NCBI GenBank assembly: GCA_963770895.1
Contig: CAVYRF010000002.1
Span: forward strand, 1,856,001 to 1,920,000
Source: an uncultured Acidobacteriota bacterium
GTDB lineage: Bacteria; Acidobacteriota; Thermoanaerobaculia; Multivoradales; UBA5704
Direction of reading: 5' to 3'
Length of the DNA stretch: 64,000 nt
The position numbers were made by a program, and so were the translations under genes. Positions within the stretch are counted from its first letter, which is position 1. The number at the start of each line of letters is the position of its first letter. Of the stretch, positions 1 through 64,000 are shown one piece after another. The notes below the pieces were generated by a model, which worked only from the letters and a program-made list of their open reading frames with translations, had not been told where the DNA came from and did no database searches.

Positions 1-574
1 GCCACGAAATCATTTTCGGTGTGCGCCGCACGAACGCATCTCCAATCACATGACCCGCGGTCGTGTATCCGCGGGTTGGGCTACTTCCTGCAATTTGAAG
101 TTCGACCGAGAGTCCTATACTGCCGCGTGAGCTTCCAGAGCGAATAGCGCCCTCGCGAAAGAGCATCGGTGTTGGTGGCTCCGTAACAAGCACCATCGTG
201 TCACGTCCAAAATCAGCCACGCCAAGATGCCTTGGACCCTGGTCTAACAGCGCGCCAAAAGGTATCGCTAAATCCATCAGTGAAACGAGAGCAAATCCGC
301 GACCGCGAATCCGGCCTTGCGCATGGCGCCCGAGCCAGCGACCAGGGCGCTCGTAGTGACGATACCTCCAAGGGAGGCAGTCCATAATTAGTGGTGCGTC
401 GACGGCCAGCAGGAGGACGCGAAACTCTGGAGCGAGGAGTATGGTGCCAACGCCGTGTAGCGATGCCCGGGGAAGCCAAGGTAGTGCACTTGCACCTTCA
501 CGCATTAGTCCGGCGATGCGTGACACGGCCGAGGACAGTCGGTCGTCGTTACGCGTAGTAGGCTTCCACCACAT
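1..574 (-). CDS. Partial CDS (runs off the left edge), probable trypsin-like S1 serine protease
   Basis: Absent from the ORF track. Manual translation from ATG 574 stays open to base 2 (MWWKPTT...RGSIGLSVELQ...GYTTAGHVIG...). GSIG followed by TAGHV matches the catalytic-His region of chymotrypsin-clan proteases. Catalytic Asp and Ser would lie outside the window. Confidence 0.55.
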   Translation of the reverse strand, partial: MWWKPTTRNDDRLSSAVSRIAGLMREGASALPWLPRASLHGVGTILLAPEFRVLLLAVDAPLIMDCLPWRYRHYERPGRWLGRHAQGRIRGRGFALVSLMDLAIPFGALLDQGPRHLGVADFGRDTMVLVTEPPTPMLFREGAIRSGSSRGSIGLSVELQIAGSSPTRGYTTAGHVIGDAFVRRTPKMISW

Positions 575-612
575 TATTTTAGTTCCATTATGTTACGCGG
601 CTCTTTGCTGGG

Positions 613-1125
613 TCATGCTCCACGATTGAGGAGTGTAGCCGCTCCGCCGATCATGACTGATACTACGAAGACCAGGAGAGTCGGAGCCCAGACGATATTA
701 GCGCCCCACTTGAACCAACTGCCAGGCATTGCTGTAGCCCACGAGAAAAAGGCAAACCCGGCTGCTAGCACTTCAAACCAAGCCGCGGCCAGGGTGCTGA
801 GCGCCGTAGGCGCTGAGACTGGTTGTTTTGCCGCCTCGGTGCGGACCTTTTTGTGGCTAATGACCCAAGTTGTGAAGGACGCGATGACGGCGACCGCGAA
901 AGCGAGGAGAACCAACTTCCGTCTACCTATTCCGCCAGGTATGGTAGCGATGCCCCCTGCGGCGGCGACATATGCGGTAGTGACTTCCGTAGGTATGTAT
1001 GCGCCAATGTTGGCCAGGAGTTGCTGAGCAGCCGGCATTCTCCCGGAATTAGCCAACGCCTTAGAAGTGACCGGTCGCGGCAGTGCGCGTCTCGCAACCA
1101 TGTCGGATATCCGAGCTAGTGACAT
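613..1125 (-). CDS. Hypothetical integral membrane protein (about 4 TM helices)
   Basis: Strong RBS (AAGGAGGAGAA-ATG); YIPTEV motif followed by several hydrophobic segments. Confidence 0.75.
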   Translation of the reverse strand: MSLARISDMVARRALPRPVTSKALANSGRMPAAQQLLANIGAYIPTEVTTAYVAAAGGIATIPGGIGRRKLVLLAFAVAVIASFTTWVISHKKVRTEAAKQPVSAPTALSTLAAAWFEVLAAGFAFFSWATAMPGSWFKWGANIVWAPTLLVFVVSVMIGGAATLLNRGA

Positions 1126-1278
1126 TTCTCCTCCTTCATTTCTCCGTGCTGACCTGTCCCCAATGACTGGTCAGTCCGAAAGGTGAGTCCCCGCCCGGGC
1201 CGCCGTCCCCCCGCCGTGGCCGGCGCCGGCAACGCTTTCGTGCGCGAACGTGCCGATCCGCAACGCCGGCTCGTCCCC

Positions 1279-3717
1279 TCACGACGGCGGAGCAGGTGGT
1301 GCCGCTGGCGCCGCGGAAGCTGCCGCGGCGGCCCCACCTGAGCTGGTCATCCCTCCCGCGGCTGTCGTCGCCGTCCCCACGGCGGACACGGTCGCCGCAG
1401 CGGTCGCCGAACTCGGCGGGGCAATGATCTGGACGACGACCGGGATCTGAGTCTGGTCCTTATCGTTCTGCACGGCCGTCAGCAGGTGAAGGCCCACCAC
1501 GGTGTTGATCGCGTCCGGGAGCGGCACCGAGATGGAGCTCTGGTCAGGCGAGATGCGCGGCTGCAGCGTCGTGCCGTTCAAAAGCACATCCTTGAGCAAA
1601 CCCAGATTGGTGCCGGTCAGCACCAGAACCCTTTTCGTGCCGGCGGCCAATTGCGGTAGCGGCGCCGGTGCCGTGATCTGCGGCTTGGGATCTCCCGGCG
1701 CCGCAGCCAGCGCGAGCTGGACGGCAGGCCCGTCCGTGCGCGCCAGCACGAGGCTTTTCACACCTGCCAGCTGGCAGGTCGGGATTGCGACCAGCAGCAG
1801 CGTAGGTCGGTACGTGTCATCAACGATGGCATCGCCGACACATGGCTTGGACTTCTGCTTGGCCAGCGGCGTGGAAGCCTGGGGAGCGGCCGCCATTTTC
1901 GGCCTGGGAACCTTGCCTGGCGTCGCCGGGACACCGTTCACAAGCACGGCAACGTCATTGGATAGCTGGTCTCCAGAAATGCCGATCACCGTCGTTTCGC
2001 TGCTGGCAGACAGAGTCGTCGCGCTGGTCGCCACGAAGTCAGTCTTAAACTCGATCTGGTGGGTGGCGTAAAACCTGGCACCGCAAAAAAGATGCGCAAT
2101 CGAGAGCCTCCGATACTGCCTGACGTCGGCGGTGGGAGCCAGGAAGCTGACTTTTTGCCAGTCCTTGAGTTCGCCATGAAGACCGCAGGTTGTAACCTCG
2201 TCTTCGTGGAGCGGGGCGTTGCTCAAGCCGTACACCGCCTGTCCCAGCAGGATCAGGGGCGGCGAATCCGCACCGACGCAGTCACCCGTCAGAGATACGG
2301 TAACCTTGGATTGGACCGCATCGAAAGGCATTGCCTCGGCTTCGCCGATCGTGGTCTTCGAAGGTGGATCGGTATTCGGCGCGCAATCCTGGCGAAGGAG
2401 CTCTGCCTTGTCTCCAGCAGCCGAAAGCACCCAGCCGACTTGAGGGCGCACCAACTGGGCGGCCTCGAGGTTGAAGATCATTCGCTTCGAAGCAAGGCTG
2501 AAGCCCGGCGATCCGTCGCCGATCGGCCCTTCGGGAACCAGCACCGTTGTGCGAGGCGCGAAGGGGCCTTGGTCGAACACCGTCACCTGGCCGTTGCCGA
2601 GGTCGGCCCAGGTGATGGCGCCCACCTCCTTGGCTTCTATATCTTTCAGCTGGATCGACCTCTCCAGGATCAGGTTGGGGCCGCTGATCGGCCTGCCCAC
2701 GATGCCTGTTGCCGCATCGTAGCGCCGCCAGGAGGTGCGTATGGAGATGGTCGCGGGACTCATGCTGGTCCCGTTCATGTCGAACGAGAGACGCGCAAAG
2801 ACCTCGCGCATGCCGGCCTTCACCGCCTTTTGTCCGAGCACCGGCCGAAACTGCCACGCCAGCACCGTTGTTGCCGGCAGGGTCGTCGGCCGCTGCAAGG
2901 CCACGGTATCCAGGGCTTGTACGATGTAGGCGGACTGCGTCCTTCCAAACCAGCTGGCGCCGACATTGACGACGTTGGAGATCACCGCTCCCGCGCCCAA
3001 CGAGGTGCTGCTGTCCTTGATAGCCGCCACGTTGTAGCTCTCTTCTCGCGGCAGCAGTGCCACGACGCCGGGTCGCTCAGGCGACCTGGAGCCATCTTGC
3101 ACTGCTTCAAGGGAGAGCTCGACCTCCGCGACGGCGCCAGCCGCTCCGGGCGGCGCCTCGATGCTGATGGGGATGCCGACCGTCAGGGTGCGCTTGGGCA
3201 GCCCTGGGCTGGTCTTGGTGTAGAGGTCTGAATAGGATTCGGTGAGCAGCAACCGCAGGTCGGCGATATCGGCGGCCAACCGCGCCTGCTCGGCAAGAGC
3301 ATCACCGGCAGAGGTGGTGAGGGAGCTTGGCAGGGCCGCCGCGCCGGTGTCGGTGATGGCGGGCGTCCCCGGCGTCAGCGGGGTGGCCTTGGTGGCGGCG
3401 CGGGAACTGACGCTGCCCTGCGCGGCGAAGGAGCTCTGCCTTGACTGCGCTCCCTGCAACCCGCCGATGCGGCTGATAAGGCTGGGGTTGTCGAAGGCGT
3501 TGAGCTGAGCCAGTTGGGCGCTCTCCAGCTGCAGCATCTGGGTCAGGAACGCATCGTCATAGATCTTGGGGTCATCAACCTCGATGCCATTGAACGCACA
3601 GTCGCGGGTGAGGTCGCTTCCCCTGCAGTCGGTCACTGCAGCGATCAGGCGCGACGAGCCCCCGATCCAAAGGACGACCACGGCAAGACGCAGCAGAGCT
3701 CTTTCCCGTCGAAGCAT
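1279..3717 (-). CDS. Secreted hypothetical protein with C-terminal IPT/Ig-like beta domains
   Basis: Long ORF (track 1279..3819); more likely start MLRRERALLRLAVVVLW at 3717 gives a signal peptide. Beta-rich C-terminus (LVLTGTNL...VLLNG) and an Ala/Pro-rich tail. Confidence 0.75.
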   Translation of the reverse strand: MLRRERALLRLAVVVLWIGGSSRLIAAVTDCRGSDLTRDCAFNGIEVDDPKIYDDAFLTQMLQLESAQLAQLNAFDNPSLISRIGGLQGAQSRQSSFAAQGSVSSRAATKATPLTPGTPAITDTGAAALPSSLTTSAGDALAEQARLAADIADLRLLLTESYSDLYTKTSPGLPKRTLTVGIPISIEAPPGAAGAVAEVELSLEAVQDGSRSPERPGVVALLPREESYNVAAIKDSSTSLGAGAVISNVVNVGASWFGRTQSAYIVQALDTVALQRPTTLPATTVLAWQFRPVLGQKAVKAGMREVFARLSFDMNGTSMSPATISIRTSWRRYDAATGIVGRPISGPNLILERSIQLKDIEAKEVGAITWADLGNGQVTVFDQGPFAPRTTVLVPEGPIGDGSPGFSLASKRMIFNLEAAQLVRPQVGWVLSAAGDKAELLRQDCAPNTDPPSKTTIGEAEAMPFDAVQSKVTVSLTGDCVGADSPPLILLGQAVYGLSNAPLHEDEVTTCGLHGELKDWQKVSFLAPTADVRQYRRLSIAHLFCGARFYATHQIEFKTDFVATSATTLSASSETTVIGISGDQLSNDVAVLVNGVPATPGKVPRPKMAAAPQASTPLAKQKSKPCVGDAIVDDTYRPTLLLVAIPTCQLAGVKSLVLARTDGPAVQLALAAAPGDPKPQITAPAPLPQLAAGTKRVLVLTGTNLGLLKDVLLNGTTLQPRISPDQSSISVPLPDAINTVVGLHLLTAVQNDKDQTQIPVVVQIIAPPSSATAAATVSAVGTATTAAGGMTSSGGAAAAASAAPAAPPAPPS

Positions 3718-3736
3718 GGACGTTCCACCCCCAGGT

Positions 3737-4108
3737 TTACTTCTTGCCACTCGAATTCTTGCCGCTGGACCCTCGCGATGCGTGGGGTCCCGGCTGGCTC
3801 TTGCGCGGGGCGACGCCACCCACGGGTGACGGAGCGCTGTGGTGAATCAGGAGCGTTTCGACCCGATGATCCGGGTCGGAACCGTTGACCAGGGTGCCTT
3901 GGAACGTGGCATAGGCGTCGTCGACATAGATGGCGTTCGTGCCGCTGAACACTACCGGATGACCGTCCACGGCAATCGTGCTGTTGGGCGAAAGGCCCAC
4001 CGTATTCATGTAGTCCTCGGCCCCAGGAGGATCGGGGCGCACCAGCAGGGTGCTGTCCAAGTAGTAGTAGGTATCCTCGCCTTCCAGCAGCGTTCCGACG
4101 TAGCGCAT
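3737..4108 (-). CDS. Hypothetical protein (123 aa)
   Basis: High GC3 codon usage, protein-like composition (Y, D, T rich), ends 19 bp before the next same-strand gene. Confidence 0.65.
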   Translation of the reverse strand: MRYVGTLLEGEDTYYYLDSTLLVRPDPPGAEDYMNTVGLSPNSTIAVDGHPVVFSGTNAIYVDDAYATFQGTLVNGSDPDHRVETLLIHHSAPSPVGGVAPRKSQPGPHASRGSSGKNSSGKK

Positions 4109-4326
4109 TGCGCACCTCTTTCTGCGAGAGTTGCGCGCCAGTTGCTGGCACGTACTCCTGACAGAGAGGTAGACGGACCCAGCTGCGGTTTTCTCAGGCC
4201 AGCGGCGGCGAATCGAGATTCGCAGGCCGGTGCGCAGCGGGGTAACGGCGATCCAGCGACTGATCTCTGCGCACGACAGCGGTGATCAGGCCGGAACCCT
4301 CGCCGTCAAGGCTCGTTGGGCGCTGC

Positions 4327-4374
4327 TTCCCCGCGCCTTCACCGAACCTTCAGGAAAGATTCAGCCATCCTTCA
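4327..4374 (+). promoter_or_regulatory. 11-bp-periodic direct repeat, candidate winged-helix regulator binding site
   Basis: TTCC at 4327 and TTCA at 4338, 4349, 4360 and 4371, exactly 11 bp apart, upstream of the RBS (AGGAGG) of the serine hydrolase. Confidence 0.6.
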
Positions 4375-4437
4375 TCGTCGGTGCGGGATGACTGGTGCAT
4401 AAGCGTGGGGTGACGGACCAACCAGGAGGCGCCACCC

Positions 4438-5820
4438 ATGCAGCAAGTGAAGCAGGCGAACCGCTTGACCTTTGACTACCCATGGACATCGCCCCGCGGC
4501 GGTTGCCAACCCGAGCACCGCGGGGGCGGACGCGCCAGTGTTTGTTGCGGCCCTGGGCTCGTGGTCGTCCTCACCGCTCTCACCGTCCAGCTCCTTGCGG
4601 CGATCCACGGCCAGGCGGCGATGGCCGGTGAGCCGGCGCCGGAAACGGCACTGCCTTCCGCTGCGGCGGCGCCCTTGCCGCAGGAGCTGCGGCCGCCGGA
4701 TCTGGGCGACGGTTTGGCGGTTGCCGCGGTGGGGCCGGCGGCAGTGGGCGGCCTGGATGCGCGGCGGCTCGCGACGATCGGCGAGCGCATTCGCGACGGC
4801 GGCTTTCAGCGCATCACCAGCGTGGTGGTGTTGCTGGACGGCAAGCTGACCTATGAAGGCTATTGGGGTGGCGCCGACCGCGACACGTTGCACGACATCC
4901 GCTCGGCCAGCAAGACGTTGACCAGCATGATGGTGGGGCAGGCGATCGCTCGCGGCGCCATCCCTGGTGTCGATACCAAGGTTTTCAGCTACTTCACCGA
5001 TCGGAAGAACCCGCCTGGCGGTGCGGGGAGCGCTGACGGCTTGCCGTGGAAGAACCCGGACCCGCGCAAGATGCAGATCACCGTCGAGGATTTGCTGACC
5101 ATGAGCTCGCTGCTCGAATGCGACGACAACAACGACGCCTCGTCCGGCAACGAAGAGCGCATGTACGTCACCGAGGACTGGCTGGGCTTCTTCCTGGACC
5201 TGCCGATCAAGGGCTTCCCTTCATGGGTGCCGAAGCCCAAGGACTCACCCTATGGCCGCTCCTTCTCCTACTGCACGGCGGGGGTCTTTGCGCTCGGCAG
5301 GGTGCTGGAAAAGGCAACGGGGCAGAGCGTCCCCGACCTGGCGCGGGAAGGAATTCTGGCGCCGCTCGGCATCGGCAAGGTCGACTGGAAGTACTCTCCG
5401 CTGGGCGAGGCGCAGACCGGCGGCGGCACCGGCCTGCGCAGCCGCGACCTGGCCAAGCTGGGCCAGCTCTACCTGGACGGCGGGCGCTGGCAGGGGCGGC
5501 AGCTCATCCCGCGCGGCTGGGTGGAGGTTTCCACCGCCGCACACGCCAAGGCGAGCGACACCGACACCTACGGCTACCTGTGGTGGCGGCGCGACTTCGT
5601 CGCCGGCGGGCGCGCCTTCCCTGCCTTCTACATGTCGGGCAACGGTGGCAACAAGGTGGTGGTGGTGCCGTCGGCGAAGCTGGTGGCGGTCATCACCAGC
5701 ACCAACTACAACAGCCGAGGGATGCACGAGCAGACCGCGAAGCTGCTCACCGACTACATCCTGGCGGCGCTGCCCGCGAGCAGCGCGGGCGGCAGCCAGG
5801 GGGCGCCGACGACGCCCTGA
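4438..5820 (+). CDS. Serine hydrolase, class C beta-lactamase-like family
   Basis: SxxK (RSASKT), LLTMSS, FSYCT, RDLAKLGQLYL, YGYLWW and SGNGG motifs; AGGAGG RBS; hydrophobic N-terminal segment. Confidence 0.92.
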   Translation: MQQVKQANRLTFDYPWTSPRGGCQPEHRGGGRASVCCGPGLVVVLTALTVQLLAAIHGQAAMAGEPAPETALPSAAAAPLPQELRPPDLGDGLAVAAVGPAAVGGLDARRLATIGERIRDGGFQRITSVVVLLDGKLTYEGYWGGADRDTLHDIRSASKTLTSMMVGQAIARGAIPGVDTKVFSYFTDRKNPPGGAGSADGLPWKNPDPRKMQITVEDLLTMSSLLECDDNNDASSGNEERMYVTEDWLGFFLDLPIKGFPSWVPKPKDSPYGRSFSYCTAGVFALGRVLEKATGQSVPDLAREGILAPLGIGKVDWKYSPLGEAQTGGGTGLRSRDLAKLGQLYLDGGRWQGRQLIPRGWVEVSTAAHAKASDTDTYGYLWWRRDFVAGGRAFPAFYMSGNGGNKVVVVPSAKLVAVITSTNYNSRGMHEQTAKLLTDYILAALPASSAGGSQGAPTTP

Positions 5821-7592
5821 CGCTCGCGGTCGACCAGCCGGCGCATGCGCGCCAGGCGCTCGCCGAACCGCGCGTCGCGCCGCAGCGCCACCAGCATCGG
5901 CTCCAGCTCCAGCCAGCCGGCGTCGCGGTAGCCCAGGTCGATGGCGGCGTCCAGCGCCTGGAGCGCCGCGCCGTCGTCGCCGGCGGCGGTTTCGAGCAGT
6001 GCCAGGTCGAGCCCCGAGTCGGGCCACTCGTCGCCCTCGGCCCGGCCGCGCCGCAGCGCCTCCGCGAGGTCGCGCAGGTCGCGGCGCCGGCTCTCCAGGG
6101 TGGTGCCGGCGGCCACCGGCTGGCCTGCCGGGAGGTGGGCGCCCGCCTCCTGGAGCGCCAGCACCAGCAGCCGGGTCCGCGCGCGCAGGTCGTGGGGAGC
6201 CACGGCGAGCGCCTGGGCGAAGAACGCCCTGGCCCGCGCCGTGTCGCCGGCCAGGAGGGCGACCGCGCCGCGGACGTCGGCCAGCTCGGGGCGCCGGATG
6301 CCGCGCGCGATGGCGCCCTCGGCGATCGCGTCCGCCTCCCGCACCCGCCCCTGCGACAGGCGGGCGGCGGCGAAGGCGGCGGCGGCAAAGACGTTGTCCG
6401 GGCGAAGCTCCAGGGCGCGCTCGAACCAGACCGTCGCCGCGGGTTCGAAGCCGAGCGCGGCCAGGGTTCCTCCCACCTGCACCTCCAGGTAGATGGGCGG
6501 GTCGCCCGCTCCCAGGCGGGCGGCGCGCACGTCGGCTTCCAGCGCCGCCGCCAGGTGACCTTGGACCTGCAGCAGGTTGGCCGCGCTGGCCAGGGCGGCC
6601 GCCGGCTGCGCCTCCAGGCCGGCGGCGAGCTGGTAGGCGGCGAGCGCCGCATGCACCTGGCCGCGGCTGTCGCGGGCCAACCCAAGAGCATGGTGCGCCC
6701 TGCCCAGCCGCGGGTCCAGGGCCAGGGCTCGCTGCGCCAGCGCCAGCGCCTGGTCGTCGCCGCCGTGCTGGTTGAACTTGGTGCCGCGCTGGGACAGCGC
6801 CATGCTCAAGCCCGCCAGCGCCTGCGGGTTCCGCGGCTCGAGCTGCAGCGCCCGCTGATAGAGCTCGATCGCCAGCTCGTTGTTGGCCTCCTGGTGCTGC
6901 CCCAGGTAGGCGTCGGCGCGCCGCACCAGCTCGGCACCGGTGGGTGAGCGGGTTGCCACCGGGGCGGCCGGATCGGCCGTGGCGGCCGCTGCGGCCGGCG
7001 GTGCGAGTCGCGGGTCGAGCTGGCCCTGGCGGTCACGGTGCTGCCGGTAGGCGGCGACAAGCGCCAGGCCGGCGACCAGCAGCACGACGGCCGCGACGCT
7101 CAGGGCGGCAAGGGTGCCGGTGCGGCGGCGGGTGCCCTGGCCCTCGCCTGGCTTTCGGTCGGGCTGCTGGTGGCGCTCCCGGCCAGGTTCCTGGGCAGGC
7201 GTCTGGCGGTGTTCCTGGTCGAGCTCCAGACCGGGCTGCTGGCCGGACTCCTGGTGGCCTTCCACCAGCACCGCGGGGACCAGCTGGTAGCCGCGCCCGC
7301 GCACCGCTCGCAGGTAGCGCGGGCTCCTGGCCTCGTCGCCCAGCGCCCGGCGCAGCAGCGCGACGCGCTGGGTGAGCGTTTCGTCGGCGACTGCCACCCC
7401 CGCCCAGACGGTGGCGATGAGCTCCTCCGGCGACACCACGGCGGGGGCGCGGCGCGCCAGCGCGACGAGCAGGTCGAACGACAGGCGCGGCAGCTCCACC
7501 TTGCGGCCGTCCTGGTGGACAACGGTGAATTCTTCCAGGTCGACCGTCAGGTCGGCGATGCGGAACCGCTTTTCGCCTGGCTGCCGGAGCAT
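5754..7592 (-). CDS. CadC/ToxR-like membrane-anchored regulator (wHTH - TM - TPR)
   Basis: OmpR-type wHTH (LSFDLLVALAR...VW...LTQRVALLRRALGD...YLRAVRGRGY), one TM (LAALSVAAVVLLVAGLALV), TPR repeats (YQRALQLEP, ALALDP). Confidence 0.9.
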   Translation of the reverse strand: MLRQPGEKRFRIADLTVDLEEFTVVHQDGRKVELPRLSFDLLVALARRAPAVVSPEELIATVWAGVAVADETLTQRVALLRRALGDEARSPRYLRAVRGRGYQLVPAVLVEGHQESGQQPGLELDQEHRQTPAQEPGRERHQQPDRKPGEGQGTRRRTGTLAALSVAAVVLLVAGLALVAAYRQHRDRQGQLDPRLAPPAAAAATADPAAPVATRSPTGAELVRRADAYLGQHQEANNELAIELYQRALQLEPRNPQALAGLSMALSQRGTKFNQHGGDDQALALAQRALALDPRLGRAHHALGLARDSRGQVHAALAAYQLAAGLEAQPAAALASAANLLQVQGHLAAALEADVRAARLGAGDPPIYLEVQVGGTLAALGFEPAATVWFERALELRPDNVFAAAAFAAARLSQGRVREADAIAEGAIARGIRRPELADVRGAVALLAGDTARARAFFAQALAVAPHDLRARTRLLVLALQEAGAHLPAGQPVAAGTTLESRRRDLRDLAEALRRGRAEGDEWPDSGLDLALLETAAGDDGAALQALDAAIDLGYRDAGWLELEPMLVALRRDARFGERLARMRRLVDRERQGVVGAPWLPPALLAGSAARM

Positions 7593-7653
7593 GCGCCAAG
7601 AATACTGCGGCCGCTGGGCGCCGGCCGCGCCGGCCGGCGCCGGGGGCTCCGCG

Positions 7654-8433
7654 TCAGCCCGGCGCCAGGGCCAGCACGCGCAGAGGGCTGCCGCTGCCCT
7701 GGACGATCTTGAGCGGCGCGGCGATCACCACGGCACCGGTCGGCGGCAGCTGGTCGAGGTTGCGCAGGCTGGTCAAGCCGAAGCGGCCGGCGCCGTGCAT
7801 CAGGGTGTGGCAGGGGAACGGCGGATCGAAGCGGCCGGCCTGGCCGGCGTCGGTGCCGACGGTCTCGACCCCGACGCCAAGGATGTCGCGATGGTGCGCC
7901 AGCAGCTCGATCGCCTCGCGGTCGAAGCCCGGACTGTGCGGGCCGTCGTCGGCGGCGTTGAGAAAGTCGCGCGCGCCGCTGCGCCGGCTCCAGCCGGTGC
8001 GCAGCAGCACCCACGACCCCGCCGGGATGGCGCCGTGCGCCTTCTCCCAAGCGAGCAGGCGGTCGCGGCCGAGCAGGAAATCGGCGTTCGCCGCCACCTC
8101 CGCGGTGACGTCGACGACGCAGGCGGGGCCGACGAAACGGCCGGCGGGGATGGTGTCGCAGGCGTTGCCCGGCAGGTCCCTGCCGGTGATCCAGTGGATG
8201 GGGGCGTCGAAATGCGTGCCGGTGTGCTCGCCTAGGCGCAGGCTGTTCCAGTACCACGCCGGGCCCTTCTCGTCGTAGCGCGACAGCACCTCGACCGAGA
8301 GACCGGGAGAAGCGGCGAACTGCGGCGGCAGATCGATCACCGGCGTATCCGGCCCGAGCGGCTGCGTCAGATCGACCACCCGCACCGTGCCGCCGGCGAG
8401 CGCTGCCACCAGCTGTACCAGGACGTCCGTCAT
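7654..8433 (-). CDS. Cyclase-family metal-dependent hydrolase (kynurenine formamidase/isatin hydrolase-like)
   Basis: EHTGTHFDAPIHW (HxGTHxDxPxH), VLLRTGWS, GSGSPLRVLA; start overlaps the upstream stop (ATGA). Confidence 0.92.
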   Translation of the reverse strand: MTDVLVQLVAALAGGTVRVVDLTQPLGPDTPVIDLPPQFAASPGLSVEVLSRYDEKGPAWYWNSLRLGEHTGTHFDAPIHWITGRDLPGNACDTIPAGRFVGPACVVDVTAEVAANADFLLGRDRLLAWEKAHGAIPAGSWVLLRTGWSRRSGARDFLNAADDGPHSPGFDREAIELLAHHRDILGVGVETVGTDAGQAGRFDPPFPCHTLMHGAGRFGLTSLRNLDQLPPTGAVVIAAPLKIVQGSGSPLRVLALAPG

Positions 8434-9062
8434 GGGCTGCTCCTCGTGCTCGCGTTGCTGAGGTTGCTGGCATTGTTCGCGTCGTTTGCGCCGCCGGCCA
8501 GGCCGCGCAGATGGCGCTCGAACTGGAAGCGGTTCTCCAGCAGGTGCAGGTCGATGAAGTAGCTTGCCGGCCCTTGCGGCTCGACCTTGGCGACCAGCAC
8601 CGCCAGATCCCCCGCGTCTAGCGCCTCCTGGCAGGCCAGCGCCAGGCTGTCCGTGGTGCGGTAGGTGCCGCTGCGCGGCACTCCCGCGGCGGCGGCGATC
8701 GCGGCCAGGTCGCTGCCGGTCGCGGTGGCGGTCGAAAAGCTGCGTCCGACCGAAAGCAGCGCCTCGTTGTCGAAGACCACGTGCAGCAGGTTGCGCGGCC
8801 GGTGCCGCGCCAGGGTGGTGAAGGTCCCCAGGTTCATCAAGACCGACCCGTCGCCATCCAGCACCACCACCTGCAGCTGCGGCCGCGCCAGCGCGATCCC
8901 CAGCCCCACCGAAGACGCCAGCCCCATCGAATGCCAGACGTAGAAGAACCCCGGCTGATGTCCGAGCGAAAACAGCTCGGCCGGCGCCGCGCCCATGTTG
9001 GTGACCACCACCCGGTCGGCGAGCAGCGGATAGATCGCCCGCAGCGCATCGATGCGCAGCAT
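8430..9062 (-). CDS. comE: Sulfopyruvate decarboxylase beta subunit-like (TPP-binding)
   Basis: SMGLASSVGLG and GDGSVLMN...DN TPP motif; ATG 9062 overlaps the alpha-subunit stop (TGATG). Confidence 0.85.
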   Translation of the reverse strand: MLRIDALRAIYPLLADRVVVTNMGAAPAELFSLGHQPGFFYVWHSMGLASSVGLGIALARPQLQVVVLDGDGSVLMNLGTFTTLARHRPRNLLHVVFDNEALLSVGRSFSTATATGSDLAAIAAAAGVPRSGTYRTTDSLALACQEALDAGDLAVLVAKVEPQGPASYFIDLHLLENRFQFERHLRGLAGGANDANNASNLSNASTRSSP

Positions 9063-9586
9063 CACGCGGGCCGCTCCTCTTCCCACATCAGCTCCCGGCC
9101 CAGCAGCAGCGCCACCGGCCGCAAGCTCGCCTCGGCCAGGCTCTGCGCCTGGCGCATCCTGGCCGCCACCTCTTCCTGCCGCTCGAGCAACAGCCAGGGG
9201 ATGCGCAGAGCGCGCAGCAGATCTTCCGTGACCCCGCCCCCCTCGGTCTGCCAGGGGTGTTCTTCGCCAAAACCACCGCGGTAGCTCACCAGCATCAGCA
9301 GCGGCACCCGATACAGCTGGGCCAACGACACGATGGCATTGACGCTCGCCAGCAGCCCATGGTTCTGCATCAGCATCGCCGACCGCACTCCAGCCAGGTG
9401 CGCGCCCACCGACACCCCCACCCCCTCCTCCTCCTTGGCCAGGCGCACCAGCGTCATCTCAGGATCCTCTTCCGCCAGGCTCACCAGCTGCACCAGCCAC
9501 GTCTCCGGCAACACCGACAGCAGCCGCACCCCGCAATCCTTCAGGGCCTGGTACAACCGCCGCGAATTCGCCACCGATACCGGCAT
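9062..9586 (-). CDS. comD: Sulfopyruvate decarboxylase alpha subunit-like
   Basis: KEEEGVGV, MLMQNHG, YRVPLLMLVSYRG...E..PWQ motifs; paired with the beta subunit. Confidence 0.85.
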   Translation of the reverse strand: MPVSVANSRRLYQALKDCGVRLLSVLPETWLVQLVSLAEEDPEMTLVRLAKEEEGVGVSVGAHLAGVRSAMLMQNHGLLASVNAIVSLAQLYRVPLLMLVSYRGGFGEEHPWQTEGGGVTEDLLRALRIPWLLLERQEEVAARMRQAQSLAEASLRPVALLLGRELMWEEERPA

Positions 9587-9766
9587 GGTTGGTTAAGGAG
9601 TATAGCGAAGCCCGCAAATTGCGGCTTCTATCGCCGGGTCCCTGCGCCGGAGGTGCCGACCTGGCGCGGAGCGAGCGCCAGCCCGGCCTGGTCCGGGCAG
9701 CGGCGCCGGCGCGGTGCACGGAGGGCCGGCCGGGAGGGCTCGCCGGCGGCGGATCGTGATGGCTGG

Positions 9767-10030
9767 CTAGCCGTTGCGGAGCGGCCTGCCCGACGACACG
9801 GAGAGGACACGCGCATCCTCTTCGAGACGCGCCAGGGCGTCCGGCTGCACGAAGGCAGTGAAGATCTGGGGCGTCAATCGCGTACGGAGCGCGATACAGG
9901 AAGGCACATAACCGTCCGACGCCACCCGGACGACGGCCAGCAGAGGACCGGCGCGGGCCGTGCGGGCAAGCCACCGCAAGCGAGGCTCGATCTTCCTGGA
10001 CATGGGCTCGATGAGCGTCGAGTCAGCCAT
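9767..10030 (-). CDS. Small (87 aa) stand-alone subtilase prodomain-like protein, candidate protease inhibitor
   Basis: RBS AAAGGA-CAAC-ATG at 10030. IEPRLRW...IFTAFVQPDALARLEEDARVLSVSSGRPLR aligns by eye with the prodomain of the upstream S8 protease (LEPRLRW...IVTARVPPHRVEEIGRLPFLQGLAAARPVR). Confidence 0.7.
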   Translation of the reverse strand: MADSTLIEPMSRKIEPRLRWLARTARAGPLLAVVRVASDGYVPSCIALRTRLTPQIFTAFVQPDALARLEEDARVLSVSSGRPLRNG

Positions 10031-10145
10031 GTTGTCCTTTTTCTTTTTGCCTGGCCTGCTCTCGCACTGCAAGGCAAAAATCCGAGTTTGGCGCTGGCTT
10101 CATGTATATCATAACCGCCCGCATTCGCTGCCGGTTCCACCGCAA

Positions 10146-12314
10146 TCAGGATGGTAACCGGTGGATCGCCTGGATCGCGGCGCGCGCTTCGATCCGCCCC
10201 CAGCCGTAGCGTTCGTGCCACACGTGATCGGGCGGCGAGACCCGCGCCGCGGCGCGCAGGATCTCGCGAATGCGCGTCATGGACAGGTGCAAACCGCGTG
10301 CCTTTGCCTCGGCAAGCATCAGCGCGACGACTCCGGTGACGGCGGGAGCCGCCATGCTCGTGCCGCTGAGCGGAATCCTCTGCGTGCCGCGGCGGGAGCA
10401 GGCCGCCTGGACCGCCTGGCCCGGTGCGCTCAGCTCCGGTTTCTGCCGCCCGTCACGAGTTGGACCGGCACTGGTGAACGCGGACAGCGGCGTGCCGGTG
10501 CTGGTCGCGTCATAGGAACCGACGACGATCGGTTCGCGGCCGCACGCGATGGACCCCAGCGTAAAGCTGCGATCGACAGGCTCCAGGAACCGCGCCGTAC
10601 GGTCCCGATACCTCTCCATCCAGGCGTGAAACGTGCCGTCGATGACGCGGCGCCCGCGCAGCCGCAGCCGCCATTCGCCCGCGGGAAGCGCCGGTCCCAT
10701 CGCGATCAAAACCTGGGCCGGCTCACCTGCCAGACCTCCGCCCACGTGGCTGAGCAAGCCGCCCACAGCGCCCGCCCTGCCCGTCAGCTCGACATCCGGA
10801 TCGCCCGCGGCCAGCGGCGGGGATACCAGCTTGCCGCGAGGATCGATCAGCTCGACGGTGAGGTCGTCGTCCGGCGAATACCAGCCTTCGATTTCGATCT
10901 GCCGCTGGCGCGAACGCCGCACCTGCCAGGAGATCTCGTGGCTGCCGTCCTGGCCGACATGCCCTGTCACGTGGATGCCGGCATCAAAGGTATTTCCCGC
11001 GGCGATCACGATGGCGCGGTCGGGCGCGCCGCCCAGCATTTCGTCCAGGAAGACCTCGACGATGGAGGAGCCGTCGTGGGGACCGGCGTCGGTCGCCAGG
11101 CTGAGGTTCACCACGCAGGGCCGGTCCCCTGCCTGGCGGAAGATGAACTCGACGGCGTTCATCAGCTGCGTCGAATCGCTGAGGGAGCTCCGGCGGCGGC
11201 CGTCTGCCGGCGACGCTTCGCCGGCAAGGCACACGAAGATCAGCTCCGCGCCCGGCGCGATGCCCGCGACTCCGGTGCCGCGTCCGCCGCCGGCGGCGAT
11301 ATCCATGACGTGCGTGCCGTGGGCGCTCAATTCCGGACGATAGCCGAGGGCCTTGTAGGGAGCGGCGGTTTGCAGAGCGGCGTCGATCTGCTCCCTGGTG
11401 TGGACGCCGGTGTCACCCTGTGCCTGATCCCAAAGCGCCAGCAGGCGGGTCTTGCCATCCTGCTGGCGAAAGTTGGGGTGCGCGAAGTCGCAACCGAAAT
11501 CGACGATGCCGACGATCGCGCCGCGACCAGGCTCTCCCGAGGTCAGCGCCGGCAGCTGCAGTGGGGCCGCCGCGGTCTCCTCGACGGTCCGGTGCAGGTC
11601 CGGGCGGACCGGTCGGGCGGCGGCCAAACCCTGCAGGAACGGCAGCCGGCCGATCTCTTCGACCCGGTGGGGCGGCACGCGTGCGGTCACGATCCATTCG
11701 CTTCCGGCGCGCCGCGGCACGGCGATGCCGTGCGCGATGCCGGTCACCTTCTCCCAGGACGGGAGGTCGGACACCCGTGCCGTCACCGGGATGGTTCCTC
11801 CGGTTGCTGCGAGCCGCTGCGCCGACTGGAGCTGCCAGCGGAGCCGCGGCTCAAGGACCACCCTGGAGCGTCGCGCCCGTTCGAGCAGCTTCGGCCAATC
11901 ATCGGCGAAGTCGCCCTTGTCGAATACGTCCTCGATCTCCAGCTCTCGCCGATTGATCAGGTCTTTCAGCGGTTTGTCATCGGAGAAGTTGGTCAGCACC
12001 AGCACTGGCAGGTCGGGCCGCTCGCTACGAATCCGTTCGATCAGGCCGGTCGTCGTTCTGGGATGTGTGCCCCAGTTCATGAAGGCGCCCGGCCTTTCTT
12101 CGGGCAGGCGCCAATCCAGGACGAAGGCAACCAATGTCGAGTCCGCGATCCATTCTGCAGCGGTGCTCAACCGCGCCGCCCTCTGGTACCGGATGGTACC
12201 CACCTCGGGCCAATAGCCGACGCTCCGCCCATCGGCGGGCTCATACGCATCGCTTTCATCGACGTGCGCAAGGTACCAACCTACCGGGGGCTGCGTGACG
12301 GGAGCCAGGGTCAC
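10146..12314 (-). CDS. Receiver (REC) domain - prodomain - S8 subtilase fusion, with Csp-type beta insertion; no signal peptide
   Basis: REC motifs HVDES, FVLDWRLP, VLVLTN, FDKG; catalytic triad IVGIVDFG / HGTHV / SGTSMAAP and oxyanion AAGN. GTG start at 12314 overlaps the kinase stop (GTGA). Confidence 0.9.
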   Translation of the reverse strand: MTLAPVTQPPVGWYLAHVDESDAYEPADGRSVGYWPEVGTIRYQRAARLSTAAEWIADSTLVAFVLDWRLPEERPGAFMNWGTHPRTTTGLIERIRSERPDLPVLVLTNFSDDKPLKDLINRRELEIEDVFDKGDFADDWPKLLERARRSRVVLEPRLRWQLQSAQRLAATGGTIPVTARVSDLPSWEKVTGIAHGIAVPRRAGSEWIVTARVPPHRVEEIGRLPFLQGLAAARPVRPDLHRTVEETAAAPLQLPALTSGEPGRGAIVGIVDFGCDFAHPNFRQQDGKTRLLALWDQAQGDTGVHTREQIDAALQTAAPYKALGYRPELSAHGTHVMDIAAGGGRGTGVAGIAPGAELIFVCLAGEASPADGRRRSSLSDSTQLMNAVEFIFRQAGDRPCVVNLSLATDAGPHDGSSIVEVFLDEMLGGAPDRAIVIAAGNTFDAGIHVTGHVGQDGSHEISWQVRRSRQRQIEIEGWYSPDDDLTVELIDPRGKLVSPPLAAGDPDVELTGRAGAVGGLLSHVGGGLAGEPAQVLIAMGPALPAGEWRLRLRGRRVIDGTFHAWMERYRDRTARFLEPVDRSFTLGSIACGREPIVVGSYDATSTGTPLSAFTSAGPTRDGRQKPELSAPGQAVQAACSRRGTQRIPLSGTSMAAPAVTGVVALMLAEAKARGLHLSMTRIREILRAAARVSPPDHVWHERYGWGRIEARAAIQAIHRLPS

Positions 12315-15300
12315 AGGGGTGTCGCCTCCTTGGGGAGCGTGACGGTGAAGGTGGTGCCGGCCGCTGGCCGGCAAGCGAACCGCACATCACCGCCGAGCCA
12401 TTGGACGTATCGATAGACCATGAAAAGGCCGAGGCCGAGTCCGGGGTGGTGGGTCTCCTCGGACTCCGAGTCGCCGCGAACGCCTTCGCCATAGAGCGAT
12501 GCGGCGATCGTCGCCGGCAGGCCGTCGCCCTCGTCGCGCACCTCGATGAACACCTCGCGACGGTGACGCCGAACGTCCAGCACGACCTCCGAGTCCGCGG
12601 GCGAGTACTTGCAGGCATTGTCGAGCAGGTTCTGCACGATGTCGCCGACCATCATCTGGTCGAGCATCACCTCCACCGGCTCGCGCCGCGCCTGCCAGTG
12701 GACGACGTGCGTGTCCTTGTAAAGGGATTGCACGATCCGGCGGCGAAATTCCATCTCCGCGACAAGATCGAACCGCTTGAGCAGGGTCGGTGGCGACATG
12801 CCCCGTACCATGCGCATGTAGTTCTGGTGGTTGGAGATCATCAGCGCGCAGTCCTCGGCGAGGTCTTTGAGATAGGACAGGTCGCCCGCGATCAACGACG
12901 CGGGCCGCCGCTCCAGGCGCTTCAGCACGTTGCGCATGGCGTTGATCGGGCTGCCGATGTGATGGAACTGGAGGGCTAGAAGGCGGTGCGTCTGCACGGA
13001 GCGGATGAACTCGTGGACCAGGAATTGCGGCACCATGCGGCACAGCGCGCGGGTCGAAGGGTCGGGAGCCGCTTCGCGTTCATAGGCAAAGAAGAGCAGG
13101 GCGTAGCGTTGCCCGTTGCGCAGCACCGGCACCACCTCACCCAGCAGGATGCCACCGCTGTCGAGCTTGAAGAGCTCCGGGGTTGGCGGATCGCCGAGCA
13201 GCGGCGCCGCCGCCAGCAGGTCGTCGGCTTCGCGCTTCAGCCGGCCGATTTCGATATCGGGCAGCAGGCGCTTGAGCTGCCGCCGGATCACGCTCGAATG
13301 GGTCATCGTCGCTGCGGCGTCGGAATTGAGGATCACCCCCTTTGCCGAGGGGTCCTTGGTCAACAGCAGCACGTGCTGGGCGCGGGCAAGCTCGCCATGG
13401 AGCGAGGCATAGTCGAGCAGGCGGCGCCGCAGGATGCCTTCATCGAAGGAGTCCTCGGGCTCTTCGGGAGCCTCCTGTTGCAGGAAACGCAGCGGCGCGA
13501 CGAAGTCGAATTCGATTTCGACCTGCCGTAGCACGGCGTCGCAGGCCGTCGCAAAGACCGCCGCGATCACTCCGCGCATCTTTTCGGTCACGTTCGCCTG
13601 GCGCACGACCAGCAGCCGGTCCGCCGAGCGCCGCAGCGCGCTGTACAGCGTCCGCGCCGCGGCGAAGGCGGCGCTGGGCGGCAGCTGCGAGATCTCGATC
13701 AGGCTCTGTGCGCACTGCGCCAGCGCCAGGCTGTGGTCTGCCGGCAGGTGCGAGCCTTCCCAGGCCAGTGTCCCGACGTGGGCTCGGGCGCTCTCCCGCA
13801 GGTGCGGATCGACCCCGCCGTCGAATGCGATGGCGATGCCGCAGAGGTTGTAGACGTCGCGGAAGGCTCTCTGGCTGGCGGTTTGCGCCGGCGCCTTGTG
13901 CAGCAGCCTGAACAGCGTGCGTCTGGCCTCGCCTCCCCGTGCGTCACCGGGTGGCGAGGAGCCGGCCTGGCACAGGGCGACGAGGATCTCGGTACAGCGC
14001 CTCTCCGCGGGCGGGTGCACTCGGTGGCGCCTGGCGACGAACTCGAGCACCGCCAGCCGGCAGGTGCCGTCCACCAGCGATGCCAGCAGGTCCCAATCCG
14101 AATAGCCGTAAGCCTGTTGCACTGCCTGTACGCAGCGGTACAGCTCGATTGCCAGCCAGGTGTCGTGTTGATCGAAGTGGCAGTCGCGGAGCCGCTGCAG
14201 CAGCATGGGGAGGAGATACGCGATCACCGGTTGGCGGGCGCTGCGGCGGACGTCGTACGCCATCATGCGACGGATCGCCTGCGAGGTGCGAAACGGCAGC
14301 GCCAGCCGTGGGTCGTTGAGCACCCGCTCGACCAGGAGGCTTTTCATCGAGCGGCCGCCGAAGCTTGCCAGCTCGCCGTTCAGCTCGTCGCCCAGAAAGA
14401 CCTCGAGCGCGGAGCCGTTCGAGTATCGGAAGAACATGTGCGCCACCACGAGCCGGCACCGCAGGTTGTCTTCGGAGGACTCGGGCCCCCAATTCCTGCA
14501 CAGGTCGTGGCACAGGTGTACCAGGCGGGCAAGCTGAGGGCGTAGGTCCGGCGACAAATCGCCGCAGCTGAATGCGGCCAGCCGGAAGGCGCAGCGCAGG
14601 GCGTAGCGCAATCGCAGGTTGGGGTGCCGGCCGCCGGGTGTCCTGATGTGGCCCGCCGCCAGCGTGATCAACTCAGGAAGCAGAGACGAAAAGCCCTCCT
14701 CGTCGTCGTAGCGCAACCGAAAAGCCAGCGCCGACGGGGCCTCGGTGGGCATGCCGACGCTGGCCAGCAGCCACGCCACCTCTTCGAGGGCCTGGCGCAG
14801 CATGGACGCGTCCAGGCCGGCTCCGGCGCCGGCGTCCGAGGAAGCCTTGTGGGCGATCGCTGCCAGCAGCTCAGGGATCAGTCTGCCGCTGTGCAGAGAG
14901 CTCTCGATGCTGGCGGTGAGCGACCGCTCCAGCGTTGCCGGCAGACGTGCTCCGGCGTGAGCGAGGGCGCCGGCCGCCGCGATGGCGATGTCGTGGTTCA
15001 GCCGCCGCACGCTTTCGGCGCGATGGCAAAGCGCCACGATGCGGATGCTCTTGTCGAAACAGGCCAGCGCCACCAGGGTGTGGCCGCGCTCCTCGTCTTC
15101 GCTGGCACTGAGTGGGGAGTCAGGCGCCGCGAGCAGCACCAGGTGCTCGATGGCCAGGGCGTCGGAGTCGGCCAGCCGGATCGCGTAGCTGTGCTCGATC
15201 GGGTCGTCCAGACGCACGACGTGCAGCAGACCCGCCGAGTCCGATGCCAGGAGAACCTGGCGCAGCCGTGGCGGCGGCTCCGGAAGGCCGGGGTCAACCG

Positions 15301-17854
15301 GTACGCCTGGCAGCAGCAGCCGGGTGAGCCCGCCGCCGGTGATGGATGCCGTGCCCCCCACCTCGGCAGCCCAGTCGACGACCAGCTCGGTTTCGCCATC
15401 CGGCACTGCGGCCGGCAGCCGCCGCAAGAGCACCAGGGTGCCGCTGGCATTGCCGATCATCAGCAGGCCGGGGCCGCAGGCGGCGATCATGCGTACGGCG
15501 GCGGCCGCTTCGTAGACCACCTTGCGGCGCGGGGCTCGCAGGTTGCGACCGTCAAACAGCAGCCGCAAGCAGCGACCGTTGTCACAGCCGGCGATCAGCT
15601 CGCCGGTGCCGTCGGCATCCGGGCACCATTCCAGCACGCGGACGGGCGTGTATCCGTCGCCGACGGCGGGAACCTCGGGTGGGCTCTCGTAGCGCACCTG
15701 CAGAGCGCCGTTGCCGGCCGTCACCCGCAGCAGTCCGACGTCTTCCCGCCGCCCTCCGACCGCGATGGCGCCTCCCGGCAGGAGCTTGAAGCCATAGATG
15801 AAGAAGGTTCCAGCGGCGCCTTCGACTGGCTGCGGCGGCGGCCAGCGCAGGCTCTCGGAGGCGCCGACCATGACGTCGGCAAGCGGCAACGAGGTCCATC
15901 CGCGGTCGCGATGGAAAAGGATCAGGTGCTGTCGGGCGGTGGCGGGGTCGCGCCATACGACAGCCTGTTGCAACCGCGTTATCGGGCCTTTTTCATCCTT
16001 GGCCCGGGTGGAGATCAGTCGCTGTCCAAAATTATCCAGCAGATAGGCAAATCCTTCGTCGTACGAAGTGGCAAGCAGCAGGAAGTCATCGCCGTCCCTG
16101 CCGGCCTCGATCTTCTGCAGGGTCGTGACAACCTGCGGCAGCTTGATCGAAGTCCGCTCCGTGTACAGCCGCTCAGCCAGCAAGGAGCGGTAGATCGCCG
16201 CGTCGTAGATGTGATCGCGGCCGTTCTGCTCGTTGAAGCGGGCCAATTTGTGCAAGTTCTGGCGCTTGTCGAAAAAGGACAGGCCGTCCAGGTTGTACTT
16301 GCCGATGTGATGCAGCAGATCCAGCGCAGTGGCGCAAAAGGGCTCATGGTGCTGCGCCACTTCGGCGACCCGCGACTGGACTTCCCGGCACCAGCCGGAG
16401 CCTGCGTCGATCAGCAGGTGGTAGACGATCAGCAGCAGCCGGCGATGGTCGGCGGGTCCCCAGGGCGCGCGCTCGACCTGCCGCAAAAGCCAGTCGCTGG
16501 TTCTGAACAGGAGGGCCAGCACATTACGCCGCAGCTCGCGATCGTCAGGTTGGGCCTGAAGATGCTTCAGCACCGTTGCGAGGTCGTCGATCCCGGCCGC
16601 CCGCGACCAATCCTGAACGCGCCGGTCGAACTCCTGCTTGGTGAGGATGCAAATTTCTTGCAGCTGGTGATTGCCGAGCGCCACAAAGATCGTCGTCGCT
16701 GGCACCGACCTCGCTGCGCCGCGGTCACGGACGGCGAGGGCCAGGACACGCTCGCCCAGCGGCACGGTGAACTGCCGGCCGGTGAACAGCCAGCTGGGCA
16801 TGGCAGACCGGCCGTCCATCACGATTTCCGGGGCATGGTAGAAGTGCAGGAAAGAGTCGTTGGCGCCCGCCGCCAGCCACAACGCGTCGCCGAAATCGAT
16901 CCAGGCGAGTGACGATACGCGGTCGGCGATCGGGCGATCGGTCACCAGGCGCGACTTCGACGTCCCCTCGCCGCCGGCGTCCGCGTGCCAATGGACGATG
17001 TATTTGACATTGCCGCCCTGCGCCACGGCCAGAACGTCGCAGGGCAAGGGCACGCATGCCGGCTGTGGCATCGCGGCCAAGGCGCGGATCGGTCCCGGCT
17101 CTCCCGACAGCCGGTCCGGATGTGACGCGAACGCTTCCGCGGGCGCGAAGTCGACTTGATACAGCCCGCCAAGCATGGTCCCGGCATAGATCCGTGGCGC
17201 GGGACTGCCTGGCCGCGGCTCCCCGGCGGCATAGAGCACGGCCACGGGCTCCCGCGGCGAGGCCAGACGCTGGCGATGGACCGACGGCGGTTCCGGCTTG
17301 GACGGCGGTTCCGGCTTGGCGGCAGGGAAGCCGATGGCTGCACGGACGATGCCGCCATCGGCCAGGCTCACCCAGAGCTCCCGCCGCCCTTCCAGGTAGA
17401 GCAGCGACAGGATGCGCGCCCCCAGGTCGATGCGATGGACGCGCCCGAGCTCGCTGTCGTCCACCCAAGCCGGCTTGCCGGTCTCGTAGTCAAGGAACTG
17501 CAATCCGCCGCCGCCGGCGCCGGCGGCGACCAGCGTTCTCTCGCTGCACGGATCGCAGCGCTCGGCCTGCTCCTCATGGCAATAGATCAGTGTGAGATCG
17601 TAGATCGGGCCTGCGGTGCCGCCTTGGCTGGTGTCCCCCGGCGAGGTCCAGACAACCTGCAAATCAAGGCCAAGCCGCAGGATCTGTCCGCTCTTGTCGC
17701 CGCAGAGGAGGCCGTTGTCCTCTTTCAGGCTATAGCGATCGATCAGTTTCAGCGATCGGGTCTCGTAGGCAAGCGTGAATTTGCCGAGCACCTCGTGGCG
17801 GCCGGAGACGTTGGGGTACTTCGATGGGAACCCTTCAGCGGGCGTGCGGTTCAT
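12311..17854 (-). CDS. Giant soluble sensor histidine kinase with WD40-like beta-propeller and helical regions
   Basis: H-box FHHIGSPIN, N-box NLLDNACKYS, G1 VRDEGDG, G2 GLGLGL, GTTFTVTLP. N-terminal blades such as LWVSLADGGI, LAAGANDSFLHFY, LIAGCDNGRC, LACFDKSIRI. No TM segment seen. Confidence 0.9.
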   Translation of the reverse strand: MNRTPAEGFPSKYPNVSGRHEVLGKFTLAYETRSLKLIDRYSLKEDNGLLCGDKSGQILRLGLDLQVVWTSPGDTSQGGTAGPIYDLTLIYCHEEQAERCDPCSERTLVAAGAGGGGLQFLDYETGKPAWVDDSELGRVHRIDLGARILSLLYLEGRRELWVSLADGGIVRAAIGFPAAKPEPPSKPEPPSVHRQRLASPREPVAVLYAAGEPRPGSPAPRIYAGTMLGGLYQVDFAPAEAFASHPDRLSGEPGPIRALAAMPQPACVPLPCDVLAVAQGGNVKYIVHWHADAGGEGTSKSRLVTDRPIADRVSSLAWIDFGDALWLAAGANDSFLHFYHAPEIVMDGRSAMPSWLFTGRQFTVPLGERVLALAVRDRGAARSVPATTIFVALGNHQLQEICILTKQEFDRRVQDWSRAAGIDDLATVLKHLQAQPDDRELRRNVLALLFRTSDWLLRQVERAPWGPADHRRLLLIVYHLLIDAGSGWCREVQSRVAEVAQHHEPFCATALDLLHHIGKYNLDGLSFFDKRQNLHKLARFNEQNGRDHIYDAAIYRSLLAERLYTERTSIKLPQVVTTLQKIEAGRDGDDFLLLATSYDEGFAYLLDNFGQRLISTRAKDEKGPITRLQQAVVWRDPATARQHLILFHRDRGWTSLPLADVMVGASESLRWPPPQPVEGAAGTFFIYGFKLLPGGAIAVGGRREDVGLLRVTAGNGALQVRYESPPEVPAVGDGYTPVRVLEWCPDADGTGELIAGCDNGRCLRLLFDGRNLRAPRRKVVYEAAAAVRMIAACGPGLLMIGNASGTLVLLRRLPAAVPDGETELVVDWAAEVGGTASITGGGLTRLLLPGVPVDPGLPEPPPRLRQVLLASDSAGLLHVVRLDDPIEHSYAIRLADSDALAIEHLVLLAAPDSPLSASEDEERGHTLVALACFDKSIRIVALCHRAESVRRLNHDIAIAAAGALAHAGARLPATLERSLTASIESSLHSGRLIPELLAAIAHKASSDAGAGAGLDASMLRQALEEVAWLLASVGMPTEAPSALAFRLRYDDEEGFSSLLPELITLAAGHIRTPGGRHPNLRLRYALRCAFRLAAFSCGDLSPDLRPQLARLVHLCHDLCRNWGPESSEDNLRCRLVVAHMFFRYSNGSALEVFLGDELNGELASFGGRSMKSLLVERVLNDPRLALPFRTSQAIRRMMAYDVRRSARQPVIAYLLPMLLQRLRDCHFDQHDTWLAIELYRCVQAVQQAYGYSDWDLLASLVDGTCRLAVLEFVARRHRVHPPAERRCTEILVALCQAGSSPPGDARGGEARRTLFRLLHKAPAQTASQRAFRDVYNLCGIAIAFDGGVDPHLRESARAHVGTLAWEGSHLPADHSLALAQCAQSLIEISQLPPSAAFAAARTLYSALRRSADRLLVVRQANVTEKMRGVIAAVFATACDAVLRQVEIEFDFVAPLRFLQQEAPEEPEDSFDEGILRRRLLDYASLHGELARAQHVLLLTKDPSAKGVILNSDAAATMTHSSVIRRQLKRLLPDIEIGRLKREADDLLAAAPLLGDPPTPELFKLDSGGILLGEVVPVLRNGQRYALLFFAYEREAAPDPSTRALCRMVPQFLVHEFIRSVQTHRLLALQFHHIGSPINAMRNVLKRLERRPASLIAGDLSYLKDLAEDCALMISNHQNYMRMVRGMSPPTLLKRFDLVAEMEFRRRIVQSLYKDTHVVHWQARREPVEVMLDQMMVGDIVQNLLDNACKYSPADSEVVLDVRRHRREVFIEVRDEGDGLPATIAASLYGEGVRGDSESEETHHPGLGLGLFMVYRYVQWLGGDVRFACRPAAGTTFTVTLPKEATPL
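17283..17318. repeat. 18-bp tandem duplication in the kinase (KPEPPS x2)
   Basis: gacggcggttccggcttg occurs twice in tandem, in frame. Confidence 0.85.
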
Positions 17855-17932
17855 TCTGAATTGGACAGGTGAGTGCAGGCCACAATCACTACATGGTCAC
17901 ACGGAACAAATCGCTGCGAAATTTCTATGGCA

Positions 17933-17961
17933 AAGCTATCACCGGCCCCTGGGTTATGCAA
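17933..17961 (-). promoter_or_regulatory. Candidate sigma70 promoter of the kinase-protease unit
   Basis: Minus strand TTGCAT-17 bp-TAGCTT with extended -10 TG, in an AT-rich gap 78 bp before the ATG. Confidence 0.45.
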
Positions 17962-18043
17962 TGTTTAGCATACTGCGCACATGTCTATATCATGATCAAC
18001 GGACGCGCCGTTGCGGTGGTGAGCCGATGTCGCGATCCGCGCG

Positions 18044-19231
18044 CTACAGCGGCGCCAGCAGCAGCAGGGCCAGGAGCGCGGCGCGCTCGGGCAGGCGATC
18101 GACGACGATGTGTTCGTGGGCGGCGTGGGCGCCGTCGCCGACGGCTCCCAGGCCGTCCAGGGTGGCGGTGTACAGGCTGGTGGTGTTGCCGTCGGAGCCT
18201 CCTCCGGCGGTGCTTTCGTCGAGCTGGAAACCGAGCTGCGCGGCGGCGCGCTGGGCGGCGGCGATGAGGGTCTGGTTGCGCGGGGTGCGCTCCAGGGGCG
18301 GCAGGTCGACGCGGTCGGTGATCTCGATGCGGGTGCCGGGCACGATTGGACGCAGGGCCGCGATGCGGTCTTCCAGCTGCGTGCGGGCGGCCATGGTCAG
18401 GGTGCGGACGCCGACCTGGGCGGTGGCCAGGGGTGGGATGACGTTGATCCTTTCGCCTCCGGCGATGGTGGCGACGTTGATCAGGGTGCCTTGCGCCGGG
18501 TCGGCGAGCTGGTGCAGGGCCTGGATGACGTGGGCCAGCTCCAGGATGGCGCTGGCTCCCTTCTCCGGCTCCAGGCCGGAGTGCGCGGCCCTGCCGTGGA
18601 CGGTGACGGTGAATTGGCCGAAACCCTTGCGGCGGGTCTTCAGCCGCCCTTCCGGTCCCAGCGCCGGCTCCAGCACGTAGACGCGGGCCATGCGCCGCGC
18701 CAGGTGCGCGACCGCGGGCCGCGAATCGCAGCTGAAGATCTCTTCGTCGGAGTTGATGAAGACCACCGGCGTGGCGGGCGGTTCCAGCCCCAGCTCGCGC
18801 AGGGCGCGCAGGGCGAAGAGCGCCTGGGTCAGGCCGGCTTTCATGTCGAAGACGCCGGGGCCGTACAGACGGCCGTCCCGCAGGACGACCGGCATCTGCT
18901 CCAGGGTTCCCAGGGGCCACACGGTGTCGACGTGCCCGAGCAGCAGCTGCGCCCGGCGTCCGTGCCTCCGCCGCGCCGGCACCGCCAGGAGCTGGCCGCC
19001 GCTGCTGACGCCGCGCCGCCGCCGGACTTTGTAGCCGCAGTCCGCCAGGGCCGCCGCCAGCAGGTCGAAGGCCGGTCCCTGCGCCTCGGGGCAGAGCGAG
19101 GGCGTCTCGATCAGCGCCAGCCGGCACAGAAAGTCGAGCATCTGGTCCTGGCGGTCCCGCAGCCAGGCCAGCAGGTCCTTTGCAGTTGCCGCCGGCACGC
19201 CGATCAGGGTCGAAGGGGTGTTCTCGAGCAC
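18044..19231 (-). CDS. M20 metallopeptidase (glutamate carboxypeptidase G2-like)
   Basis: LLGHVDTVW, GPGVFDMKAG, NSDEEI, GRAAHSG, GGGSDGN, DGLG...GAHAAHE. Confidence 0.93.
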   Translation of the reverse strand: MLENTPSTLIGVPAATAKDLLAWLRDRQDQMLDFLCRLALIETPSLCPEAQGPAFDLLAAALADCGYKVRRRRGVSSGGQLLAVPARRRHGRRAQLLLGHVDTVWPLGTLEQMPVVLRDGRLYGPGVFDMKAGLTQALFALRALRELGLEPPATPVVFINSDEEIFSCDSRPAVAHLARRMARVYVLEPALGPEGRLKTRRKGFGQFTVTVHGRAAHSGLEPEKGASAILELAHVIQALHQLADPAQGTLINVATIAGGERINVIPPLATAQVGVRTLTMAARTQLEDRIAALRPIVPGTRIEITDRVDLPPLERTPRNQTLIAAAQRAAAQLGFQLDESTAGGGSDGNTTSLYTATLDGLGAVGDGAHAAHEHIVVDRLPERAALLALLLLAPL

Positions 19232-19399
19232 CGGACCGAAGTGTAAGGCCTCTTGCCACGGCCTCGTCCAGCTCGATCCCCGCCCTGGGCGCCGCGGTCT
19301 GGCGGCGGGGACTGGGAACTTCTGTGGCTGGGTTCCGTATACAGGGAGAGAGGCCGAGTGGCTGATCGCGATCTTTCAGGAGATGCCGCAGTGCCCCAG

Positions 19400-19735
19400 A
19401 TGCCAAAGGCGGAATCGGTGGTGGTTCTCATCATGTCCCTGGCGACCCTCGGCATGACGGCCGCCGCGCTGGTCCAGCTCGCGCACGAGCCGGGCTGGAC
19501 CGCGGTCGTTGCGGCGCCGTCGGCAGGTGCCGCCGCAACGCCAGCGGCCGCGCCGGCAACCGTGCTGCCCGGCAGGCCCGCTGCGCCGGCGGCCAGGGCG
19601 CTGCCGGATGCCGGTCCCGAGGTTTGCCGGCTGGATCGCAAGGCGTCGCCTGCCGGCGCGCCCGCCCCGGCAGAGCGAAGCGGCGACGGCCACCGGACCT
19701 GTCGGGGCTCGCACCCTCCAGCGCGTCCAACCTGA
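19400..19735 (+). CDS. Hypothetical small membrane-anchored or secreted protein
   Basis: AGGAG upstream; hydrophobic N-terminus (VVVLIMSLATLGMTAAALVQL), then Ala/Pro-rich. Start could be GTG 19391. Confidence 0.4.
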   Translation: MPKAESVVVLIMSLATLGMTAAALVQLAHEPGWTAVVAAPSAGAAATPAAAPATVLPGRPAAPAARALPDAGPEVCRLDRKASPAGAPAPAERSGDGHRTCRGSHPPARPT

Positions 19736-19892
19736 TCTGTCCGCATCACCCCTGCCGCAGGCGCTTGGCTCCTACACTCTCGCCGGAGAGGAGCGGCTGA
19801 GATGGAGGTCTGCCTCCATTGATCCCTGAGGGAACGGAAGCTGGCGGCCCAAAACGCCTTGGGCCGATCGGTTTGGGTAGAATGCCTGGCCG

Positions 19893-22800
19893 ATGAGCGG
19901 CTCTCTTCCTCCGGCGCAACGATTCAGCCATCTTGAGCTCTGGCGTAGCGGCGTCGGACTGGTGCCGGCCGAGGGGGCGCGGGGATCGGCCTCCGCCGTG
20001 CATATCGGCGAAGTGCCGGGAAGCCGGTTGCCGCTGCGTTCGTGCACGTGCGCCGACAGCCAGAAGCGGACCTGCGATCACCTGCGCGACCTGGGGCGCG
20101 CCCTGGGCGAGCTCAAGCGGCACCTTGGCGGCGCGGCCTGGCAGGAGATGTTTGCCGCCACCGTCTGGTACCGGCTGGCAAAGATCCTCTTCGCGGAGAG
20201 CGGCATCGGCTGCGCGGCCGTGCTGGTCAGCCGTGTCGAAGTGGACGGACGGGCGGCGATCCGCATCACCGGGGGCGGCGGCGAGGAGCTGGCGAGCTAC
20301 CTTGACGGCTCCGGCGCCCAGGTCCGGTTCCTCGAGCGTGCGGGCAAGATGGCGCCCTCGGACGCGGCCTTCGACCGTGCCCGCCTGCTCGACCGGCTGG
20401 CGCTCTTTCAGCGCACCAAGGCCGAGCGCGAGTTGGCGGAGCGCGGCGCCAAGACGCAAGGTCAGGCGTGGGAGGAGAGCTTCTGGCACCGGCTTGCCTA
20501 CCACTGCGTGCGCGAATTCGAGGACCGCGAGGGGAGCTTCCACCCGGCGATCGACACCGGCTCCGGGCGTTTCACCCTCACTTACCGCTGGCAGGGCGAG
20601 CCGGTCGTGCGAGTGGGCGTGCCGCGCGGTTCCGTCCAGCCGGCGCTGCGGCTGCTGGCCCAAGCGTTCCCGGAGCAGGAGGACCTGGCGATCTCGCCGC
20701 TGCCTCTGCAGTCGATCCTGCACGTCGGCGCCGAGACGCGCTTCGACCTGGACGAAGTCGTGGTGCGGCCGGCGATCCGGGCGATCCAGGCAGCGGGCGG
20801 CGAGCGCTACCTCTTCCAGGCCGAGGTCGACAAGTTCCGCTACGGCAGCCTGGTCTACCTGCGCGAGCTGGGCGTGCTCGCCGAGCTCGAGCGGCCGGGC
20901 AAGGAGCGCAAGTTCCGCGCCCCAGCGCACCTGAAGCTCAGTCGCTGCCAGATCCCGGGCTTCCTGGCCGAGCACCGGGAGGAGGTCGTCCAGGGGCGGG
21001 TGGTGCTCGACGCTCCGTTGCGCAATCGCAGGATCTGGAAGGAGATCGACTGGATCCAGGCGAGCGGCGAAGCGGCGGCGCGGAGCTGGTATTGGCTGGC
21101 GATGGAATACGGCTTCGGCAACCATTCCCTCTCGCTCGCCGACCTCCTGGCCGCACGGCGCGGCGGCCTGCCGTTCCTGGAGACCCCGGACGGCTGGATC
21201 GATCTTCACGCTCCTGCCTTCGACCATCTCGACCGCCTGGTCGAGGTGACGGAGGCGGGGGCCGGCGGTGCCGGCCTGCCCGCGACACCGCCCGATTCCG
21301 ATCGTCTGGCGATCCCGGCCCTGGAGCTGCTGCGTCTGCAGGCGCTCCTGGGCCGGCCGCTGGCGATCGCCGGCGACGCGGCGCGCGGCGCCGCCGCGCC
21401 GCTCGGGACGCTTTTGGGCCAGCGCCCCCGCGATCCGCTCGGGCCGCTCGGCGCCCTGGCGTCGCCCCTGCGGCCCTACCAGCGGCTGGGGGTCGAGTGG
21501 CTGCGCTTTCTTGCCGACAACGGGCTCTCCGGCCTGCTCTGCGACGACATGGGACTGGGCAAGACCCACCAGGTGATGGCGCTGCTGGCGAGCTTGCTGG
21601 AAGACGGGCGCGCCACCGCGCCGTTCCTGGTCGTCTGCCCCACGAGCGTGATCAGCCACTGGCGCAACAAGCTGCGCGAGCACGCGCCGGGACTGCGTGC
21701 GGTGATCCACCACGGCAGCGACCGGAGTGAGGACAGCCTGGCGCTGCTGCGGCCCGGAGACGTCCTGGTGACCTCGTATGGCGTGCTGCGGCGCGAGGCG
21801 GAGGAGCTTTCTCGCGTCGCTTTCACGGTCGCGGTGTTCGACGAGGCGCATCATCTCAAGAACCCCGGCACGCAAGCCTTTCGCGCCGCCGGCGGCCTGC
21901 GCGCCGAGATGCGGCTGGGGCTCACCGGGACGCCGATCGAGAACGCCACCGGCGATCTCAAGGCGCTGTTCGACCTGGTGCTGCCCGGCTATTTCGGCAG
22001 CGACGCCGACTTCACGCGGCGTTACGGCCGCGACGCCCGTCCGGCGCAGGGCGCCGCCGCGCAGCAGGGACTGGGGTTGGCCTGGAGCGACGACCTGCGG
22101 CTTGCCGAGCTGCGCCGCGCCATCTCGCCTTTCGTGTTGCGCCGCCTCAAGTCGACGGTGCTCGCCGAGCTGCCGGACAAGATCGAAGACCTTCGCACCT
22201 GCGCCCTGTCCGACGACCAGGTGAAGCTCTACCGCGACGCGATCGCCGGGCGCGGGGACGCTCTCGCCCGCGAGCTGGTGGCGGCGGCCGGCCCGGTGCC
22301 CTACATCCACGTCTTCGCCCTCCTCAACCTGCTCAAGCGGATCTGCGACCATCCCTGCCTCGCCCTGGGCCGCCTCGACGACGTCGAGCAGTGGCGTTCG
22401 GGCAAGTGGGACCTTTTCCGCGAGATTCTGGACGAGACCCTGGGCAGCGGCCTCAAGGTCGTCGTCTTCAGTCAGTTCCTGGGCATGATCGAGCTCATGC
22501 AACGGCACCTCACCGGCCTGGGAGTCGGCTTCGCCACCCTTACCGGGTCCAGCGGCGGCAGCGTCCGCCGCGGCGAAATCGTCGACCGCTTCAACCGTGA
22601 TCCAGACTGCCGTGTGTTCCTGGGCAGCCTCAAGGCCGGCGGCACCGGCATCGACCTGGTGGGCGGCTCGGTGGTCGTGCACTACGACCGCTGGTGGAAC
22701 GCGGCACGCGAAGACCAGGCGACCGATCGCGTCCATCGCATCGGACAGCAGCGCGCGGTGCAGGTCGTCAAGCTCATCACCGAGGGCACGCTCGAAGAGA

Positions 22801-22934
22801 AGATCGCCGCGATCATCGCCAGCAAGCGCCACGTCCTCGACCAGGTCGTCGCCGAGGACGACCCCGGTCTGGCCAAGCTCTTCACCCGCGACCAGCTTCT
22901 GGACCTGCTGCGCCCCCCCGGCCCCGCCGCCTAG
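19893..22934 (+). CDS. SWIM zinc-finger SNF2/SWI2 family helicase
   Basis: CTC...CDH SWIM; LRPYQ, LCDDMGLGKT, DEAH, LTGTPIEN, VFSQF, SLKAGGTGIDL, WWNAAREDQATDRVHRIGQ. Confidence 0.95.
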   Translation: MSGSLPPAQRFSHLELWRSGVGLVPAEGARGSASAVHIGEVPGSRLPLRSCTCADSQKRTCDHLRDLGRALGELKRHLGGAAWQEMFAATVWYRLAKILFAESGIGCAAVLVSRVEVDGRAAIRITGGGGEELASYLDGSGAQVRFLERAGKMAPSDAAFDRARLLDRLALFQRTKAERELAERGAKTQGQAWEESFWHRLAYHCVREFEDREGSFHPAIDTGSGRFTLTYRWQGEPVVRVGVPRGSVQPALRLLAQAFPEQEDLAISPLPLQSILHVGAETRFDLDEVVVRPAIRAIQAAGGERYLFQAEVDKFRYGSLVYLRELGVLAELERPGKERKFRAPAHLKLSRCQIPGFLAEHREEVVQGRVVLDAPLRNRRIWKEIDWIQASGEAAARSWYWLAMEYGFGNHSLSLADLLAARRGGLPFLETPDGWIDLHAPAFDHLDRLVEVTEAGAGGAGLPATPPDSDRLAIPALELLRLQALLGRPLAIAGDAARGAAAPLGTLLGQRPRDPLGPLGALASPLRPYQRLGVEWLRFLADNGLSGLLCDDMGLGKTHQVMALLASLLEDGRATAPFLVVCPTSVISHWRNKLREHAPGLRAVIHHGSDRSEDSLALLRPGDVLVTSYGVLRREAEELSRVAFTVAVFDEAHHLKNPGTQAFRAAGGLRAEMRLGLTGTPIENATGDLKALFDLVLPGYFGSDADFTRRYGRDARPAQGAAAQQGLGLAWSDDLRLAELRRAISPFVLRRLKSTVLAELPDKIEDLRTCALSDDQVKLYRDAIAGRGDALARELVAAAGPVPYIHVFALLNLLKRICDHPCLALGRLDDVEQWRSGKWDLFREILDETLGSGLKVVVFSQFLGMIELMQRHLTGLGVGFATLTGSSGGSVRRGEIVDRFNRDPDCRVFLGSLKAGGTGIDLVGGSVVVHYDRWWNAAREDQATDRVHRIGQQRAVQVVKLITEGTLEEKIAAIIASKRHVLDQVVAEDDPGLAKLFTRDQLLDLLRPPGPAA

Positions 22935-22980
22935 CCCGGCGCCAGCTGCAGCAGCCGCGGTGCTGCCCGACGCCGCGGGA

Positions 22981-23817
22981 TCAGGGGGTTGCGGGCTCGA
23001 GGTTTTCCTGGCGGAACTCGGGGCTGGCGTGGACGTCGACCTGGCGCAGCGGGGTGTCGCCGGTGTTGACGAAGCGGTGCGGGGTGCGGGCGGGGACGGC
23101 GACGATGTCGCCGGCGGCGATGCTGTGCTGCTGGTCGCCGATGTAGACGGTGCCCGTGCCCTCGAGCACGACGATCACCTCGTCGTATTCGTGCCGGTGC
23201 AGCTTGGGGCCCCGCCCCGGCGGCGCCGTGAGCAGATAGAGCGAGGAGGCGACGCCGTGGCGGGCGCCGGCAAACTGGTGCGACATGCCGACGAAGGGCA
23301 GGTCTGCGATGCGGACGATCGAGGCCGGAGCGCTGGGCGGTTCGCGGTAGGGGTCCTTGCGGCCCGCGGGCGGCGAGCTGAGGGCGATCAGCAGCGCGGC
23401 CGCGGAGGCCGAGTAGACCGAATAGTCCAGAGGCGACTTGAGACCGAAGGAGATCGCCATGGCGGTGGCGAAGACGGCGAGCAGCACGGAAGCGGCGATG
23501 CCGGTCAAGCGGGGCCACAGCCCCAGCACCAGGGCCACGCCGCAGGTGAGCTCGGCCGCGGTGGCCGCCCAGGCAAGGTAGGGGATGCTGGCCGCGGGCA
23601 TGAACGAGTTGACCTGGGCGGTGTAGCGCTCGAAGTCTGGGAAGTAGGCGAGGCCGGGATGCTCCTTCCAGATCCCGAAGCGGCTGGCCACGGCGGACAG
23701 AAACGCCGCAGCCAGGGCGATCCTGGCGTAGACAAGGCCGGCCCGCGGCCAGGAAAAAGGCGCGGCGGCGCGCGCCTGGGGAGCGGCGGATGACGAGGTC
23801 GAGGGATCTGTGCTCAT
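22981..23817 (-). CDS. DoxX-family membrane protein fused to a C-terminal cupin domain
   Basis: GGAGG RBS before MSTDP at 23817; DoxX part (RIALAAAFLSAVASRFG...AELTCGVALVLG...DYSV) then cupin (LHRHEYDE...GDIVAVPARTPHRF). Confidence 0.85.
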   Translation of the reverse strand: MSTDPSTSSSAAPQARAAAPFSWPRAGLVYARIALAAAFLSAVASRFGIWKEHPGLAYFPDFERYTAQVNSFMPAASIPYLAWAATAAELTCGVALVLGLWPRLTGIAASVLLAVFATAMAISFGLKSPLDYSVYSASAAALLIALSSPPAGRKDPYREPPSAPASIVRIADLPFVGMSHQFAGARHGVASSLYLLTAPPGRGPKLHRHEYDEVIVVLEGTGTVYIGDQQHSIAAGDIVAVPARTPHRFVNTGDTPLRQVDVHASPEFRQENLEPATP

Positions 23818-24037
23818 GGTTGTAACCTCCTGGGCCTGGTCGTCGAAGCCCACCGGTGAAGCCTAGTCGAAGGTGGACAACCCAGAAAGATCCATTTATG
23901 GAATTTCTGCTGGTCCACTTGGAGCCCGCTCCAAAGGGCCGCGGCATATTTTTTGCTGCGCGGTTGGGAAGATGCCGTTTCACGCAGACGGTGTCGCCGG
24001 TTGCCAGCGAAAGTTCCCAACGAAAGCGAGGTCCGCG

Positions 24038-24430
24038 ATGAATCGATTCGCCTTGGTGGGTTCGGCGTCTCTGCTCGTGCTGTGTCCACTGGCCATGGGG
24101 GCGGTCACCCTGACCAGTTTGCAAAGCAACAATACCTCCGCCTGCACTGACAGCGGCACGCACCAGAGTTATTGCTATCAGGGTTTTGCCGGCCAGACGG
24201 ATACCGACTTCAGCCCCCCGGTGGTATATGAGCCGGCGCCGGCCAACACCAGTGGCACCAACCTGACCCAGGCCGGCACGGTCAAGAGCGGCACCCACAC
24301 CACCAACCTCTGCACCCTCGATCCCAACATCCCGAGCGGCGCCACCATCTACGTCGAAGCCGAGGGCATGCCCTCCATCTTCAATCACCTGGTCACCAAC
24401 CCGCAGAAGTTCACCGGCACCTGCTCCTGA
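24038..24430 (+). CDS. Small secreted Thr/Cys-rich hypothetical protein
   Basis: GAGG RBS, signal peptide MNRFALVGSASLLVLCPLAMG, strong GC3 codon bias, four Cys in the mature part. Confidence 0.75.
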   Translation: MNRFALVGSASLLVLCPLAMGAVTLTSLQSNNTSACTDSGTHQSYCYQGFAGQTDTDFSPPVVYEPAPANTSGTNLTQAGTVKSGTHTTNLCTLDPNIPSGATIYVEAEGMPSIFNHLVTNPQKFTGTCS

Positions 24431-24476
24431 TCGCGGCCTGTTCGATCTCGCCACGATCTGTGGGCCGCCAATACGG

Positions 24477-27422
24477 CTACGGCCTGTCGGCGGCCGCACG
24501 TCCGAGCACGGCCAGGATGAATGGAGCCCAGTCGCAGCGGTCGGCACGCTCAGGGTGGGCGTCCAGATAGGCGATCAGGCATCGCTGCAAGGCGATTTCG
24601 GGCGGCCGGTCAGGATGCATGCCGCACTCGCGGTGAAAGCCCACCATCACCTCGTACGCGACCTTGTCGAAGACAGGCCACAGGGTTCCCAGGACGCGGC
24701 GGGCACCCGCGGCGAAGAAGGCGCCCTGCAGGCCGAGCACATCGTCGCCCGGCACGTCGCTGAAGCCGCGGGCGGCGCGCGGCCTCTTGGCTGACCAGCA
24801 GGCGCTCAGCACCACGAGCTCCGCCTGCAACCGCCAGGTCGAGATCTCCACGCCGTCGATCGCCGCATCGCGCAGGTAGAGTCGCGACTCCATCGGTGCG
24901 TCCTCGGCGACGTCGGAGCCGTGGGTGGCGAAGTGCAAGCAGCTGAAGCTGGCCAACCCAGGGTCCGCCGCGGTCGCCAGCCAGCGCGCCTTGGTTGCCT
25001 CGGCGCCGCAGAGTGCGGTGCAGGCCACGCCCGCGCCCCGGTAGATGGCGGCAATCTCGTCGACCTCCCGCTCCACCAGCCCAAGAGGCGGCGCCAGCAA
25101 TCGCGATGTCGCCGAGCCGATCGCCAGGATCCGTGGCGCTGGAGCTGGCTCGCGCTCGAGCAGCAGACTGCCCAGGTTCGGCACGTGCGAGGTCGCGAAT
25201 CGCCGCACCAGTCGCGCGCCTCGCCAGGTGAGCGCGGGGAACGGAACCGCATGCAGCATCCGGTGCGGCGAAAGGACGAGACGCTGCTTTTCCTCCAGCC
25301 AGGGGAGATCCGGAAGCAGGACGCCCGAAAGGCGCGCCAGCGCCGCTGCAAGCTGGGGCCCAGCCGCGTCGGTCGTCGCGACACCGCGCTCCACCTCGTC
25401 CCGCTCCGCCGCATCGATGAAGCCCATCCGGCGATCGGCCGTCGCGTGGGCGTGGCGCGGGAAGGTGCAGGCCGCCAGGTCCTGCAGGAGCTGGGGCGAA
25501 AGCGTACGCGCCGCGAGGTGCAGCCGGCTCCGATCGATCGCCGCCACCAGCAATGTCTCGCGATCCAACCAGTAGTAGTAGAGCACCGCTTCGTCGGCCG
25601 CCAGGCGGCGTTGCACGTGCGGCAGGAGGTCGCGAACCGTTGCCGGCACCCCCCGGCCGGCATTGCGCTCCCGATGCGCCCGCTCGATGAACAGGCGCTC
25701 CCAGACCGGCCGGCGCTTGGCGAGCAGCGGTGAAGCCGAGACGCCGGCCGCGATCCGCGCGTCGATCTCGCGCGATAGCACCGCGAACTCGCGCTCGGCC
25801 GTCGCTTCTCCAGACCCATTGCCGAGCGATGTCGGCGCGTAGGTGAGCACCGAGCGACCCTTCGAAAGGTCGGCGAAGGTCAATGCGGACGCGGACTCGC
25901 CTCGTTGGTACGCGGCGCGGGATCCCAGGACATAGAGCGCCAGGGAGGTGCCGAGGTAACCCAGCTGCAGGTAGGGCGGCGTCACCTTGTAACGGTACTT
26001 TTCGACGATCGCCACTCCGCGCTCGCAATCCGCGGCAACCGCAGGCCAATCGGCACGGCGCGCGCGGATCTCGGCGAGTATGCGCAGCAGCTGCACGGCG
26101 TGCTGGTGGGGCTCCACGCGAGTCAGCAGCGCGACTCCCTCTTCCAGGAGCTCGACCGCCTGTTCATCGCGGTCCAGATCCACCAGCAGCTCGGCGTGAC
26201 GCCGGAGCGCCATCGCTACCAGCGGGGGGTGCTCCGACCGCCGCGCTTCCTGCTCGAGCTGCTCGGCGCGCGGCAGCAGCTTCGCCGCGGCCGCGGCGCC
26301 GCCGTTCGCCCTGCGCACCATCAGCAGAGCCAGCCGCAGCCGCGGAGCGCCGGTGTCGATCGGGGCCTGAGCCAGGCTCTTTTCGTACGCCTCGTCATTC
26401 CGCCGCTTCGCGGCGAGGAAGCGTTGCCGCGAATCGTGGTTCTGCCGCTCGAGCTCGCGGTCGGTTTGCAGCAGCAGCTGCTTGAGGGGACCATCCTCCA
26501 ACCCCTGGTCGAAGTCGATCAGCTCCCGCATGCCTCCAGGCCGCAGCAGCGGTGGCAGGTGGGACAGGTCGTCCGCCTCGGCCTCGCGCTCCCGCTCCCA
26601 CCCTTCGCGCAGAATCCGGCTCGCCGTCCCCCAGTCGATGGCCCGGTCGAGCATGTCGTCTGCCTGATCGGCGAAGCGCGACGCCTCGGCGCCGCTCAGG
26701 GGAGGAGCCGCGAACGCCAGCGATGTATAGATCCCGGCGAACAGCGAAAGCGTGGCGTCGACCTGCCTGGCCTCCTGCCAGAGCTTGGCGGCGGTCTGCG
26801 TTGGCGCGCCAGGATGGAGAGGGGCGATGCTGCGAGCGAAGGCCTCGCGGTGCTCCTGCGCGGTAGGCGGTTCGATCCCCAGGGAGGCGAGCTCCGCGAG
26901 CGTCGCTTCCAGCCGCCTGCGGGCTTCGAGACTGTCGCCGACACCGAGATAGAGGTTGGCGGAGCGCGCCAGGACCTCGCAATGGGCGAAGCTGCCTGCC
27001 GGTGTGCTGGCGAGCTCGGCTTCCGCCTGCTCCACGTCTTGGTCGAGGTCCATCGCCGCCAGTCGTTCCAGGCTGTCAAGTTGCTGCCTGCAGCTCTCCA
27101 TCCTGGACGCGCTGTCGAGCTCGGCAAAGAGCGCCGCCGCCTCCCGGTAGGATTCCTTCGCCTCTGCGAAGCGCCCGAACGTCAGCAGGACGAATGCCCG
27201 CCGCTCCACGGTTTCGGCGATGCCGTTGCGCAAGCCCGTCGTCTGGCTGGCGGTCAGCTCTGCGGGCGCCGCCGCCGCCAGGATGTCGCGCGCCTCGCGG
27301 ATCGCCTGATCGAGCAGCGGAAGATCTGCGGCCGTGGCGCGTCCGACCGAAGACGCCATGGCCAAGGCGGAGAACCGCTCGATTGCCGCTTGCAAGCGAT
27401 CGCGTAGCGGAGGTTTGCTCAT
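24477..27422 (-). CDS. TPR-CHAT caspase-like cysteine protease
   Basis: N-terminal TPR-like helices; CHAT motifs LSPHRMLHAVPF, LHFATHG (His), LVVLSACWS (Cys), GTLWPV, WAPFIL. Confidence 0.92.
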   Translation of the reverse strand: MSKPPLRDRLQAAIERFSALAMASSVGRATAADLPLLDQAIREARDILAAAAPAELTASQTTGLRNGIAETVERRAFVLLTFGRFAEAKESYREAAALFAELDSASRMESCRQQLDSLERLAAMDLDQDVEQAEAELASTPAGSFAHCEVLARSANLYLGVGDSLEARRRLEATLAELASLGIEPPTAQEHREAFARSIAPLHPGAPTQTAAKLWQEARQVDATLSLFAGIYTSLAFAAPPLSGAEASRFADQADDMLDRAIDWGTASRILREGWEREREAEADDLSHLPPLLRPGGMRELIDFDQGLEDGPLKQLLLQTDRELERQNHDSRQRFLAAKRRNDEAYEKSLAQAPIDTGAPRLRLALLMVRRANGGAAAAAKLLPRAEQLEQEARRSEHPPLVAMALRRHAELLVDLDRDEQAVELLEEGVALLTRVEPHQHAVQLLRILAEIRARRADWPAVAADCERGVAIVEKYRYKVTPPYLQLGYLGTSLALYVLGSRAAYQRGESASALTFADLSKGRSVLTYAPTSLGNGSGEATAEREFAVLSREIDARIAAGVSASPLLAKRRPVWERLFIERAHRERNAGRGVPATVRDLLPHVQRRLAADEAVLYYYWLDRETLLVAAIDRSRLHLAARTLSPQLLQDLAACTFPRHAHATADRRMGFIDAAERDEVERGVATTDAAGPQLAAALARLSGVLLPDLPWLEEKQRLVLSPHRMLHAVPFPALTWRGARLVRRFATSHVPNLGSLLLEREPAPAPRILAIGSATSRLLAPPLGLVEREVDEIAAIYRGAGVACTALCGAEATKARWLATAADPGLASFSCLHFATHGSDVAEDAPMESRLYLRDAAIDGVEISTWRLQAELVVLSACWSAKRPRAARGFSDVPGDDVLGLQGAFFAAGARRVLGTLWPVFDKVAYEVMVGFHRECGMHPDRPPEIALQRCLIAYLDAHPERADRCDWAPFILAVLGRAAADRP

Positions 27423-27581
27423 GCGGGGAGCTCGCCCTGTCTCAAGGCACTAATGCTTTTCAGAGCCGCGGCAAGGTCCATCTCCGGTATCGACCCGCTG
27501 GTGCGGCGAATGTTTAACGGCCAGCAGTCATCAGACCCGGCCAAGCTGCTAAACTGCGCGCGGCCGAACGGGAACCATCGT

Positions 27582-28925
27582 ATGACAGGCATTCTGGAAA
27601 GCTTTTCGGCGGCGGGCTGGGCGCAGGTTGCGGGCTCGGATCGCACGCTGTACGACCTTTTGGAAAACGAGCACCGGCGCCAGGCCGAAGTGCTGATGAT
27701 GGTTGCTTCCAGCAGCGTTGCCGAAGCGGGCGCGCTGGTCTGCATGGCAAGCACGGCGATCAACGTTACCGCCGAGGGGTACCCAGGGCAGCGCTTCCAG
27801 GCCGGCTGCCAATATATCGATGCGATCGAGCAGCTTGCCGTGGACCGTGCCAAGGCGGCGTTCGGCGCGCGCTATGCCAACGTCCAGCCGCATTCTGCGA
27901 CGGTGGCCAACCAGGTCGTCATGTTCAGCCTGCTCGAGCCCGGCGATGTCATCCTGGGCCTCGACCTCAAGTGCGGCGGCCACCTGTCTCACGGTGCCAA
28001 GGCTTCCGTCTCGGGCAAGTACTTCCACTCCCTGGCCTACGGTCTGGACGGCGAGGGTCACATCGACTACGCCGCGGTTCGGCGGCTGGCCCTGGAGCAC
28101 CGGCCAAAGCTGATCATCTGCGGCACGACCGCCTATGCCAGGACGCTGGATTTCGGCCGCTTCCGCCAGATCGCCGATGAGGCGGGCGCCTATCTGCTGG
28201 CCGACATGACCCACATCGCGGGCCTGGTGGCGACCGGCCTGCATCCGAGCCCGATCGACCAGGCACATTTCACCACCACCTGCATGTACAAGCAGCTGTG
28301 CGGACCCCGCGGCGGGCTGATCCTGATGGGACGCGACTACGACTGTCCAGGTCCGCGCTCTCTGCCGTCCCTGGCCGCTGCCATGGATCGCGGCGTCTTC
28401 CCGCTGGTGCAGGGCGCCATCTCGCCGAGCTCCATCGCGGCCAAGGCGTTTGCGCTGGCTCGCCTGGGCAGCGCGGACTTCCGCGCCCTGGCGGAGCGCA
28501 TCCTGTCGTGCTCCCGCGGCATGGCTCAGGCGCTCACCGCGGCGGGATACTCCCTGGTCGGCGGCGGGTCGGACAACCACATGCTCCTGGTCGACCTTAC
28601 CTCCAGGGGTATCAGCGGCCTGATGGCCGAACGCGCCCTGGAACAGAGCGGCATCATCGTCAACAAGAACCTGGTGCCCGGCGACCATCGCCCGGCGACC
28701 ATCGCCAGCGGCATCCGGCTGGGCATGAACTCCCTGGCGGGAAGGGGCATGGCAGGTTCCGAGATGGCGGAGTGCTCGGACCTGGTCGATCGGGTGCTCG
28801 GCGCGATCACACCGACGGGCGACAAGGCCTATGTCCTGGACGCGGCGGTCCGGGACTCCGTCGCCGAACAGGTCAGGGCGCTGTGCAGGAGGTTCCCGCT
28901 CCCCGGCTACGTTTGCCAGGGCTGA
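27582..28925 (+). CDS. glyA: Serine hydroxymethyltransferase homolog (divergent paralog)
   Basis: EGYPG, ANVQPHS, GGHLSHG, LADMTHIAGLVA, PLP-lysine YKQLCGPRGG, DNHMLLVDL, VNKN, SGIRLG. Start taken at MTGILES. Confidence 0.88.
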   Translation: MTGILESFSAAGWAQVAGSDRTLYDLLENEHRRQAEVLMMVASSSVAEAGALVCMASTAINVTAEGYPGQRFQAGCQYIDAIEQLAVDRAKAAFGARYANVQPHSATVANQVVMFSLLEPGDVILGLDLKCGGHLSHGAKASVSGKYFHSLAYGLDGEGHIDYAAVRRLALEHRPKLIICGTTAYARTLDFGRFRQIADEAGAYLLADMTHIAGLVATGLHPSPIDQAHFTTTCMYKQLCGPRGGLILMGRDYDCPGPRSLPSLAAAMDRGVFPLVQGAISPSSIAAKAFALARLGSADFRALAERILSCSRGMAQALTAAGYSLVGGGSDNHMLLVDLTSRGISGLMAERALEQSGIIVNKNLVPGDHRPATIASGIRLGMNSLAGRGMAGSEMAECSDLVDRVLGAITPTGDKAYVLDAAVRDSVAEQVRALCRRFPLPGYVCQG

Positions 28926-31369
28926 TGCCAGGCCTGATCCAGGACGTGCTCGGCGGCCTGCGGTTCCTCCGCCAGCGGCCGGGCTTCACCGCCGTCGCCG
29001 TGCTCACCTTGGGCCTCGGGATCGGCGCCACGACCGAGGTCTACACCGTGGTCAGCACGGTGCTGTTGCGGCCGCAACCGTATCCGCAGCCGGATCGCCT
29101 GGTGATGGTTTGGGAGGACTACGTCACCCACGAACAGAATCGCCTGATCGCCCCTGCCGAGTTCGCCGCTCTCAAACGCGAAGCCAGGTCCCTGGATCAG
29201 CTTTCCGCGGTCGACCTGCAGCGCTGCAGCATCGTCGGCCGGGATCAGCCCGCGCCCGCGACCATCGCCCTGGTGTCCAGCGACTTCTTCCCGCTTCTGG
29301 GAGCCAGGGCCGCCATCGGCAGGACCTTCCTGCCCCAGGAGGACAGTCCGGGCCGGGGCCAGGAAGTCGTGCTCAGCCATCGTCTCTGGCAGCGCCGGTT
29401 CGGCGGCGACCCCCGCGTCGTGGGGGAGAAGCTCGACCTGCAGCTGGTGCGCGAGATCGGGCCGCAGCGCCAGCGGCCCGCGACCTTCACCGTGGTCGGC
29501 GTCCTGCCGGCGGACTTCGAGCCGCCCACCCCCGACATGGACGTGGATCTATGGGCGCCGATCGCCCTGGCGCCCGGCGCGGGCGGGAGCTCCCACTATC
29601 TGGAGGCGCTGGGACGGCTGCGCGGCGGCACGTCGCTGGCCAGGGCCCAATCGCAGGTGGATGCCCAGGCGCTGCACTTTGCCGCCTTGGGGCTGGTGCA
29701 CCAGGATCACTTCCGCTGCAACCTTGTGCCGCTGCGCGAATTTCTGGTCGGCGGCCTGCGCCCCGTCCTGCTGGTGCTGCTGTTCGCCGTCGGGTTCGTC
29801 CTGCTGATCGCGTGCAGCAACGTCGCCAGCCTCATCCTGGCCCAGGGCTCCTCGCGGCACTCCGAGATGGCGATCCGCGTCGCCCTGGGCGCCGGCCGCG
29901 GGCAGATCCTCCGCCGGCTGTTGATCGAGAGCGCCTTGCTGGGCCTGCTCGGCGGCCTGATCGGCCTGCTGCTCTGCCAGGGGTCTCTGCAGCTCCTGCT
30001 GGCGCTCGGCCCGGCGGATCTCCCGCGGCTGCACCAGATCCGGGTCGATTCCCACGTCCTCGCCTTCGCCTGCGCCTTGTCGCTGCTGACCGCGGTGCTC
30101 TCCGGGCTGGCGCCGGCCCTCCACAGCTCCCGCTCCGAGCTTCTGGCGACCCTCAAGGGCAGCGGCGACCGGCGCTCCACGGCGAGCCGCCAGGCCCGCC
30201 GCCTGGGCTCGACGCTGGTGGTGGCCGAGGCGGCCCTGGCGGTCGTGCTGCTGATCGCCGCGGGCCTGCTCACCAGGAGCTTCGGGCAGCTGCTCGCCGT
30301 CGACACCGGCTTCGATCCCGGGCACCTGCTGGTGCTGCGCATCTCCATGCCGGAAGGGAGCTTTCCGGTCACCGCCAATCGCCTTGCCTTCGTCCTGCGC
30401 TGCACGGAAGCTCTCGAGTCGCAGCCGGGCGTCCGCGCCGCGGCGGCCGCCAACCTCTTCCCGTTGCGGAACTGGAACACCGACACCTCTTTCCTGGTCG
30501 AAGGCCGCTCCGACCTGACGGCTGCCAACGCTCCCACCGCCGATTGGCGCAGCGTGACCCCGGGTTACTTTCGCACCCTGGGCGTGCCGCTGCTGCGAGG
30601 CCGCTCGTTCACCCAGACCGAGCTGCGCACCGGCGCTCCGGTGGTGGTCGTCAACCAGGCCCTGGCGCGGCGTTTCTGGCCGCGCGACAACCCTCTGGGC
30701 AAGCGCCTGAAGCAAGTGGTCAACGGCAGCGACCGGCCCTGGCTCACGGTGATCGGGGTGGTGGGCGACGTGCGCAACCAGGACCTGGGGAGCGCCGCGG
30801 CGCCCACCATGTACACGCAAAACTACTGGGCCCCCTCCGTGTCGCTGGGCGTGCGGACGGCGGGCGATCCGGCTGCCCTGGCCGGCCCCGTGCGCCGCCT
30901 GCTGGCGGGGCTCGACCGGGACGCCACCATCCAGGAGCTGAGCCCGATGCCGGACATCCTGCGGCAATCGGTTGCCCAGCAACGTTTTGCCGCCGTCATC
31001 CTGGGCGGCTTCGCGCTGCTCGCCCTGGTCCTGGCGGCGGTGGGGATCTACGGCGTGCTGGCGTTCGCCACCGGCCGGCGCGCCAGGGAGATCGGCTTGC
31101 GCATGGCCCTGGGGGCCGGCCGCCGCCAGGTGCTGGCGCTGGTGGTCGGCCAGGGCATGGCCCCGGTGCTCGCCGGCCTGCTGCTCGGCGTCGCCGTGGC
31201 GGCCGGCCTGACCCGCTACCTGTCGAGCCTGCTGTTCGGCGTCGGCGCCACCGATCCATTCACCTTCTGCGCCGGGCCGTCCATCCTGGTCGGCGTCGCC
31301 CTGGCCGCCTGCCTGCTGCCGGCGTGGCGCGCCGCCCGCATCGACCCGGCAAGCTCACTGAACGCCTGA
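28925..31369 (+). CDS. ADOP-type duplicated MacB/FtsX ABC permease
   Basis: RPGFTAVAVLTLGLGIGA, LLIACSNVA, EMAIRVALGA, GIYGVL...REIGLRMALGA, PAWRAARIDP; ATG overlaps the SHMT stop (TGATG). Confidence 0.95.
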   Translation: MPGLIQDVLGGLRFLRQRPGFTAVAVLTLGLGIGATTEVYTVVSTVLLRPQPYPQPDRLVMVWEDYVTHEQNRLIAPAEFAALKREARSLDQLSAVDLQRCSIVGRDQPAPATIALVSSDFFPLLGARAAIGRTFLPQEDSPGRGQEVVLSHRLWQRRFGGDPRVVGEKLDLQLVREIGPQRQRPATFTVVGVLPADFEPPTPDMDVDLWAPIALAPGAGGSSHYLEALGRLRGGTSLARAQSQVDAQALHFAALGLVHQDHFRCNLVPLREFLVGGLRPVLLVLLFAVGFVLLIACSNVASLILAQGSSRHSEMAIRVALGAGRGQILRRLLIESALLGLLGGLIGLLLCQGSLQLLLALGPADLPRLHQIRVDSHVLAFACALSLLTAVLSGLAPALHSSRSELLATLKGSGDRRSTASRQARRLGSTLVVAEAALAVVLLIAAGLLTRSFGQLLAVDTGFDPGHLLVLRISMPEGSFPVTANRLAFVLRCTEALESQPGVRAAAAANLFPLRNWNTDTSFLVEGRSDLTAANAPTADWRSVTPGYFRTLGVPLLRGRSFTQTELRTGAPVVVVNQALARRFWPRDNPLGKRLKQVVNGSDRPWLTVIGVVGDVRNQDLGSAAAPTMYTQNYWAPSVSLGVRTAGDPAALAGPVRRLLAGLDRDATIQELSPMPDILRQSVAQQRFAAVILGGFALLALVLAAVGIYGVLAFATGRRAREIGLRMALGAGRRQVLALVVGQGMAPVLAGLLLGVAVAAGLTRYLSSLLFGVGATDPFTFCAGPSILVGVALAACLLPAWRAARIDPASSLNA

Positions 31370-31437
31370 CCATGACCGGCGGTGACGGCGAGGCCGGGGA
31401 GCTTCTGGCGAGCGGTAGCTCCTGGGTGTAAGCGCGG

Positions 31438-31755
31438 TTGAGGAGAATGCGGTCCCTGGCGCGAGGCGGGGCCATTGCGGCGGCGCGATCGAGCAACTCG
31501 AGTGGCAGGACCAAGCCGTTCCCCCAATACCTCGAACATGAACTGAGAGAGAGGATCGCCGCCCTCCTCCCAGGTGCGATGCAGGCCGACGTGCTCCTTT
31601 ACGAGACCTTCCTCAAAAATCAGCGAGGGAAAGGCGCCGTATGGTGGGAGCTACCAGGTCCTATCGCCAGCGCACTCCTGGTTGCAGGCGCCACATCATT
31701 CTTCTGGTTACTTCCATCCACGGACTCCCATCGAGTCGGTCGCTGTGCCCATTAA
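31438..31755 (+). pseudogene. Possible C-terminal fragment of a membrane protein
   Basis: YLEHELRERIAALL...YETFL... followed by a hydrophobic stretch; no convincing start or RBS; lower GC. Confidence 0.25.
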
Positions 31756-32071
31756 CCCCTTGCCGTTCTGCCAGATCTTCGAGCGCTGGATTGCCTCACC
31801 AGCGAGGCCGCTAAGCGGTCGTCCGAGCGCGCGGCTGAGGGAGAAGTAGCCGGATTAACGGGCGAATCTCTAGCGGTCTCGATTCTCGAAGCGCCCGGCT
31901 GCCTGGGCAGATTCCGAGGTGTGCGCCACCCCTTTCACCTCAGCGACTCCCGCCCGGCTGTGCGCAGAAGTTCCGCCTCGGAGAAATGAACGTAATTCCT
32001 GCTCGCTCTCAAATGCGAATGTCCGTCAGAAGAAAGATCGCGGACCAATCCGTACCTGCTCAAAATATAGA

Positions 32072-32101
32072 TTGACACATCTGAGCTGATACCGGTAGGC
32101 T
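32072..32101 (+). promoter_or_regulatory. Sigma70-type promoter of the surface-protein operon
   Basis: TTGACA (32072)-18 bp-TAGGCT (32096), preceded by AT-rich AAAATATAG. Confidence 0.6.
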
Positions 32102-32234
32102 GTATTCCGCTTCAGAGCTTCAGACGCCGGAATTAGCAAACGCGCGGGCATGGCGCTCGACCGCTGTCGAGAATGTACTCGGCGGCCGGCGCCTGACCGT
32201 CCGCAGGTTTCTCACTGACTTGCCGGAGGTGGCA

Positions 32235-35200
32235 ATGCGGCACGTGGTTCGAGCGCCCGTGCGGTTCCGTTTCGGTACATCGAGTGCGGCCCGAGCCGGC
32301 ATAAGGCTCGTTTTCGCAGCATGCTTCCTCGCAGCTCTGGCCACCACCATGCTGGCCGCCCAGGCCGTGACGCTTCAGGCGAGCGCGGACACCACTCTTA
32401 AGCAGGGCAGTCCTGACAAGAGCTTTGGCAGTGAGACGACCCTGACTATCAAGGAAGGCGGCAGCCGCGTTCCCCTCCAGTTCGACGGAGGCGCCATCGC
32501 TGCGGCGGTGGGCGGCGGCAGCCTGGCCTCGGCAGCACTTCAAGTCTACGTGGGCGCCAACGCGGGGAATTGGGGTACCACCGGCCGCACCGTGGACATC
32601 TATCAGCTCACAACCGCGTGGACGGAAGCCGGAGCGACCTGGAACTGCGCCGCCGATCCGAACCCTGGGCATGCCGGTGTCGGCTGTACGAGTCCCTGGT
32701 CCGGCGGCACCCCCGCACAGGGCGCCAACGGCGCGAGCGGAGACGGCGAGGCGACCGACACGGCGCTCATCACGAACGGCACAAGCGGCTGGGTAACGTT
32801 CGACGTGACCTCGGATGTCGCGGCGTTTCTCACCGGCACGGCCAATAACGGATGGCTTCTCCAGAAGACGGACGAGGGCCAGGCGGGCCAGATCGATCTC
32901 GTCTCGCGGGAGGGAACGGCGGGCCTCGGCCCGAGGCTTGTCCTGGTCAGCCAAAGCGCCACCTCCGATACGGTGCCGCCGTCCCTCGCCATCGTGTCGC
33001 CGTCAGAGCCGGTCTTAGTGAACGTGCCCGCACCAGCGGTCGGCCTCGCCTATCAGGACCCCGGCTCGGGCGTCGACACCTCGACACTTCGAGTCGCAAT
33101 CGACGGTCAGGATTTCACCTCGGGATGCAGCATCGGAGCGCAGGCGGCGAGTTGTCAGGCACCAGTGCTGGCCGCCGGCGTGCACACCATCATGGCGAGC
33201 GTGAGCGATCATGCGGGCAACGTTGCCACGGCCACGACGAACTTCCAGCTACTCCTCGGTCCCGGCATCTCAAGCCTCACTCTCCCAGTGAGTGCCGACA
33301 CCTTCATCACCGCCACGAGCCCCGACCGTGAGCACGGGCGCGCCGCAGTGCTGCGGGTCGAAAAGAGCGGCCCGAGCCGGGCACTGGTCGGGTTCGCCCC
33401 GGGAAGCCTCGCGGCCGCGGTAGCCGGCAACCAGGTGCTTGCGGCCCAGCTTCAGCTCGGAGTCGCCGCGAATGCCAAGAATTGGGGAGCGGCCGGGCGC
33501 ACCATCGGCGCCTACCGGTTGACCACCGCATGGTCCGAGGCGGCGGCGACCTGGGACTGCCCCGCCGACACCAACTTGGACAATGCCGTGCCCGACTGTG
33601 CGGCTCCGTGGAGCGGCGGCTCCTTCGTGGCCGCACCGACTGCAACGGCGCTCATCACGCGGCAGACGACGGGCAGCGTAAGCTTCGATGTGACCGCTGA
33701 CGTGACTGCCTTCTTCGCCGGAACTGCGACCGACGGTTGGCTGATTGCCAAGACCGGCGAAGGGCTTGCGGGGCGGATCGACTTCACCTCGCGGGAGGCG
33801 AGCTCAGGCCAGGCGGCGCAGCTTATCGTCGAGGTGCAGGTTCCGTCGGGCGGTACCACACCGCCGGTGCCCTTGCCCTCCGTTGTGCTCACCCTTCCTG
33901 TCGATGGCGCGGTGGTCAGTCAGCCAACAATAACCGCTACTGGCACGGTAGTCTGCACCAAGCCTCTTGCCAGCGTAACCGTCAACGGTCAGCCGGTGAG
34001 TTTGGCGGGCAACGCTTTCTCCGTGCCGGTAAGCTTGGGCGCCGGCCCGAACGTGGTCCTGGTGCTGGCTACCGATGTCGACGGCAATGTAGGGACTGCC
34101 TCCGCTGGGGTAACACTCGATACCACTCCTCCGATCGTCACGATTCTCCAGCCGCTGGCGGGGGCGCTAATCAATTCCGCGAGCGCATTGGTCCAAGGGC
34201 AGGTGAGCGACGACACCGGAGTCGCCAGCCTTAGCGTCGCCGGCACACCGGTCACGGTCAACAGCGAAGGTAGCTTCCAGGCGCAGGTTGCACTGAACGA
34301 AGGCAACAATTTGATTCCGTTCGAGGCCACCGACGTTGCGGGCAACAAGACGGACCAGGCCCTCAATGTCATCCGCTTCTCGCTGCCGCAGGTCGCGATC
34401 ACCTCGCCGCCCGATCTCAGTTATATTGCCGCCACCACCGTCGCCGTTTCAGGCACGGTCAGTGATCCGGCAGCAACCGTCTCCGTCAACGGCCAGCCAG
34501 CCCAGGTGAGCGGCGGCTCGTTCATGGCACCGGGTGTGCCGCTTCTCGAAGGCGGCAACGTGCTCACCGCCACTACCACCGATTCCAACGGCCATGTGAA
34601 CACTGCCACCATCAATGTGGTTCGCGACCTGACGGCACCCGTCCTGTCGATCGCCTATCCGCAAGACGGTGCCACGGTGTTCAGCCCGACACTCACGGTT
34701 TCCGGGCTCGTAAACGACATCGTCGCGGGGACGGTGAATGCCTCCCAGGTCACGGTGACTGTCAACGGCCAGCCTGCGGCGGTGGCGAACCGTTCCTTCT
34801 CCGCCACACTCTCCCTGATCGCCGGTGAGAACCTGCTTACGGTACGGGCGACGGATGTGAGCGGCAACACTTCGCAGGCCACGGTCACCGTGCAGTTAAA
34901 GCCTGCAACGGTGCCGCGGGTGACGCTCGTCGCCGGCGCCGGCCAGTCGGCACCAATCGGTACGCTTCTCGGCTCTCCTCTCGTGGCGGCGCTGCTGGAT
35001 GGGAACGGGCAGCCGGTGGCGGGACAGAGCCTCTATTTCCGAGTGCGCGGCAACGATGGCACGCTCAACGGCGGACAGCGCGGCGTGACCATGACCACGA
35101 ATGCATCAGGGCAGGCGACCGTTAACTTCACGCTCGGCAGGCACGCCGGCACCGGCAACCAGGTGGTCGAGGCGTTTGCCCCCGGTTTCCAAGGTCCAGC

Positions 35201-36878
35201 CGTTTTTCAGGAGACCGCCGTGCCCGGCAGTCCGTCGCTAATCGTTGTCGACTCAGGAGACCAGCAGGTGGGAATCCCGGGGCAATTGGCGCCGCGTCCT
35301 CTGGTTGTCGTAGTGACCGACAGCGGCTTCAACCGCCTGCCAGGAGTTGCAGTGCAGTTCGGCACCGTCAAAGGCCAAGGGAGCTTTCCGAATGGCGACC
35401 AGGTCACGACCGCCATCACCGACTCCGATGGACGCGCGATCGTAAACTTCACGTTGGACCCGAGCGAGGGCATTTCCAACAACGCCGTGCGCGCGATAAT
35501 CGCCGGTCTTTCCGGCGGCTCCGCCGCTAACTTTGTGCTTTCGGGGCGCGCCGCAGGAAACCCGGCGGCCACTACGGTGAGCGGCGTCGTGTTGGATAAC
35601 GCCAACCATCCAGTGCCCGGCGTCACCGCCAGCATCCGCGGCACTGCGATCACGGCACAGACCGATGCCGCCGGACACTTTCAGCTGACCGGCGTTGCGC
35701 CGGGCACTCCTACGCTGATTATTGACGGCAGCACTGCGCAACTTCCCGGCGCATGGCCTGACCTTGAATACTTGGTCACGGTAATTGCCGGCCGCGACAA
35801 CACCGTCAATATGCCGATCTACATGTTGCCGCTCGATCAGACCCATGGCATCCAGGTAAGCGAGACTGTTGGTGGCACCCTGACGCTGCCGCAGGTCCCC
35901 GGTTTCGCACTGACTATTACGCCGGGCTCCGTCACCTTTCCCAATGGTGCACGCAGCGGCTTGGTTAGCGTGACCGTCGTTCATGGCGACAAGGTTCCGA
36001 TGGTGCCAAATTTCGGCCAGCAGCCGCGCCTCATCGTCACCATCCAACCGGCCGGTGCGCGCTTCGATCCGCCTGCGCGCCTCACCTTTCCCAATGTCGA
36101 AGGTCTTGTGCCGGGATCGACGACCGAGATGTACTCGTTCGATCACGATCTTGGACACTTCGTCAGCATTGGTCCGGCGACGGTCAGCGACGACGGTGCC
36201 ACGGTGACCGCCAACCCCGGCGTAGGCGTGATCAAGGCGGGCTGGCACTGTTGCGGAAATCCAGCGACGTCAGGAGTGCCGTTCGATTGCCCGCAGTGCA
36301 AGACCTGCGACGGCGGGCTGGGAATTCTCTGCGTTCCCGACCCGACGTTCGAAGGCAAAGCTTGCCCTGACGTGCCACCGAACATCTGTCGCGGCGGTGA
36401 TTGCGTGTGTGCAATCCCCACGAACTTCCAACAGACCTTGGGGCACGCCCTGATAGCCCAATTGAATTTCATTTACCAATGGGGCTCCAGTACAGGACAT
36501 ATGGAAGATCTTGCGGGCTGCCAAGTTGCCGAACTCATCTTCCTGCCGAGTGACCCCTACACATTCCCGAAGCCCTGGGTGGGAAAGTCGGGCTCGCCTT
36601 ACACTACAGCGATCGTGCCGGGCTCAAATGGCGTCCTCAACGATACCAATACGCTGACCGGACCGCTGTTGCCGATCGGCAGGCCGATCGTTCCGGGTCA
36701 GATTAGCGTGACCCAATACTTCACATTCAAGTGCCCGTGCTATACATCGTCAGGGCTGCCCAGGCTTTTCGGCCCTATAGCGATCGTTCGCAGCGTGGCA
36801 CCGAACGCCGATGGTTCCTGGAACGGCTGCATTCAGAAGTCGGGCCTGACCTCGTGCGTCACATTGCCGCCCAACTGA
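32235..36878 (+). CDS. Large secreted protein: 2x DNRLRE-like, multiple Ig-like, carboxypeptidase-regulatory-like domains, Cys-rich tail
   Basis: GGAGG RBS; signal peptide; two repeats ADT..., W.E..ATW, FDVT.DV, GWL, SRE; Ig repeats ending D..GN and DTTPP; GWHCCGNP then a Cys-rich C-terminus. Confidence 0.88.
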   Translation: MRHVVRAPVRFRFGTSSAARAGIRLVFAACFLAALATTMLAAQAVTLQASADTTLKQGSPDKSFGSETTLTIKEGGSRVPLQFDGGAIAAAVGGGSLASAALQVYVGANAGNWGTTGRTVDIYQLTTAWTEAGATWNCAADPNPGHAGVGCTSPWSGGTPAQGANGASGDGEATDTALITNGTSGWVTFDVTSDVAAFLTGTANNGWLLQKTDEGQAGQIDLVSREGTAGLGPRLVLVSQSATSDTVPPSLAIVSPSEPVLVNVPAPAVGLAYQDPGSGVDTSTLRVAIDGQDFTSGCSIGAQAASCQAPVLAAGVHTIMASVSDHAGNVATATTNFQLLLGPGISSLTLPVSADTFITATSPDREHGRAAVLRVEKSGPSRALVGFAPGSLAAAVAGNQVLAAQLQLGVAANAKNWGAAGRTIGAYRLTTAWSEAAATWDCPADTNLDNAVPDCAAPWSGGSFVAAPTATALITRQTTGSVSFDVTADVTAFFAGTATDGWLIAKTGEGLAGRIDFTSREASSGQAAQLIVEVQVPSGGTTPPVPLPSVVLTLPVDGAVVSQPTITATGTVVCTKPLASVTVNGQPVSLAGNAFSVPVSLGAGPNVVLVLATDVDGNVGTASAGVTLDTTPPIVTILQPLAGALINSASALVQGQVSDDTGVASLSVAGTPVTVNSEGSFQAQVALNEGNNLIPFEATDVAGNKTDQALNVIRFSLPQVAITSPPDLSYIAATTVAVSGTVSDPAATVSVNGQPAQVSGGSFMAPGVPLLEGGNVLTATTTDSNGHVNTATINVVRDLTAPVLSIAYPQDGATVFSPTLTVSGLVNDIVAGTVNASQVTVTVNGQPAAVANRSFSATLSLIAGENLLTVRATDVSGNTSQATVTVQLKPATVPRVTLVAGAGQSAPIGTLLGSPLVAALLDGNGQPVAGQSLYFRVRGNDGTLNGGQRGVTMTTNASGQATVNFTLGRHAGTGNQVVEAFAPGFQGPAVFQETAVPGSPSLIVVDSGDQQVGIPGQLAPRPLVVVVTDSGFNRLPGVAVQFGTVKGQGSFPNGDQVTTAITDSDGRAIVNFTLDPSEGISNNAVRAIIAGLSGGSAANFVLSGRAAGNPAATTVSGVVLDNANHPVPGVTASIRGTAITAQTDAAGHFQLTGVAPGTPTLIIDGSTAQLPGAWPDLEYLVTVIAGRDNTVNMPIYMLPLDQTHGIQVSETVGGTLTLPQVPGFALTITPGSVTFPNGARSGLVSVTVVHGDKVPMVPNFGQQPRLIVTIQPAGARFDPPARLTFPNVEGLVPGSTTEMYSFDHDLGHFVSIGPATVSDDGATVTANPGVGVIKAGWHCCGNPATSGVPFDCPQCKTCDGGLGILCVPDPTFEGKACPDVPPNICRGGDCVCAIPTNFQQTLGHALIAQLNFIYQWGSSTGHMEDLAGCQVAELIFLPSDPYTFPKPWVGKSGSPYTTAIVPGSNGVLNDTNTLTGPLLPIGRPIVPGQISVTQYFTFKCPCYTSSGLPRLFGPIAIVRSVAPNADGSWNGCIQKSGLTSCVTLPPN

Positions 36879-36892
36879 CGAGGACCCAGCAC

Positions 36893-37717
36893 ATGTTTGC
36901 CTTGACCTTCTCGATCATAGCTCTGGCGACAACCCCTTCAGCAGCGCCGTTAGGCGATCCTGCAAGGCAGGTTTGGTGCACGGCCGCGGCCGAGCAGACG
37001 GCGGTGACGGTGAATGAGCCGATCTGGATGCGCTTGGAATGCGAAAACCGCGGCACGACCGAAGCCTCCTTGGATTTTTTCACTGGTAGCGGCGTTGGCT
37101 GGCGGGTTGTTCCGAACGACGGCACGATCGGGTGCTTCACCAAAGATGATGCGCAAAATGTGCCGCCCAATCGGGTGGCGCTTGCGCCCGGCGATCACGC
37201 TGCCGTGCGCGTGCTGCTGAACCGTTGGACCGGCAGGTTGCAAGCGGGAATGTACCGGACCCGGCTGGTCAGCTGCGCTGGGGCCTATACGATTGACGCG
37301 AAGGGAGGGCAGGACCTGAGTGACGAGGTCACGGTCACAGTCGGCCCTCTCGACGAAAAGCGTCTCGAAAAAGCATGCAAGGATTTGACGAGCCAAGCTC
37401 TCAATCCTGCCGCCGCCGAAAGTGCCAGGCTCCAGGCTGCCGAGGGGCTTTCTTGGATCAATCACCCGCTTGCCGTGCCGTATCTTCAAGAGGTCATGTT
37501 GAAGGGTAGGACGGCCGAGCACCTCGCCGTGCAGGGGCTCAGCCGTATACGAACTCCGGAGGCGGTGCGGGTCCTGGTCGATGCGTTCGACCGAGACACC
37601 TTCTTAGCCATCGAGGTCCGCAACGCACTGTTCAAGATGCATCCTATAGGACTGGACGCAGACCTGCAGAAGCGTGTCACCAACATTTTGAACCATGAGT
37701 TCAAGGTGGCGCAATGA
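36893..37717 (+). CDS. Secreted protein with beta-sandwich N-terminus and HEAT-like repeats
   Basis: AGGA RBS, signal-like MFALTFSIIALA; HEAT-like AAEGLSWINHPLAVPYL and AVQGLSRIRTPEAVRVL; stop overlaps next ATG. Confidence 0.75.
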   Translation: MFALTFSIIALATTPSAAPLGDPARQVWCTAAAEQTAVTVNEPIWMRLECENRGTTEASLDFFTGSGVGWRVVPNDGTIGCFTKDDAQNVPPNRVALAPGDHAAVRVLLNRWTGRLQAGMYRTRLVSCAGAYTIDAKGGQDLSDEVTVTVGPLDEKRLEKACKDLTSQALNPAAAESARLQAAEGLSWINHPLAVPYLQEVMLKGRTAEHLAVQGLSRIRTPEAVRVLVDAFDRDTFLAIEVRNALFKMHPIGLDADLQKRVTNILNHEFKVAQ

Positions 37718-40700
37718 AAGGGCGCTCGCGACGGTGGATCATCCTCGCGGCATTGACTAGCTCTTTCGCGGCTGTGCCAGCAAACGCGCAGCTCGACAAC
37801 ACCTGCATGGTGAGCGCTCTCAACCGCACAGCCCTGGTGGATGATAGCGGCACCTGGCTGCTTGCAAACGTCCCTGCCGACCTGGGACCCTTGCGCATTC
37901 GCGCCACCTGCGTAGCTCCCGATGGCACCGTGCGCTCTGGCGCCTCTGTGAGTCTCTACACGCTGTCGGCGAACGGTACCGTGAGCGTCAAGGACATCTT
38001 ATTTGCAAGTCCGCCGGCGGTGCCCGAGTCTCTTGGGCTCTCATCGCCAGTGAGCAGCTTCGCATCTCGGGGGCAGACGGCGCAGCTCACGGTGATCGCG
38101 AGCAATCCAGATGGCACCACAACCGATGTTTCTGCCGCAGGGCTCGGTACCGACTACCGAACGAGCAATCCGGCCATCGCCACCGTCGACTCCGACGGTG
38201 TGGTCACAGCGCTGGCCAGCGGCAACATCATCATCAGCGCTACCAACGAAGGGTCGCTGGCGGTCCTCCAGCTTCAGGTGGTCCTCTCCGGCAGCACGGT
38301 GGGAGACGGCATCCCGGACGACTGGAAAATCGCCCATGGCCTTAACCCCAATGATCCTCTGGTCGCCTACGAGGACCCCGACAACGACGGACTGACCAAT
38401 CTGGAGGAGTACCAGAACGGCACCGATCCGAACAATCCCGACACGGATGGCGACGGGCTGTCGGACGGCGACGAGGTGCACCTCTATCACACGAACCCGC
38501 TCCTATGGGACACGGACGGGGACGGGATCTCGGACGGGGTCGAGGTGCGGACAGGCAGCGATCCGCTCGACATGCACAGCTTCAACCTGGCGGCGGCGCT
38601 CTCTTCGATCACGGTCTCTCCGGCCGCGTTCACCTTGGTTTTCAATACGGTGAGCGGCCAGGCGTCGCGGCAGCTCGTCGCCACAGGCAACGTCGTCGAC
38701 GGCCGCACCATCGACCTCTTCAATCCGCTCTACCAGACCCAGGTCGCATCGAGCAACCTCGCGGTCGCGAGCTTCGGAGTGCAAGCAGGGCAGGTGTTCG
38801 CTGGGCAGAGCGGCACGGCGACGGTCACGGTGAGCAACGGCGGCTGGTCGGCCGCGTCCACCGTGACGGTGACGACGTTCTCGCCCACGGCCCTGGCTTT
38901 CCTGCCGCTTCCTGGATTTCAGAATGCGGTGGAGGCGGCAGGCGACTTCGTGTTCGTGGCCTCCGGCGGCTTCGGACTGTCGGTTGTGGATGTGACGAAC
39001 CTGCGAGCGCCGGTGCTCGTCGCTCAGGCGCCCACTCCGGGGAGTGCGAACGACGTGCGGGTTTCTGGCACGGTGGCGTATGTGGCCGAGGATGTCGGCC
39101 TGCAACTCATGGACGTGAGCGATCCGGCCCACCCGGCGCGGCTCGGCAGCCTGAGCCTCCCCGACGGCGACCAAGTGCGTCTGGCGGTAGCCGGCAACCT
39201 GGTCTACCTCGCCGACATGAACTTCGGCCTCCGCGTGGTGGATGTGACGAACCCCATGCAACCGGTCGAGGTCGGCTCGCTCGCGCTCGGAGGCACGCCG
39301 CGGTCGGTCGGTCTTGGCGGCACCGGGCTCGGCGGGTTCGCTCTCACCGGATCGTATGCGGTGGTCGCTTGCGGCGATGGGGGCGTGGCGGTGGTGGACG
39401 TGAGCGATCCGACGGCGCCGGCCCTCGTGGGCGCCACGCCGGACGATGCACCGCGCGCCGGCAGCGTCACGGTGCGCGGCCACTACGCCTACGTGGCCGC
39501 CGGCGAGGAGGCGGTCTACGGCGGCCTGCACGTCGTGGAGCTTGCCGACCCGACGAACCCCGTGGAAGTGGGGGCGAGCGAGGACGACCTCGGGGTGACC
39601 CGTGCGGTGCTCCAAGACGGGTTTGCCTTGGGCGCGCAGTTCTTTCTCGCCGCGCAGGTGGCGATCTTCGATGTTAGCGCCGTGCCTCCGGCCTATACGG
39701 CCGTGCTCGACCTCACGACCTTGCCCGGCGGCGAGGCGGTCGTCGCGCCGCGTGCCAATGACATCGCGGTGCGCAACGGCGCGGTCTTCCTGGCGGCCAA
39801 CGGCGAGCAGCTCGGCGAGTTCGCGAGCTATGCGATCGAGCAGGGCGGTCTCTACACGGGCCTCTTCGAGCTGCCGAACGACGGTGACACGACTCCTCCG
39901 ACCGTGGCCCTCTCCGCGCCGACGGCCGGGTCCTCGGTGATGGAGCGGCTGCCCGTGACGGTGACCATGGCGGCACAGGATGAGGTCTCGGTCACCTCCG
40001 TCGGCATCCTGGTGAATGGCGCCCTGGTCGAAACCCTCTACAAGCCGCCGTACCAGGGGACCGTCCACGTGCCGGCCGGGCAGCCGACCATGACGCTTGG
40101 AGCGGTGGCGACAAACATCAGCGGCGTCCAGGCGACGACCACGGAGACGCTCACCGTCCAGCCGTATCCCTTGCCCGTCGCGACGCTCCTTGCGCCCGTG
40201 CCCGGCCAGGTTTTAATCGACGGCACGCCGCTCACGATCGCGGTTGCGGCGAGCGACGCCGTGGCGGTCACGCGGGTCGAGGTCTATGTGAACGGCGCTC
40301 TCGTCGGCACGGCCTTGACGCCGCCGTACCTCTTTCAGGTCACGCTGCCGCGCGGCTCGGCGACGCTCGCGGCGACGGCGTTCGCATACAACGCTCTGGG
40401 GCCGGGCGCGATGTCGGCGCCGGTCGCGGTGACGGTCCAGCCGGACGTGCCGCCCACGGTTGCGATCTTCTCGCCGGCCGACGGCGCGCAGGTGACCGAG
40501 GGAAGCGTGGTCTCGATCGTCGCAGGCGCGAGCGACCTGACCGGAATCGCAAGCGTGCTCTTTGACCTCAACGGCGTCGAGTTCCAGGGCACCGCCACCG
40601 CACCCTACGTTGCCCAGGTCGTGGCGCCGCCGGCGGGCCAGACCATGGTGCTCGATGTCGTCGCGACCGATGCCGTGAACCTGGCGGCGCAGTCAGCACC

Positions 40701-41730
40701 GGCCACCATCACGAGCGTGGTCGATCCGGGAACGGCCGTGAGCGGCACGGTGCTCGATCCGACCGGCGCCCCGGTCTCGGGAGCGAGCATCGTCGTGGTC
40801 GCGGGCGCTTCCTCGGCGAACGCCACCTCCGCTGCGGACGGGTCGTTTACAGTGAGCGGCCTGCCGACCGGGAGCGGCACCTTCGAGGTGAGCGCGGTCG
40901 CCACGGTGGGCGGCTGCCAGGCGGAGGCCGATGCCGAAGTGCCGCCGCCCCCGCCGGGCCGCAATGAATCGCTCGGCAACCTGACGCTCGTCCGGCCTCC
41001 GGCACCGGAGCCCACGGCCGTGACCGGCGTCGTTGTCGGCGCCGACGGCCAGGGGCTCTCCGGCGTCACGGTGACGGTATCGAGCGTCGACCTGGCGGAC
41101 ACCGCCACCGTCCTGAGCGGTCCCGGCGGCGCCTTCCTGGTGCCGGCCTTCCCCGCGCGGGCCTGGACCCTCCAGGCCGAAGCGACGGCCGTGAGCGGCG
41201 GTGTTCTGCTCTCCGCCGCAAGCGGCCTGCATGGCCCGCACGCGGTCGCGGGCGGCACGACGGACCTTGGCACCCTGACCTTGAGCCCCTATCCCTTCAC
41301 CGGTCCCGATCCCTTGACGACGGTCACCGGCCAGGCCACGAACCTCGACGGCTCACCGGCCGCCGGCGCCCAGGTGGTGATCGACGTAGGTGACGGCCAG
41401 ATCGTCGCGATCTCCGCCTCCGACGGAAGCTTCGCCGTTTCCGGCGTGCCCACCCTGCAAGGCGCGCTGAAGATCACCGCCTCGCTCCACCTGCCGTGCA
41501 ACGTGCTCCTGGTTGCCGGCCCCATGACGGTGAGCGAGCTTGTGGCCGGCGGCCAGACCGCCGCGGGTCTCCCGCAGCTCGTGCCCGACCCAGGGCCGCC
41601 GCCGCCGATCATCTTCGCGATGGCGCCGGTCGAAGGGTGGCCCGGGGAGGGGGAGCGGTGCGTAGCCGCTCCGAGCGCCGCCGACGGATGGCTTGCGACG
41701 CTCACGAGCGCGGCGGAGTTCCTGCGTTGA
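37714..41730 (+). CDS. Large secreted protein: Big_2, Ca-binding DxDGDG repeats, LVIVD repeats, Ig-like and carboxypeptidase-regulatory-like domains
   Basis: Signal peptide; SNPAIATVD; DPDNDGL, DTDGDGL, DTDGDGI; repeated L.VVDVS/TNP; three P.V....P..G Ig units; three V.G.V...G.P..GA units. Confidence 0.9.
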   Translation: MKGRSRRWIILAALTSSFAAVPANAQLDNTCMVSALNRTALVDDSGTWLLANVPADLGPLRIRATCVAPDGTVRSGASVSLYTLSANGTVSVKDILFASPPAVPESLGLSSPVSSFASRGQTAQLTVIASNPDGTTTDVSAAGLGTDYRTSNPAIATVDSDGVVTALASGNIIISATNEGSLAVLQLQVVLSGSTVGDGIPDDWKIAHGLNPNDPLVAYEDPDNDGLTNLEEYQNGTDPNNPDTDGDGLSDGDEVHLYHTNPLLWDTDGDGISDGVEVRTGSDPLDMHSFNLAAALSSITVSPAAFTLVFNTVSGQASRQLVATGNVVDGRTIDLFNPLYQTQVASSNLAVASFGVQAGQVFAGQSGTATVTVSNGGWSAASTVTVTTFSPTALAFLPLPGFQNAVEAAGDFVFVASGGFGLSVVDVTNLRAPVLVAQAPTPGSANDVRVSGTVAYVAEDVGLQLMDVSDPAHPARLGSLSLPDGDQVRLAVAGNLVYLADMNFGLRVVDVTNPMQPVEVGSLALGGTPRSVGLGGTGLGGFALTGSYAVVACGDGGVAVVDVSDPTAPALVGATPDDAPRAGSVTVRGHYAYVAAGEEAVYGGLHVVELADPTNPVEVGASEDDLGVTRAVLQDGFALGAQFFLAAQVAIFDVSAVPPAYTAVLDLTTLPGGEAVVAPRANDIAVRNGAVFLAANGEQLGEFASYAIEQGGLYTGLFELPNDGDTTPPTVALSAPTAGSSVMERLPVTVTMAAQDEVSVTSVGILVNGALVETLYKPPYQGTVHVPAGQPTMTLGAVATNISGVQATTTETLTVQPYPLPVATLLAPVPGQVLIDGTPLTIAVAASDAVAVTRVEVYVNGALVGTALTPPYLFQVTLPRGSATLAATAFAYNALGPGAMSAPVAVTVQPDVPPTVAIFSPADGAQVTEGSVVSIVAGASDLTGIASVLFDLNGVEFQGTATAPYVAQVVAPPAGQTMVLDVVATDAVNLAAQSAPATITSVVDPGTAVSGTVLDPTGAPVSGASIVVVAGASSANATSAADGSFTVSGLPTGSGTFEVSAVATVGGCQAEADAEVPPPPPGRNESLGNLTLVRPPAPEPTAVTGVVVGADGQGLSGVTVTVSSVDLADTATVLSGPGGAFLVPAFPARAWTLQAEATAVSGGVLLSAASGLHGPHAVAGGTTDLGTLTLSPYPFTGPDPLTTVTGQATNLDGSPAAGAQVVIDVGDGQIVAISASDGSFAVSGVPTLQGALKITASLHLPCNVLLVAGPMTVSELVAGGQTAAGLPQLVPDPGPPPPIIFAMAPVEGWPGEGERCVAAPSAADGWLATLTSAAEFLR

Positions 41731-41765
41731 CCTCCGGGGATGGAGGGCCGCCGCCGAGCTTACCT

Positions 41766-43349
41766 ATGGGCATCAGCCGGCGGCGCTTGCTCGAAGGCAC
41801 CGCCGCGCTCACGGGCCTCATCGTGGCGCACGGGGCTGGTGCGAGCCCGGTCGATCGAGCGCCCGGCGGCGGCGCCAGGGAATCGGCGCGCGCCGCCGCA
41901 GCACGGCTCGAGGCGGAGCTGCCAGAGCCCACCCACGCCACAAACGGCGACGAAACCGCGCTGCCAGGCTGGATCGCCTGCTATTCCAAGGGACTGCCTC
42001 ACAATGCGGAAGGCGAGGTGGACCCAGCGGCCTATCGGCTGCTCCTGCGGGCGATCGCAAGCCGCGACCCGGCCGACTTCGAGTCCATCCCGCTCGGTGG
42101 CTTCGTGAAGCTCGCGAACCCCCAGGCCGCCCTGGCCGAGAACCTCATCGGCCCCGATCCGGGCCGCCTCGATCTCGTCCCTCCGCCGCGCTTTGCGAGC
42201 GCCGAGCAAGCATCCGAGCTCATCGAGCTTTACTGGCAGGCGCTCCTGCGCGACGTGGCCTTCGAGGACTACGAAACCCACCCCTTGGCTCAGCGGGCGG
42301 CGGCGGACCTGTCGCGCCTGGCCGATTTCAAGGGACCGCGGGCGGCGGGCGGCGCGGTCACGCCGCGCACGCTCTTCCGCGGCGCCGGTGCGGGTTCTTT
42401 GACCGGCCCCTACCTCTCGCAGTTCCTCTACCGCGACGTCTTCCTGCCACCGGTGTGGGTGAAGCAACAGGAGCGCACGGCCGCCGCCGGCATCGACTTC
42501 ATGACCCGGCACGACACGTGGCTCGATTGCCAGAACGGCGCCCTGACCGGGGTGAACCGCTTCGACCCGCACCCGCGCTTCGTCCGCAACGGCCGCGATC
42601 TCGGCGAATGGGTGCACCGCGACTTCACCTACCAGGCGGCGCTCGACGCCTGCCTGGTGCTCCAGAAGCTCGGCGCGCCCCCGAGCGGCGCCAACCCCTA
42701 CAAGCACTCGCGCACCCAGACCGGCTTTGCCACCTTCGGCGCGCCCTACCTCTTCTACCTGCTCGCCGTGGTCACGCAGGTGGCGCTCACCGCCTCCTGG
42801 TATCAGAAGTGGTGCGTGCACCGCAGGCTGCGCCCGGAGGAGTTCGCCGGCAGGGTGGAGATGGTCCGCGCCGGCCGCGCCGCCTACCCGATCGCGCCGG
42901 CGGTTTTGGACAGCGAAGCGCTGGCCGAAACGCTCCGGCGCCACGGCGCGGCGCTCCTGCCGCAGGCGTACCCGGAGGGCGCGCCCACGCACCCCTCCTA
43001 CCCGGCCGCGCATGCGGTGATCGCCGGCGCCGGCGTCACCGTGCTGAAGGCTCTCTTCGACGATTCGCACGAGTTGCCGAATTCCGTGGTCGCCGCCCCC
43101 GATGGCCTCAGCCTCACGCCCTACGCCGGGCCACCTCTTACCGTCGGCGGCGAGCTCGACAAGCTCGCCTGGAACGTTGGCATGGGACGCGATTTCGCCG
43201 GCATCCACTGGCGCTCCGACGTGGCGGCCGGGATCGAGTTTGGCGAACGGGCCGCGGTCGCGGTATTGCGTGAGATGAAGCTCACCGGACACGAGGTCTT
43301 CGCCGGGTTCACCCTGCGGCAATTCGACGGCCGGCGCGTGGCGATCTGA
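41766..43349 (+). CDS. Tat-exported vanadium-dependent haloperoxidase (PAP2 superfamily)
   Basis: MGISRRRLL twin-arginine signal; YSKGLPH, ELYWQAL.RDV, WYQKW.VHRRLRPE, PTHPSYPAAHA, GRDFAGIHWRSD. Confidence 0.9.
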   Translation: MGISRRRLLEGTAALTGLIVAHGAGASPVDRAPGGGARESARAAAARLEAELPEPTHATNGDETALPGWIACYSKGLPHNAEGEVDPAAYRLLLRAIASRDPADFESIPLGGFVKLANPQAALAENLIGPDPGRLDLVPPPRFASAEQASELIELYWQALLRDVAFEDYETHPLAQRAAADLSRLADFKGPRAAGGAVTPRTLFRGAGAGSLTGPYLSQFLYRDVFLPPVWVKQQERTAAAGIDFMTRHDTWLDCQNGALTGVNRFDPHPRFVRNGRDLGEWVHRDFTYQAALDACLVLQKLGAPPSGANPYKHSRTQTGFATFGAPYLFYLLAVVTQVALTASWYQKWCVHRRLRPEEFAGRVEMVRAGRAAYPIAPAVLDSEALAETLRRHGAALLPQAYPEGAPTHPSYPAAHAVIAGAGVTVLKALFDDSHELPNSVVAAPDGLSLTPYAGPPLTVGGELDKLAWNVGMGRDFAGIHWRSDVAAGIEFGERAAVAVLREMKLTGHEVFAGFTLRQFDGRRVAI

Positions 43350-43414
43350 GAAGCCGCGACCCGGCAGCGCGCAAGGGTCGACGGCAAAATCGACGTCGGG
43401 GGTCCGGCGCTCGG

Positions 43415-43685
43415 TAGCGGTTCGCGGCCTCCACGGTGCGGCTGTCGCCGACAGCCAGCAGATCGGCGTAGGCGAGGACGGCCGGCATCACGCCGCGCTC
43501 CTCCCCGGCGTCGGCGAAGTGCCAGAGCTTCTTCAGCACCTCGACCTGGCCGTCCTCCGCTCCTTTGAGGCGCTGGTGGATCAGCAGCTTTGCCGGGACC
43601 GCATCCGCGTACAAGGTCAGCGTCCCCGGTTTCAGGAAGCCCGTCAGCCGCGCGCACGGCGGGCACATCGCCGAGCACCGCCGCT
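43415..43685 (-). pseudogene. Remnant of type IV TA AbiEi-family antitoxin (C-terminal part)
   Basis: ARLTGFLKPGTLTLY...RL....DGQVEVLKKLW...PAVLAYADLLAVGDSR..EAA; apparent frameshift just upstream (VLGDVPA in another frame); no N-terminus and no AbiEii toxin. Confidence 0.7.
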
Positions 43686-43911
43686 GCTGAAGTTGCCCCG
43701 ATCGCGACGCGCCTGACGGCGCGTGCGCAATCGGGCCGGGGGGGCGGACGAGGCGTCTTGCCACGCAAGAGGGTTTGCGGCGATGAGGGCGTAGGGAATC
43801 TGGCCGAACGGCCGCCGGGCGAAGGAGGCCGCCGTCGACGTGCTCATCGAGCGCTTGTTTGGCCCGCCGCCACCTGCTGATCCGGCTGCTGACTCGACGG
43901 CTGGATCGCAC

Positions 43912-45426
43912 TCAGGGTGCAGGGACCCCAAGATGGGGTGAGCGACCGAGGAGTCGCAGCGCTGCGCGCGCTTGCTCGACCGTGGCCGCCTCCTTACGGG
44001 CCGCGTCCAGGAAGAGCCGCAAGCTCACCAGGGTTTCGCGCTCGATCCCCGCAGCGGCTAGGACCCAGCTCATTTCCGCTGCCAAGCGGCGCACTTCGTT
44101 GAGGCGCCCTTCCTCCAGGTTGAGGATGGCCAGCTCAAGCGACACGATCGCCCTGGCAAGGCTATTCCGGTGCGCCGCAAGCTGGTTGCGCACCTCCTCG
44201 AAGGCAGCGCATGCTTCCTCGCGGCGTCCGCAGCCTGCAGCCACGCGTCCGCTCAGCCACCTGACGCGAACCAGATCGAGGTCGTTCCCGTGGTCGAGAG
44301 CCACCTGGTGGAGGCGAGACAGCTTGGCCTCGACCTCGGCATGTAGGCCCAGGTGGCACAGGTTGACGCAAAGGTTGAAGTCCAGCGACCAGGCAAGATG
44401 AGGCTCGCCGCCGTTCGCGATCAGCGGCGCAGCTTCGCGCAGGACCTCGACGGCGGCGGCCGCGTCTCCGGTCTGCTCCAGCATAACGGCGCGGCTAAGG
44501 AGGATCCGGCCTACCGCAATGGGCGGCGCCAACGTTGCGGCGCGGTCCAGCAGGTCGAAGGCCGCCTCGAACTGGCGCGCGTCGCGCCGCAGCGAGGCTT
44601 CCAGATCGAGCAGGCGCCACTCTTCGAGAAGACCGCTGCTTTCCTTCGCGCCCTCGCGCCACAACCGCCAGACGGCTGCAAACTCCGCCCCTGCTCCCGC
44701 AAGGTCGCCTGCCACGCGCCGCGCATTGCCGACAAACGCCCGCGCGTAGGCCAGCAGCCTTCGACGCCAATGCTCGTCAACCGGAGCGAGCTCTGCCACC
44801 AAAAGGGCGAGGTGGGCCAGGTCGAGGGCTGCCGCTGGCGTCTTCAGGGCTGCCCGCGCGCTCTCATCGCACAGCCGCTCTGCCAGCGCCCAGGTCTGGA
44901 ACTCGCTCCCCTGCTCGACCAGCCAGCGGCGCTCGGCGGCAGCGCAAGGGGCGAGCCTGTCCCAGGCGCGCGCCGCGTCCTCGCGGTCGCGTGGCGACGG
45001 CTCCTTGCGGTGCATCGCCGCGACCTGTGCAGCCTCTGCGGAGCCGGTGAGCGCCTCGAAGCGGGCAAAGGCCGTAGCGATGGCGCCGCGGACGGCGGCC
45101 TCCAGAGCTGGCTGGTCTTCCGGTTCAAGGTCATCGCCGGGTTGAAGGTGGTCCAGCGGCGGGCGGCCATCCGGCGCGGCGGTGGCTTTCTCGCGGGCGG
45201 CGCGCAGGATGGGCAGCAGTCGGCGCTCGACCCATGGGATGGGTAGGCCCACGGCAGCCGTGATCCGCTCCAGGGCGTCCGGGGTCAGGGTGTCGCCCGC
45301 CTCGTATCGTGACACCGAGTTCTGCGAAAGGCCGGCCGCCCTTGCAAGGTTTGTCTGATCCCAGCCGCGCAAGGCGCGCAGCACCTGCACCAGCAGCCGT
45401 CCTTCCTCGTCTCGATAGGGGGGCAT
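43912..45426 (-). CDS. XRE HTH - TPR-like regulator (paralog 1)
   Basis: GAGGAGG RBS before MPPY at 45426; HTH LRALRGWDQTNLARAAGLSQNSVSRYEAG; helical body with TWALAERLC and RLLDLEASLRRD. Confidence 0.9.
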   Translation of the reverse strand: MPPYRDEEGRLLVQVLRALRGWDQTNLARAAGLSQNSVSRYEAGDTLTPDALERITAAVGLPIPWVERRLLPILRAAREKATAAPDGRPPLDHLQPGDDLEPEDQPALEAAVRGAIATAFARFEALTGSAEAAQVAAMHRKEPSPRDREDAARAWDRLAPCAAAERRWLVEQGSEFQTWALAERLCDESARAALKTPAAALDLAHLALLVAELAPVDEHWRRRLLAYARAFVGNARRVAGDLAGAGAEFAAVWRLWREGAKESSGLLEEWRLLDLEASLRRDARQFEAAFDLLDRAATLAPPIAVGRILLSRAVMLEQTGDAAAAVEVLREAAPLIANGGEPHLAWSLDFNLCVNLCHLGLHAEVEAKLSRLHQVALDHGNDLDLVRVRWLSGRVAAGCGRREEACAAFEEVRNQLAAHRNSLARAIVSLELAILNLEEGRLNEVRRLAAEMSWVLAAAGIERETLVSLRLFLDAARKEAATVEQARAALRLLGRSPHLGVPAP

Positions 45427-45464
45427 GGCGTCGCCTCCTCGGCGGTATAGGGTCCTATTCACGG

Positions 45465-45491
45465 AAAAAGTGTATTTTTAACCTCTATCAT
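45465..45491. promoter_or_regulatory. Divergent promoter/operator between regulator and peptide gene
   Basis: AT-rich inverted repeat AAAAA-GTGTA-TTTTT (45465-45479), containing TACACT on the minus strand; TATCAT on plus at 45486. Confidence 0.4.
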
Positions 45492-45570
45492 CGACCGGGA
45501 TCGTCATGGAGCAGGCCCCGCTCGCGCCACTTCCGGCCGCGAGCGGCGGTGCCACAGGAAAGGACTTCTC

Positions 45571-45996
45571 ATGTGCTACAGGAACTCCCGTCGCATTCTC
45601 GCCTCCGCGGTCGTACTTGCCCTGGCTGTGTGGGCGGGCGCGCCCACCTTGCTGACAGCTGCCCCAGCTTCCGCCTTCGGCCTCCCGGCGGCCCAGAGCG
45701 CTCAAGGTCTCGACGTTCTGAACCAGGTGCGCCTCTGGCTGAGCACCAGATGGCCTTGGACGGGGTCCAGCGCCGATGGTGCTGCATCGCGACATGCCGC
45801 TAGCGTGAAGCCGCAGAATTCTTGCTCGTCTGACCCGAACGGCCAGCATTGCACCAATGCCGTCATCCCGCAGAACGCCTGCGCGTCGGATCCGAGCGGC
45901 CAGCATTGCACCAACGCCCTCATCCCGCAGAACTCCTGCGCGTCCGACCCGGACGGCCTGCAATGCAGCAATGCTGTCAGGCCACATCATTCTTGA
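45571..45996 (+). CDS. Secreted precursor with three 19-aa Cys-x2-DPxG-x2-Cys repeats
   Basis: AAAGGA RBS; signal peptide (RRILASAVVLALAVWAGA); Trp-rich amphipathic linker; repeats PQNSCSSDPNGQHCTNAVI, PQNACASDPSGQHCTNALI, PQNSCASDPDGLQCSNAVR. Confidence 0.85.
   Translation: MCYRNSRRILASAVVLALAVWAGAPTLLTAAPASAFGLPAAQSAQGLDVLNQVRLWLSTRWPWTGSSADGAASRHAASVKPQNSCSSDPNGQHCTNAVIPQNACASDPSGQHCTNALIPQNSCASDPDGLQCSNAVRPHHS
45811..45981 (+). repeat. 3 x 57-bp coding tandem repeat
   Basis: Units start at 45811, 45868 and 45925 (ccgcagaa...); many differences are synonymous. Confidence 0.9.
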
Positions 45997-46133
45997 GGCT
46001 CGGACCCGAGCGGCAGTCAGCGGTGCCCGGATTAGCTGAAGCAGCATGCGAGTGCGGCGCATAGGGTCTGACGCAGCGCCCTGACGGTGAACGCGTCCCT
46101 TGTGGCAGCCATCCTCGATTCCTCGCCGCACCA

Positions 46134-46158
46134 GCCGGAGCCCGGTTGCGGCTCCGGC
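46134..46158. terminator. GC hairpin between convergent genes
   Basis: gccggagc-9 nt-gctccggc, 15 bp past the stop of the 46174 gene; no U-tract. Confidence 0.3.
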
Positions 46159-46173
46159 GCCTCGGCTGGTCTC

Positions 46174-48030
46174 TCACGGTACGCGCCCCCAAAGGCGCGG
46201 TGATCGACCGAGGAGACGCAGCGCCGCGCGTGCCTGGTCGATCGTCGCCACCTCGCGGCGCGCAGCCTCGCAAAAGAGCCGCAGGCTCGCCAGGACTTCG
46301 CGCTCGACGCCCTCGGCGGCGACGATCCAGCTCATCTCCTTCGCCAGGCGGCGAACCTCGGCGAGCTGCCCGTCCTCCAAGCAGAGGACGGCGAGCTCAA
46401 GCGACACGATCGCAGAGGCAAAACCGTTGCGATGGGTCGCAAGCTGCTCCCGCACTCGCTCGAAGGCGGCACGTGCCTCCTGCCTGTCACCCATGCCCCC
46501 CGCGACACGGCCGCTCAGCCAGCCGATACGCACAAGATCCAACTCGTTGCCGAGATCGAGCGTTAGCCGCTTCAGGCCCGGCAGCTGAGCCGCCGCCTCG
46601 GCGAATTGACCGAGGTGGCAGAGATTGACGCTCCAATTGAATGCCAGCGACCATTCCAACGCTGGCTCGCCGAGTGCGCGCACCAGGGGTGCGGCCTTTT
46701 GCAGCGTGACCAATGCGGCAGTCGCCTCACCTGCCTGCTCCAAAGTGACGGCGCGCTTGAGCAGTATGCGCCCAGCGGCGATCGGCGGAGCCCCGGCCAT
46801 GGCCCGGTCGAGGAGGTCGAGAGCTGCTGCGAAGCTCCGCGTATCGCGGCGCAAGGATGCCTCCAGATCGAGCAGGCGCCATTCGGGAAGGATGGCGGTC
46901 GGGTCTCCGGTGGCACCTTCGCTCCAGAGCCGCCAGACAGACTGCCACTCGGCGCCGGCCTGTGCCAGGTGGCCCTCGACGCGTAGTGCATTGGCCAGAA
47001 ATGCTCGGGTAAAGCCTTCCAGCCGGCTGCGCCATGCGTCCGAGCCGGTGATTATCCGCGCCGCGGCGCTTGCAAGCCGCGCCAGCTCCAGCGCCATGGC
47101 AGCGCTTCTGCGCGCGCAACGCGCGCTCTTTTCGGCCAGCCGCTCGGCGAGTGCCCAGGTTCGATACTCCAGGCTGTGCCCGACAAGCAGCCGGCGCTCC
47201 TGGGATGTGCTCCGCTCCAGCCGCTGCCACAACCTGCCGGCCTCGGCGCGAGCGCGGGCAATACGGTGGGTGGCGGCCTGGGCGCGGATGCAGGACTGCG
47301 TGAGGATGGCGACCTCGGTCGCCAAGTGGGCCGCAGCCTCCCGCCCACGGCAGGCTTGCAGCGGTGCGGTGGCTCCGGCGACGGCACTGCCGTTCACACC
47401 TGGACGAGCAAGGCCGAGGGCCGCGATGGCGGCGAGCGCAAGATCGGCTTCGGCCGGGGTGTAGTCCATTGCACCCACCAGGCCCTCGAACCGCGCGCGC
47501 TTCAGCTTGCGACTGCCGCGCTCATAACCCGAGATTTGGGAGTTTGGCACACCGGCCGCCTCTGCCAGGTCCTGTTGGGTCCAGGCCAAGCGCTGGCGTA
47601 ACCAGCTGAGGGCGATCCCTAGCGCCTGCGACGGGCGGGCCAGCGCGTCCTGGCCGGGCGCGCGGCGGGCCTGGAACAAGGGTTGGGCCAAGCCGGCGAC
47701 CTCAACCGCGAGATGCGCCGCGGTCTGGCGGAGGTAGCGGACTTCCAGCGGCGGCGCGGCGGCTGGATGGGACGGTTCGCAGGCTTCGGCTTCACGGCCG
47801 ACCGCGACCACGACCATGTGTACGAGGTCGACTTCGGAGGGAGTGTAGCCCATGATCTCGGCGAGCTGCCGGAGGCGCCGGCAACTGAGCTGACGGGTGC
47901 CCCGCTCGTAGGCCGAGGAGTGGGCCTTGGAAATGCCAGCGGCCTTTGCCAGCTGCCGCTGCGTCCATCCGGCGTGCTCGCGTAGCCAGGTCAGGACGAT
48001 GCAACGGGACTGCGGGGGAGTCCTAGTCAT
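46174..48030 (-). CDS. Double XRE HTH - TPR-like regulator (paralog 2)
   Basis: Two HTH units (WTQRQLAKAAG...YERG and WTQQDLAEAAG...YERG); C-terminal body closely similar to paralog 1. Confidence 0.9.
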   Translation of the reverse strand: MTRTPPQSRCIVLTWLREHAGWTQRQLAKAAGISKAHSSAYERGTRQLSCRRLRQLAEIMGYTPSEVDLVHMVVVAVGREAEACEPSHPAAAPPLEVRYLRQTAAHLAVEVAGLAQPLFQARRAPGQDALARPSQALGIALSWLRQRLAWTQQDLAEAAGVPNSQISGYERGSRKLKRARFEGLVGAMDYTPAEADLALAAIAALGLARPGVNGSAVAGATAPLQACRGREAAAHLATEVAILTQSCIRAQAATHRIARARAEAGRLWQRLERSTSQERRLLVGHSLEYRTWALAERLAEKSARCARRSAAMALELARLASAAARIITGSDAWRSRLEGFTRAFLANALRVEGHLAQAGAEWQSVWRLWSEGATGDPTAILPEWRLLDLEASLRRDTRSFAAALDLLDRAMAGAPPIAAGRILLKRAVTLEQAGEATAALVTLQKAAPLVRALGEPALEWSLAFNWSVNLCHLGQFAEAAAQLPGLKRLTLDLGNELDLVRIGWLSGRVAGGMGDRQEARAAFERVREQLATHRNGFASAIVSLELAVLCLEDGQLAEVRRLAKEMSWIVAAEGVEREVLASLRLFCEAARREVATIDQARAALRLLGRSPRLWGRVP

Positions 48031-48090
48031 CAGTCACCACGGCCAGCAGGAGTGCCCCCCGGGCGCCAGCTCCACTTGGGAAGTCCTCAT

Positions 48091-48412
48091 TTGCGAACCT
48101 GCGCGACCAGAACAAAGATCCTCCATGGCGATGCAGAGGATTTTACGCGAATGCTCTCGTTGCGCAAGAGCAACCAAATGCTTTTTCGTTGCAAACAGAT
48201 ACATCTCCTGGTCATCAAGGTCAAAAATTCTCCTCTTGCGTGTATGGCAAACCTTGCGCAGTACTGAGTGGGGCGTGCGGGACGTAGAGGCTTCTTCATC
48301 TGGGGTAGAGCGTCGCGGGTGGAAACCTCGATACCTCACCGGCGGGCGCCTACCGCTGGGGCGTCAATTTGCGTGAATATGTGTATTGCAAACTTTTTTA
48401 GGCTTTGCGAGC
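48091..48412. promoter_or_regulatory. AT-rich divergent control region with repeated TTGCR boxes
   Basis: TTGCG or TTGCA at 48091, 48160 (palindrome TTGCGCAA), 48189, 48236, 48254, 48369, 48386 and 48405. Confidence 0.45.
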
Positions 48413-48507
48413 GCGCCAGGTCGTCGCCTCACTATTCTCCGTGGCGGGTAGACATCGGTGGCGGTTATCGGGGCCGCGACTCTCGTCTGCCATAAGGATG
48501 CCCTGAG

Positions 48508-49134
48508 ATGCGCGACCATGATCCACGAAACGAATGCGCCGGCCACGTCGAAATCGACCTCATGGCGCGGCTGCTGACCGCTCACGCGCAGGACGAGGAC
48601 GTCTACCAACGCTTGCTGCCGCACATGGTCGGCCAGTGTCCCGAGTGCAGGCAGCTCCTTGTCGAGTTGGAAGAGCTGCGCCGTGAAGCGGCGGCGCCGG
48701 ATGCCCTGATTGCCGCGACCGAGTGGCCGGCGGCACCCGGCCTGTGGGGGCGGCTGGCGCCGCTCCCCTTCGAGGAACAGCTGCGGGCAGCCGCTGCGGA
48801 CGAAACCCTTCACACCTGGGGGCTCTGCCGCCTGCTCCAGGTCAAGAGCGGCGGCGAGGCGCGCGAGCATCCGGCGGCGGCCGGCCGGCTTGCCCAGCTG
48901 GCCTTGGTGATCTCCGAGCACCTGGCCAAGGCGCAGGAGACCGCGGAGCTGGCCAAGGAGCTGAGGGCCATGCCGCGGGTGGACCGCCTGCATGCTGCCG
49001 CCCCAGCGCGCCCTGACCGACCGTCTGCTGAAGCACCACGGCGAGTTCGAAGACCCGATCGGTGCCGCACGCGCATGAGCGAGGAGCTGCACTTCCGCCG
49101 CGGCCAGATGGTGCTGAGCGATGGGCGCTCCTGA
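48508..49134 (+). pseudogene. Truncated member of the same TPR-like family with an N-terminal zinc-finger-like motif instead of HTH
   Basis: H....CPECR; LWGRL..L..EEQ...LHTWGLCRLL...S matches the paralog motif TWAL.ERL...S; similarity is lost after about residue 140. Confidence 0.6.
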
Positions 49135-51214
49135 ATCCGTATCAGGCGACGCCTGTCCCGCCAACGGCGCTACGCCCACGCCCAACCACGCAGGCAAGGG
49201 ACGTCATCGCGAGCGGCCCGGTGCTGCCCAGGGCTTAGTGGCGCAGGCACTGACGCGCCGCCATCGCCCACCGTTGGGCCTTGCGCTTTCGACCTTGCGG
49301 GCCATTATGGGATGGTCGCAAACGGCTCTTTCCAAGGCCAGCGGCGTCGCCACCAGCCAGATCTCGCAATACGAAAGTGGCGCAATACGCTTGACTCGCG
49401 CTCGCTTCAACGAATTCGGCGCGGTCATGGGTGCCAGGGAGGGACTTGGCGAGTGCGCAGTCGCGACCTGCGCGCTGTTGGCTGCCGTAGCTGCCCCGGC
49501 GGGCTCAGTGCCGCCAGGCGATCTGACCCATGACGAGCGGCAGCAAGTCGACGCGTTCGTATTAAACATGTTGCCTGCGTTGGCGGAACTTGTTCAGGAG
49601 CACGCCACCGCAACGATCATGATGCGGCGCGTCGACGTAGCGCAGCAGGAAGCTGAAGCACATTGGCACGCGCTGGCGACGCTCTCCCATCAGCAGCGGC
49701 GCCAACGATTGGAAACCGGTTTGCATCTACAAACCTGGGCCATGTGCCTACGCCTGTGCGACGCGAGCGTTGCCGCCGGCGCGCACGGCGCCGCAGAAGC
49801 CATGCAGCTTGCTGAGCTGGCCGTGCGCGCAGCGCAACTGGCGCGGGGTGACGCTGGCTGGCTGTTGCGCTTGCACGGCTACGCGCGCGGATTCCTTGCC
49901 AATGCGTTTCGGTTGAGAGGGGATCTTGCGGCGGCCGATGCAGAGTTCGCTGCGGCAACGCGCCAGTGGGAGGACGGGCATCAGCCCGCGGAATTCGCGC
50001 TGCCGGAATGGCGATTCCTCGACCTGGAATCGTCCCTCCGCCTTGCGCAAAGAAATGGGCCTGCCACAGTGACCCTGCTCGACCGAGCCATCGCCCTTGC
50101 TCCCGCAGGGCAAACTGGCCGGTTGCTGGTCAAGAAAGCGACGGCCTTACGGCTCGCCGGCCAGGTCGACGCTGCGCTCGTTGCATTGGACGCGGCGGCG
50201 CCCCTGGTCAAGTTGCGGCCAGACGTGCAGTGGATGGTGCAGTATCACCAGGTAGCGTGTTTGTGCCAGATCGGGCGCTACCGAGAGGCCGACGAGTGCC
50301 TGGAGAACGTGGGTGGTGCGCTTGTCGGTGAGTCGACTTTGGACATCCTCCGGCGAATGTGGCTCACGGCACGTGTGACCGCAGGTCAGGGCGATCCGCG
50401 ACAAGCGATCGCCGATCTGGAATGGGCGCATACGGAGCGCATGCAGTTCGCCGGTCGCTATGAGTTGGTCCTGGTGTCGATCGAGCTGGCGATTCTCTAT
50501 CTTGACGAAAGGGTGGGGGACTCGGAAAAGATTCATCGCTTGGTTCAAGATGCCTTGGAAATCGTCCAATCTCGATGGAGCTCGCGAGGCCTGACCACCA
50601 GCCTTGGCGACTTAAGTCAGTCAGCTGGGAAGCTACGTCAGCTTCACGAAGCCGTGGAGCTTCTGAGGGTGGAAAATTGGGTCTTCGAGCCCTTGACGGC
50701 GGGCGGTAGCCAGCGCATGGCGCACATCCCCCTTCTGGAACAGGCCGATACGGTTTCGATTCCCGACGAAATGAGCGTCCTGGTGCGCTTGGTGCGCGCA
50801 ATCCCTGGAATGAGCCAGGAGGGGATGGGCACCGCAGCGTCGATCGACCGCACTACGATCAGCCGCTACGAGACGGGCGACATGATTCCCTCGCGGGTGC
50901 ATCTCGGGCGCCTTGCCTCTGCTGCTGGTATCTCACTCCCGCTGTTGGAGGGTGTGCTGCTGCCGATGGTCCGCGTTGTGTGTGCCAGGAGGGCCTGTTT
51001 GCACAGACCCTGGTTGCTGGCGCAGCAAGCTGGTGAGGTGGCTGCTGCGTTCGATCGGCAATTGGTTGCCACCATGCGCGCAGCCGTCGCCACGTTTGCA
51101 GCGACTCTTCGGTGTCGTCCTGCTGTGGCTGCTCAACCTTGCCGGCCATCGGATGTACCGCCGTGCGACGCACAGCAGGCGCCGGCGCAAGGCGCGGGCG
51201 AGATGGCCAGATGA
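49121..51214 (+). CDS. XRE HTH - TPR-like - second XRE HTH protein (paralog 3)
   Basis: HTH WSQTALSKASG...SQYESG; TWAMCLRLC, EWRFLDLESSLR; C-terminal HTH MSQEGMGTAASIDRTTISRYETG. Weak GC3 bias; start uncertain. Confidence 0.8.
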   Translation: MGAPESVSGDACPANGATPTPNHAGKGRHRERPGAAQGLVAQALTRRHRPPLGLALSTLRAIMGWSQTALSKASGVATSQISQYESGAIRLTRARFNEFGAVMGAREGLGECAVATCALLAAVAAPAGSVPPGDLTHDERQQVDAFVLNMLPALAELVQEHATATIMMRRVDVAQQEAEAHWHALATLSHQQRRQRLETGLHLQTWAMCLRLCDASVAAGAHGAAEAMQLAELAVRAAQLARGDAGWLLRLHGYARGFLANAFRLRGDLAAADAEFAAATRQWEDGHQPAEFALPEWRFLDLESSLRLAQRNGPATVTLLDRAIALAPAGQTGRLLVKKATALRLAGQVDAALVALDAAAPLVKLRPDVQWMVQYHQVACLCQIGRYREADECLENVGGALVGESTLDILRRMWLTARVTAGQGDPRQAIADLEWAHTERMQFAGRYELVLVSIELAILYLDERVGDSEKIHRLVQDALEIVQSRWSSRGLTTSLGDLSQSAGKLRQLHEAVELLRVENWVFEPLTAGGSQRMAHIPLLEQADTVSIPDEMSVLVRLVRAIPGMSQEGMGTAASIDRTTISRYETGDMIPSRVHLGRLASAAGISLPLLEGVLLPMVRVVCARRACLHRPWLLAQQAGEVAAAFDRQLVATMRAAVATFAATLRCRPAVAAQPCRPSDVPPCDAQQAPAQGAGEMAR

Positions 51215-51232
51215 CACGTGTGCGCAATTTGG

Positions 51233-54200
51233 TCAGGAGCGCGGCGGCGGGGTCGCGGCCGGCGGGCGCGCTGCCCGGACCGCCGTCAGCCGGTGCAAGC
51301 CTCGCGGCGCGTCGTTCCATTCGACCAGCAGCTGGTGGCGCTCCGCCGGCGCCAGCAGCGGCAGCTCCGCCAGCGGCCGGCCCGGCGCGGCGGCGCCGGC
51401 CCGCAGCAGGCTTTCGAGATGCGCCAGCAGGCGTGCCATGGTCGCGGCGTCGAACAGGTCCGTGCTGTACTCCAGGTAGAAGTCGACGCCGGCGCCGGCC
51501 TCGGAGGCGAACAGCGCCAGGTCGAACTTGGCGGACCCGGTGTCCGGCACCGCGGCGTTCCTGGTGGTGATGGCCAGGCCGGGAATCCCGGTGCCCGGGC
51601 GCGGAAAGTTCTGGAACGTGAACATCACCTGGCATAGCGGGTTGCGGCCGAGGTCGCGTTCCACCTGGAGTTTTTCGACCAGCATCTCGAACGGCAGGTC
51701 CTGGTGCGCGAAGGCGCCCAGCGCCACGTCCCGCACCCGGCCCACCAGCTCGCCGAAACCGGGGTCGCCGGCCAGGTCGGTGTGCATCACCACCACGTTG
51801 ACGAAAAAGCCGATCAGCGCTTCGGTTTCGCTGCGCCGGCGGTTGGCGACCGCCGAACCGACGACGATCCGCGTCTGGCCGCTGTAGCGGGACAGCAGCG
51901 CCTTCCAGCCGGCGAGCAGCACCATGTACAGGGTCGCCCCCTGTGCCCGCGCCAGCTCCCTGAGGCTGGCGACCAGGGATGCCGGGATCGTCAGCCGGGT
52001 CCCCCTGCCGCGAAACCTCTCCACGGCCGGCCGCGGGCGGTCGTGCGGCAGCTCGAGATCGGCCGGGGCCCCGGCCAGGTGGTGCAGCCAGTAGCCGAGC
52101 CGGTAAGCGAGCGCTTCCCCCTGCAACCAGCCGCGCTGCCAGACGGCGAAGTCGCCGTACTGGATCGGCAGCTCGGGCAGCGGCGAGGGCGCCCCCTGGG
52201 CAAACGCCTGGTACAGCGCGACCAGCTCGCGCTCGAAGACGCCGATCGACCAGCCGTCGCAGGCGACGTGATGCACGTTGAGCAGCAGCACGTGCCGCTC
52301 CGCCGCCAGGCGCAGAAACTGGGCGCGCACCATCGGTCCGCAAGCGAGATCGAACGGCCGCGCCGCCTCCTGCCGCGCCAGCCGCGCCACCTCGGCCGCG
52401 GCCGCCGCGGCCGGCAACGCTTCCAGGTCGACCCGCGGGACGTCGAGGCCCGCGGCCAGCACGACCTGGAGCGGCGCCCCCTGCGCTTCCCGGAAGACGG
52501 TGCGCAGCGCCTGGTGGCGGCGCACGATCTCGCGCAGCGCGGCGGCGAAGGCGGACAGGGAGATGGCTCCGGCCAGGTCGAAGGCGTGAAACATGTTGTA
52601 GAAGGGGTTGTCCGGCACCAGGCGATCCAGGAACCAGAGGCGCTGCTGGGCGAACGACAGCACCCGATCGCCGGGTTCCGCGAGCGGTACCAGGGGCGGC
52701 ACCGCGCCGACCCCGCCGCTGCCGCGGATCGCCTCCGCCATCGCCGCCAGGGTAGGCGCCTCGAACACCCGCTGCAGCGGCAGCTCGCTGCCGCAGGCGT
52801 CGCGGACCCGCGACACCAGCTGGGTGGCGAGCAGCGAGTGGCCGCCCAGCGCGAAGAAATCGTCGTCGATCGAGACCGCGGGCAGCTCGAGCAGGCTGCA
52901 CCAGATCGCCGCCAGCATCTCCTCCACGGCATCGCGCGGCGGCGTCAGCTCGCCGCCGGCCGCGTCCGTCGCATCGCCGGCGCCGACCGCCGCCAGGTCC
53001 GCCAGCGCCTGGCGGTCGATCTTGCCGTTCGCGGTCAGCGGCACCCCCCCCGGCAACACCCGGACCACCGGCACCATCGGCTCGGGGAGCCGGGCGCGCA
53101 GGGTGCGGGTGATGTGGGCGGCGTCGAGCTCGGCGTCCTGTTCGCCGGCCAGGTACGCCACCAGGCGGCGGTTGCCGCTCGGGTCCTCGCGCGCCTCCAC
53201 CACCGCCTGGCTCACCCCAGGCAGCTGTTCGAGCACCGCTTCGATCTCCGCCGGCTCGACGCGCATGCCGCGCACCTTGATCTGGCGGTCGCTGCGGCCC
53301 AGCAGCTCCAGGCTGCCGTCCGGCCGCCAGCGCGCCAGGTCGCCGGAGCGGTACAGCCGCTCGCCCGGCGCCGCGGCGTGGGGGTCCGGGACGAACCGCT
53401 CGGCGGTGAGCCTGGGCTGCCGCAGATAGCCGCGGGCCAGCGGCGGGCCGCCGATCGCGAGCTCGCCCGCCACCCCGATGGGCACCGGCTCGCGGCGGGC
53501 GTCCAGGACCTGGATGCGCGCGCCGGGCACCGGCCGGCCGATGGCGGGCAGCTGCGGCCAGTCGCGGCTGGCGCCTGCCAGGCGCAGCGCCGTCACCACG
53601 TGGCTTTCGCTGGGACCGTAGTGGTTGTGCAGCGTGCAGCCGGGCATGCGCGCCAGCCACTCGGCCACCGGCGGCGTGATGCGCAGCGTCTCGCCGGCGG
53701 CGACCACGTCGCGCAGCGCGCCGGCCGCCGGCGTGACGCGCCTGGCGGCCGCCGCCAGGGATTGCAGCGCCACCATCGGCAGGAAGATGCGCGCCACCTG
53801 CTCTTCGTCGATCAGGCGCAGCAGCCGCTCGGGGTCGCGCCGCACCTCCTCGGGAATCACCACCAGCTCGCCGCCGGAGCACAGGGTCGACAGGTCTTCC
53901 TGCAGCGAGACGTCGAAGCCGGGGGCGGCAAACTGCAGCGTCCTGGCGGCGCCGGGCAGCTGGCCCGGATGCCACCGCAGCAGGCAGTCGAGCGTGCGCC
54001 GAGGCAGCGCCACCCCCTTGGGAGCGCCGGTCGAGCCCGAGGTGTAGATGACGTAGGCCAGGCTCTCCGCCACGGCCGCCGCCGCGCCCTCCTCCTGCTC
54101 CGCCGCGGCCTCCTCCTCCGTGGGCTGATCGCCCGGCGGGTCGGACGCCGCCTCCTGGCGCCAGGTCTCCCAATCCACCTGCGGCCCCTGCTGCCAGTCC

Positions 54201-56164
54201 AGCTCCGCCATCGCCGCCTGGCGGCCGACCAGCACCGAGACGCCGGCGTCCGCCAGGATGAGCAGCAGGCGCTGGCGGGGGTGCAGCGGGTCCAGCGGCA
54301 CGTAGACGCCCCCGGCCGCCAGCACCGCGAGCAGGGCGGCGACCCTCTCCGGCGCGCGCTCCGCCAGCACCCCGACGCGCACGTCCGGCCCCACCCCGAG
54401 CCGGCGCAGGCGCCGGGCGAGCAGGCCGGCGCAGGTGGCGAGGTCGCCATAGGTCCAGCCGTCGCGGCCGCCACCGTCCAGCACGGTCAGCACGGTCAGC
54501 GCCGGCGCCTGCGGGTGCATCCGCACCTGCTGCCGGAAGCGCGCCAGCACGTCCTGGCCCTGCCCGCGGCCGGCCGGCGGGCTGGCGTCGGGCGTGTCGT
54601 TCCACTCCCACAGCAGCTGCGCCCGCTCCGCGTCGCCCAGCATCGGCAGCTCGCCGACGCTGGTTTCCGGGTCGGCGACGGCGGCCGCCAGCAGCGCCGT
54701 CAGATGCCCGAGCAGGCGCTCGATGGTGGCCCGCTCGAACAGGTCGGTGGCAAACTCGAGCCCGCCGGCCAGGCCGCCGTCCAGCTCGATGACGTCGAGC
54801 ATCAGGTCGAACTTGGCGACGCCCGGTTCGACGTCCAGCCGTGCGACGTTCAGGCCCGCCACCTCCAGGGCGGACCGGGTCGCGTTCTGCAGCACCAGCA
54901 TGACCTGGAAGAGGGGCGAGCGCCTGAGCTCGCGCCCCGGTTGCAGCTCCTCGACCAGGCGCTCGAAGGGCAGGTCCTGGTGCGCATAGGCGGCTTGCGC
55001 CGTGGCGCGCGCCTGGCCCAGCAGGACGCGGAACGGCGGCGCCGCGCGCAGGTCCAGGCGCAGCACCAGGGTGTTGGCGAAATAGCCGATCAGCCCCTCG
55101 ATCTCGGACCGCTTGCGGTTGGCGACCGGCGTACCGATCAGGACGTCGGGCTGCCCGCTGTGGCGGTAGAGCACGGTGCCGAAGATCGCCACCAGCGCCA
55201 TGAAGAGCGTCGCCCCCTCCGCCCTGGCCAGCGCGCGCAGACCGTCGACCGTCCGGGCCGGGATCCGCACCGGGTGGAAGCGGCCGCGATGACTTTCGAC
55301 CGGCGGCCGCGGGTGGTCGGCGGGCAGCTCCAGCGCCGGCGGGCTGCCGGCGAGCTGCTGCCGCCAGTAGCTCAGCTGGCCGGCCAGCCGCCCGTCCTCG
55401 AGCCACTGCCGCTGCCACTCGGCGTAGTCGGCGTACTGGATCGGCAGCTCGGCGAGCGGCGAAGGCCGGCCGGCGACGCCGGCGGCGTACAGGGTCGTCA
55501 CCTCGTGGACCAGGACGGCGCTCGACCAGCCGTCGAAGATGACGTGGTGCAGGGTGAGCAGGAACGCGTGCTCGCCGGCGCCCAGGCGCAGCAGGGTGCT
55601 GCGCATCAGCGGGCCCTTCGCCAGGTCGAAGGGGCGCCGGGCCTCGGTTTGCGCCAGGCGCCGGGCTTCCGCCCGCGAGCGGCCGGCGGCCAGGCCCGCC
55701 AGGTCGACCAGCCGCAGCCGGCTGGCCGCGCCGCTCGCGGCGACGACCTGCAGCGGCTTGCCGCCCTGCTGGGGAAAGGTGGTGCGCAACGTCTCATGCC
55801 GTCGCACGACCGCATCCAGCGCCCCGGCGAGCGCCGCAACCTCCAGCCGGCCGCTCAGCTGGAGCGCCACGACCACGTTGTAGAAGGCGCTGCCGCCGGC
55901 CAGCTGGTCGATCACCCACAGCCGCTGCTGTGCGTACGACAGCGGGGCAGGGCCCTTGCCGCGGCGGCGCGGGATGGTTTCCAGGTGATCGATGCGCAGC
56001 CCTTCGTCGCGCAGCCGCCCGGCCACCACGTCGCGCTGCGCGGCGGAGAGCGGGCGCAGCGGCTTCTGCCGCCGCGCCTTCGGAGGGGCGGCAGCCGCAA
56101 CCTTCACGGCGTCCGGGGCGTTGCCGCCGTCGCCCTGCTTGGCCATCGGTTGCCGTTCGTCCAT
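51233..56164 (-). CDS. NRPS C-A(Pro)-T-C, no thioesterase
   Basis: HHVIFDGWS; YTSGSTGAPKG; hand-read specificity code DVQFVAHVVK (Pro type); GGHSLL; HHVACDGWS; ends shortly after LLVEWND. Confidence 0.95.
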   Translation of the reverse strand: MDERQPMAKQGDGGNAPDAVKVAAAAPPKARRQKPLRPLSAAQRDVVAGRLRDEGLRIDHLETIPRRRGKGPAPLSYAQQRLWVIDQLAGGSAFYNVVVALQLSGRLEVAALAGALDAVVRRHETLRTTFPQQGGKPLQVVAASGAASRLRLVDLAGLAAGRSRAEARRLAQTEARRPFDLAKGPLMRSTLLRLGAGEHAFLLTLHHVIFDGWSSAVLVHEVTTLYAAGVAGRPSPLAELPIQYADYAEWQRQWLEDGRLAGQLSYWRQQLAGSPPALELPADHPRPPVESHRGRFHPVRIPARTVDGLRALARAEGATLFMALVAIFGTVLYRHSGQPDVLIGTPVANRKRSEIEGLIGYFANTLVLRLDLRAAPPFRVLLGQARATAQAAYAHQDLPFERLVEELQPGRELRRSPLFQVMLVLQNATRSALEVAGLNVARLDVEPGVAKFDLMLDVIELDGGLAGGLEFATDLFERATIERLLGHLTALLAAAVADPETSVGELPMLGDAERAQLLWEWNDTPDASPPAGRGQGQDVLARFRQQVRMHPQAPALTVLTVLDGGGRDGWTYGDLATCAGLLARRLRRLGVGPDVRVGVLAERAPERVAALLAVLAAGGVYVPLDPLHPRQRLLLILADAGVSVLVGRQAAMAELDWQQGPQVDWETWRQEAASDPPGDQPTEEEAAAEQEEGAAAAVAESLAYVIYTSGSTGAPKGVALPRRTLDCLLRWHPGQLPGAARTLQFAAPGFDVSLQEDLSTLCSGGELVVIPEEVRRDPERLLRLIDEEQVARIFLPMVALQSLAAAARRVTPAAGALRDVVAAGETLRITPPVAEWLARMPGCTLHNHYGPSESHVVTALRLAGASRDWPQLPAIGRPVPGARIQVLDARREPVPIGVAGELAIGGPPLARGYLRQPRLTAERFVPDPHAAAPGERLYRSGDLARWRPDGSLELLGRSDRQIKVRGMRVEPAEIEAVLEQLPGVSQAVVEAREDPSGNRRLVAYLAGEQDAELDAAHITRTLRARLPEPMVPVVRVLPGGVPLTANGKIDRQALADLAAVGAGDATDAAGGELTPPRDAVEEMLAAIWCSLLELPAVSIDDDFFALGGHSLLATQLVSRVRDACGSELPLQRVFEAPTLAAMAEAIRGSGGVGAVPPLVPLAEPGDRVLSFAQQRLWFLDRLVPDNPFYNMFHAFDLAGAISLSAFAAALREIVRRHQALRTVFREAQGAPLQVVLAAGLDVPRVDLEALPAAAAAAEVARLARQEAARPFDLACGPMVRAQFLRLAAERHVLLLNVHHVACDGWSIGVFERELVALYQAFAQGAPSPLPELPIQYGDFAVWQRGWLQGEALAYRLGYWLHHLAGAPADLELPHDRPRPAVERFRGRGTRLTIPASLVASLRELARAQGATLYMVLLAGWKALLSRYSGQTRIVVGSAVANRRRSETEALIGFFVNVVVMHTDLAGDPGFGELVGRVRDVALGAFAHQDLPFEMLVEKLQVERDLGRNPLCQVMFTFQNFPRPGTGIPGLAITTRNAAVPDTGSAKFDLALFASEAGAGVDFYLEYSTDLFDAATMARLLAHLESLLRAGAAAPGRPLAELPLLAPAERHQLLVEWNDAPRGLHRLTAVRAARPPAATPPPRS

Positions 56165-56171
56165 GCTGCCG

Positions 56172-59100
56172 CTATTCGGTGCCGTCGTCGGCTGCCTCGT
56201 CGACTTCGAGGAGGATCTGGGCGATGCGCTCGATCTCGCCGCGCGCCGGTCCGGCGAGGACGGCCAGGCGGGCCGCCTGCTGGGTCAGGGTGGGCGCCTC
56301 GAACAGCGTGCGCAGCGGCACCTCCAGAGGCAGCACCTCGGCCAGCCGGGTGACGACGCGGGTGGCGAGCAGCGAGTGGCCGCCCAGGTCGAAGAAGTCG
56401 TCGTGGGCCCCGACCTGCTCGACGCCCAGCACGTCGAGCCAGATGCCGGCAAGCAGATTTTCCAGCGGACCCTGGGGAGCGACGAAGGCCTCTTCGGTGC
56501 CGGCGCGCTCGGCGGGAGCGGGCAGCGCGGCGCGGTCGAGCTTGCCGTTGGGAGTCAGCGGCAGCGCCGCGATCACCATCACCGCGGCGGGCACCATGTA
56601 GCCGGGCAGGCTCTGCCGCAGGCTGTCCTTGAGCTCCGCGGCGGCGAAGGTCGCGTCCGCCGCCGGCACCACGTAGGCGACCAGGCGGCGCTCTCCGCGG
56701 CCGTCCGGCCGCGCCGTCACCACCGCCTCGCGCACTCCGGGCAGCCGGCGCAGGGTGGCCTCGATCTCGCCGACTTCGACCCGCAGGCCGCGGATCTTGA
56801 TCTGGTTGTCGAGGCGGCCGAGCAGCTCGACGGTGCCGTCGGCGAAGGTGCGCGCCAGGTCGCCGGTCTTGTAGAGCCGGTCGCCGGGCGTTCCCGCCAG
56901 CGCGTCGGGCACGAAGCGGGCGGCCGTCAGTCCGGCCTGCCTCAGGTAGCCCCAGCCCACGCCGGCGCCGCCCAGGTGCAGCTCGCCGACCACTCCGACC
57001 GGCACAGGCTCCAGCTCGGGGTCCAGCACGTAGGCGGTTTGATTGGCCATCGGCCGGCCGTAGGGAATGCTGCGCCATCCCGGCGCCACGTCGCCGACGC
57101 GGTAGATCACCGAATCCATCGACACTTCGGTCGCGCCCCCCAGGCTGATGACCTCGATCCCGGTGCCGTGCCGGCGCACCCGGTCGGGCATCGTCACCGG
57201 GATCCAGTCCCCTCCCAGCAGCACCAGGCGCAGCGGCGCCAGCGACTGCCCCGGGTGCACCGCCAGGTGGTCGAGCAGCATCTCCAGCATGGCCGGCACC
57301 GAGTGCCACAGGGTCACCCGGTGGCGCGCGATCAACTCCGCCCACGCCGCCGGCTCTCGCGCCTCCTCGGGCCCCGGCAGCACCACGGTGGCGCCGGCGG
57401 CCAGCACCCCGAGCAGGTCGTAGGCCGACATGTCGAAGCTCAGCGACGACAGGGCCAGCAGCCGGTCGCCGGGTCCGACCGCGAAGCGCCGGTTGAAATC
57501 GGTGAAATTGTTGACCCTGCCGCGATGGTCCAGCAGCACCGCCTTGGGCTGGCCGGTGGAGCCCGAGGTGAAGATGGCATAGATCAGGTCCGCGGGTCCG
57601 ACCCCGCCGCCCACGTCGCCCGCATCGCCCGCCGTCCCTGCCGCCGCCGGCATCTCGCCGGTCGGGTCCGCCGCCGCGCCGAGCACCACCGCGTGCGGCC
57701 CCAGACCGGCGAAGCGCGCCGCCAGGCTCTCTTCGGTGACCAGCACGCGCGTGGCGGTCTGCGCCAGCATGCCGGCCAGGCGCTGCTCCGGGTAGGCAGG
57801 GTCCAGCGGCAGGTAGGCGGCGCCGGCCTTGAGGATGCCGAGCAGCGCCACCGCCACCCGCGGCGAGCGGTCGAGCGCCACGCCGACCAGCTCGCCGCGC
57901 CGCACCCCCAACCCGGCCAGGTGGCGCGCCAGGCGATCGGCGCGCCGCGCAAGCTCGCCGTAGGCGAGCGTAGAGCCGGTGAAGACGACCGCCGGCGCCT
58001 CGGGCTGCCGCGCCGCCTGGGCCGCGAACAGGTGGTGCAGGCAGTCGTCGCCCGGCAGCGGCGCGGCGGTCTGGTTCCACTCCAGCACCGCCTGCTGCCG
58101 CTCCGCCGGGCCGAGCATCGGCAGCGCCGCGACCGGCCGGTCCAGGTCGGCGCCGCAGCGCGCCAGCAGCAGGGCGAAGTGGCCGAGCAGCCGCGCCACG
58201 GTGGCGCGGTCGAACAGGTCGGTGCTGTACTCCGCGTAGCCGGACAGGCCTCCCGCGTCCTCGGTCAGGTAGAGGGTGAGGTCGAACTGGGTGGTGCCGC
58301 GCTCCACGGCGACCCCCGAAAAGCGCAGCTCACCCGTGTCGACCGTCTGGGCCGGCACGTTGAGCAGCACCAGCATCACCTGCGCCAGCGCGCTATAGCT
58401 GGCGTCGCGCTCCGGGCGCAGGTGCTCGACCAGCGCCTCGAAGGGCAGATCCTGGTGCGCGTAGGCGTCCAGCACCGAGCGGCGGGTGTCGCGCAGCAGC
58501 TGGCGCACGGTGGGGTTGGCGGCAAAGTCCGCGCGCAGCAGCAGCATGTTGATGAAGCAGCCGATGAGCGGTTCGGTTTCGGCCCGCGAGCGGCTGCCGA
58601 TGCCGGTCGAGACGACCAGGTCGGGCTGGCCGCTGTAGCGGTGCAGCACGGTCTGGAGGTTGGCGAGGAGCGCCATGAACAGGGTCAGGCCCTCCGCCCG
58701 GCACAGGGCGCCGAGCGCCGCGCTGGCATCCGCCGCCAGCGCGAACGGCAGCTGGGCGCCGCGGAAGCTCTGCTGCGGCGGCCGCGGCCGGTCGGTGGGG
58801 AGGGTGAGGACCGGCGGGGCGTCGCGCAGGCGTTCGCGCCAGTAGGCCAGGTGCCCGGCGAGCGTCTCACCGGTCAGCGTTTCACGCTGCCACTGCGCGA
58901 AGTCGCCGAACTGGATCGGCAGCGGGGGGAGCGGCGAAGCGGCCCCGGCGGCGAAGGCGGCATACAGGTCCGCGACCTCGCGCAGGAAGATGCGCAGCGA
59001 CCACTCGTCGGCGGCGATGTGGTGCAGCACCGCGACGAACAGATGTCGCCGGCGCTCCAGCTGGAACAGGGCGGTGTGCAGCAAGGGGCCGCGCGCCAGG

Positions 59101-62100
59101 TCGAACGGCTGCCGGATCACGGCGATCGCCAGGCGCCGCGCTTCCGCCTCCCGGCGCGCCGCGGCGAGCCCCGCCAGGTCGACCAGCGGCAGCGGCGTGG
59201 CGTGGCCGGGCAGGACGACCTGCACCAGGCCGCCGGGACCGTCGGCAAAGCAGGTGCGCAGGATCTCGTGGCGGCGCACCACCTCTTCCAGGGCCTGTGC
59301 CAGGCTCCGCGCGTCCAGGCGGCCGTCCAGCTGGACGGCGACGGGGTTGTTGTAGGCGATCAGGCCCGGCGTGAGCTTGTCGACGAACCAGAAGCGCTGC
59401 TGGGCAAACGATGCCGGCGCCCAGCCCGCGGACCGCCGGCGCTCGATGCGCTGCGACGGGCCACCCGCCGTCGGCGCCGCCAGCTCCGCCGCCTGCTTGA
59501 GCTCCAGGACGACCCGGCCCAACTCCGCCACGGTCGGTGCGGCGAACAGCTTTTCCACCGGCAGCTCGACGCCATGGATCTCCCGCACCCGCGCGGCCAG
59601 CTGGGTGGCCAGCAGCGAGTGCCCGCCGAGCGCGAAGAAGTCGTCCTGCGCCCCCACCTGGGCGATCCCCAGCAGCTCCTGCCAGATGCCGACCAGCGTC
59701 TCTTCCACCGCGTTGCCAGGGGCGACGTAAGGATGCAGCAGGTTCGGCCGTCCGTAGGTGGTGGTGGTCGCCCGCGGGCTGTCCGCCGGTCCGGCGTCGG
59801 GTTGGCCTGCGTCCGGCTCCACCCAATAGCGGCGGCGCTCGAACGGATAGGTGGGCAGCCGCAGCCGGTGCCGCCGCTCGCCGCCGCGAAAGCCCTCCCA
59901 ATCCACCCGCGCGCCGGCCAGCCAGAGCTTGCCCAGGGTGGTGAGCAGGTGTCCGGCGTCGCCCTCCGGGCCGGCGCTCGACGGCAGCGACGCCAGCGCC
60001 AGCCGCTCGGCTCCGGCGGGCGCCAGCTGCAGGGCCAGGCTGGTCAACGCCGCGCCGGGGCCGACTTCGAGCACCACGCGGTCGGGTTCCTGCCAGAGCG
60101 TCGTCATCGCCTGCTGGAACTGGATGGGCTGGCGGAGGTGGCGGACCCAGTAGGCCGGTGCCGTCACCTCCTCGGCCGTGACCCAGCGGCCGGTGACCGT
60201 CGACATCCAGGGGATCTCCGGCGGCCGCAGCGACACCGCGCCCACCAGCTGCTCGAAGCGCTCGGCGAGCGGCGTCATCATCGGCGAATGGAAGGCGTGG
60301 CGGGCGCGCAGCCGCCGGCTGGGCACGCCCTCGGCATGCAGCTGTTGCGCGAGCTGCGAGACCGCCGCGGCCGGACCTGCGACGACGCTGATCTGCGGCC
60401 CGTTGCAGGCCGCCACCACCAGCTCGGCGCCCAGGCGGCCGCCCAGGTCCGCTTCGCCCAGCGGCACCGCCAGCATCGCGCCGGCCGGCAGCTCGTCGAT
60501 CATGCGGGCGCGCCGGGCGACCAGCAGCAGGGCGTCTTCGAGCGACAGGACGCCGGCCAGGCAGGCAGCCAGAAACTCGCCGACGCTGTAGCCGACCACG
60601 CCCTGCGGCCGCACCCCCCACTGCTGCCACAGGCCCGCCAGCGCGTAGCCGACGACGAACGCCGCGGGCTGGGCGAGCGCGGTGCGGTCCAGCTCGTCCT
60701 GGCCGTCCTGGCCGCCCGGGTCGCCGCCGGCCGCCTGGTCGCGCCCCGGGAACAGCCGCCGCGGGCCTGCCGCCGGCGGGGCCGCCGGCGCCGGGGCGGC
60801 CGGGTAGAGCACGGTGCGCAGGTCCACGCCGAGCTCCGGGGCGAGCAGCTGGGCGCAGCGGTCGACCCGCTCGCGGAAGGCCGGTTCCCCTTCGTAGAGG
60901 GCACGCCCCATCTGCGCGTGCTGCTCGCCCAGGCCGGAGAACAGGAAGACGACCGGGCGGTCGACGGCCTCCTGCCAGGTGGTCACCAGGTGCGCCGGGT
61001 CGCGCTCGGCGAGCGCCCGCCGCGCCTCTTCGACCCCCTGGCACAGCAGCATCCGGCGATGCTCGAAGCGCTGGCGCCCCCGTTGCAGCGTCGAGGCCAG
61101 GTCGGCCAGCGACAGCTGCGGGTGGGCGGCCAGGTGGGCCGCCAGGCGGTCGGTTGCGGCTTCCAGGGCGCCGGCGGTGCGGGCCGACAGCACCAGCAGC
61201 TGGCGGTCCCGCGCCGGCGGGTCCGCCGCGCCGGCCGCCGGCGCCTCTTCGAGCACCACGTGCGCGTTGGTGCCGCCCATGCCGAACGAGCTGACCCCGG
61301 CCCGGCGGGGCCCTCCCTGCGCCGGCCACGCGACCGTCTCGGTGTTGACGTAGAAGGGCGAGCCGGCGAAATCGATCTTCGGGTTGGGACGCTGAAAATG
61401 CAGGCTGGGCACCAGCGTCCGGTGCTCCAGCGCCAGCACCGTCTTGATCAGGCCCGCGACTCCCGCCGCCGCGTCGAGATGGCCGATGTTGGTCTTGACC
61501 GAGCCCACCGCGCAGCGGCCGCGGCCGGCGTCGCCTTCGCCAAAGGCCAGGGTCATGGCGGCGATCTCGATCGGGTCGCCGAGCGCCGTGCCGCTGCCGT
61601 GCGCCTCGAGGTAGCTGATGGCCTCCGGCTCCAGCCCGGCGACGGCGAGCGCCTCGGCGATGACTTCGGCCTGCCCCTCCAGGCTGGGCGCGGTGAAGCC
61701 CACCTTCTGCGCGCCGTCGTTGTTGACCGCCGAGCCGCGAATCACGGCGCGCACCGCGTCGCCCGCCGCGAGGGCGTCTTCGAGCCGGCGCAGGACCACC
61801 ACCCCGGCGCCGCTGCCGCCCACCGCGCCGCTGGACGCCGCGTCGAAAGCGCGGCAGTGGCCGTCGGCGGAGGCGATCCCTCCCGGCTGGTAGACGTACC
61901 CCATCGCCTGCGGCACCGCGACCGCCACGCCGCCGGCCAGCGCCAGGTCGCACTCGCCGTTGAGCAGGCTCTGGCAGGCCACGTGCACCGCCACCAGGGA
62001 CGTCGAACACGCGGTCTGCAGGGTCATGCTCGGGCCCCGCAGGTTCAACTTGTAGGAGACGCGGCTGGCCAGAAAGTCTTTTTCCTGGCCGACCAGGGTC

Positions 62101-62558
62101 TGCAAGGCGCCGGTGCCCGCCAGCAGGTCGCGGCGGGAAAAGAGGTGGAACAGAAAATAGCTGTTGGTACTGGCGCCGGCAAAGACCCCGATGCGTCCGG
62201 CGAAGGTTGCGGGATCGCTGGCGGCGTCTTCCAGCGCCTCCCAGGCGCACTCCAGGAAGAGGCGCTGCTGCGGATCGAGCAGCGCCGCGTCGCGGGCGCT
62301 GAAGCCGAAGAAGGCGGCGTCGAAGCGGTCCACGTCGGCCAGCGCCCCCCGCGCTTTGACATAGTCCGGCCGGGCGAGCACAGAGGCGTCGACGCCGGAC
62401 GCCGCCAGCGCTTCGTCGCTGAAAAAGGTGATCGCGTCCAGCCCTTCGCGCAGGTTGCGCCAGAAGTGCTCCAACGTCGGCGCCTGCGGGAAGCGCCCGC
62501 TCATGCCGGTGACGGCAATGGCATTGGCGAGCTCGGCGGGGAGGGTCTGGTCGGTCAT
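56172..62558 (-). CDS. Hybrid PKS-NRPS KS-AT-ACP-C-A-T
   Basis: KS TACSTS, EAHGSGT, NIGHL; AT GYSVG and HAFHS; GGHSLL; C HHIAADEWS; A FTSGSTGQPK; GGHSLL. ATG 62558 overlaps the upstream stop (ATGA). Confidence 0.95.
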   Translation of the reverse strand: MTDQTLPAELANAIAVTGMSGRFPQAPTLEHFWRNLREGLDAITFFSDEALAASGVDASVLARPDYVKARGALADVDRFDAAFFGFSARDAALLDPQQRLFLECAWEALEDAASDPATFAGRIGVFAGASTNSYFLFHLFSRRDLLAGTGALQTLVGQEKDFLASRVSYKLNLRGPSMTLQTACSTSLVAVHVACQSLLNGECDLALAGGVAVAVPQAMGYVYQPGGIASADGHCRAFDAASSGAVGGSGAGVVVLRRLEDALAAGDAVRAVIRGSAVNNDGAQKVGFTAPSLEGQAEVIAEALAVAGLEPEAISYLEAHGSGTALGDPIEIAAMTLAFGEGDAGRGRCAVGSVKTNIGHLDAAAGVAGLIKTVLALEHRTLVPSLHFQRPNPKIDFAGSPFYVNTETVAWPAQGGPRRAGVSSFGMGGTNAHVVLEEAPAAGAADPPARDRQLLVLSARTAGALEAATDRLAAHLAAHPQLSLADLASTLQRGRQRFEHRRMLLCQGVEEARRALAERDPAHLVTTWQEAVDRPVVFLFSGLGEQHAQMGRALYEGEPAFRERVDRCAQLLAPELGVDLRTVLYPAAPAPAAPPAAGPRRLFPGRDQAAGGDPGGQDGQDELDRTALAQPAAFVVGYALAGLWQQWGVRPQGVVGYSVGEFLAACLAGVLSLEDALLLVARRARMIDELPAGAMLAVPLGEADLGGRLGAELVVAACNGPQISVVAGPAAAVSQLAQQLHAEGVPSRRLRARHAFHSPMMTPLAERFEQLVGAVSLRPPEIPWMSTVTGRWVTAEEVTAPAYWVRHLRQPIQFQQAMTTLWQEPDRVVLEVGPGAALTSLALQLAPAGAERLALASLPSSAGPEGDAGHLLTTLGKLWLAGARVDWEGFRGGERRHRLRLPTYPFERRRYWVEPDAGQPDAGPADSPRATTTTYGRPNLLHPYVAPGNAVEETLVGIWQELLGIAQVGAQDDFFALGGHSLLATQLAARVREIHGVELPVEKLFAAPTVAELGRVVLELKQAAELAAPTAGGPSQRIERRRSAGWAPASFAQQRFWFVDKLTPGLIAYNNPVAVQLDGRLDARSLAQALEEVVRRHEILRTCFADGPGGLVQVVLPGHATPLPLVDLAGLAAARREAEARRLAIAVIRQPFDLARGPLLHTALFQLERRRHLFVAVLHHIAADEWSLRIFLREVADLYAAFAAGAASPLPPLPIQFGDFAQWQRETLTGETLAGHLAYWRERLRDAPPVLTLPTDRPRPPQQSFRGAQLPFALAADASAALGALCRAEGLTLFMALLANLQTVLHRYSGQPDLVVSTGIGSRSRAETEPLIGCFINMLLLRADFAANPTVRQLLRDTRRSVLDAYAHQDLPFEALVEHLRPERDASYSALAQVMLVLLNVPAQTVDTGELRFSGVAVERGTTQFDLTLYLTEDAGGLSGYAEYSTDLFDRATVARLLGHFALLLARCGADLDRPVAALPMLGPAERQQAVLEWNQTAAPLPGDDCLHHLFAAQAARQPEAPAVVFTGSTLAYGELARRADRLARHLAGLGVRRGELVGVALDRSPRVAVALLGILKAGAAYLPLDPAYPEQRLAGMLAQTATRVLVTEESLAARFAGLGPHAVVLGAAADPTGEMPAAAGTAGDAGDVGGGVGPADLIYAIFTSGSTGQPKAVLLDHRGRVNNFTDFNRRFAVGPGDRLLALSSLSFDMSAYDLLGVLAAGATVVLPGPEEAREPAAWAELIARHRVTLWHSVPAMLEMLLDHLAVHPGQSLAPLRLVLLGGDWIPVTMPDRVRRHGTGIEVISLGGATEVSMDSVIYRVGDVAPGWRSIPYGRPMANQTAYVLDPELEPVPVGVVGELHLGGAGVGWGYLRQAGLTAARFVPDALAGTPGDRLYKTGDLARTFADGTVELLGRLDNQIKIRGLRVEVGEIEATLRRLPGVREAVVTARPDGRGERRLVAYVVPAADATFAAAELKDSLRQSLPGYMVPAAVMVIAALPLTPNGKLDRAALPAPAERAGTEEAFVAPQGPLENLLAGIWLDVLGVEQVGAHDDFFDLGGHSLLATRVVTRLAEVLPLEVPLRTLFEAPTLTQQAARLAVLAGPARGEIERIAQILLEVDEAADDGTE

Positions 62559-64000
62559 CCGGGGGCGCTCTCCTTGGCAGACGGGTGCGGCGAAAGGTCG
62601 CTGTCGCGCCGCCGCCGGGTGAGCGTGCGGCGCATCGCGGCACGTTCGCGGCCGGCGGCGAGCGGCGCCGCGCCGCCCTGGGCTCGCGGCCGGCCGCCGG
62701 CGATCAGGTCGGCCACCAGGCATTCCGGGTCGCCGGCGACCTGGGCGAGCAGCGCCACGTGGCGGCTGGACAGTGCGGCGACCGTTTCAGCGGCGAAGAG
62801 AGCGGCGTCGTACTGCCAGCCGAACGACAGCGAGTCGCCGGTCGCGGCGGCGATCAGGCTGAGATCGAGCATCGCAGCCTGCTGGCGCAGGCGGTACGCT
62901 TCGAGCTGCAGGCCGCCGACCTCGATCCCGACGCCCGCGACGCCTTGCAGCAGGCGCGAGACTCTCTGCTGGCCGCCCTCGTAGAGGACGCACAGCACCT
63001 GGAAGAGCGGCGATTGGCCGGCGTTGCGCGGCGGTTGCAGCCGCTCCACCAGCAGCGGGAAGGGGTAGTCCTGGTGCGCCAGCGCCTCCTCCAGCGCCCC
63101 GCTCACCCGCGCCAGCAGCTGCCGGAAGGAAGCGTCCGGCGCGACCTCCGCGCGCACCACGACCGGATTGACGAAGTAGCCCACCACCTGGTCCAGCTCC
63201 GGCAGCCCCCGCCCCGGCGCCGGCCATCCCACCGAAATGTCCTGCTGGCCGGTCATCTCGTGCAGGAGGACGAACAGGGCGGCCAGCAGCAGCGCTCCCA
63301 TGTGCGTCCCTTCGCCCTGTGCCAGGGCGGCGAGCGCGGCGTGCACGGCCGGGTCCAGCTGGCCGCCGTGGGTGGCGCCGCGGAAACTCTGCACCAGGGG
63401 CCGCGGGTAGTCGGTGGGCAGCGCCAGGGGCGGTGCACCGTGCAACCGCTGGCTCCAGTGCCGCCACAGCCGCTCTCCCTCCGGTCCGTCGAGCAGCTCC
63501 GCCTGCCAGCGCACGAACTGGTCGTAGCCCGCGGTGGCCTCCGGCAGCCGGGCGGCGCCGCCGTCGCGCTCGGCGGCGTAGAGCTCGCCCAGCTCGCCCA
63601 CCAGCTGCGCCATGGAAGCGAAGTCCACCGTGATGTGATGCAGCACCAGCAGCATGAGGTGGTCGGCGGCGCCCAGGCTGAGCAGGTGCAGGCGCACCAG
63701 CGGCCCGCGCTCCAGGTCGAAAGGCCGGTGGGCGCGGGCCGCCATCCATTCGTCGACCTGGTCGCCGTCCCAGCCGGAGGCTTCGACCACTTCGATGTCC
63801 GGCGCGGCGGCCGGCTGCACCGCCCGTACCGGCGCTCCGCTCGACGCGGGGAAGAGGGTGCGCAGCGCCGCGTGGCGCGCCACCAGCGCCGTGCAGGCGC
63901 GCACCATCGCGTCGGCGGCGAGCGGCGAGCGCAGGCGCGCCGGCACGATCACGTTATAGGCGGCGCTGCGCGGCGCCAGACGCTGCAGGAACCACAGCGC
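62555..64000 (-). CDS. NRPS-type protein ending in a condensation domain (5' end outside the window)
   Basis: Frame open to base 64000 (ALWFLQRL...AYNV); PFDLERGPL, HHITVDFAS, VGYFVNP, AHQDYPF. Confidence 0.92.
   Translation of the reverse strand, partial: ALWFLQRLAPRSAAYNVIVPARLRSPLAADAMVRACTALVARHAALRTLFPASSGAPVRAVQPAAAPDIEVVEASGWDGDQVDEWMAARAHRPFDLERGPLVRLHLLSLGAADHLMLLVLHHITVDFASMAQLVGELGELYAAERDGGAARLPEATAGYDQFVRWQAELLDGPEGERLWRHWSQRLHGAPPLALPTDYPRPLVQSFRGATHGGQLDPAVHAALAALAQGEGTHMGALLLAALFVLLHEMTGQQDISVGWPAPGRGLPELDQVVGYFVNPVVVRAEVAPDASFRQLLARVSGALEEALAHQDYPFPLLVERLQPPRNAGQSPLFQVLCVLYEGGQQRVSRLLQGVAGVGIEVGGLQLEAYRLRQQAAMLDLSLIAAATGDSLSFGWQYDAALFAAETVAALSSRHVALLAQVAGDPECLVADLIAGGRPRAQGGAAPLAAGRERAAMRRTLTRRRRDSDLSPHPSAKESAPG

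What the first reader, a model, noticed from the sequence alone, without database searches (positions are those of the whole stretch)
9767..17961. Candidate new system: propeller histidine kinase, receiver-gated subtilase and free prodomain
Seen: three co-oriented genes behind one candidate promoter. The first is a 1847-aa kinase with no TM segment and intact H/N/G boxes. It overlaps (GTGA) a protein whose REC domain keeps the Asp, Thr and Lys residues and is fused directly to a prodomain and a complete S8 triad, with no signal peptide. The third is an 87-aa copy of that prodomain. Established: response regulators usually output through DNA binding or second-messenger enzymes, and subtilases are held inactive by their prodomains. 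Inference: a cytoplasmic phosphorylation-switched protease with its own inhibitor, possibly for defence, cell death or development. I do not recognise this architecture as a described system.
Basis: partly seen in the sequence, partly recalled or inferred. Interest (0 to 1): 0.9.

Follow-up and report, generated by a model that had tools for sequence, protein, structure and literature searches.

The report
Kinase-gated protease with free inhibitor
A rare three-gene cassette links a giant sensor kinase to a protease that carries a phosphate-receiver switch, followed by a separate small copy of the protease's own inhibitory piece; it resembles known two-component anti-virus systems but uses parts I could not find described.

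Summary
The three minus-strand genes are real. They are a 1847-aa soluble histidine kinase (12311-17854), a 722-aa REC-prodomain-S8 protein (10146-12314, GTGA overlap) and an 87-aa protein (9767-10030).

- **REC domain:** Pfam misses it, but the AF2 model (pLDDT 84.7) aligns to solved receiver domains at Z about 13. Asp67, Thr108 and Lys133 are in place.
- **Protease:** prodomain plus S8 is closest to the clostridial CspB/CspA proteases (Z 45). The triad D272/H332/S653 is intact.
- **Small protein:** it matches the prodomain at profile level only (hhalign E 3.2e-5).
- **Not confirmed:** the 'propeller' (kinase model pLDDT 37) and the promoter.

The whole trio recurs once, in 1 of 9 other genomes of the genus, with unrelated flanks. 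The kinase's sensor region was found nowhere else.

The same rare REC subtype (19 clusters among 1.84 billion) is also fused to TIR and CHAT domains. S8 plus small-protein pairs sit on three alphaproteobacterial plasmids.

Best reading: a Detocs-like two-component conflict system with a protease output and a trans-prodomain buffer. Function is untested. I rate it a new variant of a known kind, interest about 0.6.

The parts
12311..17854 (-). Gene 1: 1847-aa soluble histidine kinase. About 1600 aa of unassigned sensor region is followed by DHp and the catalytic ATPase domain.
   Evidence: ORF and translation. HATPase_c at 1733-1843, E 9.5e-19. NCBIfam kinase models align from about 1620. G009 ortholog covers 16-1844 at 41% identity.
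16640..17737 (-). Kinase aa 40-405: first beta-rich region, possibly a propeller (unconfirmed).
   Evidence: Low-confidence AF2 secondary structure. A blade-like motif recurs in a post-hoc regex test. The nearest named Atlas clusters are WD40, at scores 0.83-0.85, which is below the 0.9 that the tool treats as more than a lead.
16130..16639 (-). Kinase aa 406-575: helical region between the two beta-rich regions.
   Evidence: AF2 DSSP helices 406-568, pLDDT mostly 40-55.
15020..16129 (-). Kinase aa 576-945: second beta-rich region, possibly a propeller (unconfirmed).
   Evidence: AF2 DSSP strands 578-940, pLDDT 50-75 only at 590-730. hhalign of region 1 against region 2 is not significant (E 0.26).
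13055..15019 (-). Kinase aa 946-1600: mostly helical, unassigned region.
   Evidence: No Pfam hit and no PDB sequence hit. Atlas gives only GAF leads at 0.82-0.83.
12314..13054 (-). Kinase aa 1601-1847: DHp with H1631 (H-box HHIGSP), then the catalytic domain with N, G1 and G2 boxes.
   Evidence: Motifs printed. HATPase_c. 54% identical to G009 over 245 aa.
10146..12314 (-). Gene 2: 722-aa REC-prodomain-S8 protein. Its GTG start overlaps the kinase stop (GTGA).
11865..12314 (-). REC domain, aa 1-150. Acidic D19/E20, phospho-acceptor candidate D67, T108 and K133.
   Evidence: AF2 (beta-alpha)5 fold. VIA Z 12.9-13.2 to receiver domains. Profile against PDB finds Spo0F at E 9.4e-5. Invariant residues.
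11604..11855 (-). Cis prodomain, aa 154-237: an N-terminal helix (EPRLRW) followed by beta-alpha-beta units.
   Evidence: AF2 elements H156-167 through E227-232. Covered by the alignments to CspA (175-722) and pro-Tk-SP (151-719).
11529..11603 (-). Linker, aa 238-262: the likely autoprocessing region (inferred).
   Evidence: pLDDT below 50 at 236-244. Its position matches the prodomain-to-catalytic junction in Csp and pro-subtilisin alignments.
10149..11528 (-). S8 catalytic domain, aa 263-722, with a beta-rich insert (about 448-576). Triad D272/H332/S653 and oxyanion N441.
   Evidence: Pfam Peptidase_S8 E 6e-30. CspB 4i0w: Foldseek E 2e-38, TM 0.86; VIA Z 45.4, rmsd 2.5, 447 aligned. Invariant residues.
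10031..10145 (-). 115-nt spacer between genes 2 and 3, with AAGGA 4 nt before the ATG.
   Evidence: Sequence read. Spacers of 64-101 nt precede the small gene in three plasmid loci.
9767..10030 (-). Gene 3: 87-aa free prodomain-like protein.
   Evidence: G009 homolog is 46% identical over 76 aa. Homologs follow S8 genes on 3 plasmids. hhalign to the prodomain gives E 3.2e-5.
17855..17984 (-). AT-richer region upstream of the kinase. A promoter here is presumed but not identified.
   Evidence: Sequence. No minus-strand sigma-70-like site.

Best explanation
The cassette encodes a self-contained two-component phosphorelay whose output is proteolysis rather than transcription.

1. The giant soluble kinase senses a cytoplasmic cue through its sensor region of about 1600 aa. 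This is inferred, and the ligand is unknown.
2. It autophosphorylates on H1631 and passes the phosphate to D67 of the receiver domain. That receiver sits at the N-terminus of a Csp-like intracellular subtilase.
3. Receiver helix alpha5 runs almost directly into the first helix of the cis prodomain. Phosphorylation is therefore proposed to loosen or remove the prodomain from the catalytic domain and so switch the protease on (inferred).
4. The 87-aa protein is a receiver-less copy of that prodomain. It is proposed to re-cap any catalytic domain that opens by accident. That would set a threshold, and it could be consumed once enough protease is active (inferred).

The same receiver subtype is fused to TIR and CHAT death or immunity domains elsewhere, and the cassette is rare, patchy and context-independent. 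I therefore read it as a conflict system (anti-phage or programmed cell death) that works like Detocs but has a new sensor, a new effector and a new kind of buffer.
For: Shown:
- Kinase motifs are intact and no membrane segment is apparent.
- The 4-nt start/stop overlap is conserved in both genomes.
- The REC fold is present with D67, T108 and K133.
- The prodomain plus complete S8 is closest to CspB and CspA.
- The AF2 chain has pTM 0.78, with alpha5 (133-149) followed by helix 156-167.
- The small protein is homologous to the prodomain at E 3.2e-5. The small-protein HMM also touches the N-terminal prodomain region of 10 further S8 ORFs, each individually insignificant at E 0.014-3.9.
- Small homologs lie directly downstream of related S8 genes on 3 of 6 plasmid loci inspected.

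Cassette behaviour:
- The full trio is in 2 of 41 genomes (G000 and G009), which is 1 of 9 other genomes of the genus.
- Similarity to the G009 locus is confined to window 9767 to about 17800.
- GC is 64-69% across the cassette against 70-76% in the flanks, though other parts of the window are equally low.

Conflict link:
- 19 clusters carry this REC subtype among 1.84 billion representatives. They include TIR-REC (P0126) and REC-CHAT (P0128).
- Detocs shows that kinase-to-receiver-effector defence exists and that it needs a buffer.
Against: - No biochemical or genetic data exist.
- Pfam does not call the REC domain. There is no hit at E<=1, and relatives score 17.9-23.6 bits against a cutoff of 30.2.
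- The cassette does not sit in a recognisable defence island. The flanks are thiamine-enzyme genes, unassigned ORFs and an SNF2 helicase in the window, and fatty-acid and glycogen genes in G009.
- PADLOC gives only a generic 'subtilase' hit (E 2.4e-24), a weak IetS hit (E 7e-5) and a weak kinase hit. The isolated REC domain has no PADLOC hit.
- Genomic context of the TIR-REC, REC-CHAT and other REC-S8 proteins could not be fetched, so it is unknown whether they sit beside kinases.
- The trio itself was seen in only two related genomes.
- Binding of the small protein to the protease is not shown.
- The pairwise prodomain similarity is weak.
Confidence: 0.5

Rival explanations
1. This is a housekeeping or developmental signalling protease, not a conflict system. 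The kinase responds to an internal physiological cue. The phosphorylated REC-S8 then cleaves one or a few specific substrates, as CspB cleaves pro-SleC in spore germination. The small protein tunes that activity.
For: The closest structures are the Csp germination proteases, which are specific processing enzymes that keep their prodomain. The flanking genes are metabolic rather than defence genes. No PADLOC system is matched.
Against: The cassette is present in only 2 of 10 genomes of the genus, with unrelated flanks. No candidate substrate gene travels with it. The REC subtype is shared with TIR and CHAT fusions. NCBIfam CspBA scores 138 bits against a cutoff of 1250.
Confidence: 0.25
2. The small protein is a trans-acting folding chaperone for the protease rather than an inhibitor or buffer. 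This would parallel the downstream ORF2 chaperone of the Aeromonas sobria serine protease.
For: The arrangement of an S8 gene followed by a small gene recurs in 5 loci. The ASP-ORF2 chaperone complex 3wqb is among the structural matches of the protease (rank 40, Z 26.3). Subtilase prodomains are known to act both as chaperones and as inhibitors (recalled knowledge).
Against: The protease already carries its own cis prodomain, so a second chaperone seems redundant. The small protein ends in RPLRNG, matching RPVRPD at the end of the cis prodomain. That fits a product-like active-site plug.
Confidence: 0.12
3. The N-terminal domain is a pseudo-receiver that only scaffolds or dimerises the protease. 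The kinase signals to another regulator, and the two genes are merely neighbours.
For: Pfam Response_reg is not reached. In this copy the alpha1 region is irregular and poorly modelled, with pLDDT below 50 at 30-34 and blocks of 51-60. Papers on conflict systems report receiver domains that act without histidine kinases (passage read).
Against: D67, T/S108, K133 and the acidic pair are conserved across relatives. The 4-nt overlap with the kinase is conserved in both genomes. The REC-subtype HMM finds no other REC at E<=1 in the whole 64-kb window.
Confidence: 0.08

Closest known systems
Detocs (DtcA sensor kinase, DtcB stand-alone receiver 'buffer', DtcC receiver-effector). Rousset et al., bioRxiv 10.1101/2023.01.24.525353; passages read.
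   Same: A three-gene operon in which a histidine kinase passes a signal to a receiver fused to a non-DNA-binding, cell-damaging enzyme. A third small protein is proposed to prevent accidental firing. The effector domain is exchangeable: PNP in 80% of operons, otherwise endonuclease or transmembrane domains.
   Different: The sensor here is about 1600 aa of unassigned, partly beta-rich sequence, not TPR. The effector is a prodomain-bearing S8 protease, which the passages I read do not list. The third gene is a prodomain copy that would act on the protease, not a receiver acting as a phosphate sink. Sequence homology to Dtc proteins was not tested. Table S5, the list of alternative effectors, could not be seen.
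Clostridial Csp germination subtilases (CspB 4i0w; CspA and CspC 9pr9, 9pr8, 6mw4)
   Same: Best structural match. The shared features are prodomain, S8 catalytic domain and a beta-rich insert, in an intracellular enzyme. CspB gives VIA Z 45.4, rmsd 2.5, 447 aligned, 28% identity. CspA gives Z 43.5 over 175-722. The Foldseek top 10 are all Csp entries.
   Different: Csp proteins have no receiver domain, no partner kinase and no free prodomain gene. NCBIfam CspBA scores 138 bits against a cutoff of 1250, so this protein is not an equivalog. It comes from a non-sporulating lineage.
Free-standing subtilase propeptide-like inhibitors (MEROPS I9, for example yeast proteinase B inhibitor 2).
   Same: A small cytoplasmic protein that resembles a subtilase prodomain and could inhibit an intracellular subtilase.
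   Different: The 87-aa protein has no Pfam hit at E<=0.1, so Inhibitor_I9 is not matched. Its homology is to this S8 family's own prodomain. Inhibition is untested.
CheB methylesterase and RssB: receiver-gated enzyme or adaptor. Recalled from memory; RssB receivers do appear among the PDB profile hits.
   Same: A receiver domain directly controls a fused or bound hydrolytic activity through phosphorylation, instead of controlling DNA binding.
   Different: The catalytic folds differ. Neither involves a prodomain or a trans inhibitor.
IetAS (ATPase IetA plus S8 protease IetS) and the PADLOC model named 'subtilase'
   Same: S8 proteases occur as components of candidate anti-phage systems. The PADLOC 'subtilase' model hits at E 2.4e-24 and IetS at E 7e-5.
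   Different: The IetS match is weak and partial. No IetA-like ATPase is in the cassette. The tool output does not say which system the 'subtilase' model belongs to.
Aeromonas sobria serine protease with its downstream ORF2 chaperone (3wqb)
   Same: An S8 gene is followed by a small helper gene whose product binds the protease. The structure is listed at Z 26.3.
   Different: To my recollection ASP is secreted and lacks a cis prodomain. Here the enzyme is cytoplasmic and carries its own prodomain.

Membership tests
Response-regulator receiver (REC, CheY-like) domain | Five-stranded (beta-alpha)5 flavodoxin-like fold | tested here: met
   The AF2 model has strands 13-18, 41-46, 61-67, 104-108 and 130-132 with intervening helices. 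VIA Z is 12.9-13.2 to six receiver entries over model residues 9-159.
Response-regulator receiver (REC, CheY-like) domain | Phospho-acceptor Asp at the end of beta3, acidic pair after beta1, Thr/Ser after beta4, Lys after beta5 | tested here: met
   D67 and K133 are invariant in 8 of 8 relatives. D67 and T108 are invariant in the 7-row REC alignment. D19 and E20 are read. D67 aligns with the Asp of the DMKIP motif of Spo0F.
Response-regulator receiver (REC, CheY-like) domain | Reaches the Pfam Response_reg (PF00072) gathering score | tested here: not met
   The window protein has no hit at E<=1. Relatives score 17.9-23.6 bits against a cutoff of 30.2. The domain is a divergent subtype.
Response-regulator receiver (REC, CheY-like) domain | Accepts phosphate from a cognate histidine kinase | not testable with these tools
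   This needs an in-vitro phosphotransfer assay.
Peptidase S8 (subtilase) | Pfam Peptidase_S8 above its cutoff, with an Asp/His/Ser triad in D-H-S order and an oxyanion Asn | tested here: met
   105 bits against a cutoff of 21.8. D272, H332, N441 and S653 are invariant in 8 of 8 relatives.
Csp-type germination subtilases | NCBIfam CspBA or CspC model cutoff | tested here: not met
   138 bits against 1250, and 91.6 bits against 675. The protein shares the fold but is not a member.
Histidine kinase (HisKA/HATPase_c type) | HATPase_c domain with N, G1 and G2 boxes, and an H-box histidine in a preceding helical DHp | tested here: met
   HATPase_c scores 68.3 bits against a cutoff of 26.4. The motifs are read. 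Pfam HisKA itself was not reported at E<=1, so the DHp rests on the motif and on NCBIfam alignments that start at about 1620-1630.
WD40 or other beta-propeller (kinase N-terminus) | Recognisable propeller repeats by profile or by a confident fold | tested here: inconclusive
   No Pfam propeller family at E<=1. AF2 mean pLDDT is 37. Atlas WD40 clusters score 0.83-0.85, below the 0.9 lead threshold. A post-hoc blade-like motif occurs 8 times in the first 1000 residues, against 0.7 in shuffles.
Detocs | Histidine kinase plus a response regulator whose receiver is fused to a toxic non-DNA-binding effector, in one operon | tested here: met
.
Detocs | Third gene encodes a stand-alone receiver (DtcB) | tested here: not met
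   The third gene is prodomain-like. The REC-subtype HMM finds no other REC at E<=1 in the window or in the G009 locus.
Detocs | Sequence homology to DtcA, DtcB or DtcC; TPR sensor in the kinase | not tested
   No Dtc sequences were available. Pfam shows no TPR in the kinase. PADLOC returned no Dtc-named hit, but I do not know whether that release contains Detocs models.
Detocs | Protects against phage in a way that depends on the kinase His and the receiver Asp | not testable with these tools
   This needs phage challenge of a heterologous host.
Subtilase prodomain / I9-like inhibitor (87-aa protein) | Homology to a subtilase prodomain | tested here: met
   hhalign of the 5-row small-protein profile against the 40-row S8 family gives E 3.2e-5, probability 72.6%, 59 columns on the prodomain. 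Pfam Inhibitor_I9 is not hit, and pairwise BLASTP is weak.
IetAS | IetS-type S8 protease paired with an IetA ATPase | tested here: not met
   IetS scores 19.3 bits at E 7e-5. The cassette holds no ATPase gene.

The most novel reading that the evidence does not exclude
This would be the first response regulator whose output is a protease. A giant cytosolic sensor kinase detects an invader or damage signal and phosphorylates the receiver. The receiver then pulls the cis prodomain off a Csp-like subtilase. A free, receiver-less prodomain acts as a consumable antitoxin that turns the response into an all-or-none, irreversible commitment. The same receiver subtype plugged into TIR, CHAT and S8 would define an undescribed family of phosphorelay-triggered cell-death or immunity effectors.
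Probability: 0.35. Interest if true: 0.8.

Novelty: new variant of a known kind. Interest (0 to 1): 0.62.

Why it matters
Two-component systems are nearly always read as transcription or second-messenger switches. Detocs showed that they can fire a toxic enzyme directly.

A receiver that gates a subtilase through its prodomain would add proteolysis to the outputs of phosphorelays. It would also give a new way of controlling an intracellular S8 protease. The trans-prodomain would be a buffering principle different from Detocs' phosphate sink.

The pairing of this S8 family with a small prodomain gene on plasmids suggests a reusable protease/anti-protease module. The receiver subtype shared with TIR and CHAT fusions suggests a reusable switch. 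Both are directly testable with three small constructs.

Tried and rejected
- **Complex prediction.** Prediction of the S8 catalytic part with the 87-aa protein gave no result. Binding of the small protein therefore remains untested.
- **Kinase sensor fold.** AF2 on residues 1-1000 with a 2-row alignment gave mean pLDDT 37 and is unusable. The PDB sequence search gave nothing below E 0.47. hhalign of the two beta-rich regions against each other gave E 0.26. The second Atlas call gave only GAF leads at 0.82-0.83.
- **Kinase relatives.** The word-index search of residues 1-1600 returned nothing, not even the protein itself, so that blank is uninformative. The genome-contig scan found only the G009 contig. 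The metagenome scan found only kinase-core matches. The sensor-region profile hit 1 of 401 phylum genomes, G000 itself.
- **Small protein relatives.** The search found only the protein itself. The G009 and plasmid homologs came from locus inspection instead.
- **REC subtype in the phylum.** In 401 phylum genomes, 4 other genomes matched at E 1e-8 to 1e-9 in ORFs of 211-554 aa. I took these for ordinary response regulators and did not examine them.
- **Context of other REC fusions.** The cluster look-up gave only singletons without taxa.
- **Other S8 loci in relatives.** 0 of 8 carry the REC, the kinase or the small gene.
- **Repeats.** No repeats flank the cassette.
- **Literature.** Six searches found no paper describing a receiver-subtilase fusion or a kinase/REC-S8/prodomain operon. 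The Burroughs and Aravind 2020 analysis cited by the Detocs paper is not in the library. The Detocs supplementary tables could not be read.
- **Earlier scan notes.** The place and sequence look-ups gave nothing.


Full report
**What is there.**
On the minus strand of a window with about 68% GC lie three consecutive ORFs: 12311-17854 (1847 aa), 10146-12314 (722 aa from a GTG) and 9767-10030 (87 aa). The long ORFs on the opposite strand (10161-12416 and 14624-16912) are shadows. Only the minus-strand products have family matches: HATPase_c at E 9.5e-19 and Peptidase_S8 at E 6e-30. Only they have conserved orthologs. The kinase stop and the second gene's start overlap as GTGA. In the only other genome with the cassette the same junction is ATGA. 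A 115-nt spacer with an AAGGA 4 nt before the ATG precedes the third gene.

**Kinase.**
- The C-terminal 250 residues carry an H-box (HHIGSP, H1631), an N box (N1746), G1 (DEGDG) and G2 (GLGLGL). They align to many histidine-kinase models from about residue 1620.
- No 19-residue window exceeds a Kyte-Doolittle mean of 1.61, and the top window contains an Arg. The protein therefore looks soluble.
- The first 1600 residues or so match nothing in Pfam at E<=1 and nothing in PDB sequences (best E 0.47).
AF2 on residues 1-1000, with only two sequences, gave mean pLDDT 37.
- Its secondary structure suggests two beta-rich blocks (about 40-405 and 576-945) separated by helices. The nearest named language-model clusters are WD40 proteins at 0.83-0.85, below the level that the tool treats as more than a lead.
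- A blade-like motif that I defined post hoc occurs 8 times in the first 1000 residues, against 0.7 in shuffles. The two blocks do not align significantly with each other (E 0.26).

**REC-S8 protein.**
- Pfam sees only the protease. A 40-row alignment gave an AF2 model with mean pLDDT 84.7 and pTM 0.78.
- Residues 13-149 form a (beta-alpha)5 domain. In an all-against-48,161-chain comparison, ranks 1-44 are subtilases or sedolisins and ranks 45-50 are all receiver domains. Those six align at Z 12.9-13.2, rmsd 2.5-3.3, with 115-130 residues over model 9-159.
- A seven-sequence profile of the domain finds Spo0F at E 9.4e-5. Of the 40 PDB sequences at E<=1, 35 are named receivers or response regulators.
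- D67 (end of beta3) and K133 are invariant in 8 of 8 full-length relatives. T108 is invariant in the receiver-only alignment. D19 and E20 supply the acidic pair.
- The alpha1 region is irregular in this copy (pLDDT below 50 at 30-34).
- Residues 154-237 are a prodomain, 238-262 a poorly modelled linker and 263-722 the catalytic domain with a beta-rich insert.
- D272, H332, N441 and S653 are invariant.
- The closest structures are CspB (Foldseek E 2e-38; VIA Z 45.4, rmsd 2.5, 447 aligned) and CspA and CspC. The NCBIfam Csp models are far below their cutoffs.

**The 87-aa protein.**
- Pairwise, it shares only a 13-residue stretch with the start of the prodomain (E 0.018). With its G009 ortholog alone, the profile match is weak (E 0.0085, probability 4.7%).
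- Inspection of plasmid hits of the protease showed that 3 of 6 loci examined carry an annotated 85-92-aa gene 64-101 nt downstream of the S8 gene. These are Rhizobium, Sphingobium and Agrobacterium. The three Bacillota loci have none.
- These small proteins align with the window's. The five-row profile matches the prodomain of the S8 family at E 3.2e-5, probability 72.6%, small protein 30-85 against REC-S8 172-237.
- An HMM of the five also touches the N-terminal prodomain region of 10 further S8 ORFs, at individually insignificant E values (0.014-3.9). It touches one unrelated ORF at E 0.0051.
- The protein ends at RPLRNG, level with RPVRPD at the end of the cis prodomain.
- I therefore accept 'free prodomain-like protein' at moderate confidence. 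Whether it binds the protease is untested, because no complex prediction was obtained.

**Distribution.**
- The protease belongs to a large family of about 600 aa. The homolog search found 970 proteins at E<=0.001 among 8000 scored. Of the 120 listed, only 8 cover at least 94% of the query, meaning they include the receiver.
- The receiver alone has 19 matching clusters among 1.84 billion representatives. Eight are S8 fusions, counting the query itself and one fragment. One is REC-CHAT (P0128) and one is TIR-REC (P0126). Two have an unassigned C-terminal domain. Several are proteins of 138-153 aa that look like stand-alone receivers.
- All ten that I looked up are singletons seen on one or two contigs.
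- The full kinase and the full REC-S8 occur in 2 of 41 genomes searched, G000 and G009, which is 1 of 9 other genomes of the genus. G009 also has the small gene.
- G009's contig is titled a Thermoanaerobaculia MAG.
- The kinase sensor region was found in 1 of 401 phylum genomes, G000 only. It was found nowhere else in the genome and metagenome scans.
- tblastx of the window against 25.5 kb of the G009 locus finds similarity only from 9767 to about 17800. The flanks differ: thiamine-enzyme genes and an SNF2 helicase here, and fatty-acid genes, an IS1-like fragment and glycogen genes there.
- The trio is therefore a discrete, patchily distributed cassette. It is not in an obvious defence island.

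**How it most likely works.**
- Shown: an intact kinase core is translationally coupled to a receiver with all phospho-chemistry residues. That receiver is fused through a short connection (alpha5 133-149, then helix 156-167) to the prodomain of a complete intracellular subtilase. A receiver-less prodomain homolog follows.
- Inferred:
  1. The kinase senses a cytoplasmic ligand.
  2. It phosphorylates D67.
  3. The change on the receiver's output face displaces or destabilises the cis prodomain, and the protease becomes active.
  4. The free prodomain re-caps stray catalytic domains and sets a threshold.
  5. Once the threshold is exceeded, the inhibitor may be degraded, which would make the switch irreversible.
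- The link to conflict or cell death rests on three things. The receiver subtype is shared with TIR and CHAT fusions. The cassette behaves as a mobile unit. Detocs sets a precedent.

**Comparison with the known.**
- Detocs (passages read) is a kinase, a stand-alone receiver buffer and a receiver-PNP effector. Its defence depends on the kinase His and the receiver Asp, and alternative effectors include endonuclease and transmembrane domains.
- The present cassette works like Detocs in outline. It fails one compositional feature, because it has no stand-alone receiver. It also has a different sensor and a different effector. Homology to Dtc proteins was not tested, and the supplementary effector table could not be read.
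- Papers by Kaur and colleagues note receiver domains among conflict-system effectors, but as acting without histidine kinases (passages read).
- Six literature searches found no receiver-subtilase fusion and no such operon.
- Two earlier notes of this scan describe related themes in other genomes: a giant sensor kinase, a receiver, an S8 protease and, in one of them, a free I9-like protein. Both also named Detocs as the closest system. I did not test those loci.

**Verdict.**
The promoter and the propeller are unverified, and the prodomain copy is a profile-level call. I rate it a new variant of a known kind (defensive or conflict two-component systems), very rare, with interest about 0.6.

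Noticed in passing
window 17283-17318: A perfect 18-nt tandem duplication lies inside the kinase gene. It encodes KPEPPS twice, in a proline-rich loop around residues 179-192.
   Followed up: no
window 24477-27422 (-): A 981-aa protein has a C-terminal CHAT (caspase-like) domain (Pfam E 5.7e-36). About 700 N-terminal residues are unassigned. It lies 6.6 kb upstream of the cassette and has no PADLOC hit.
   Followed up: partly
window 19893-22934 (+): An SNF2-family helicase has strong PADLOC matches to DpdE and ZorD models (best E 2.8e-107). This may be only general SNF2 similarity. No other Dpd or Zorya parts were looked for.
   Followed up: no
L029 10905-12284, L032 11010-12362, L033 10832-12181: In 3 of 8 loci of more distant S8-family members in related genomes, the S8 gene is followed directly by a protein of about 450 aa with a metallo-beta-lactamase fold. 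This may be a different partner module for the same protease family.
   Followed up: partly
L035 7794-12013; L043 5674-9791; L042 5812-8242: On the Rhizobium and Agrobacterium plasmids the order is S8, small prodomain-like gene, then a phospholipase-D-like gene. On the Sphingobium plasmid the pair of S8 plus small gene sits alone between a Tn3 and an IS66 transposase. The N-terminal 150 residues or so of these S8 proteins are not receiver domains by my HMM.
   Followed up: partly
G000:C1:40806-41162 (locus L011): A 1496-aa open frame elsewhere in the same genome matches residues 167-284 of the REC-S8 protein (the prodomain and the start of the catalytic domain) at E 3e-5.
   Followed up: no
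L021 7912-8862: An IS1-like transposase fragment (27.6 bits) lies about 1.1 kb upstream of the G009 kinase gene.
   Followed up: no
window 8430-9586 (-): Two adjacent genes encode the N- and C-terminal thiamine-diphosphate-binding halves of a split TPP enzyme, immediately downstream of the cassette.
   Followed up: no
window 5754-7592 (-): A 612-aa protein has a winged-helix Trans_reg_C domain followed by TPR repeats and has no receiver domain.
   Followed up: no

Follow-up and report, generated by a model that had tools for sequence, protein, structure and literature searches.

Locus organization

Within the window, the 64 000-nt stretch of DNA analysed here, positions 43912–48030 hold two regulator genes of the XRE-HTH plus TPR type, regA (504 aa) and regB (618 aa), flanking pep, which encodes a 141-aa peptide precursor. 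The pep gene (45571..45996, + strand) is divergent from regA (43912..45426, − strand), with 144 bp from start to start (45427–45570), and convergent with regB (46174..48030, − strand), with 177 nt separating the stop codons. regA and regB are 52% identical across 486 aa. The original prediction, made from the sequence alone, described an XRE-HTH/TPR-like gene divergent, across a 144-bp gap with an AT-rich inverted repeat, from a small gene with a signal peptide and C-terminal repeated cores, and a second close paralog convergent on the other side; all of these elements are present, the N-terminus being judged by eye and the three tandem repeats computed.

A third paralog, regC (49121..51214, + strand, 697 aa, an HTH at each end), provides context; it has four copies in the genome at 72–75% identity, three of which adjoin cassettes, and it may belong to a larger cassette unit. 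An AbiEi_2-like fragment abuts regA, and an NRPS lies near the cassette in the window. Of the records listed as containing 43912–48030, none is RNA-derived; the six are contigs from three studies, labelled soil metagenome or with a coded organism.

The genome of this soil acidobacterium (8.16 Mb) carries seven canonical and three degenerate cassettes. Comparison of these 10 loci revealed no other conserved gene besides an HTH-less TPR-like protein, and in particular no conserved transporter or protease gene; the other cassettes have no such NRPS neighbourhood.

Regulators

The regA ORF spans 43912–45462 (−), with a likely start at ATG 45426, ahead of which lies GAGGAGG; the resulting 504-aa product exactly matches a public gene call. 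Its assignment as an XRE-HTH plus TPR regulator draws on the ORF, Pfam, an AF2 model and fold matches, which place the HTH at approximately aa 16–65 (nt 45232–45381, −) and the TPR superhelix at approximately aa 145–495 (nt 43942–44994, −). Pfam finds HTH_3 in regA (E 3.5e-9, 37 bits against a gathering score of 23) and TPR_8 below threshold. The XRE (Cro/C1-type) HTH model, PF01381, exceeds its gathering score in all three regulators, with two domains each in regB (78.3 bits), where both HTHs are N-terminal to the same TPR body, and in regC (54.1 bits). Across the family, HTH_3 occurs in 88 of 95 members and TPR_12 in 83 of 95. Neither a transmembrane segment nor a signal peptide was noticed when the regulator was read by eye.

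Regulator paralogs outnumber peptide genes in the genome (∼45 tblastn regions versus 10), and many have no peptide gene nearby. Within the genome, regA is 58–60% identical to paralogs in the regA position and 46–52% to those in the regB position. On a FastTree phylogeny of 100 regulator bodies the divergent/convergent label changes 26 times, against 26–30 in the five shown of 200 shuffles, a weak test of clades by position, since a regulator in a tandem array is at once divergent from one peptide gene and convergent with its neighbour.

The AF2 model of regA (pLDDT 90.4) consists of all-helical repeats, with 7–8 helix pairs over residues 145–495, and confidently predicts a regulator body of HTH plus TPR superhelix, a domain of the peptide-binding type. 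In VIA-align the model matches NprR-NprX (4gpk, Z 20.2, 295 aligned, rmsd 4.6), a peptide-bound phage Rap (8rte, Z 20.2), RapI (4i1a, Z 19.0), the Rap-Phr entry 6t3h (Z 17.6), PlcR-PapR (2qfc, Z 16.1 over model residues 6–435, HTH included) and AimR (Z 14.8), and the Foldseek matches include the Rap-peptide complexes 4gyo, 4i9c and 8rtc. A TPR groove and a fold comparison with PlcR had been set as checks on the original prediction, and they did not refute it; NprR, Rap, PlcR and AimR are among the best matches of the superhelix. The fold alone is no proof of RRNPP kinship, because generic eukaryotic TPR proteins match equally well (VIA-align Z 21.5 for LGN, 21.5 for APPBP2 and ∼19–20 for APC subunits; Foldseek E about 1e-4 for eukaryotic peptide-binding TPRs). 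No RRNPP-specific Pfam family was found for regA, regB or regC, nor among the 25 families listed for the 95 members, and no RRNPP chain is among the 60 PDB sequence matches listed; since the RRNPP families are themselves mutually divergent, kinship may exist without such a match.

Eight polar residues are nearly invariant (N234, R237, R271, S278, N351, D384, R387 and W390), and all eight map in the AF2 model to the first helix of successive repeats, the helix that generally lines the groove of TPR domains. Co-folding of the regA TPR region (140–504, 95-row alignment) with pep 76–141 (6-row alignment), run without controls, scored 0.10 and 0.00, with the mark set at 0.32.

Peptide precursor

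The pep product looks exported, with a signal-peptide-like N-terminus (aa 1 to about 22–35) that by eye is basic and hydrophobic with AxA-like sites; in every aligned precursor the n-region is basic, and a hydrophobic core and AxA-like sites are present. A Trp-rich motif, W-L-S-x-R-W-P-W, follows at aa 56–63 (nt 45736–45759, +). Three 19-aa units in tandem make up the C-terminal part, followed by a tail of four residues; at the DNA level the repeats are 57 nt each (45811–45979, 82% matches). Every unit holds one C-x2-DPxG-x2-C loop, and these Cys-loop cores, C-x-S-D-P-x-G-x-x-C (45823–45852, 45880–45909 and 45937–45966, +), are the candidate mature peptides.

The cores are the conserved part across 84 precursors, 67 of which stop 2–4 residues past the last Cys. 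Precursors carry 1–4 tandem cores, mostly Cys-closed 9-mers, and the commonest loop is the 9-residue C-x-I-D-P-[NDS]-G-x-C. At the variable loop positions, identity is 65% inside one precursor and 26% between precursors. The proposal of disulfide-looped DPxG peptides needs amending: DPxG cores with Cys are usual, but the typical loop has nine residues, and some variants, ending in ...DPNGG(G), have no cysteines at all, so that the disulfide could be dispensable.

The exact pep sequence is absent from the public protein collection, and of the 230 candidates from a word-indexed protein search with pep, none had an E of 0.01 or below. In the ESM Atlas the nearest clusters are ∼130-aa proteins without a name, most commonly from Acidobacteriota (scores 0.86–0.88), which serve as leads only.

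Intergenic elements and 5′ leader

The surroundings of the regA–pep gap are 68–70% GC, and within it lies a 19-nt AT-rich box, A5-GTGTA-T5-AACC (45465..45483). Its AAAAA-GTGTA-TTTTT inverted repeat (45465–45479) has A/T arms of only 5 nt. The box is identical in three close paralogous cassettes and has one mismatch in the fourth; allowing up to three mismatches, it is confined to the four most similar cassettes of the 8.16-Mb genome. In relatives, GTGGA-TTTT-TCCAC-like palindromes sit in its place. It is probably a shared core promoter and/or operator of the divergent regA and pep. A second inverted repeat, ATAGG-GT-CCTAT (45447..45458), lies beside the regA ribosome-binding site and is a candidate operator. 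Short AT-rich palindromes of several classes, of which it represents one, occupy the same position in related cassettes. A promoter and terminator consensus scan of 45300–46300 gave no sites of either kind, and no sigma-70 consensus.

Most peptide genes have a conserved, covarying 5′ leader hairpin of ∼70 nt that pairs with the Shine-Dalgarno sequence. For pep, the Shine-Dalgarno-like GGAAAGGA (45557..45564, +) ends 6 nt ahead of the ATG, and an alignment of 74 upstream regions shows a conserved GAAAGGA or AGGGAG in the same place. A GC-rich inverted repeat in the pep leader (45518..45546, +; 9-nt arms, 11 nt between) shows at least one compensatory change among four paralogs and is probably the counterpart of the hairpin kept in relatives. 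The RNA model built for the leader (R1) detected nothing in the window, pep's own leader included, and nothing in the whole genome among 150 scored of about 24 600 first-look candidates; the fold of pep's leader is no more stable than that of shuffles (z −0.55). RNAalifold predicted no pairs from a gappy 74-row alignment, and no Rfam family matched 43000–52000 of the window at E up to 1. A structured leader is shown in relatives and only weakly suggested for the copy in the window. Both the conserved hairpin, a candidate new cis-regulatory RNA, and the AT-rich palindromes between divergent starts are newly seen here.

Linkage of peptide and regulator genes

A six-frame scan of the genome with the motif C..DP.G.{1,4}C gave 29 matches, 19 of which fall in seven loci, every one beside regulator paralogs. 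Across genomes, 66 loci (363 kb in total) were chosen by regulator motif alone, using a 12-row alignment as query; all are from Thermoanaerobaculia or Acidobacteriota MAGs, one labelled Holophagales. A search for related loci with regA as the sole query found none. Co-occurrence of DPxG peptides with the regulator family had been set as a check on the original prediction, and it is borne out: a motif-bearing ORF lies within 2.5 kb at 60 of the 66 loci, where ∼0.4 would be expected from the 10 motif matches per 8.16 Mb outside cassettes. Conversely, the loci found with a peptide HMM have a true precursor in 15/19 and a regulator homolog in 19/19. Linkage of this strength far exceeds what chance would give, and a small propeptide gene adjoining a receptor gene is a layout feature of RRNPP systems.

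A convergent regulator adjoins all 61 pep genes that have enough 3′ flank, a count that is partly by construction, and is found at 13 of the 15 loci retrieved via the peptide. A divergent regulator is found in 45 of 55 assessable cases. The minimal conserved unit is a regulator and a peptide gene in convergent orientation; the divergent layout described in the original prediction is present at the locus, but it is not part of that minimal unit.

Interpretation

The locus belongs to the multi-copy cassettes of Thermoanaerobaculia (Acidobacteriota) that pair a peptide with putative receptors. That they perform RRNPP-like quorum sensing in a diderm phylum is the likeliest reading, to which we give an even chance. 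The product of pep would be a Sec-exported pro-protein, judging by its N-terminus, and its C-terminal tandem units would be excised as short x-[ILM]-D-P-[NDS]-G peptides, usually disulfide-closed. These peptides would build up outside the cell, re-enter it and bind the concave TPR groove of the flanking cytoplasmic regA and regB products. Binding of these regulators at the AT-rich palindromes that separate regA from pep may then shift, altering cassette transcription. The structured 5′ leader could add a second, post-transcriptional control of pep. What favours RRNPP-like signalling is the linkage within and across genomes, the type of receptor, the cassette-private cis elements and a likeness to pheromone precursors that lies in the C-terminal cores, the precursor-specific loop residues and the many diverged cassettes per genome. 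Against it stand the equal fold matches of unrelated eukaryotic TPRs, the lack of a Pfam or PDB-sequence match to an RRNPP family among those listed, and the lack of a transporter or protease gene conserved in the cassettes. In a diderm, moreover, a peptide of ∼1 kDa would face two passages through the outer membrane and one through the inner; there are two or three regulators per peptide, versus the one-to-one pairs of classical systems, and peptide genes are missing near many of the regulator paralogs. Of the original proposal of an analogous or distantly related system in another phylum, co-occurrence and TPR fold speak for the analogy, but kinship is not proved by fold.

The same excess of regulators over peptide genes and the same lack of a linked importer or protease would suit a peptide that acts only outside the cell, in competition or as an antimicrobial, as an array of loops that bind metals or surfaces, or as a protease-inhibitor-like loop, with the XRE-TPR proteins as ordinary local regulators whose TPRs serve oligomerization or other sensing. 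XRE regulators adjoin many kinds of cargo genes, the TPR fold is generic, and nine-residue disulfide loops are a frequent scaffold of extracellular bioactive peptides. We consider this a serious but less probable account: a receptor of the peptide-binding type almost always stands beside the peptide gene, the cargo is the same tiny gene every time, unaccompanied by immunity, export or maturation genes, and the Cys-less ...DPNGG(G) variants are more in keeping with a ligand that is short and linear than with an array of structural loops.

Tandem near-identical cores downstream of a conserved, leader-like Trp-rich motif, with an NRPS nearby in the window, also recall a RiPP-type multi-core precursor, with cores that enzymes from distant genes would modify, for example at Cys, Asp or Asn-Gly, and with regulators that would control a natural-product pathway. 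This is unlikely, as no modifying enzyme recurs among the 10 loci of the genome, the NRPS neighbourhood is peculiar to the one cassette, and a Sec-type N-terminus would remove the precursor from cytoplasmic tailoring enzymes. Least probable, and by our estimate very improbable, is a selfish or defence module in which an XRE antitoxin-like repressor is paired with a harmful small protein and multiplies in the genome. The cassettes are indeed highly multi-copy, an AbiEi_2-like fragment is at hand, and the HTH matches the HipB, MqsA and Y4mF antitoxin models, but these matches fall under curated cut-offs and reflect the generic HTH only; the small protein has a putative export signal and no toxin-like domain, and the regulators bear a 350-aa TPR sensor, which antitoxins lack.

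In passages of PMC10075063, peptide signals with cytoplasmic TPR receptors are seen as a hallmark of Bacillota, their phages and plasmids; the present host, an acidobacterium, lies outside the Bacillota and mobile-element occurrence by which those passages delimit RRNPP systems. A literature search found no published description of such a cassette. It is possible, at somewhat under even odds, that this is the first family of peptide-pheromone quorum sensing with cytoplasmic TPR receptors in a diderm phylum, with up to ∼10 private channels per genome, a Sec-exported multi-copy precursor of DPxG nonapeptides (usually disulfide-closed) that are read by one or two XRE-TPR receptors encoded alongside, and a new RBS-masking 5′ leader that gates their production. 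If so, peptide quorum sensing extends to diderm bacteria, raising the question of how such peptides pass two membranes. Soil microbiologists would gain defined, synthesizable molecules for probing mostly uncultured organisms, and genomes with so many diverged cassettes would offer a natural system for following the evolution of signal-receptor specificity.

Comparison with known systems

NprR-NprX and PlcR-PapR of the Bacillus cereus group share with the present cassette an N-terminal HTH_3 and C-terminal TPR superhelix, an adjoining small gene whose exported-looking product has its conserved part C-terminal, and the occurrence of several diverged cassettes with cassette-specific peptide residues. 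The present cassette differs in belonging to diderm Acidobacteriota rather than Bacillota and in having no sequence-level match to these systems among those listed; it usually has two flanking receptors, its peptide gene runs opposite to the receptor genes and converges with one of them, its precursor has 1–4 tandem, mostly Cys-closed 9-mer cores, and the peptide gene has a structured 5′ leader.

Rap-Phr systems of Bacillus, its phages and plasmids resemble it in the TPR fold and in many paralogous cassettes per genome. Phr precursors are Sec-exported and cut to short C-terminal peptides, a route that is proposed here for pep. Rap proteins, which target response regulators, lack an HTH, and phr lies downstream of rap in the same orientation, whereas the present regulators bear an HTH and the peptide gene is on the opposite strand. 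Opposite strands are found in PrgX/prgQ of the Enterococcus plasmid pCF10, where the receptor and peptide genes are near enough for transcriptional interference, and the present genes are similarly close; PrgX, from a different phylum, is not among the structural matches listed.

The best or tied-best fold matches are LGN/Pins, APC6/Cut9 and APPBP2 (Z 21.5, 20.5, 19.9 and 21.5), all of which bind extended peptides in a concave groove. As these are eukaryotic scaffolds without an HTH, the match indicates a general peptide-binding TPR shape rather than an RRNPP-specific one. A precedent for a peptide signal and a cytoplasmic DNA-binding regulator in a diderm, as proposed here by analogy, is PatS/HetN of heterocystous cyanobacteria, gene-encoded short peptides acting on HetR; HetR is not an HTH-TPR protein, and PatS/HetN have no Sec signal, tandem Cys loops or multi-copy cassettes.

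The cassette in the window and its neighbours

The source genome (8.16 Mb, 71% GC, three contigs) carries in the window, which is contig C2:1856001-1920000, a small gene, pep, flanked by two regulator genes, regA and regB, on the opposite strand. pep (45571-45996, plus strand) encodes 141 aa, with a basic and hydrophobic N-terminus containing AxA-like sites, a Trp-rich motif and then three 19-residue units. On reading, the N-terminus is signal-like. A 57-nt tandem repeat at 45811-45979 (3.0 copies, 82% matches) specifies these units, each of which contains a C-x-S-D-P-x-G-x-x-C loop. regA occupies the ORF 43912-45462 (minus), where the start ATG at 45426, preceded by GAGGAGG, yields a 504-aa product that exactly matches a public gene call; regB (46174-48030, minus) encodes 618 aa, and the two are 52% identical over 486 aa. 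A single XRE-type HTH is found in regA (HTH_3, E 3.5e-9, 37 bits, cut-off 23) and two in regB. A third paralog, regC (49121-51214, plus), has an HTH at either end.

Proteins of the regC type, with a TPR-like body between the two HTHs, have three further copies in the genome (contig C2:1822245-1824197, C2:4274525-4276573 and C2:5559708-5561786). At 72-75% identity the four copies are far more alike than the regA/regB paralogs are among themselves (46-63%), and three of the four adjoin cassettes. The start of regC is overlapped by 14 nt by a 208-aa ORF without Pfam match (48508-49134, plus), which has an H-x4-C-x2-C motif and a segment like the beginning of the regulator body; a homolog is equally placed before a regC-like gene in locus L005. 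Convergent with regC, with stops 19 nt apart, are large NRPS genes (51233-62723, minus) in a 75% GC block, with Condensation, AMP-binding and PP-binding domains at 51233-56164; this neighbourhood is absent from the other cassettes. Immediately 3′ of regA, a 200-aa ORF (43309-43911, minus) matches AbiEi_2, a type IV toxin-antitoxin antitoxin-like regulator (E 1.4e-17); the match is partial (profile positions 56-135 of 143) and the ORF may be a fragment. The stretch 37714-43349 (plus) encodes first a 1338-aa secreted-looking surface protein with Asp-rich repeats like thrombospondin type 3 and weak matches to CglD, MtsD and Amuc_1099 models, and then has a 617-aa ORF resembling the PAP2 superfamily below threshold.

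Linkage of peptide and regulator in the source genome

Using tblastn, we found ~45 regions of the genome related to the regulator body, and pep paralogs at further loci, every one between regulator paralogs. The motif C..DP.G.{1,4}C has 29 matches in the six-frame translation, of which 19 fall in seven loci, all adjoining regulator paralogs; the remaining ten are dispersed singletons, one spanning stop codons. An HMM of the pep N-terminal part recovers the same seven loci and two diverged ones, and a tenth, degenerate locus was recovered by the covariance model of the 5′ leader described below. Comparison of ten loci revealed no further recurring gene family, bar an HTH-less TPR-like protein.

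Three variant peptides in this genome, terminating in ...DPNGG(G), are missing one cysteine or both (C2:5719271-5719525, minus; C2:2881179-2881550, plus; L009:about 1070-1334, minus); their signal-like N-terminus is retained, as is ...[LM]DPNG... at the C-terminus. In the loops of locus L085, D is replaced by E (C-x-x-E-P-x-G-x-C). An all-helical protein of ~400 aa without Pfam match adjoins the regulator clusters in five of the ten compared loci (L001:8804-10207; L004:7701-9116 and 313-1518; L005:6756-8525; L007:757-2790; L009:7582-8499) and is absent from the window; its similarity to the regulator body is faint (E 0.013). Isolated, near-identical fragments of the regulator C-terminus, at C2:57766-57933 (98% over 56 aa of regA), C2:364907-365209 (76% over 101 aa of regC) and C1:627222-627371 (88% over 50 aa of regC), suggest that copies of the cassette were duplicated recently or have decayed.

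Precursor family, gene arrangement and distribution

Among 84 distinct precursors, eight have one core, 43 have two, 25 three and eight four. The loop consensus is [E/T/A]-G-C-x-I-D-P-[N/D/S]-G-[R/G/L]-C, with a loop length of nine residues in 150 of 201 loops, and 67 precursors end 2-4 residues past the last Cys. At the two variable positions that follow the first Cys, identity is 65% among cores within a precursor (166 pairs) versus 26% across precursors (19,886 pairs).

The peptide gene runs on the strand opposite to that of the regulators. All 61 peptide genes whose 3′ flank spans 1.7 kb or more have a convergent regulator, the median distance from the pep stop to the regulator's aligned end being 77 nt, and 45 of the 55 with enough 5′ flank have a divergent one, counts that are inflated because most loci were chosen via a regulator; at 15 loci found by peptide, with 1.5 kb of flank only, the figures are 13 and 10. 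About nine of 66 loci have two peptide genes, in regulator-peptide arrays.

The peptide HMM matches 24 of 41 related genomes, the source included, with many weaker matches entering the count uninspected; of 24 other genomes from the source's family, 21 are among those matched. Regulator homologs are present in all 19 external loci that it returned, and 15 of these have a clear precursor, defined by a signal-like N-terminus, an L-W-x-x-L-x-x-x-W-type motif and 1-4 loops. A regular-expression match in locus L026 was rejected as a precursor, being an Arg-rich wrong frame. In the reverse search, 66 loci (363 kb total) were chosen by regulator motif alone; each belongs to a Thermoanaerobaculia or Acidobacteriota MAG, with the label Holophagales in one case. 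A motif-bearing ORF lies within 2.5 kb in 60 of them, against ~0.4 expected when the motif rate outside cassettes within the source genome is applied to 363 kb; some of the other six are cut off by a contig end.

In 401 genomes drawn from across the phylum, a strict DNA pattern for a pair of tandem cores matched six times in the source genome, three times in one of two other same-family genomes and not at all in 36 further genomes sharing the source's order or class. Outside these groups there were singles or doubles only, in 19 genomes; most of the 19 outside matches listed are not readable as in-frame tandem cores, and one in genome G189 is a chance-like single. A reversed control pattern gave about nine dispersed single matches over the 401 genomes. 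One verified cassette (L029) comes from another family of the order. Thus, across the genomes covered, cassettes are concentrated in a single family-level group within Thermoanaerobaculia.

Regulator family and predicted fold

A search with regA alone against 1.84 billion representative proteins returned 4080 relatives at E ≤1e-3 and 667 at E ≤1e-30, some of them double-length fusions. Four such relatives of 1090-1159 aa (P0002, P0004, P0009 and P0012), with two or three matched stretches, consist of regulator bodies fused in tandem. Of 95 aligned members, 88 match HTH_3 and 83 TPR_12 at E ≤0.01.

The AF2 model of regA (pLDDT 90.4, pTM 0.76) has HTH helices at residues 6-59, two long linker helices with a low-confidence stretch (81-140) and, over residues 145-495, helices that pair one after another. 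In Foldseek the LGN/Pins TPR domains rank first (E about 1e-4) and Rap-peptide complexes next. VIA-align against 48,161 chains gave Z 21.5 for both LGN and APPBP2, 20.5 for Pins, 20.2 for both NprR-NprX (4gpk) and phage Rap with peptide (8rte), about 19-20 for APC6/Cut9, 19.0 for RapI, 16.1 for PlcR-PapR (2qfc, spanning model residues 6-435), 15.3 for MalT domain III and 14.8 for AimR; Rgg was not among the 50 matches listed. From these rankings the regA body is predicted to have a peptide-binding-type TPR shape. Receptors of the RRNPP class (peptide quorum-sensing receptors, here NprR, Rap, PlcR and AimR) are among the best fold matches, yet are not set apart from generic TPRs.

Intergenic elements and the leader hairpin

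Within the 144-bp gap between regA and pep are a pair of short inverted repeats and an AT-rich box of 19 nt; in the whole source genome the box is present only at the four closest cassettes. Related cassettes have alternative AT-rich palindromes at the same site (ACATA-N3-TATGT, GTGGA-TTTT-TCCAC-like and TGCAA-N6-TTGCA). We read these as candidate operators and/or core-promoter elements; a promoter consensus scan of 45300-46300 found no sigma-70 consensus.

Most peptide genes have, 3′ of the AT-rich elements, a conserved leader of ~70 nt, whose structure was derived from single-sequence folds. On 32 sequences, 84.4% of cells are paired versus 41-54% with partners slid, and 13 of 24 pairs are changed on both sides, which one in 500 shuffles attains. 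A covariance model built from these sequences gave 28 matches (E ≤1) in 401 kb of held-out loci. By coordinates, 25 lie immediately 5′ of a Cys-loop peptide ORF, and the other three precede loop-less ORFs with a signal-like N-terminus (L009, degenerate; L030, truncated; L065, diverged). In 23 held-out matches, mutually related and aligned by fitting to the model, 80.7% of cells are paired versus 68.6% in shuffles, 19 of 24 pairs have both sides changed, and the covariation score is 0.363 versus 0.185 shuffled and 0.04-0.10 slid; on each of five measures, no shuffle of 500 attains the observed value. RNA structure is favoured over a DNA palindrome because G-U pairs are frequent. In the outermost helix, which is the weakest (64% paired), the partner of the Shine-Dalgarno sequence is a U/C-rich stretch. 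No Rfam family matches at E ≤1 in positions 43000-52000 of the window. The window's own pep leader retains just a GC-rich hairpin (45518-45546), is unrecognised by the covariance model and folds no better than shuffles.

Interpretation and comparison with known systems

The best-supported reading, to which we give an even chance, is that peptide and receptor form a signalling cassette working on RRNPP logic. The parts list, linkage, predicted fold and covariation are shown; we infer every step of the signalling cycle, in which pep would be exported and then cleaved into short DPxG peptides, which would re-enter the cytoplasm and bind regA and/or regB at the TPR groove, so altering how these act at the intergenic palindromes. 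The leader hairpin may contribute translational or stability control of pep. In the main rival, appreciably less probable, the peptide has no role inside the cell, and the regulators do no more than control it. Reading the cassette as a RiPP system is improbable, and as a selfish module more improbable still.

The cassette shares its architecture with RRNPP systems: a TPR receptor, an HTH and an adjoining small exported-looking precursor with C-terminal cores. Its taxonomy differs, RRNPP systems being, in the passages drawn on from PMC10075063, a feature of Firmicutes and their mobile elements. In published full texts, with candidate lists in supplements outside the search, we found no such peptide-receptor system for Acidobacteria. 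No sequence-level kinship of the cassette regulators to described RRNPP receptor families was detected. With the architecture shared, the taxonomy different and no such kinship detected, we therefore file the cassette as RRNPP-like rather than as a member, that is, as something that may work like an RRNPP system.
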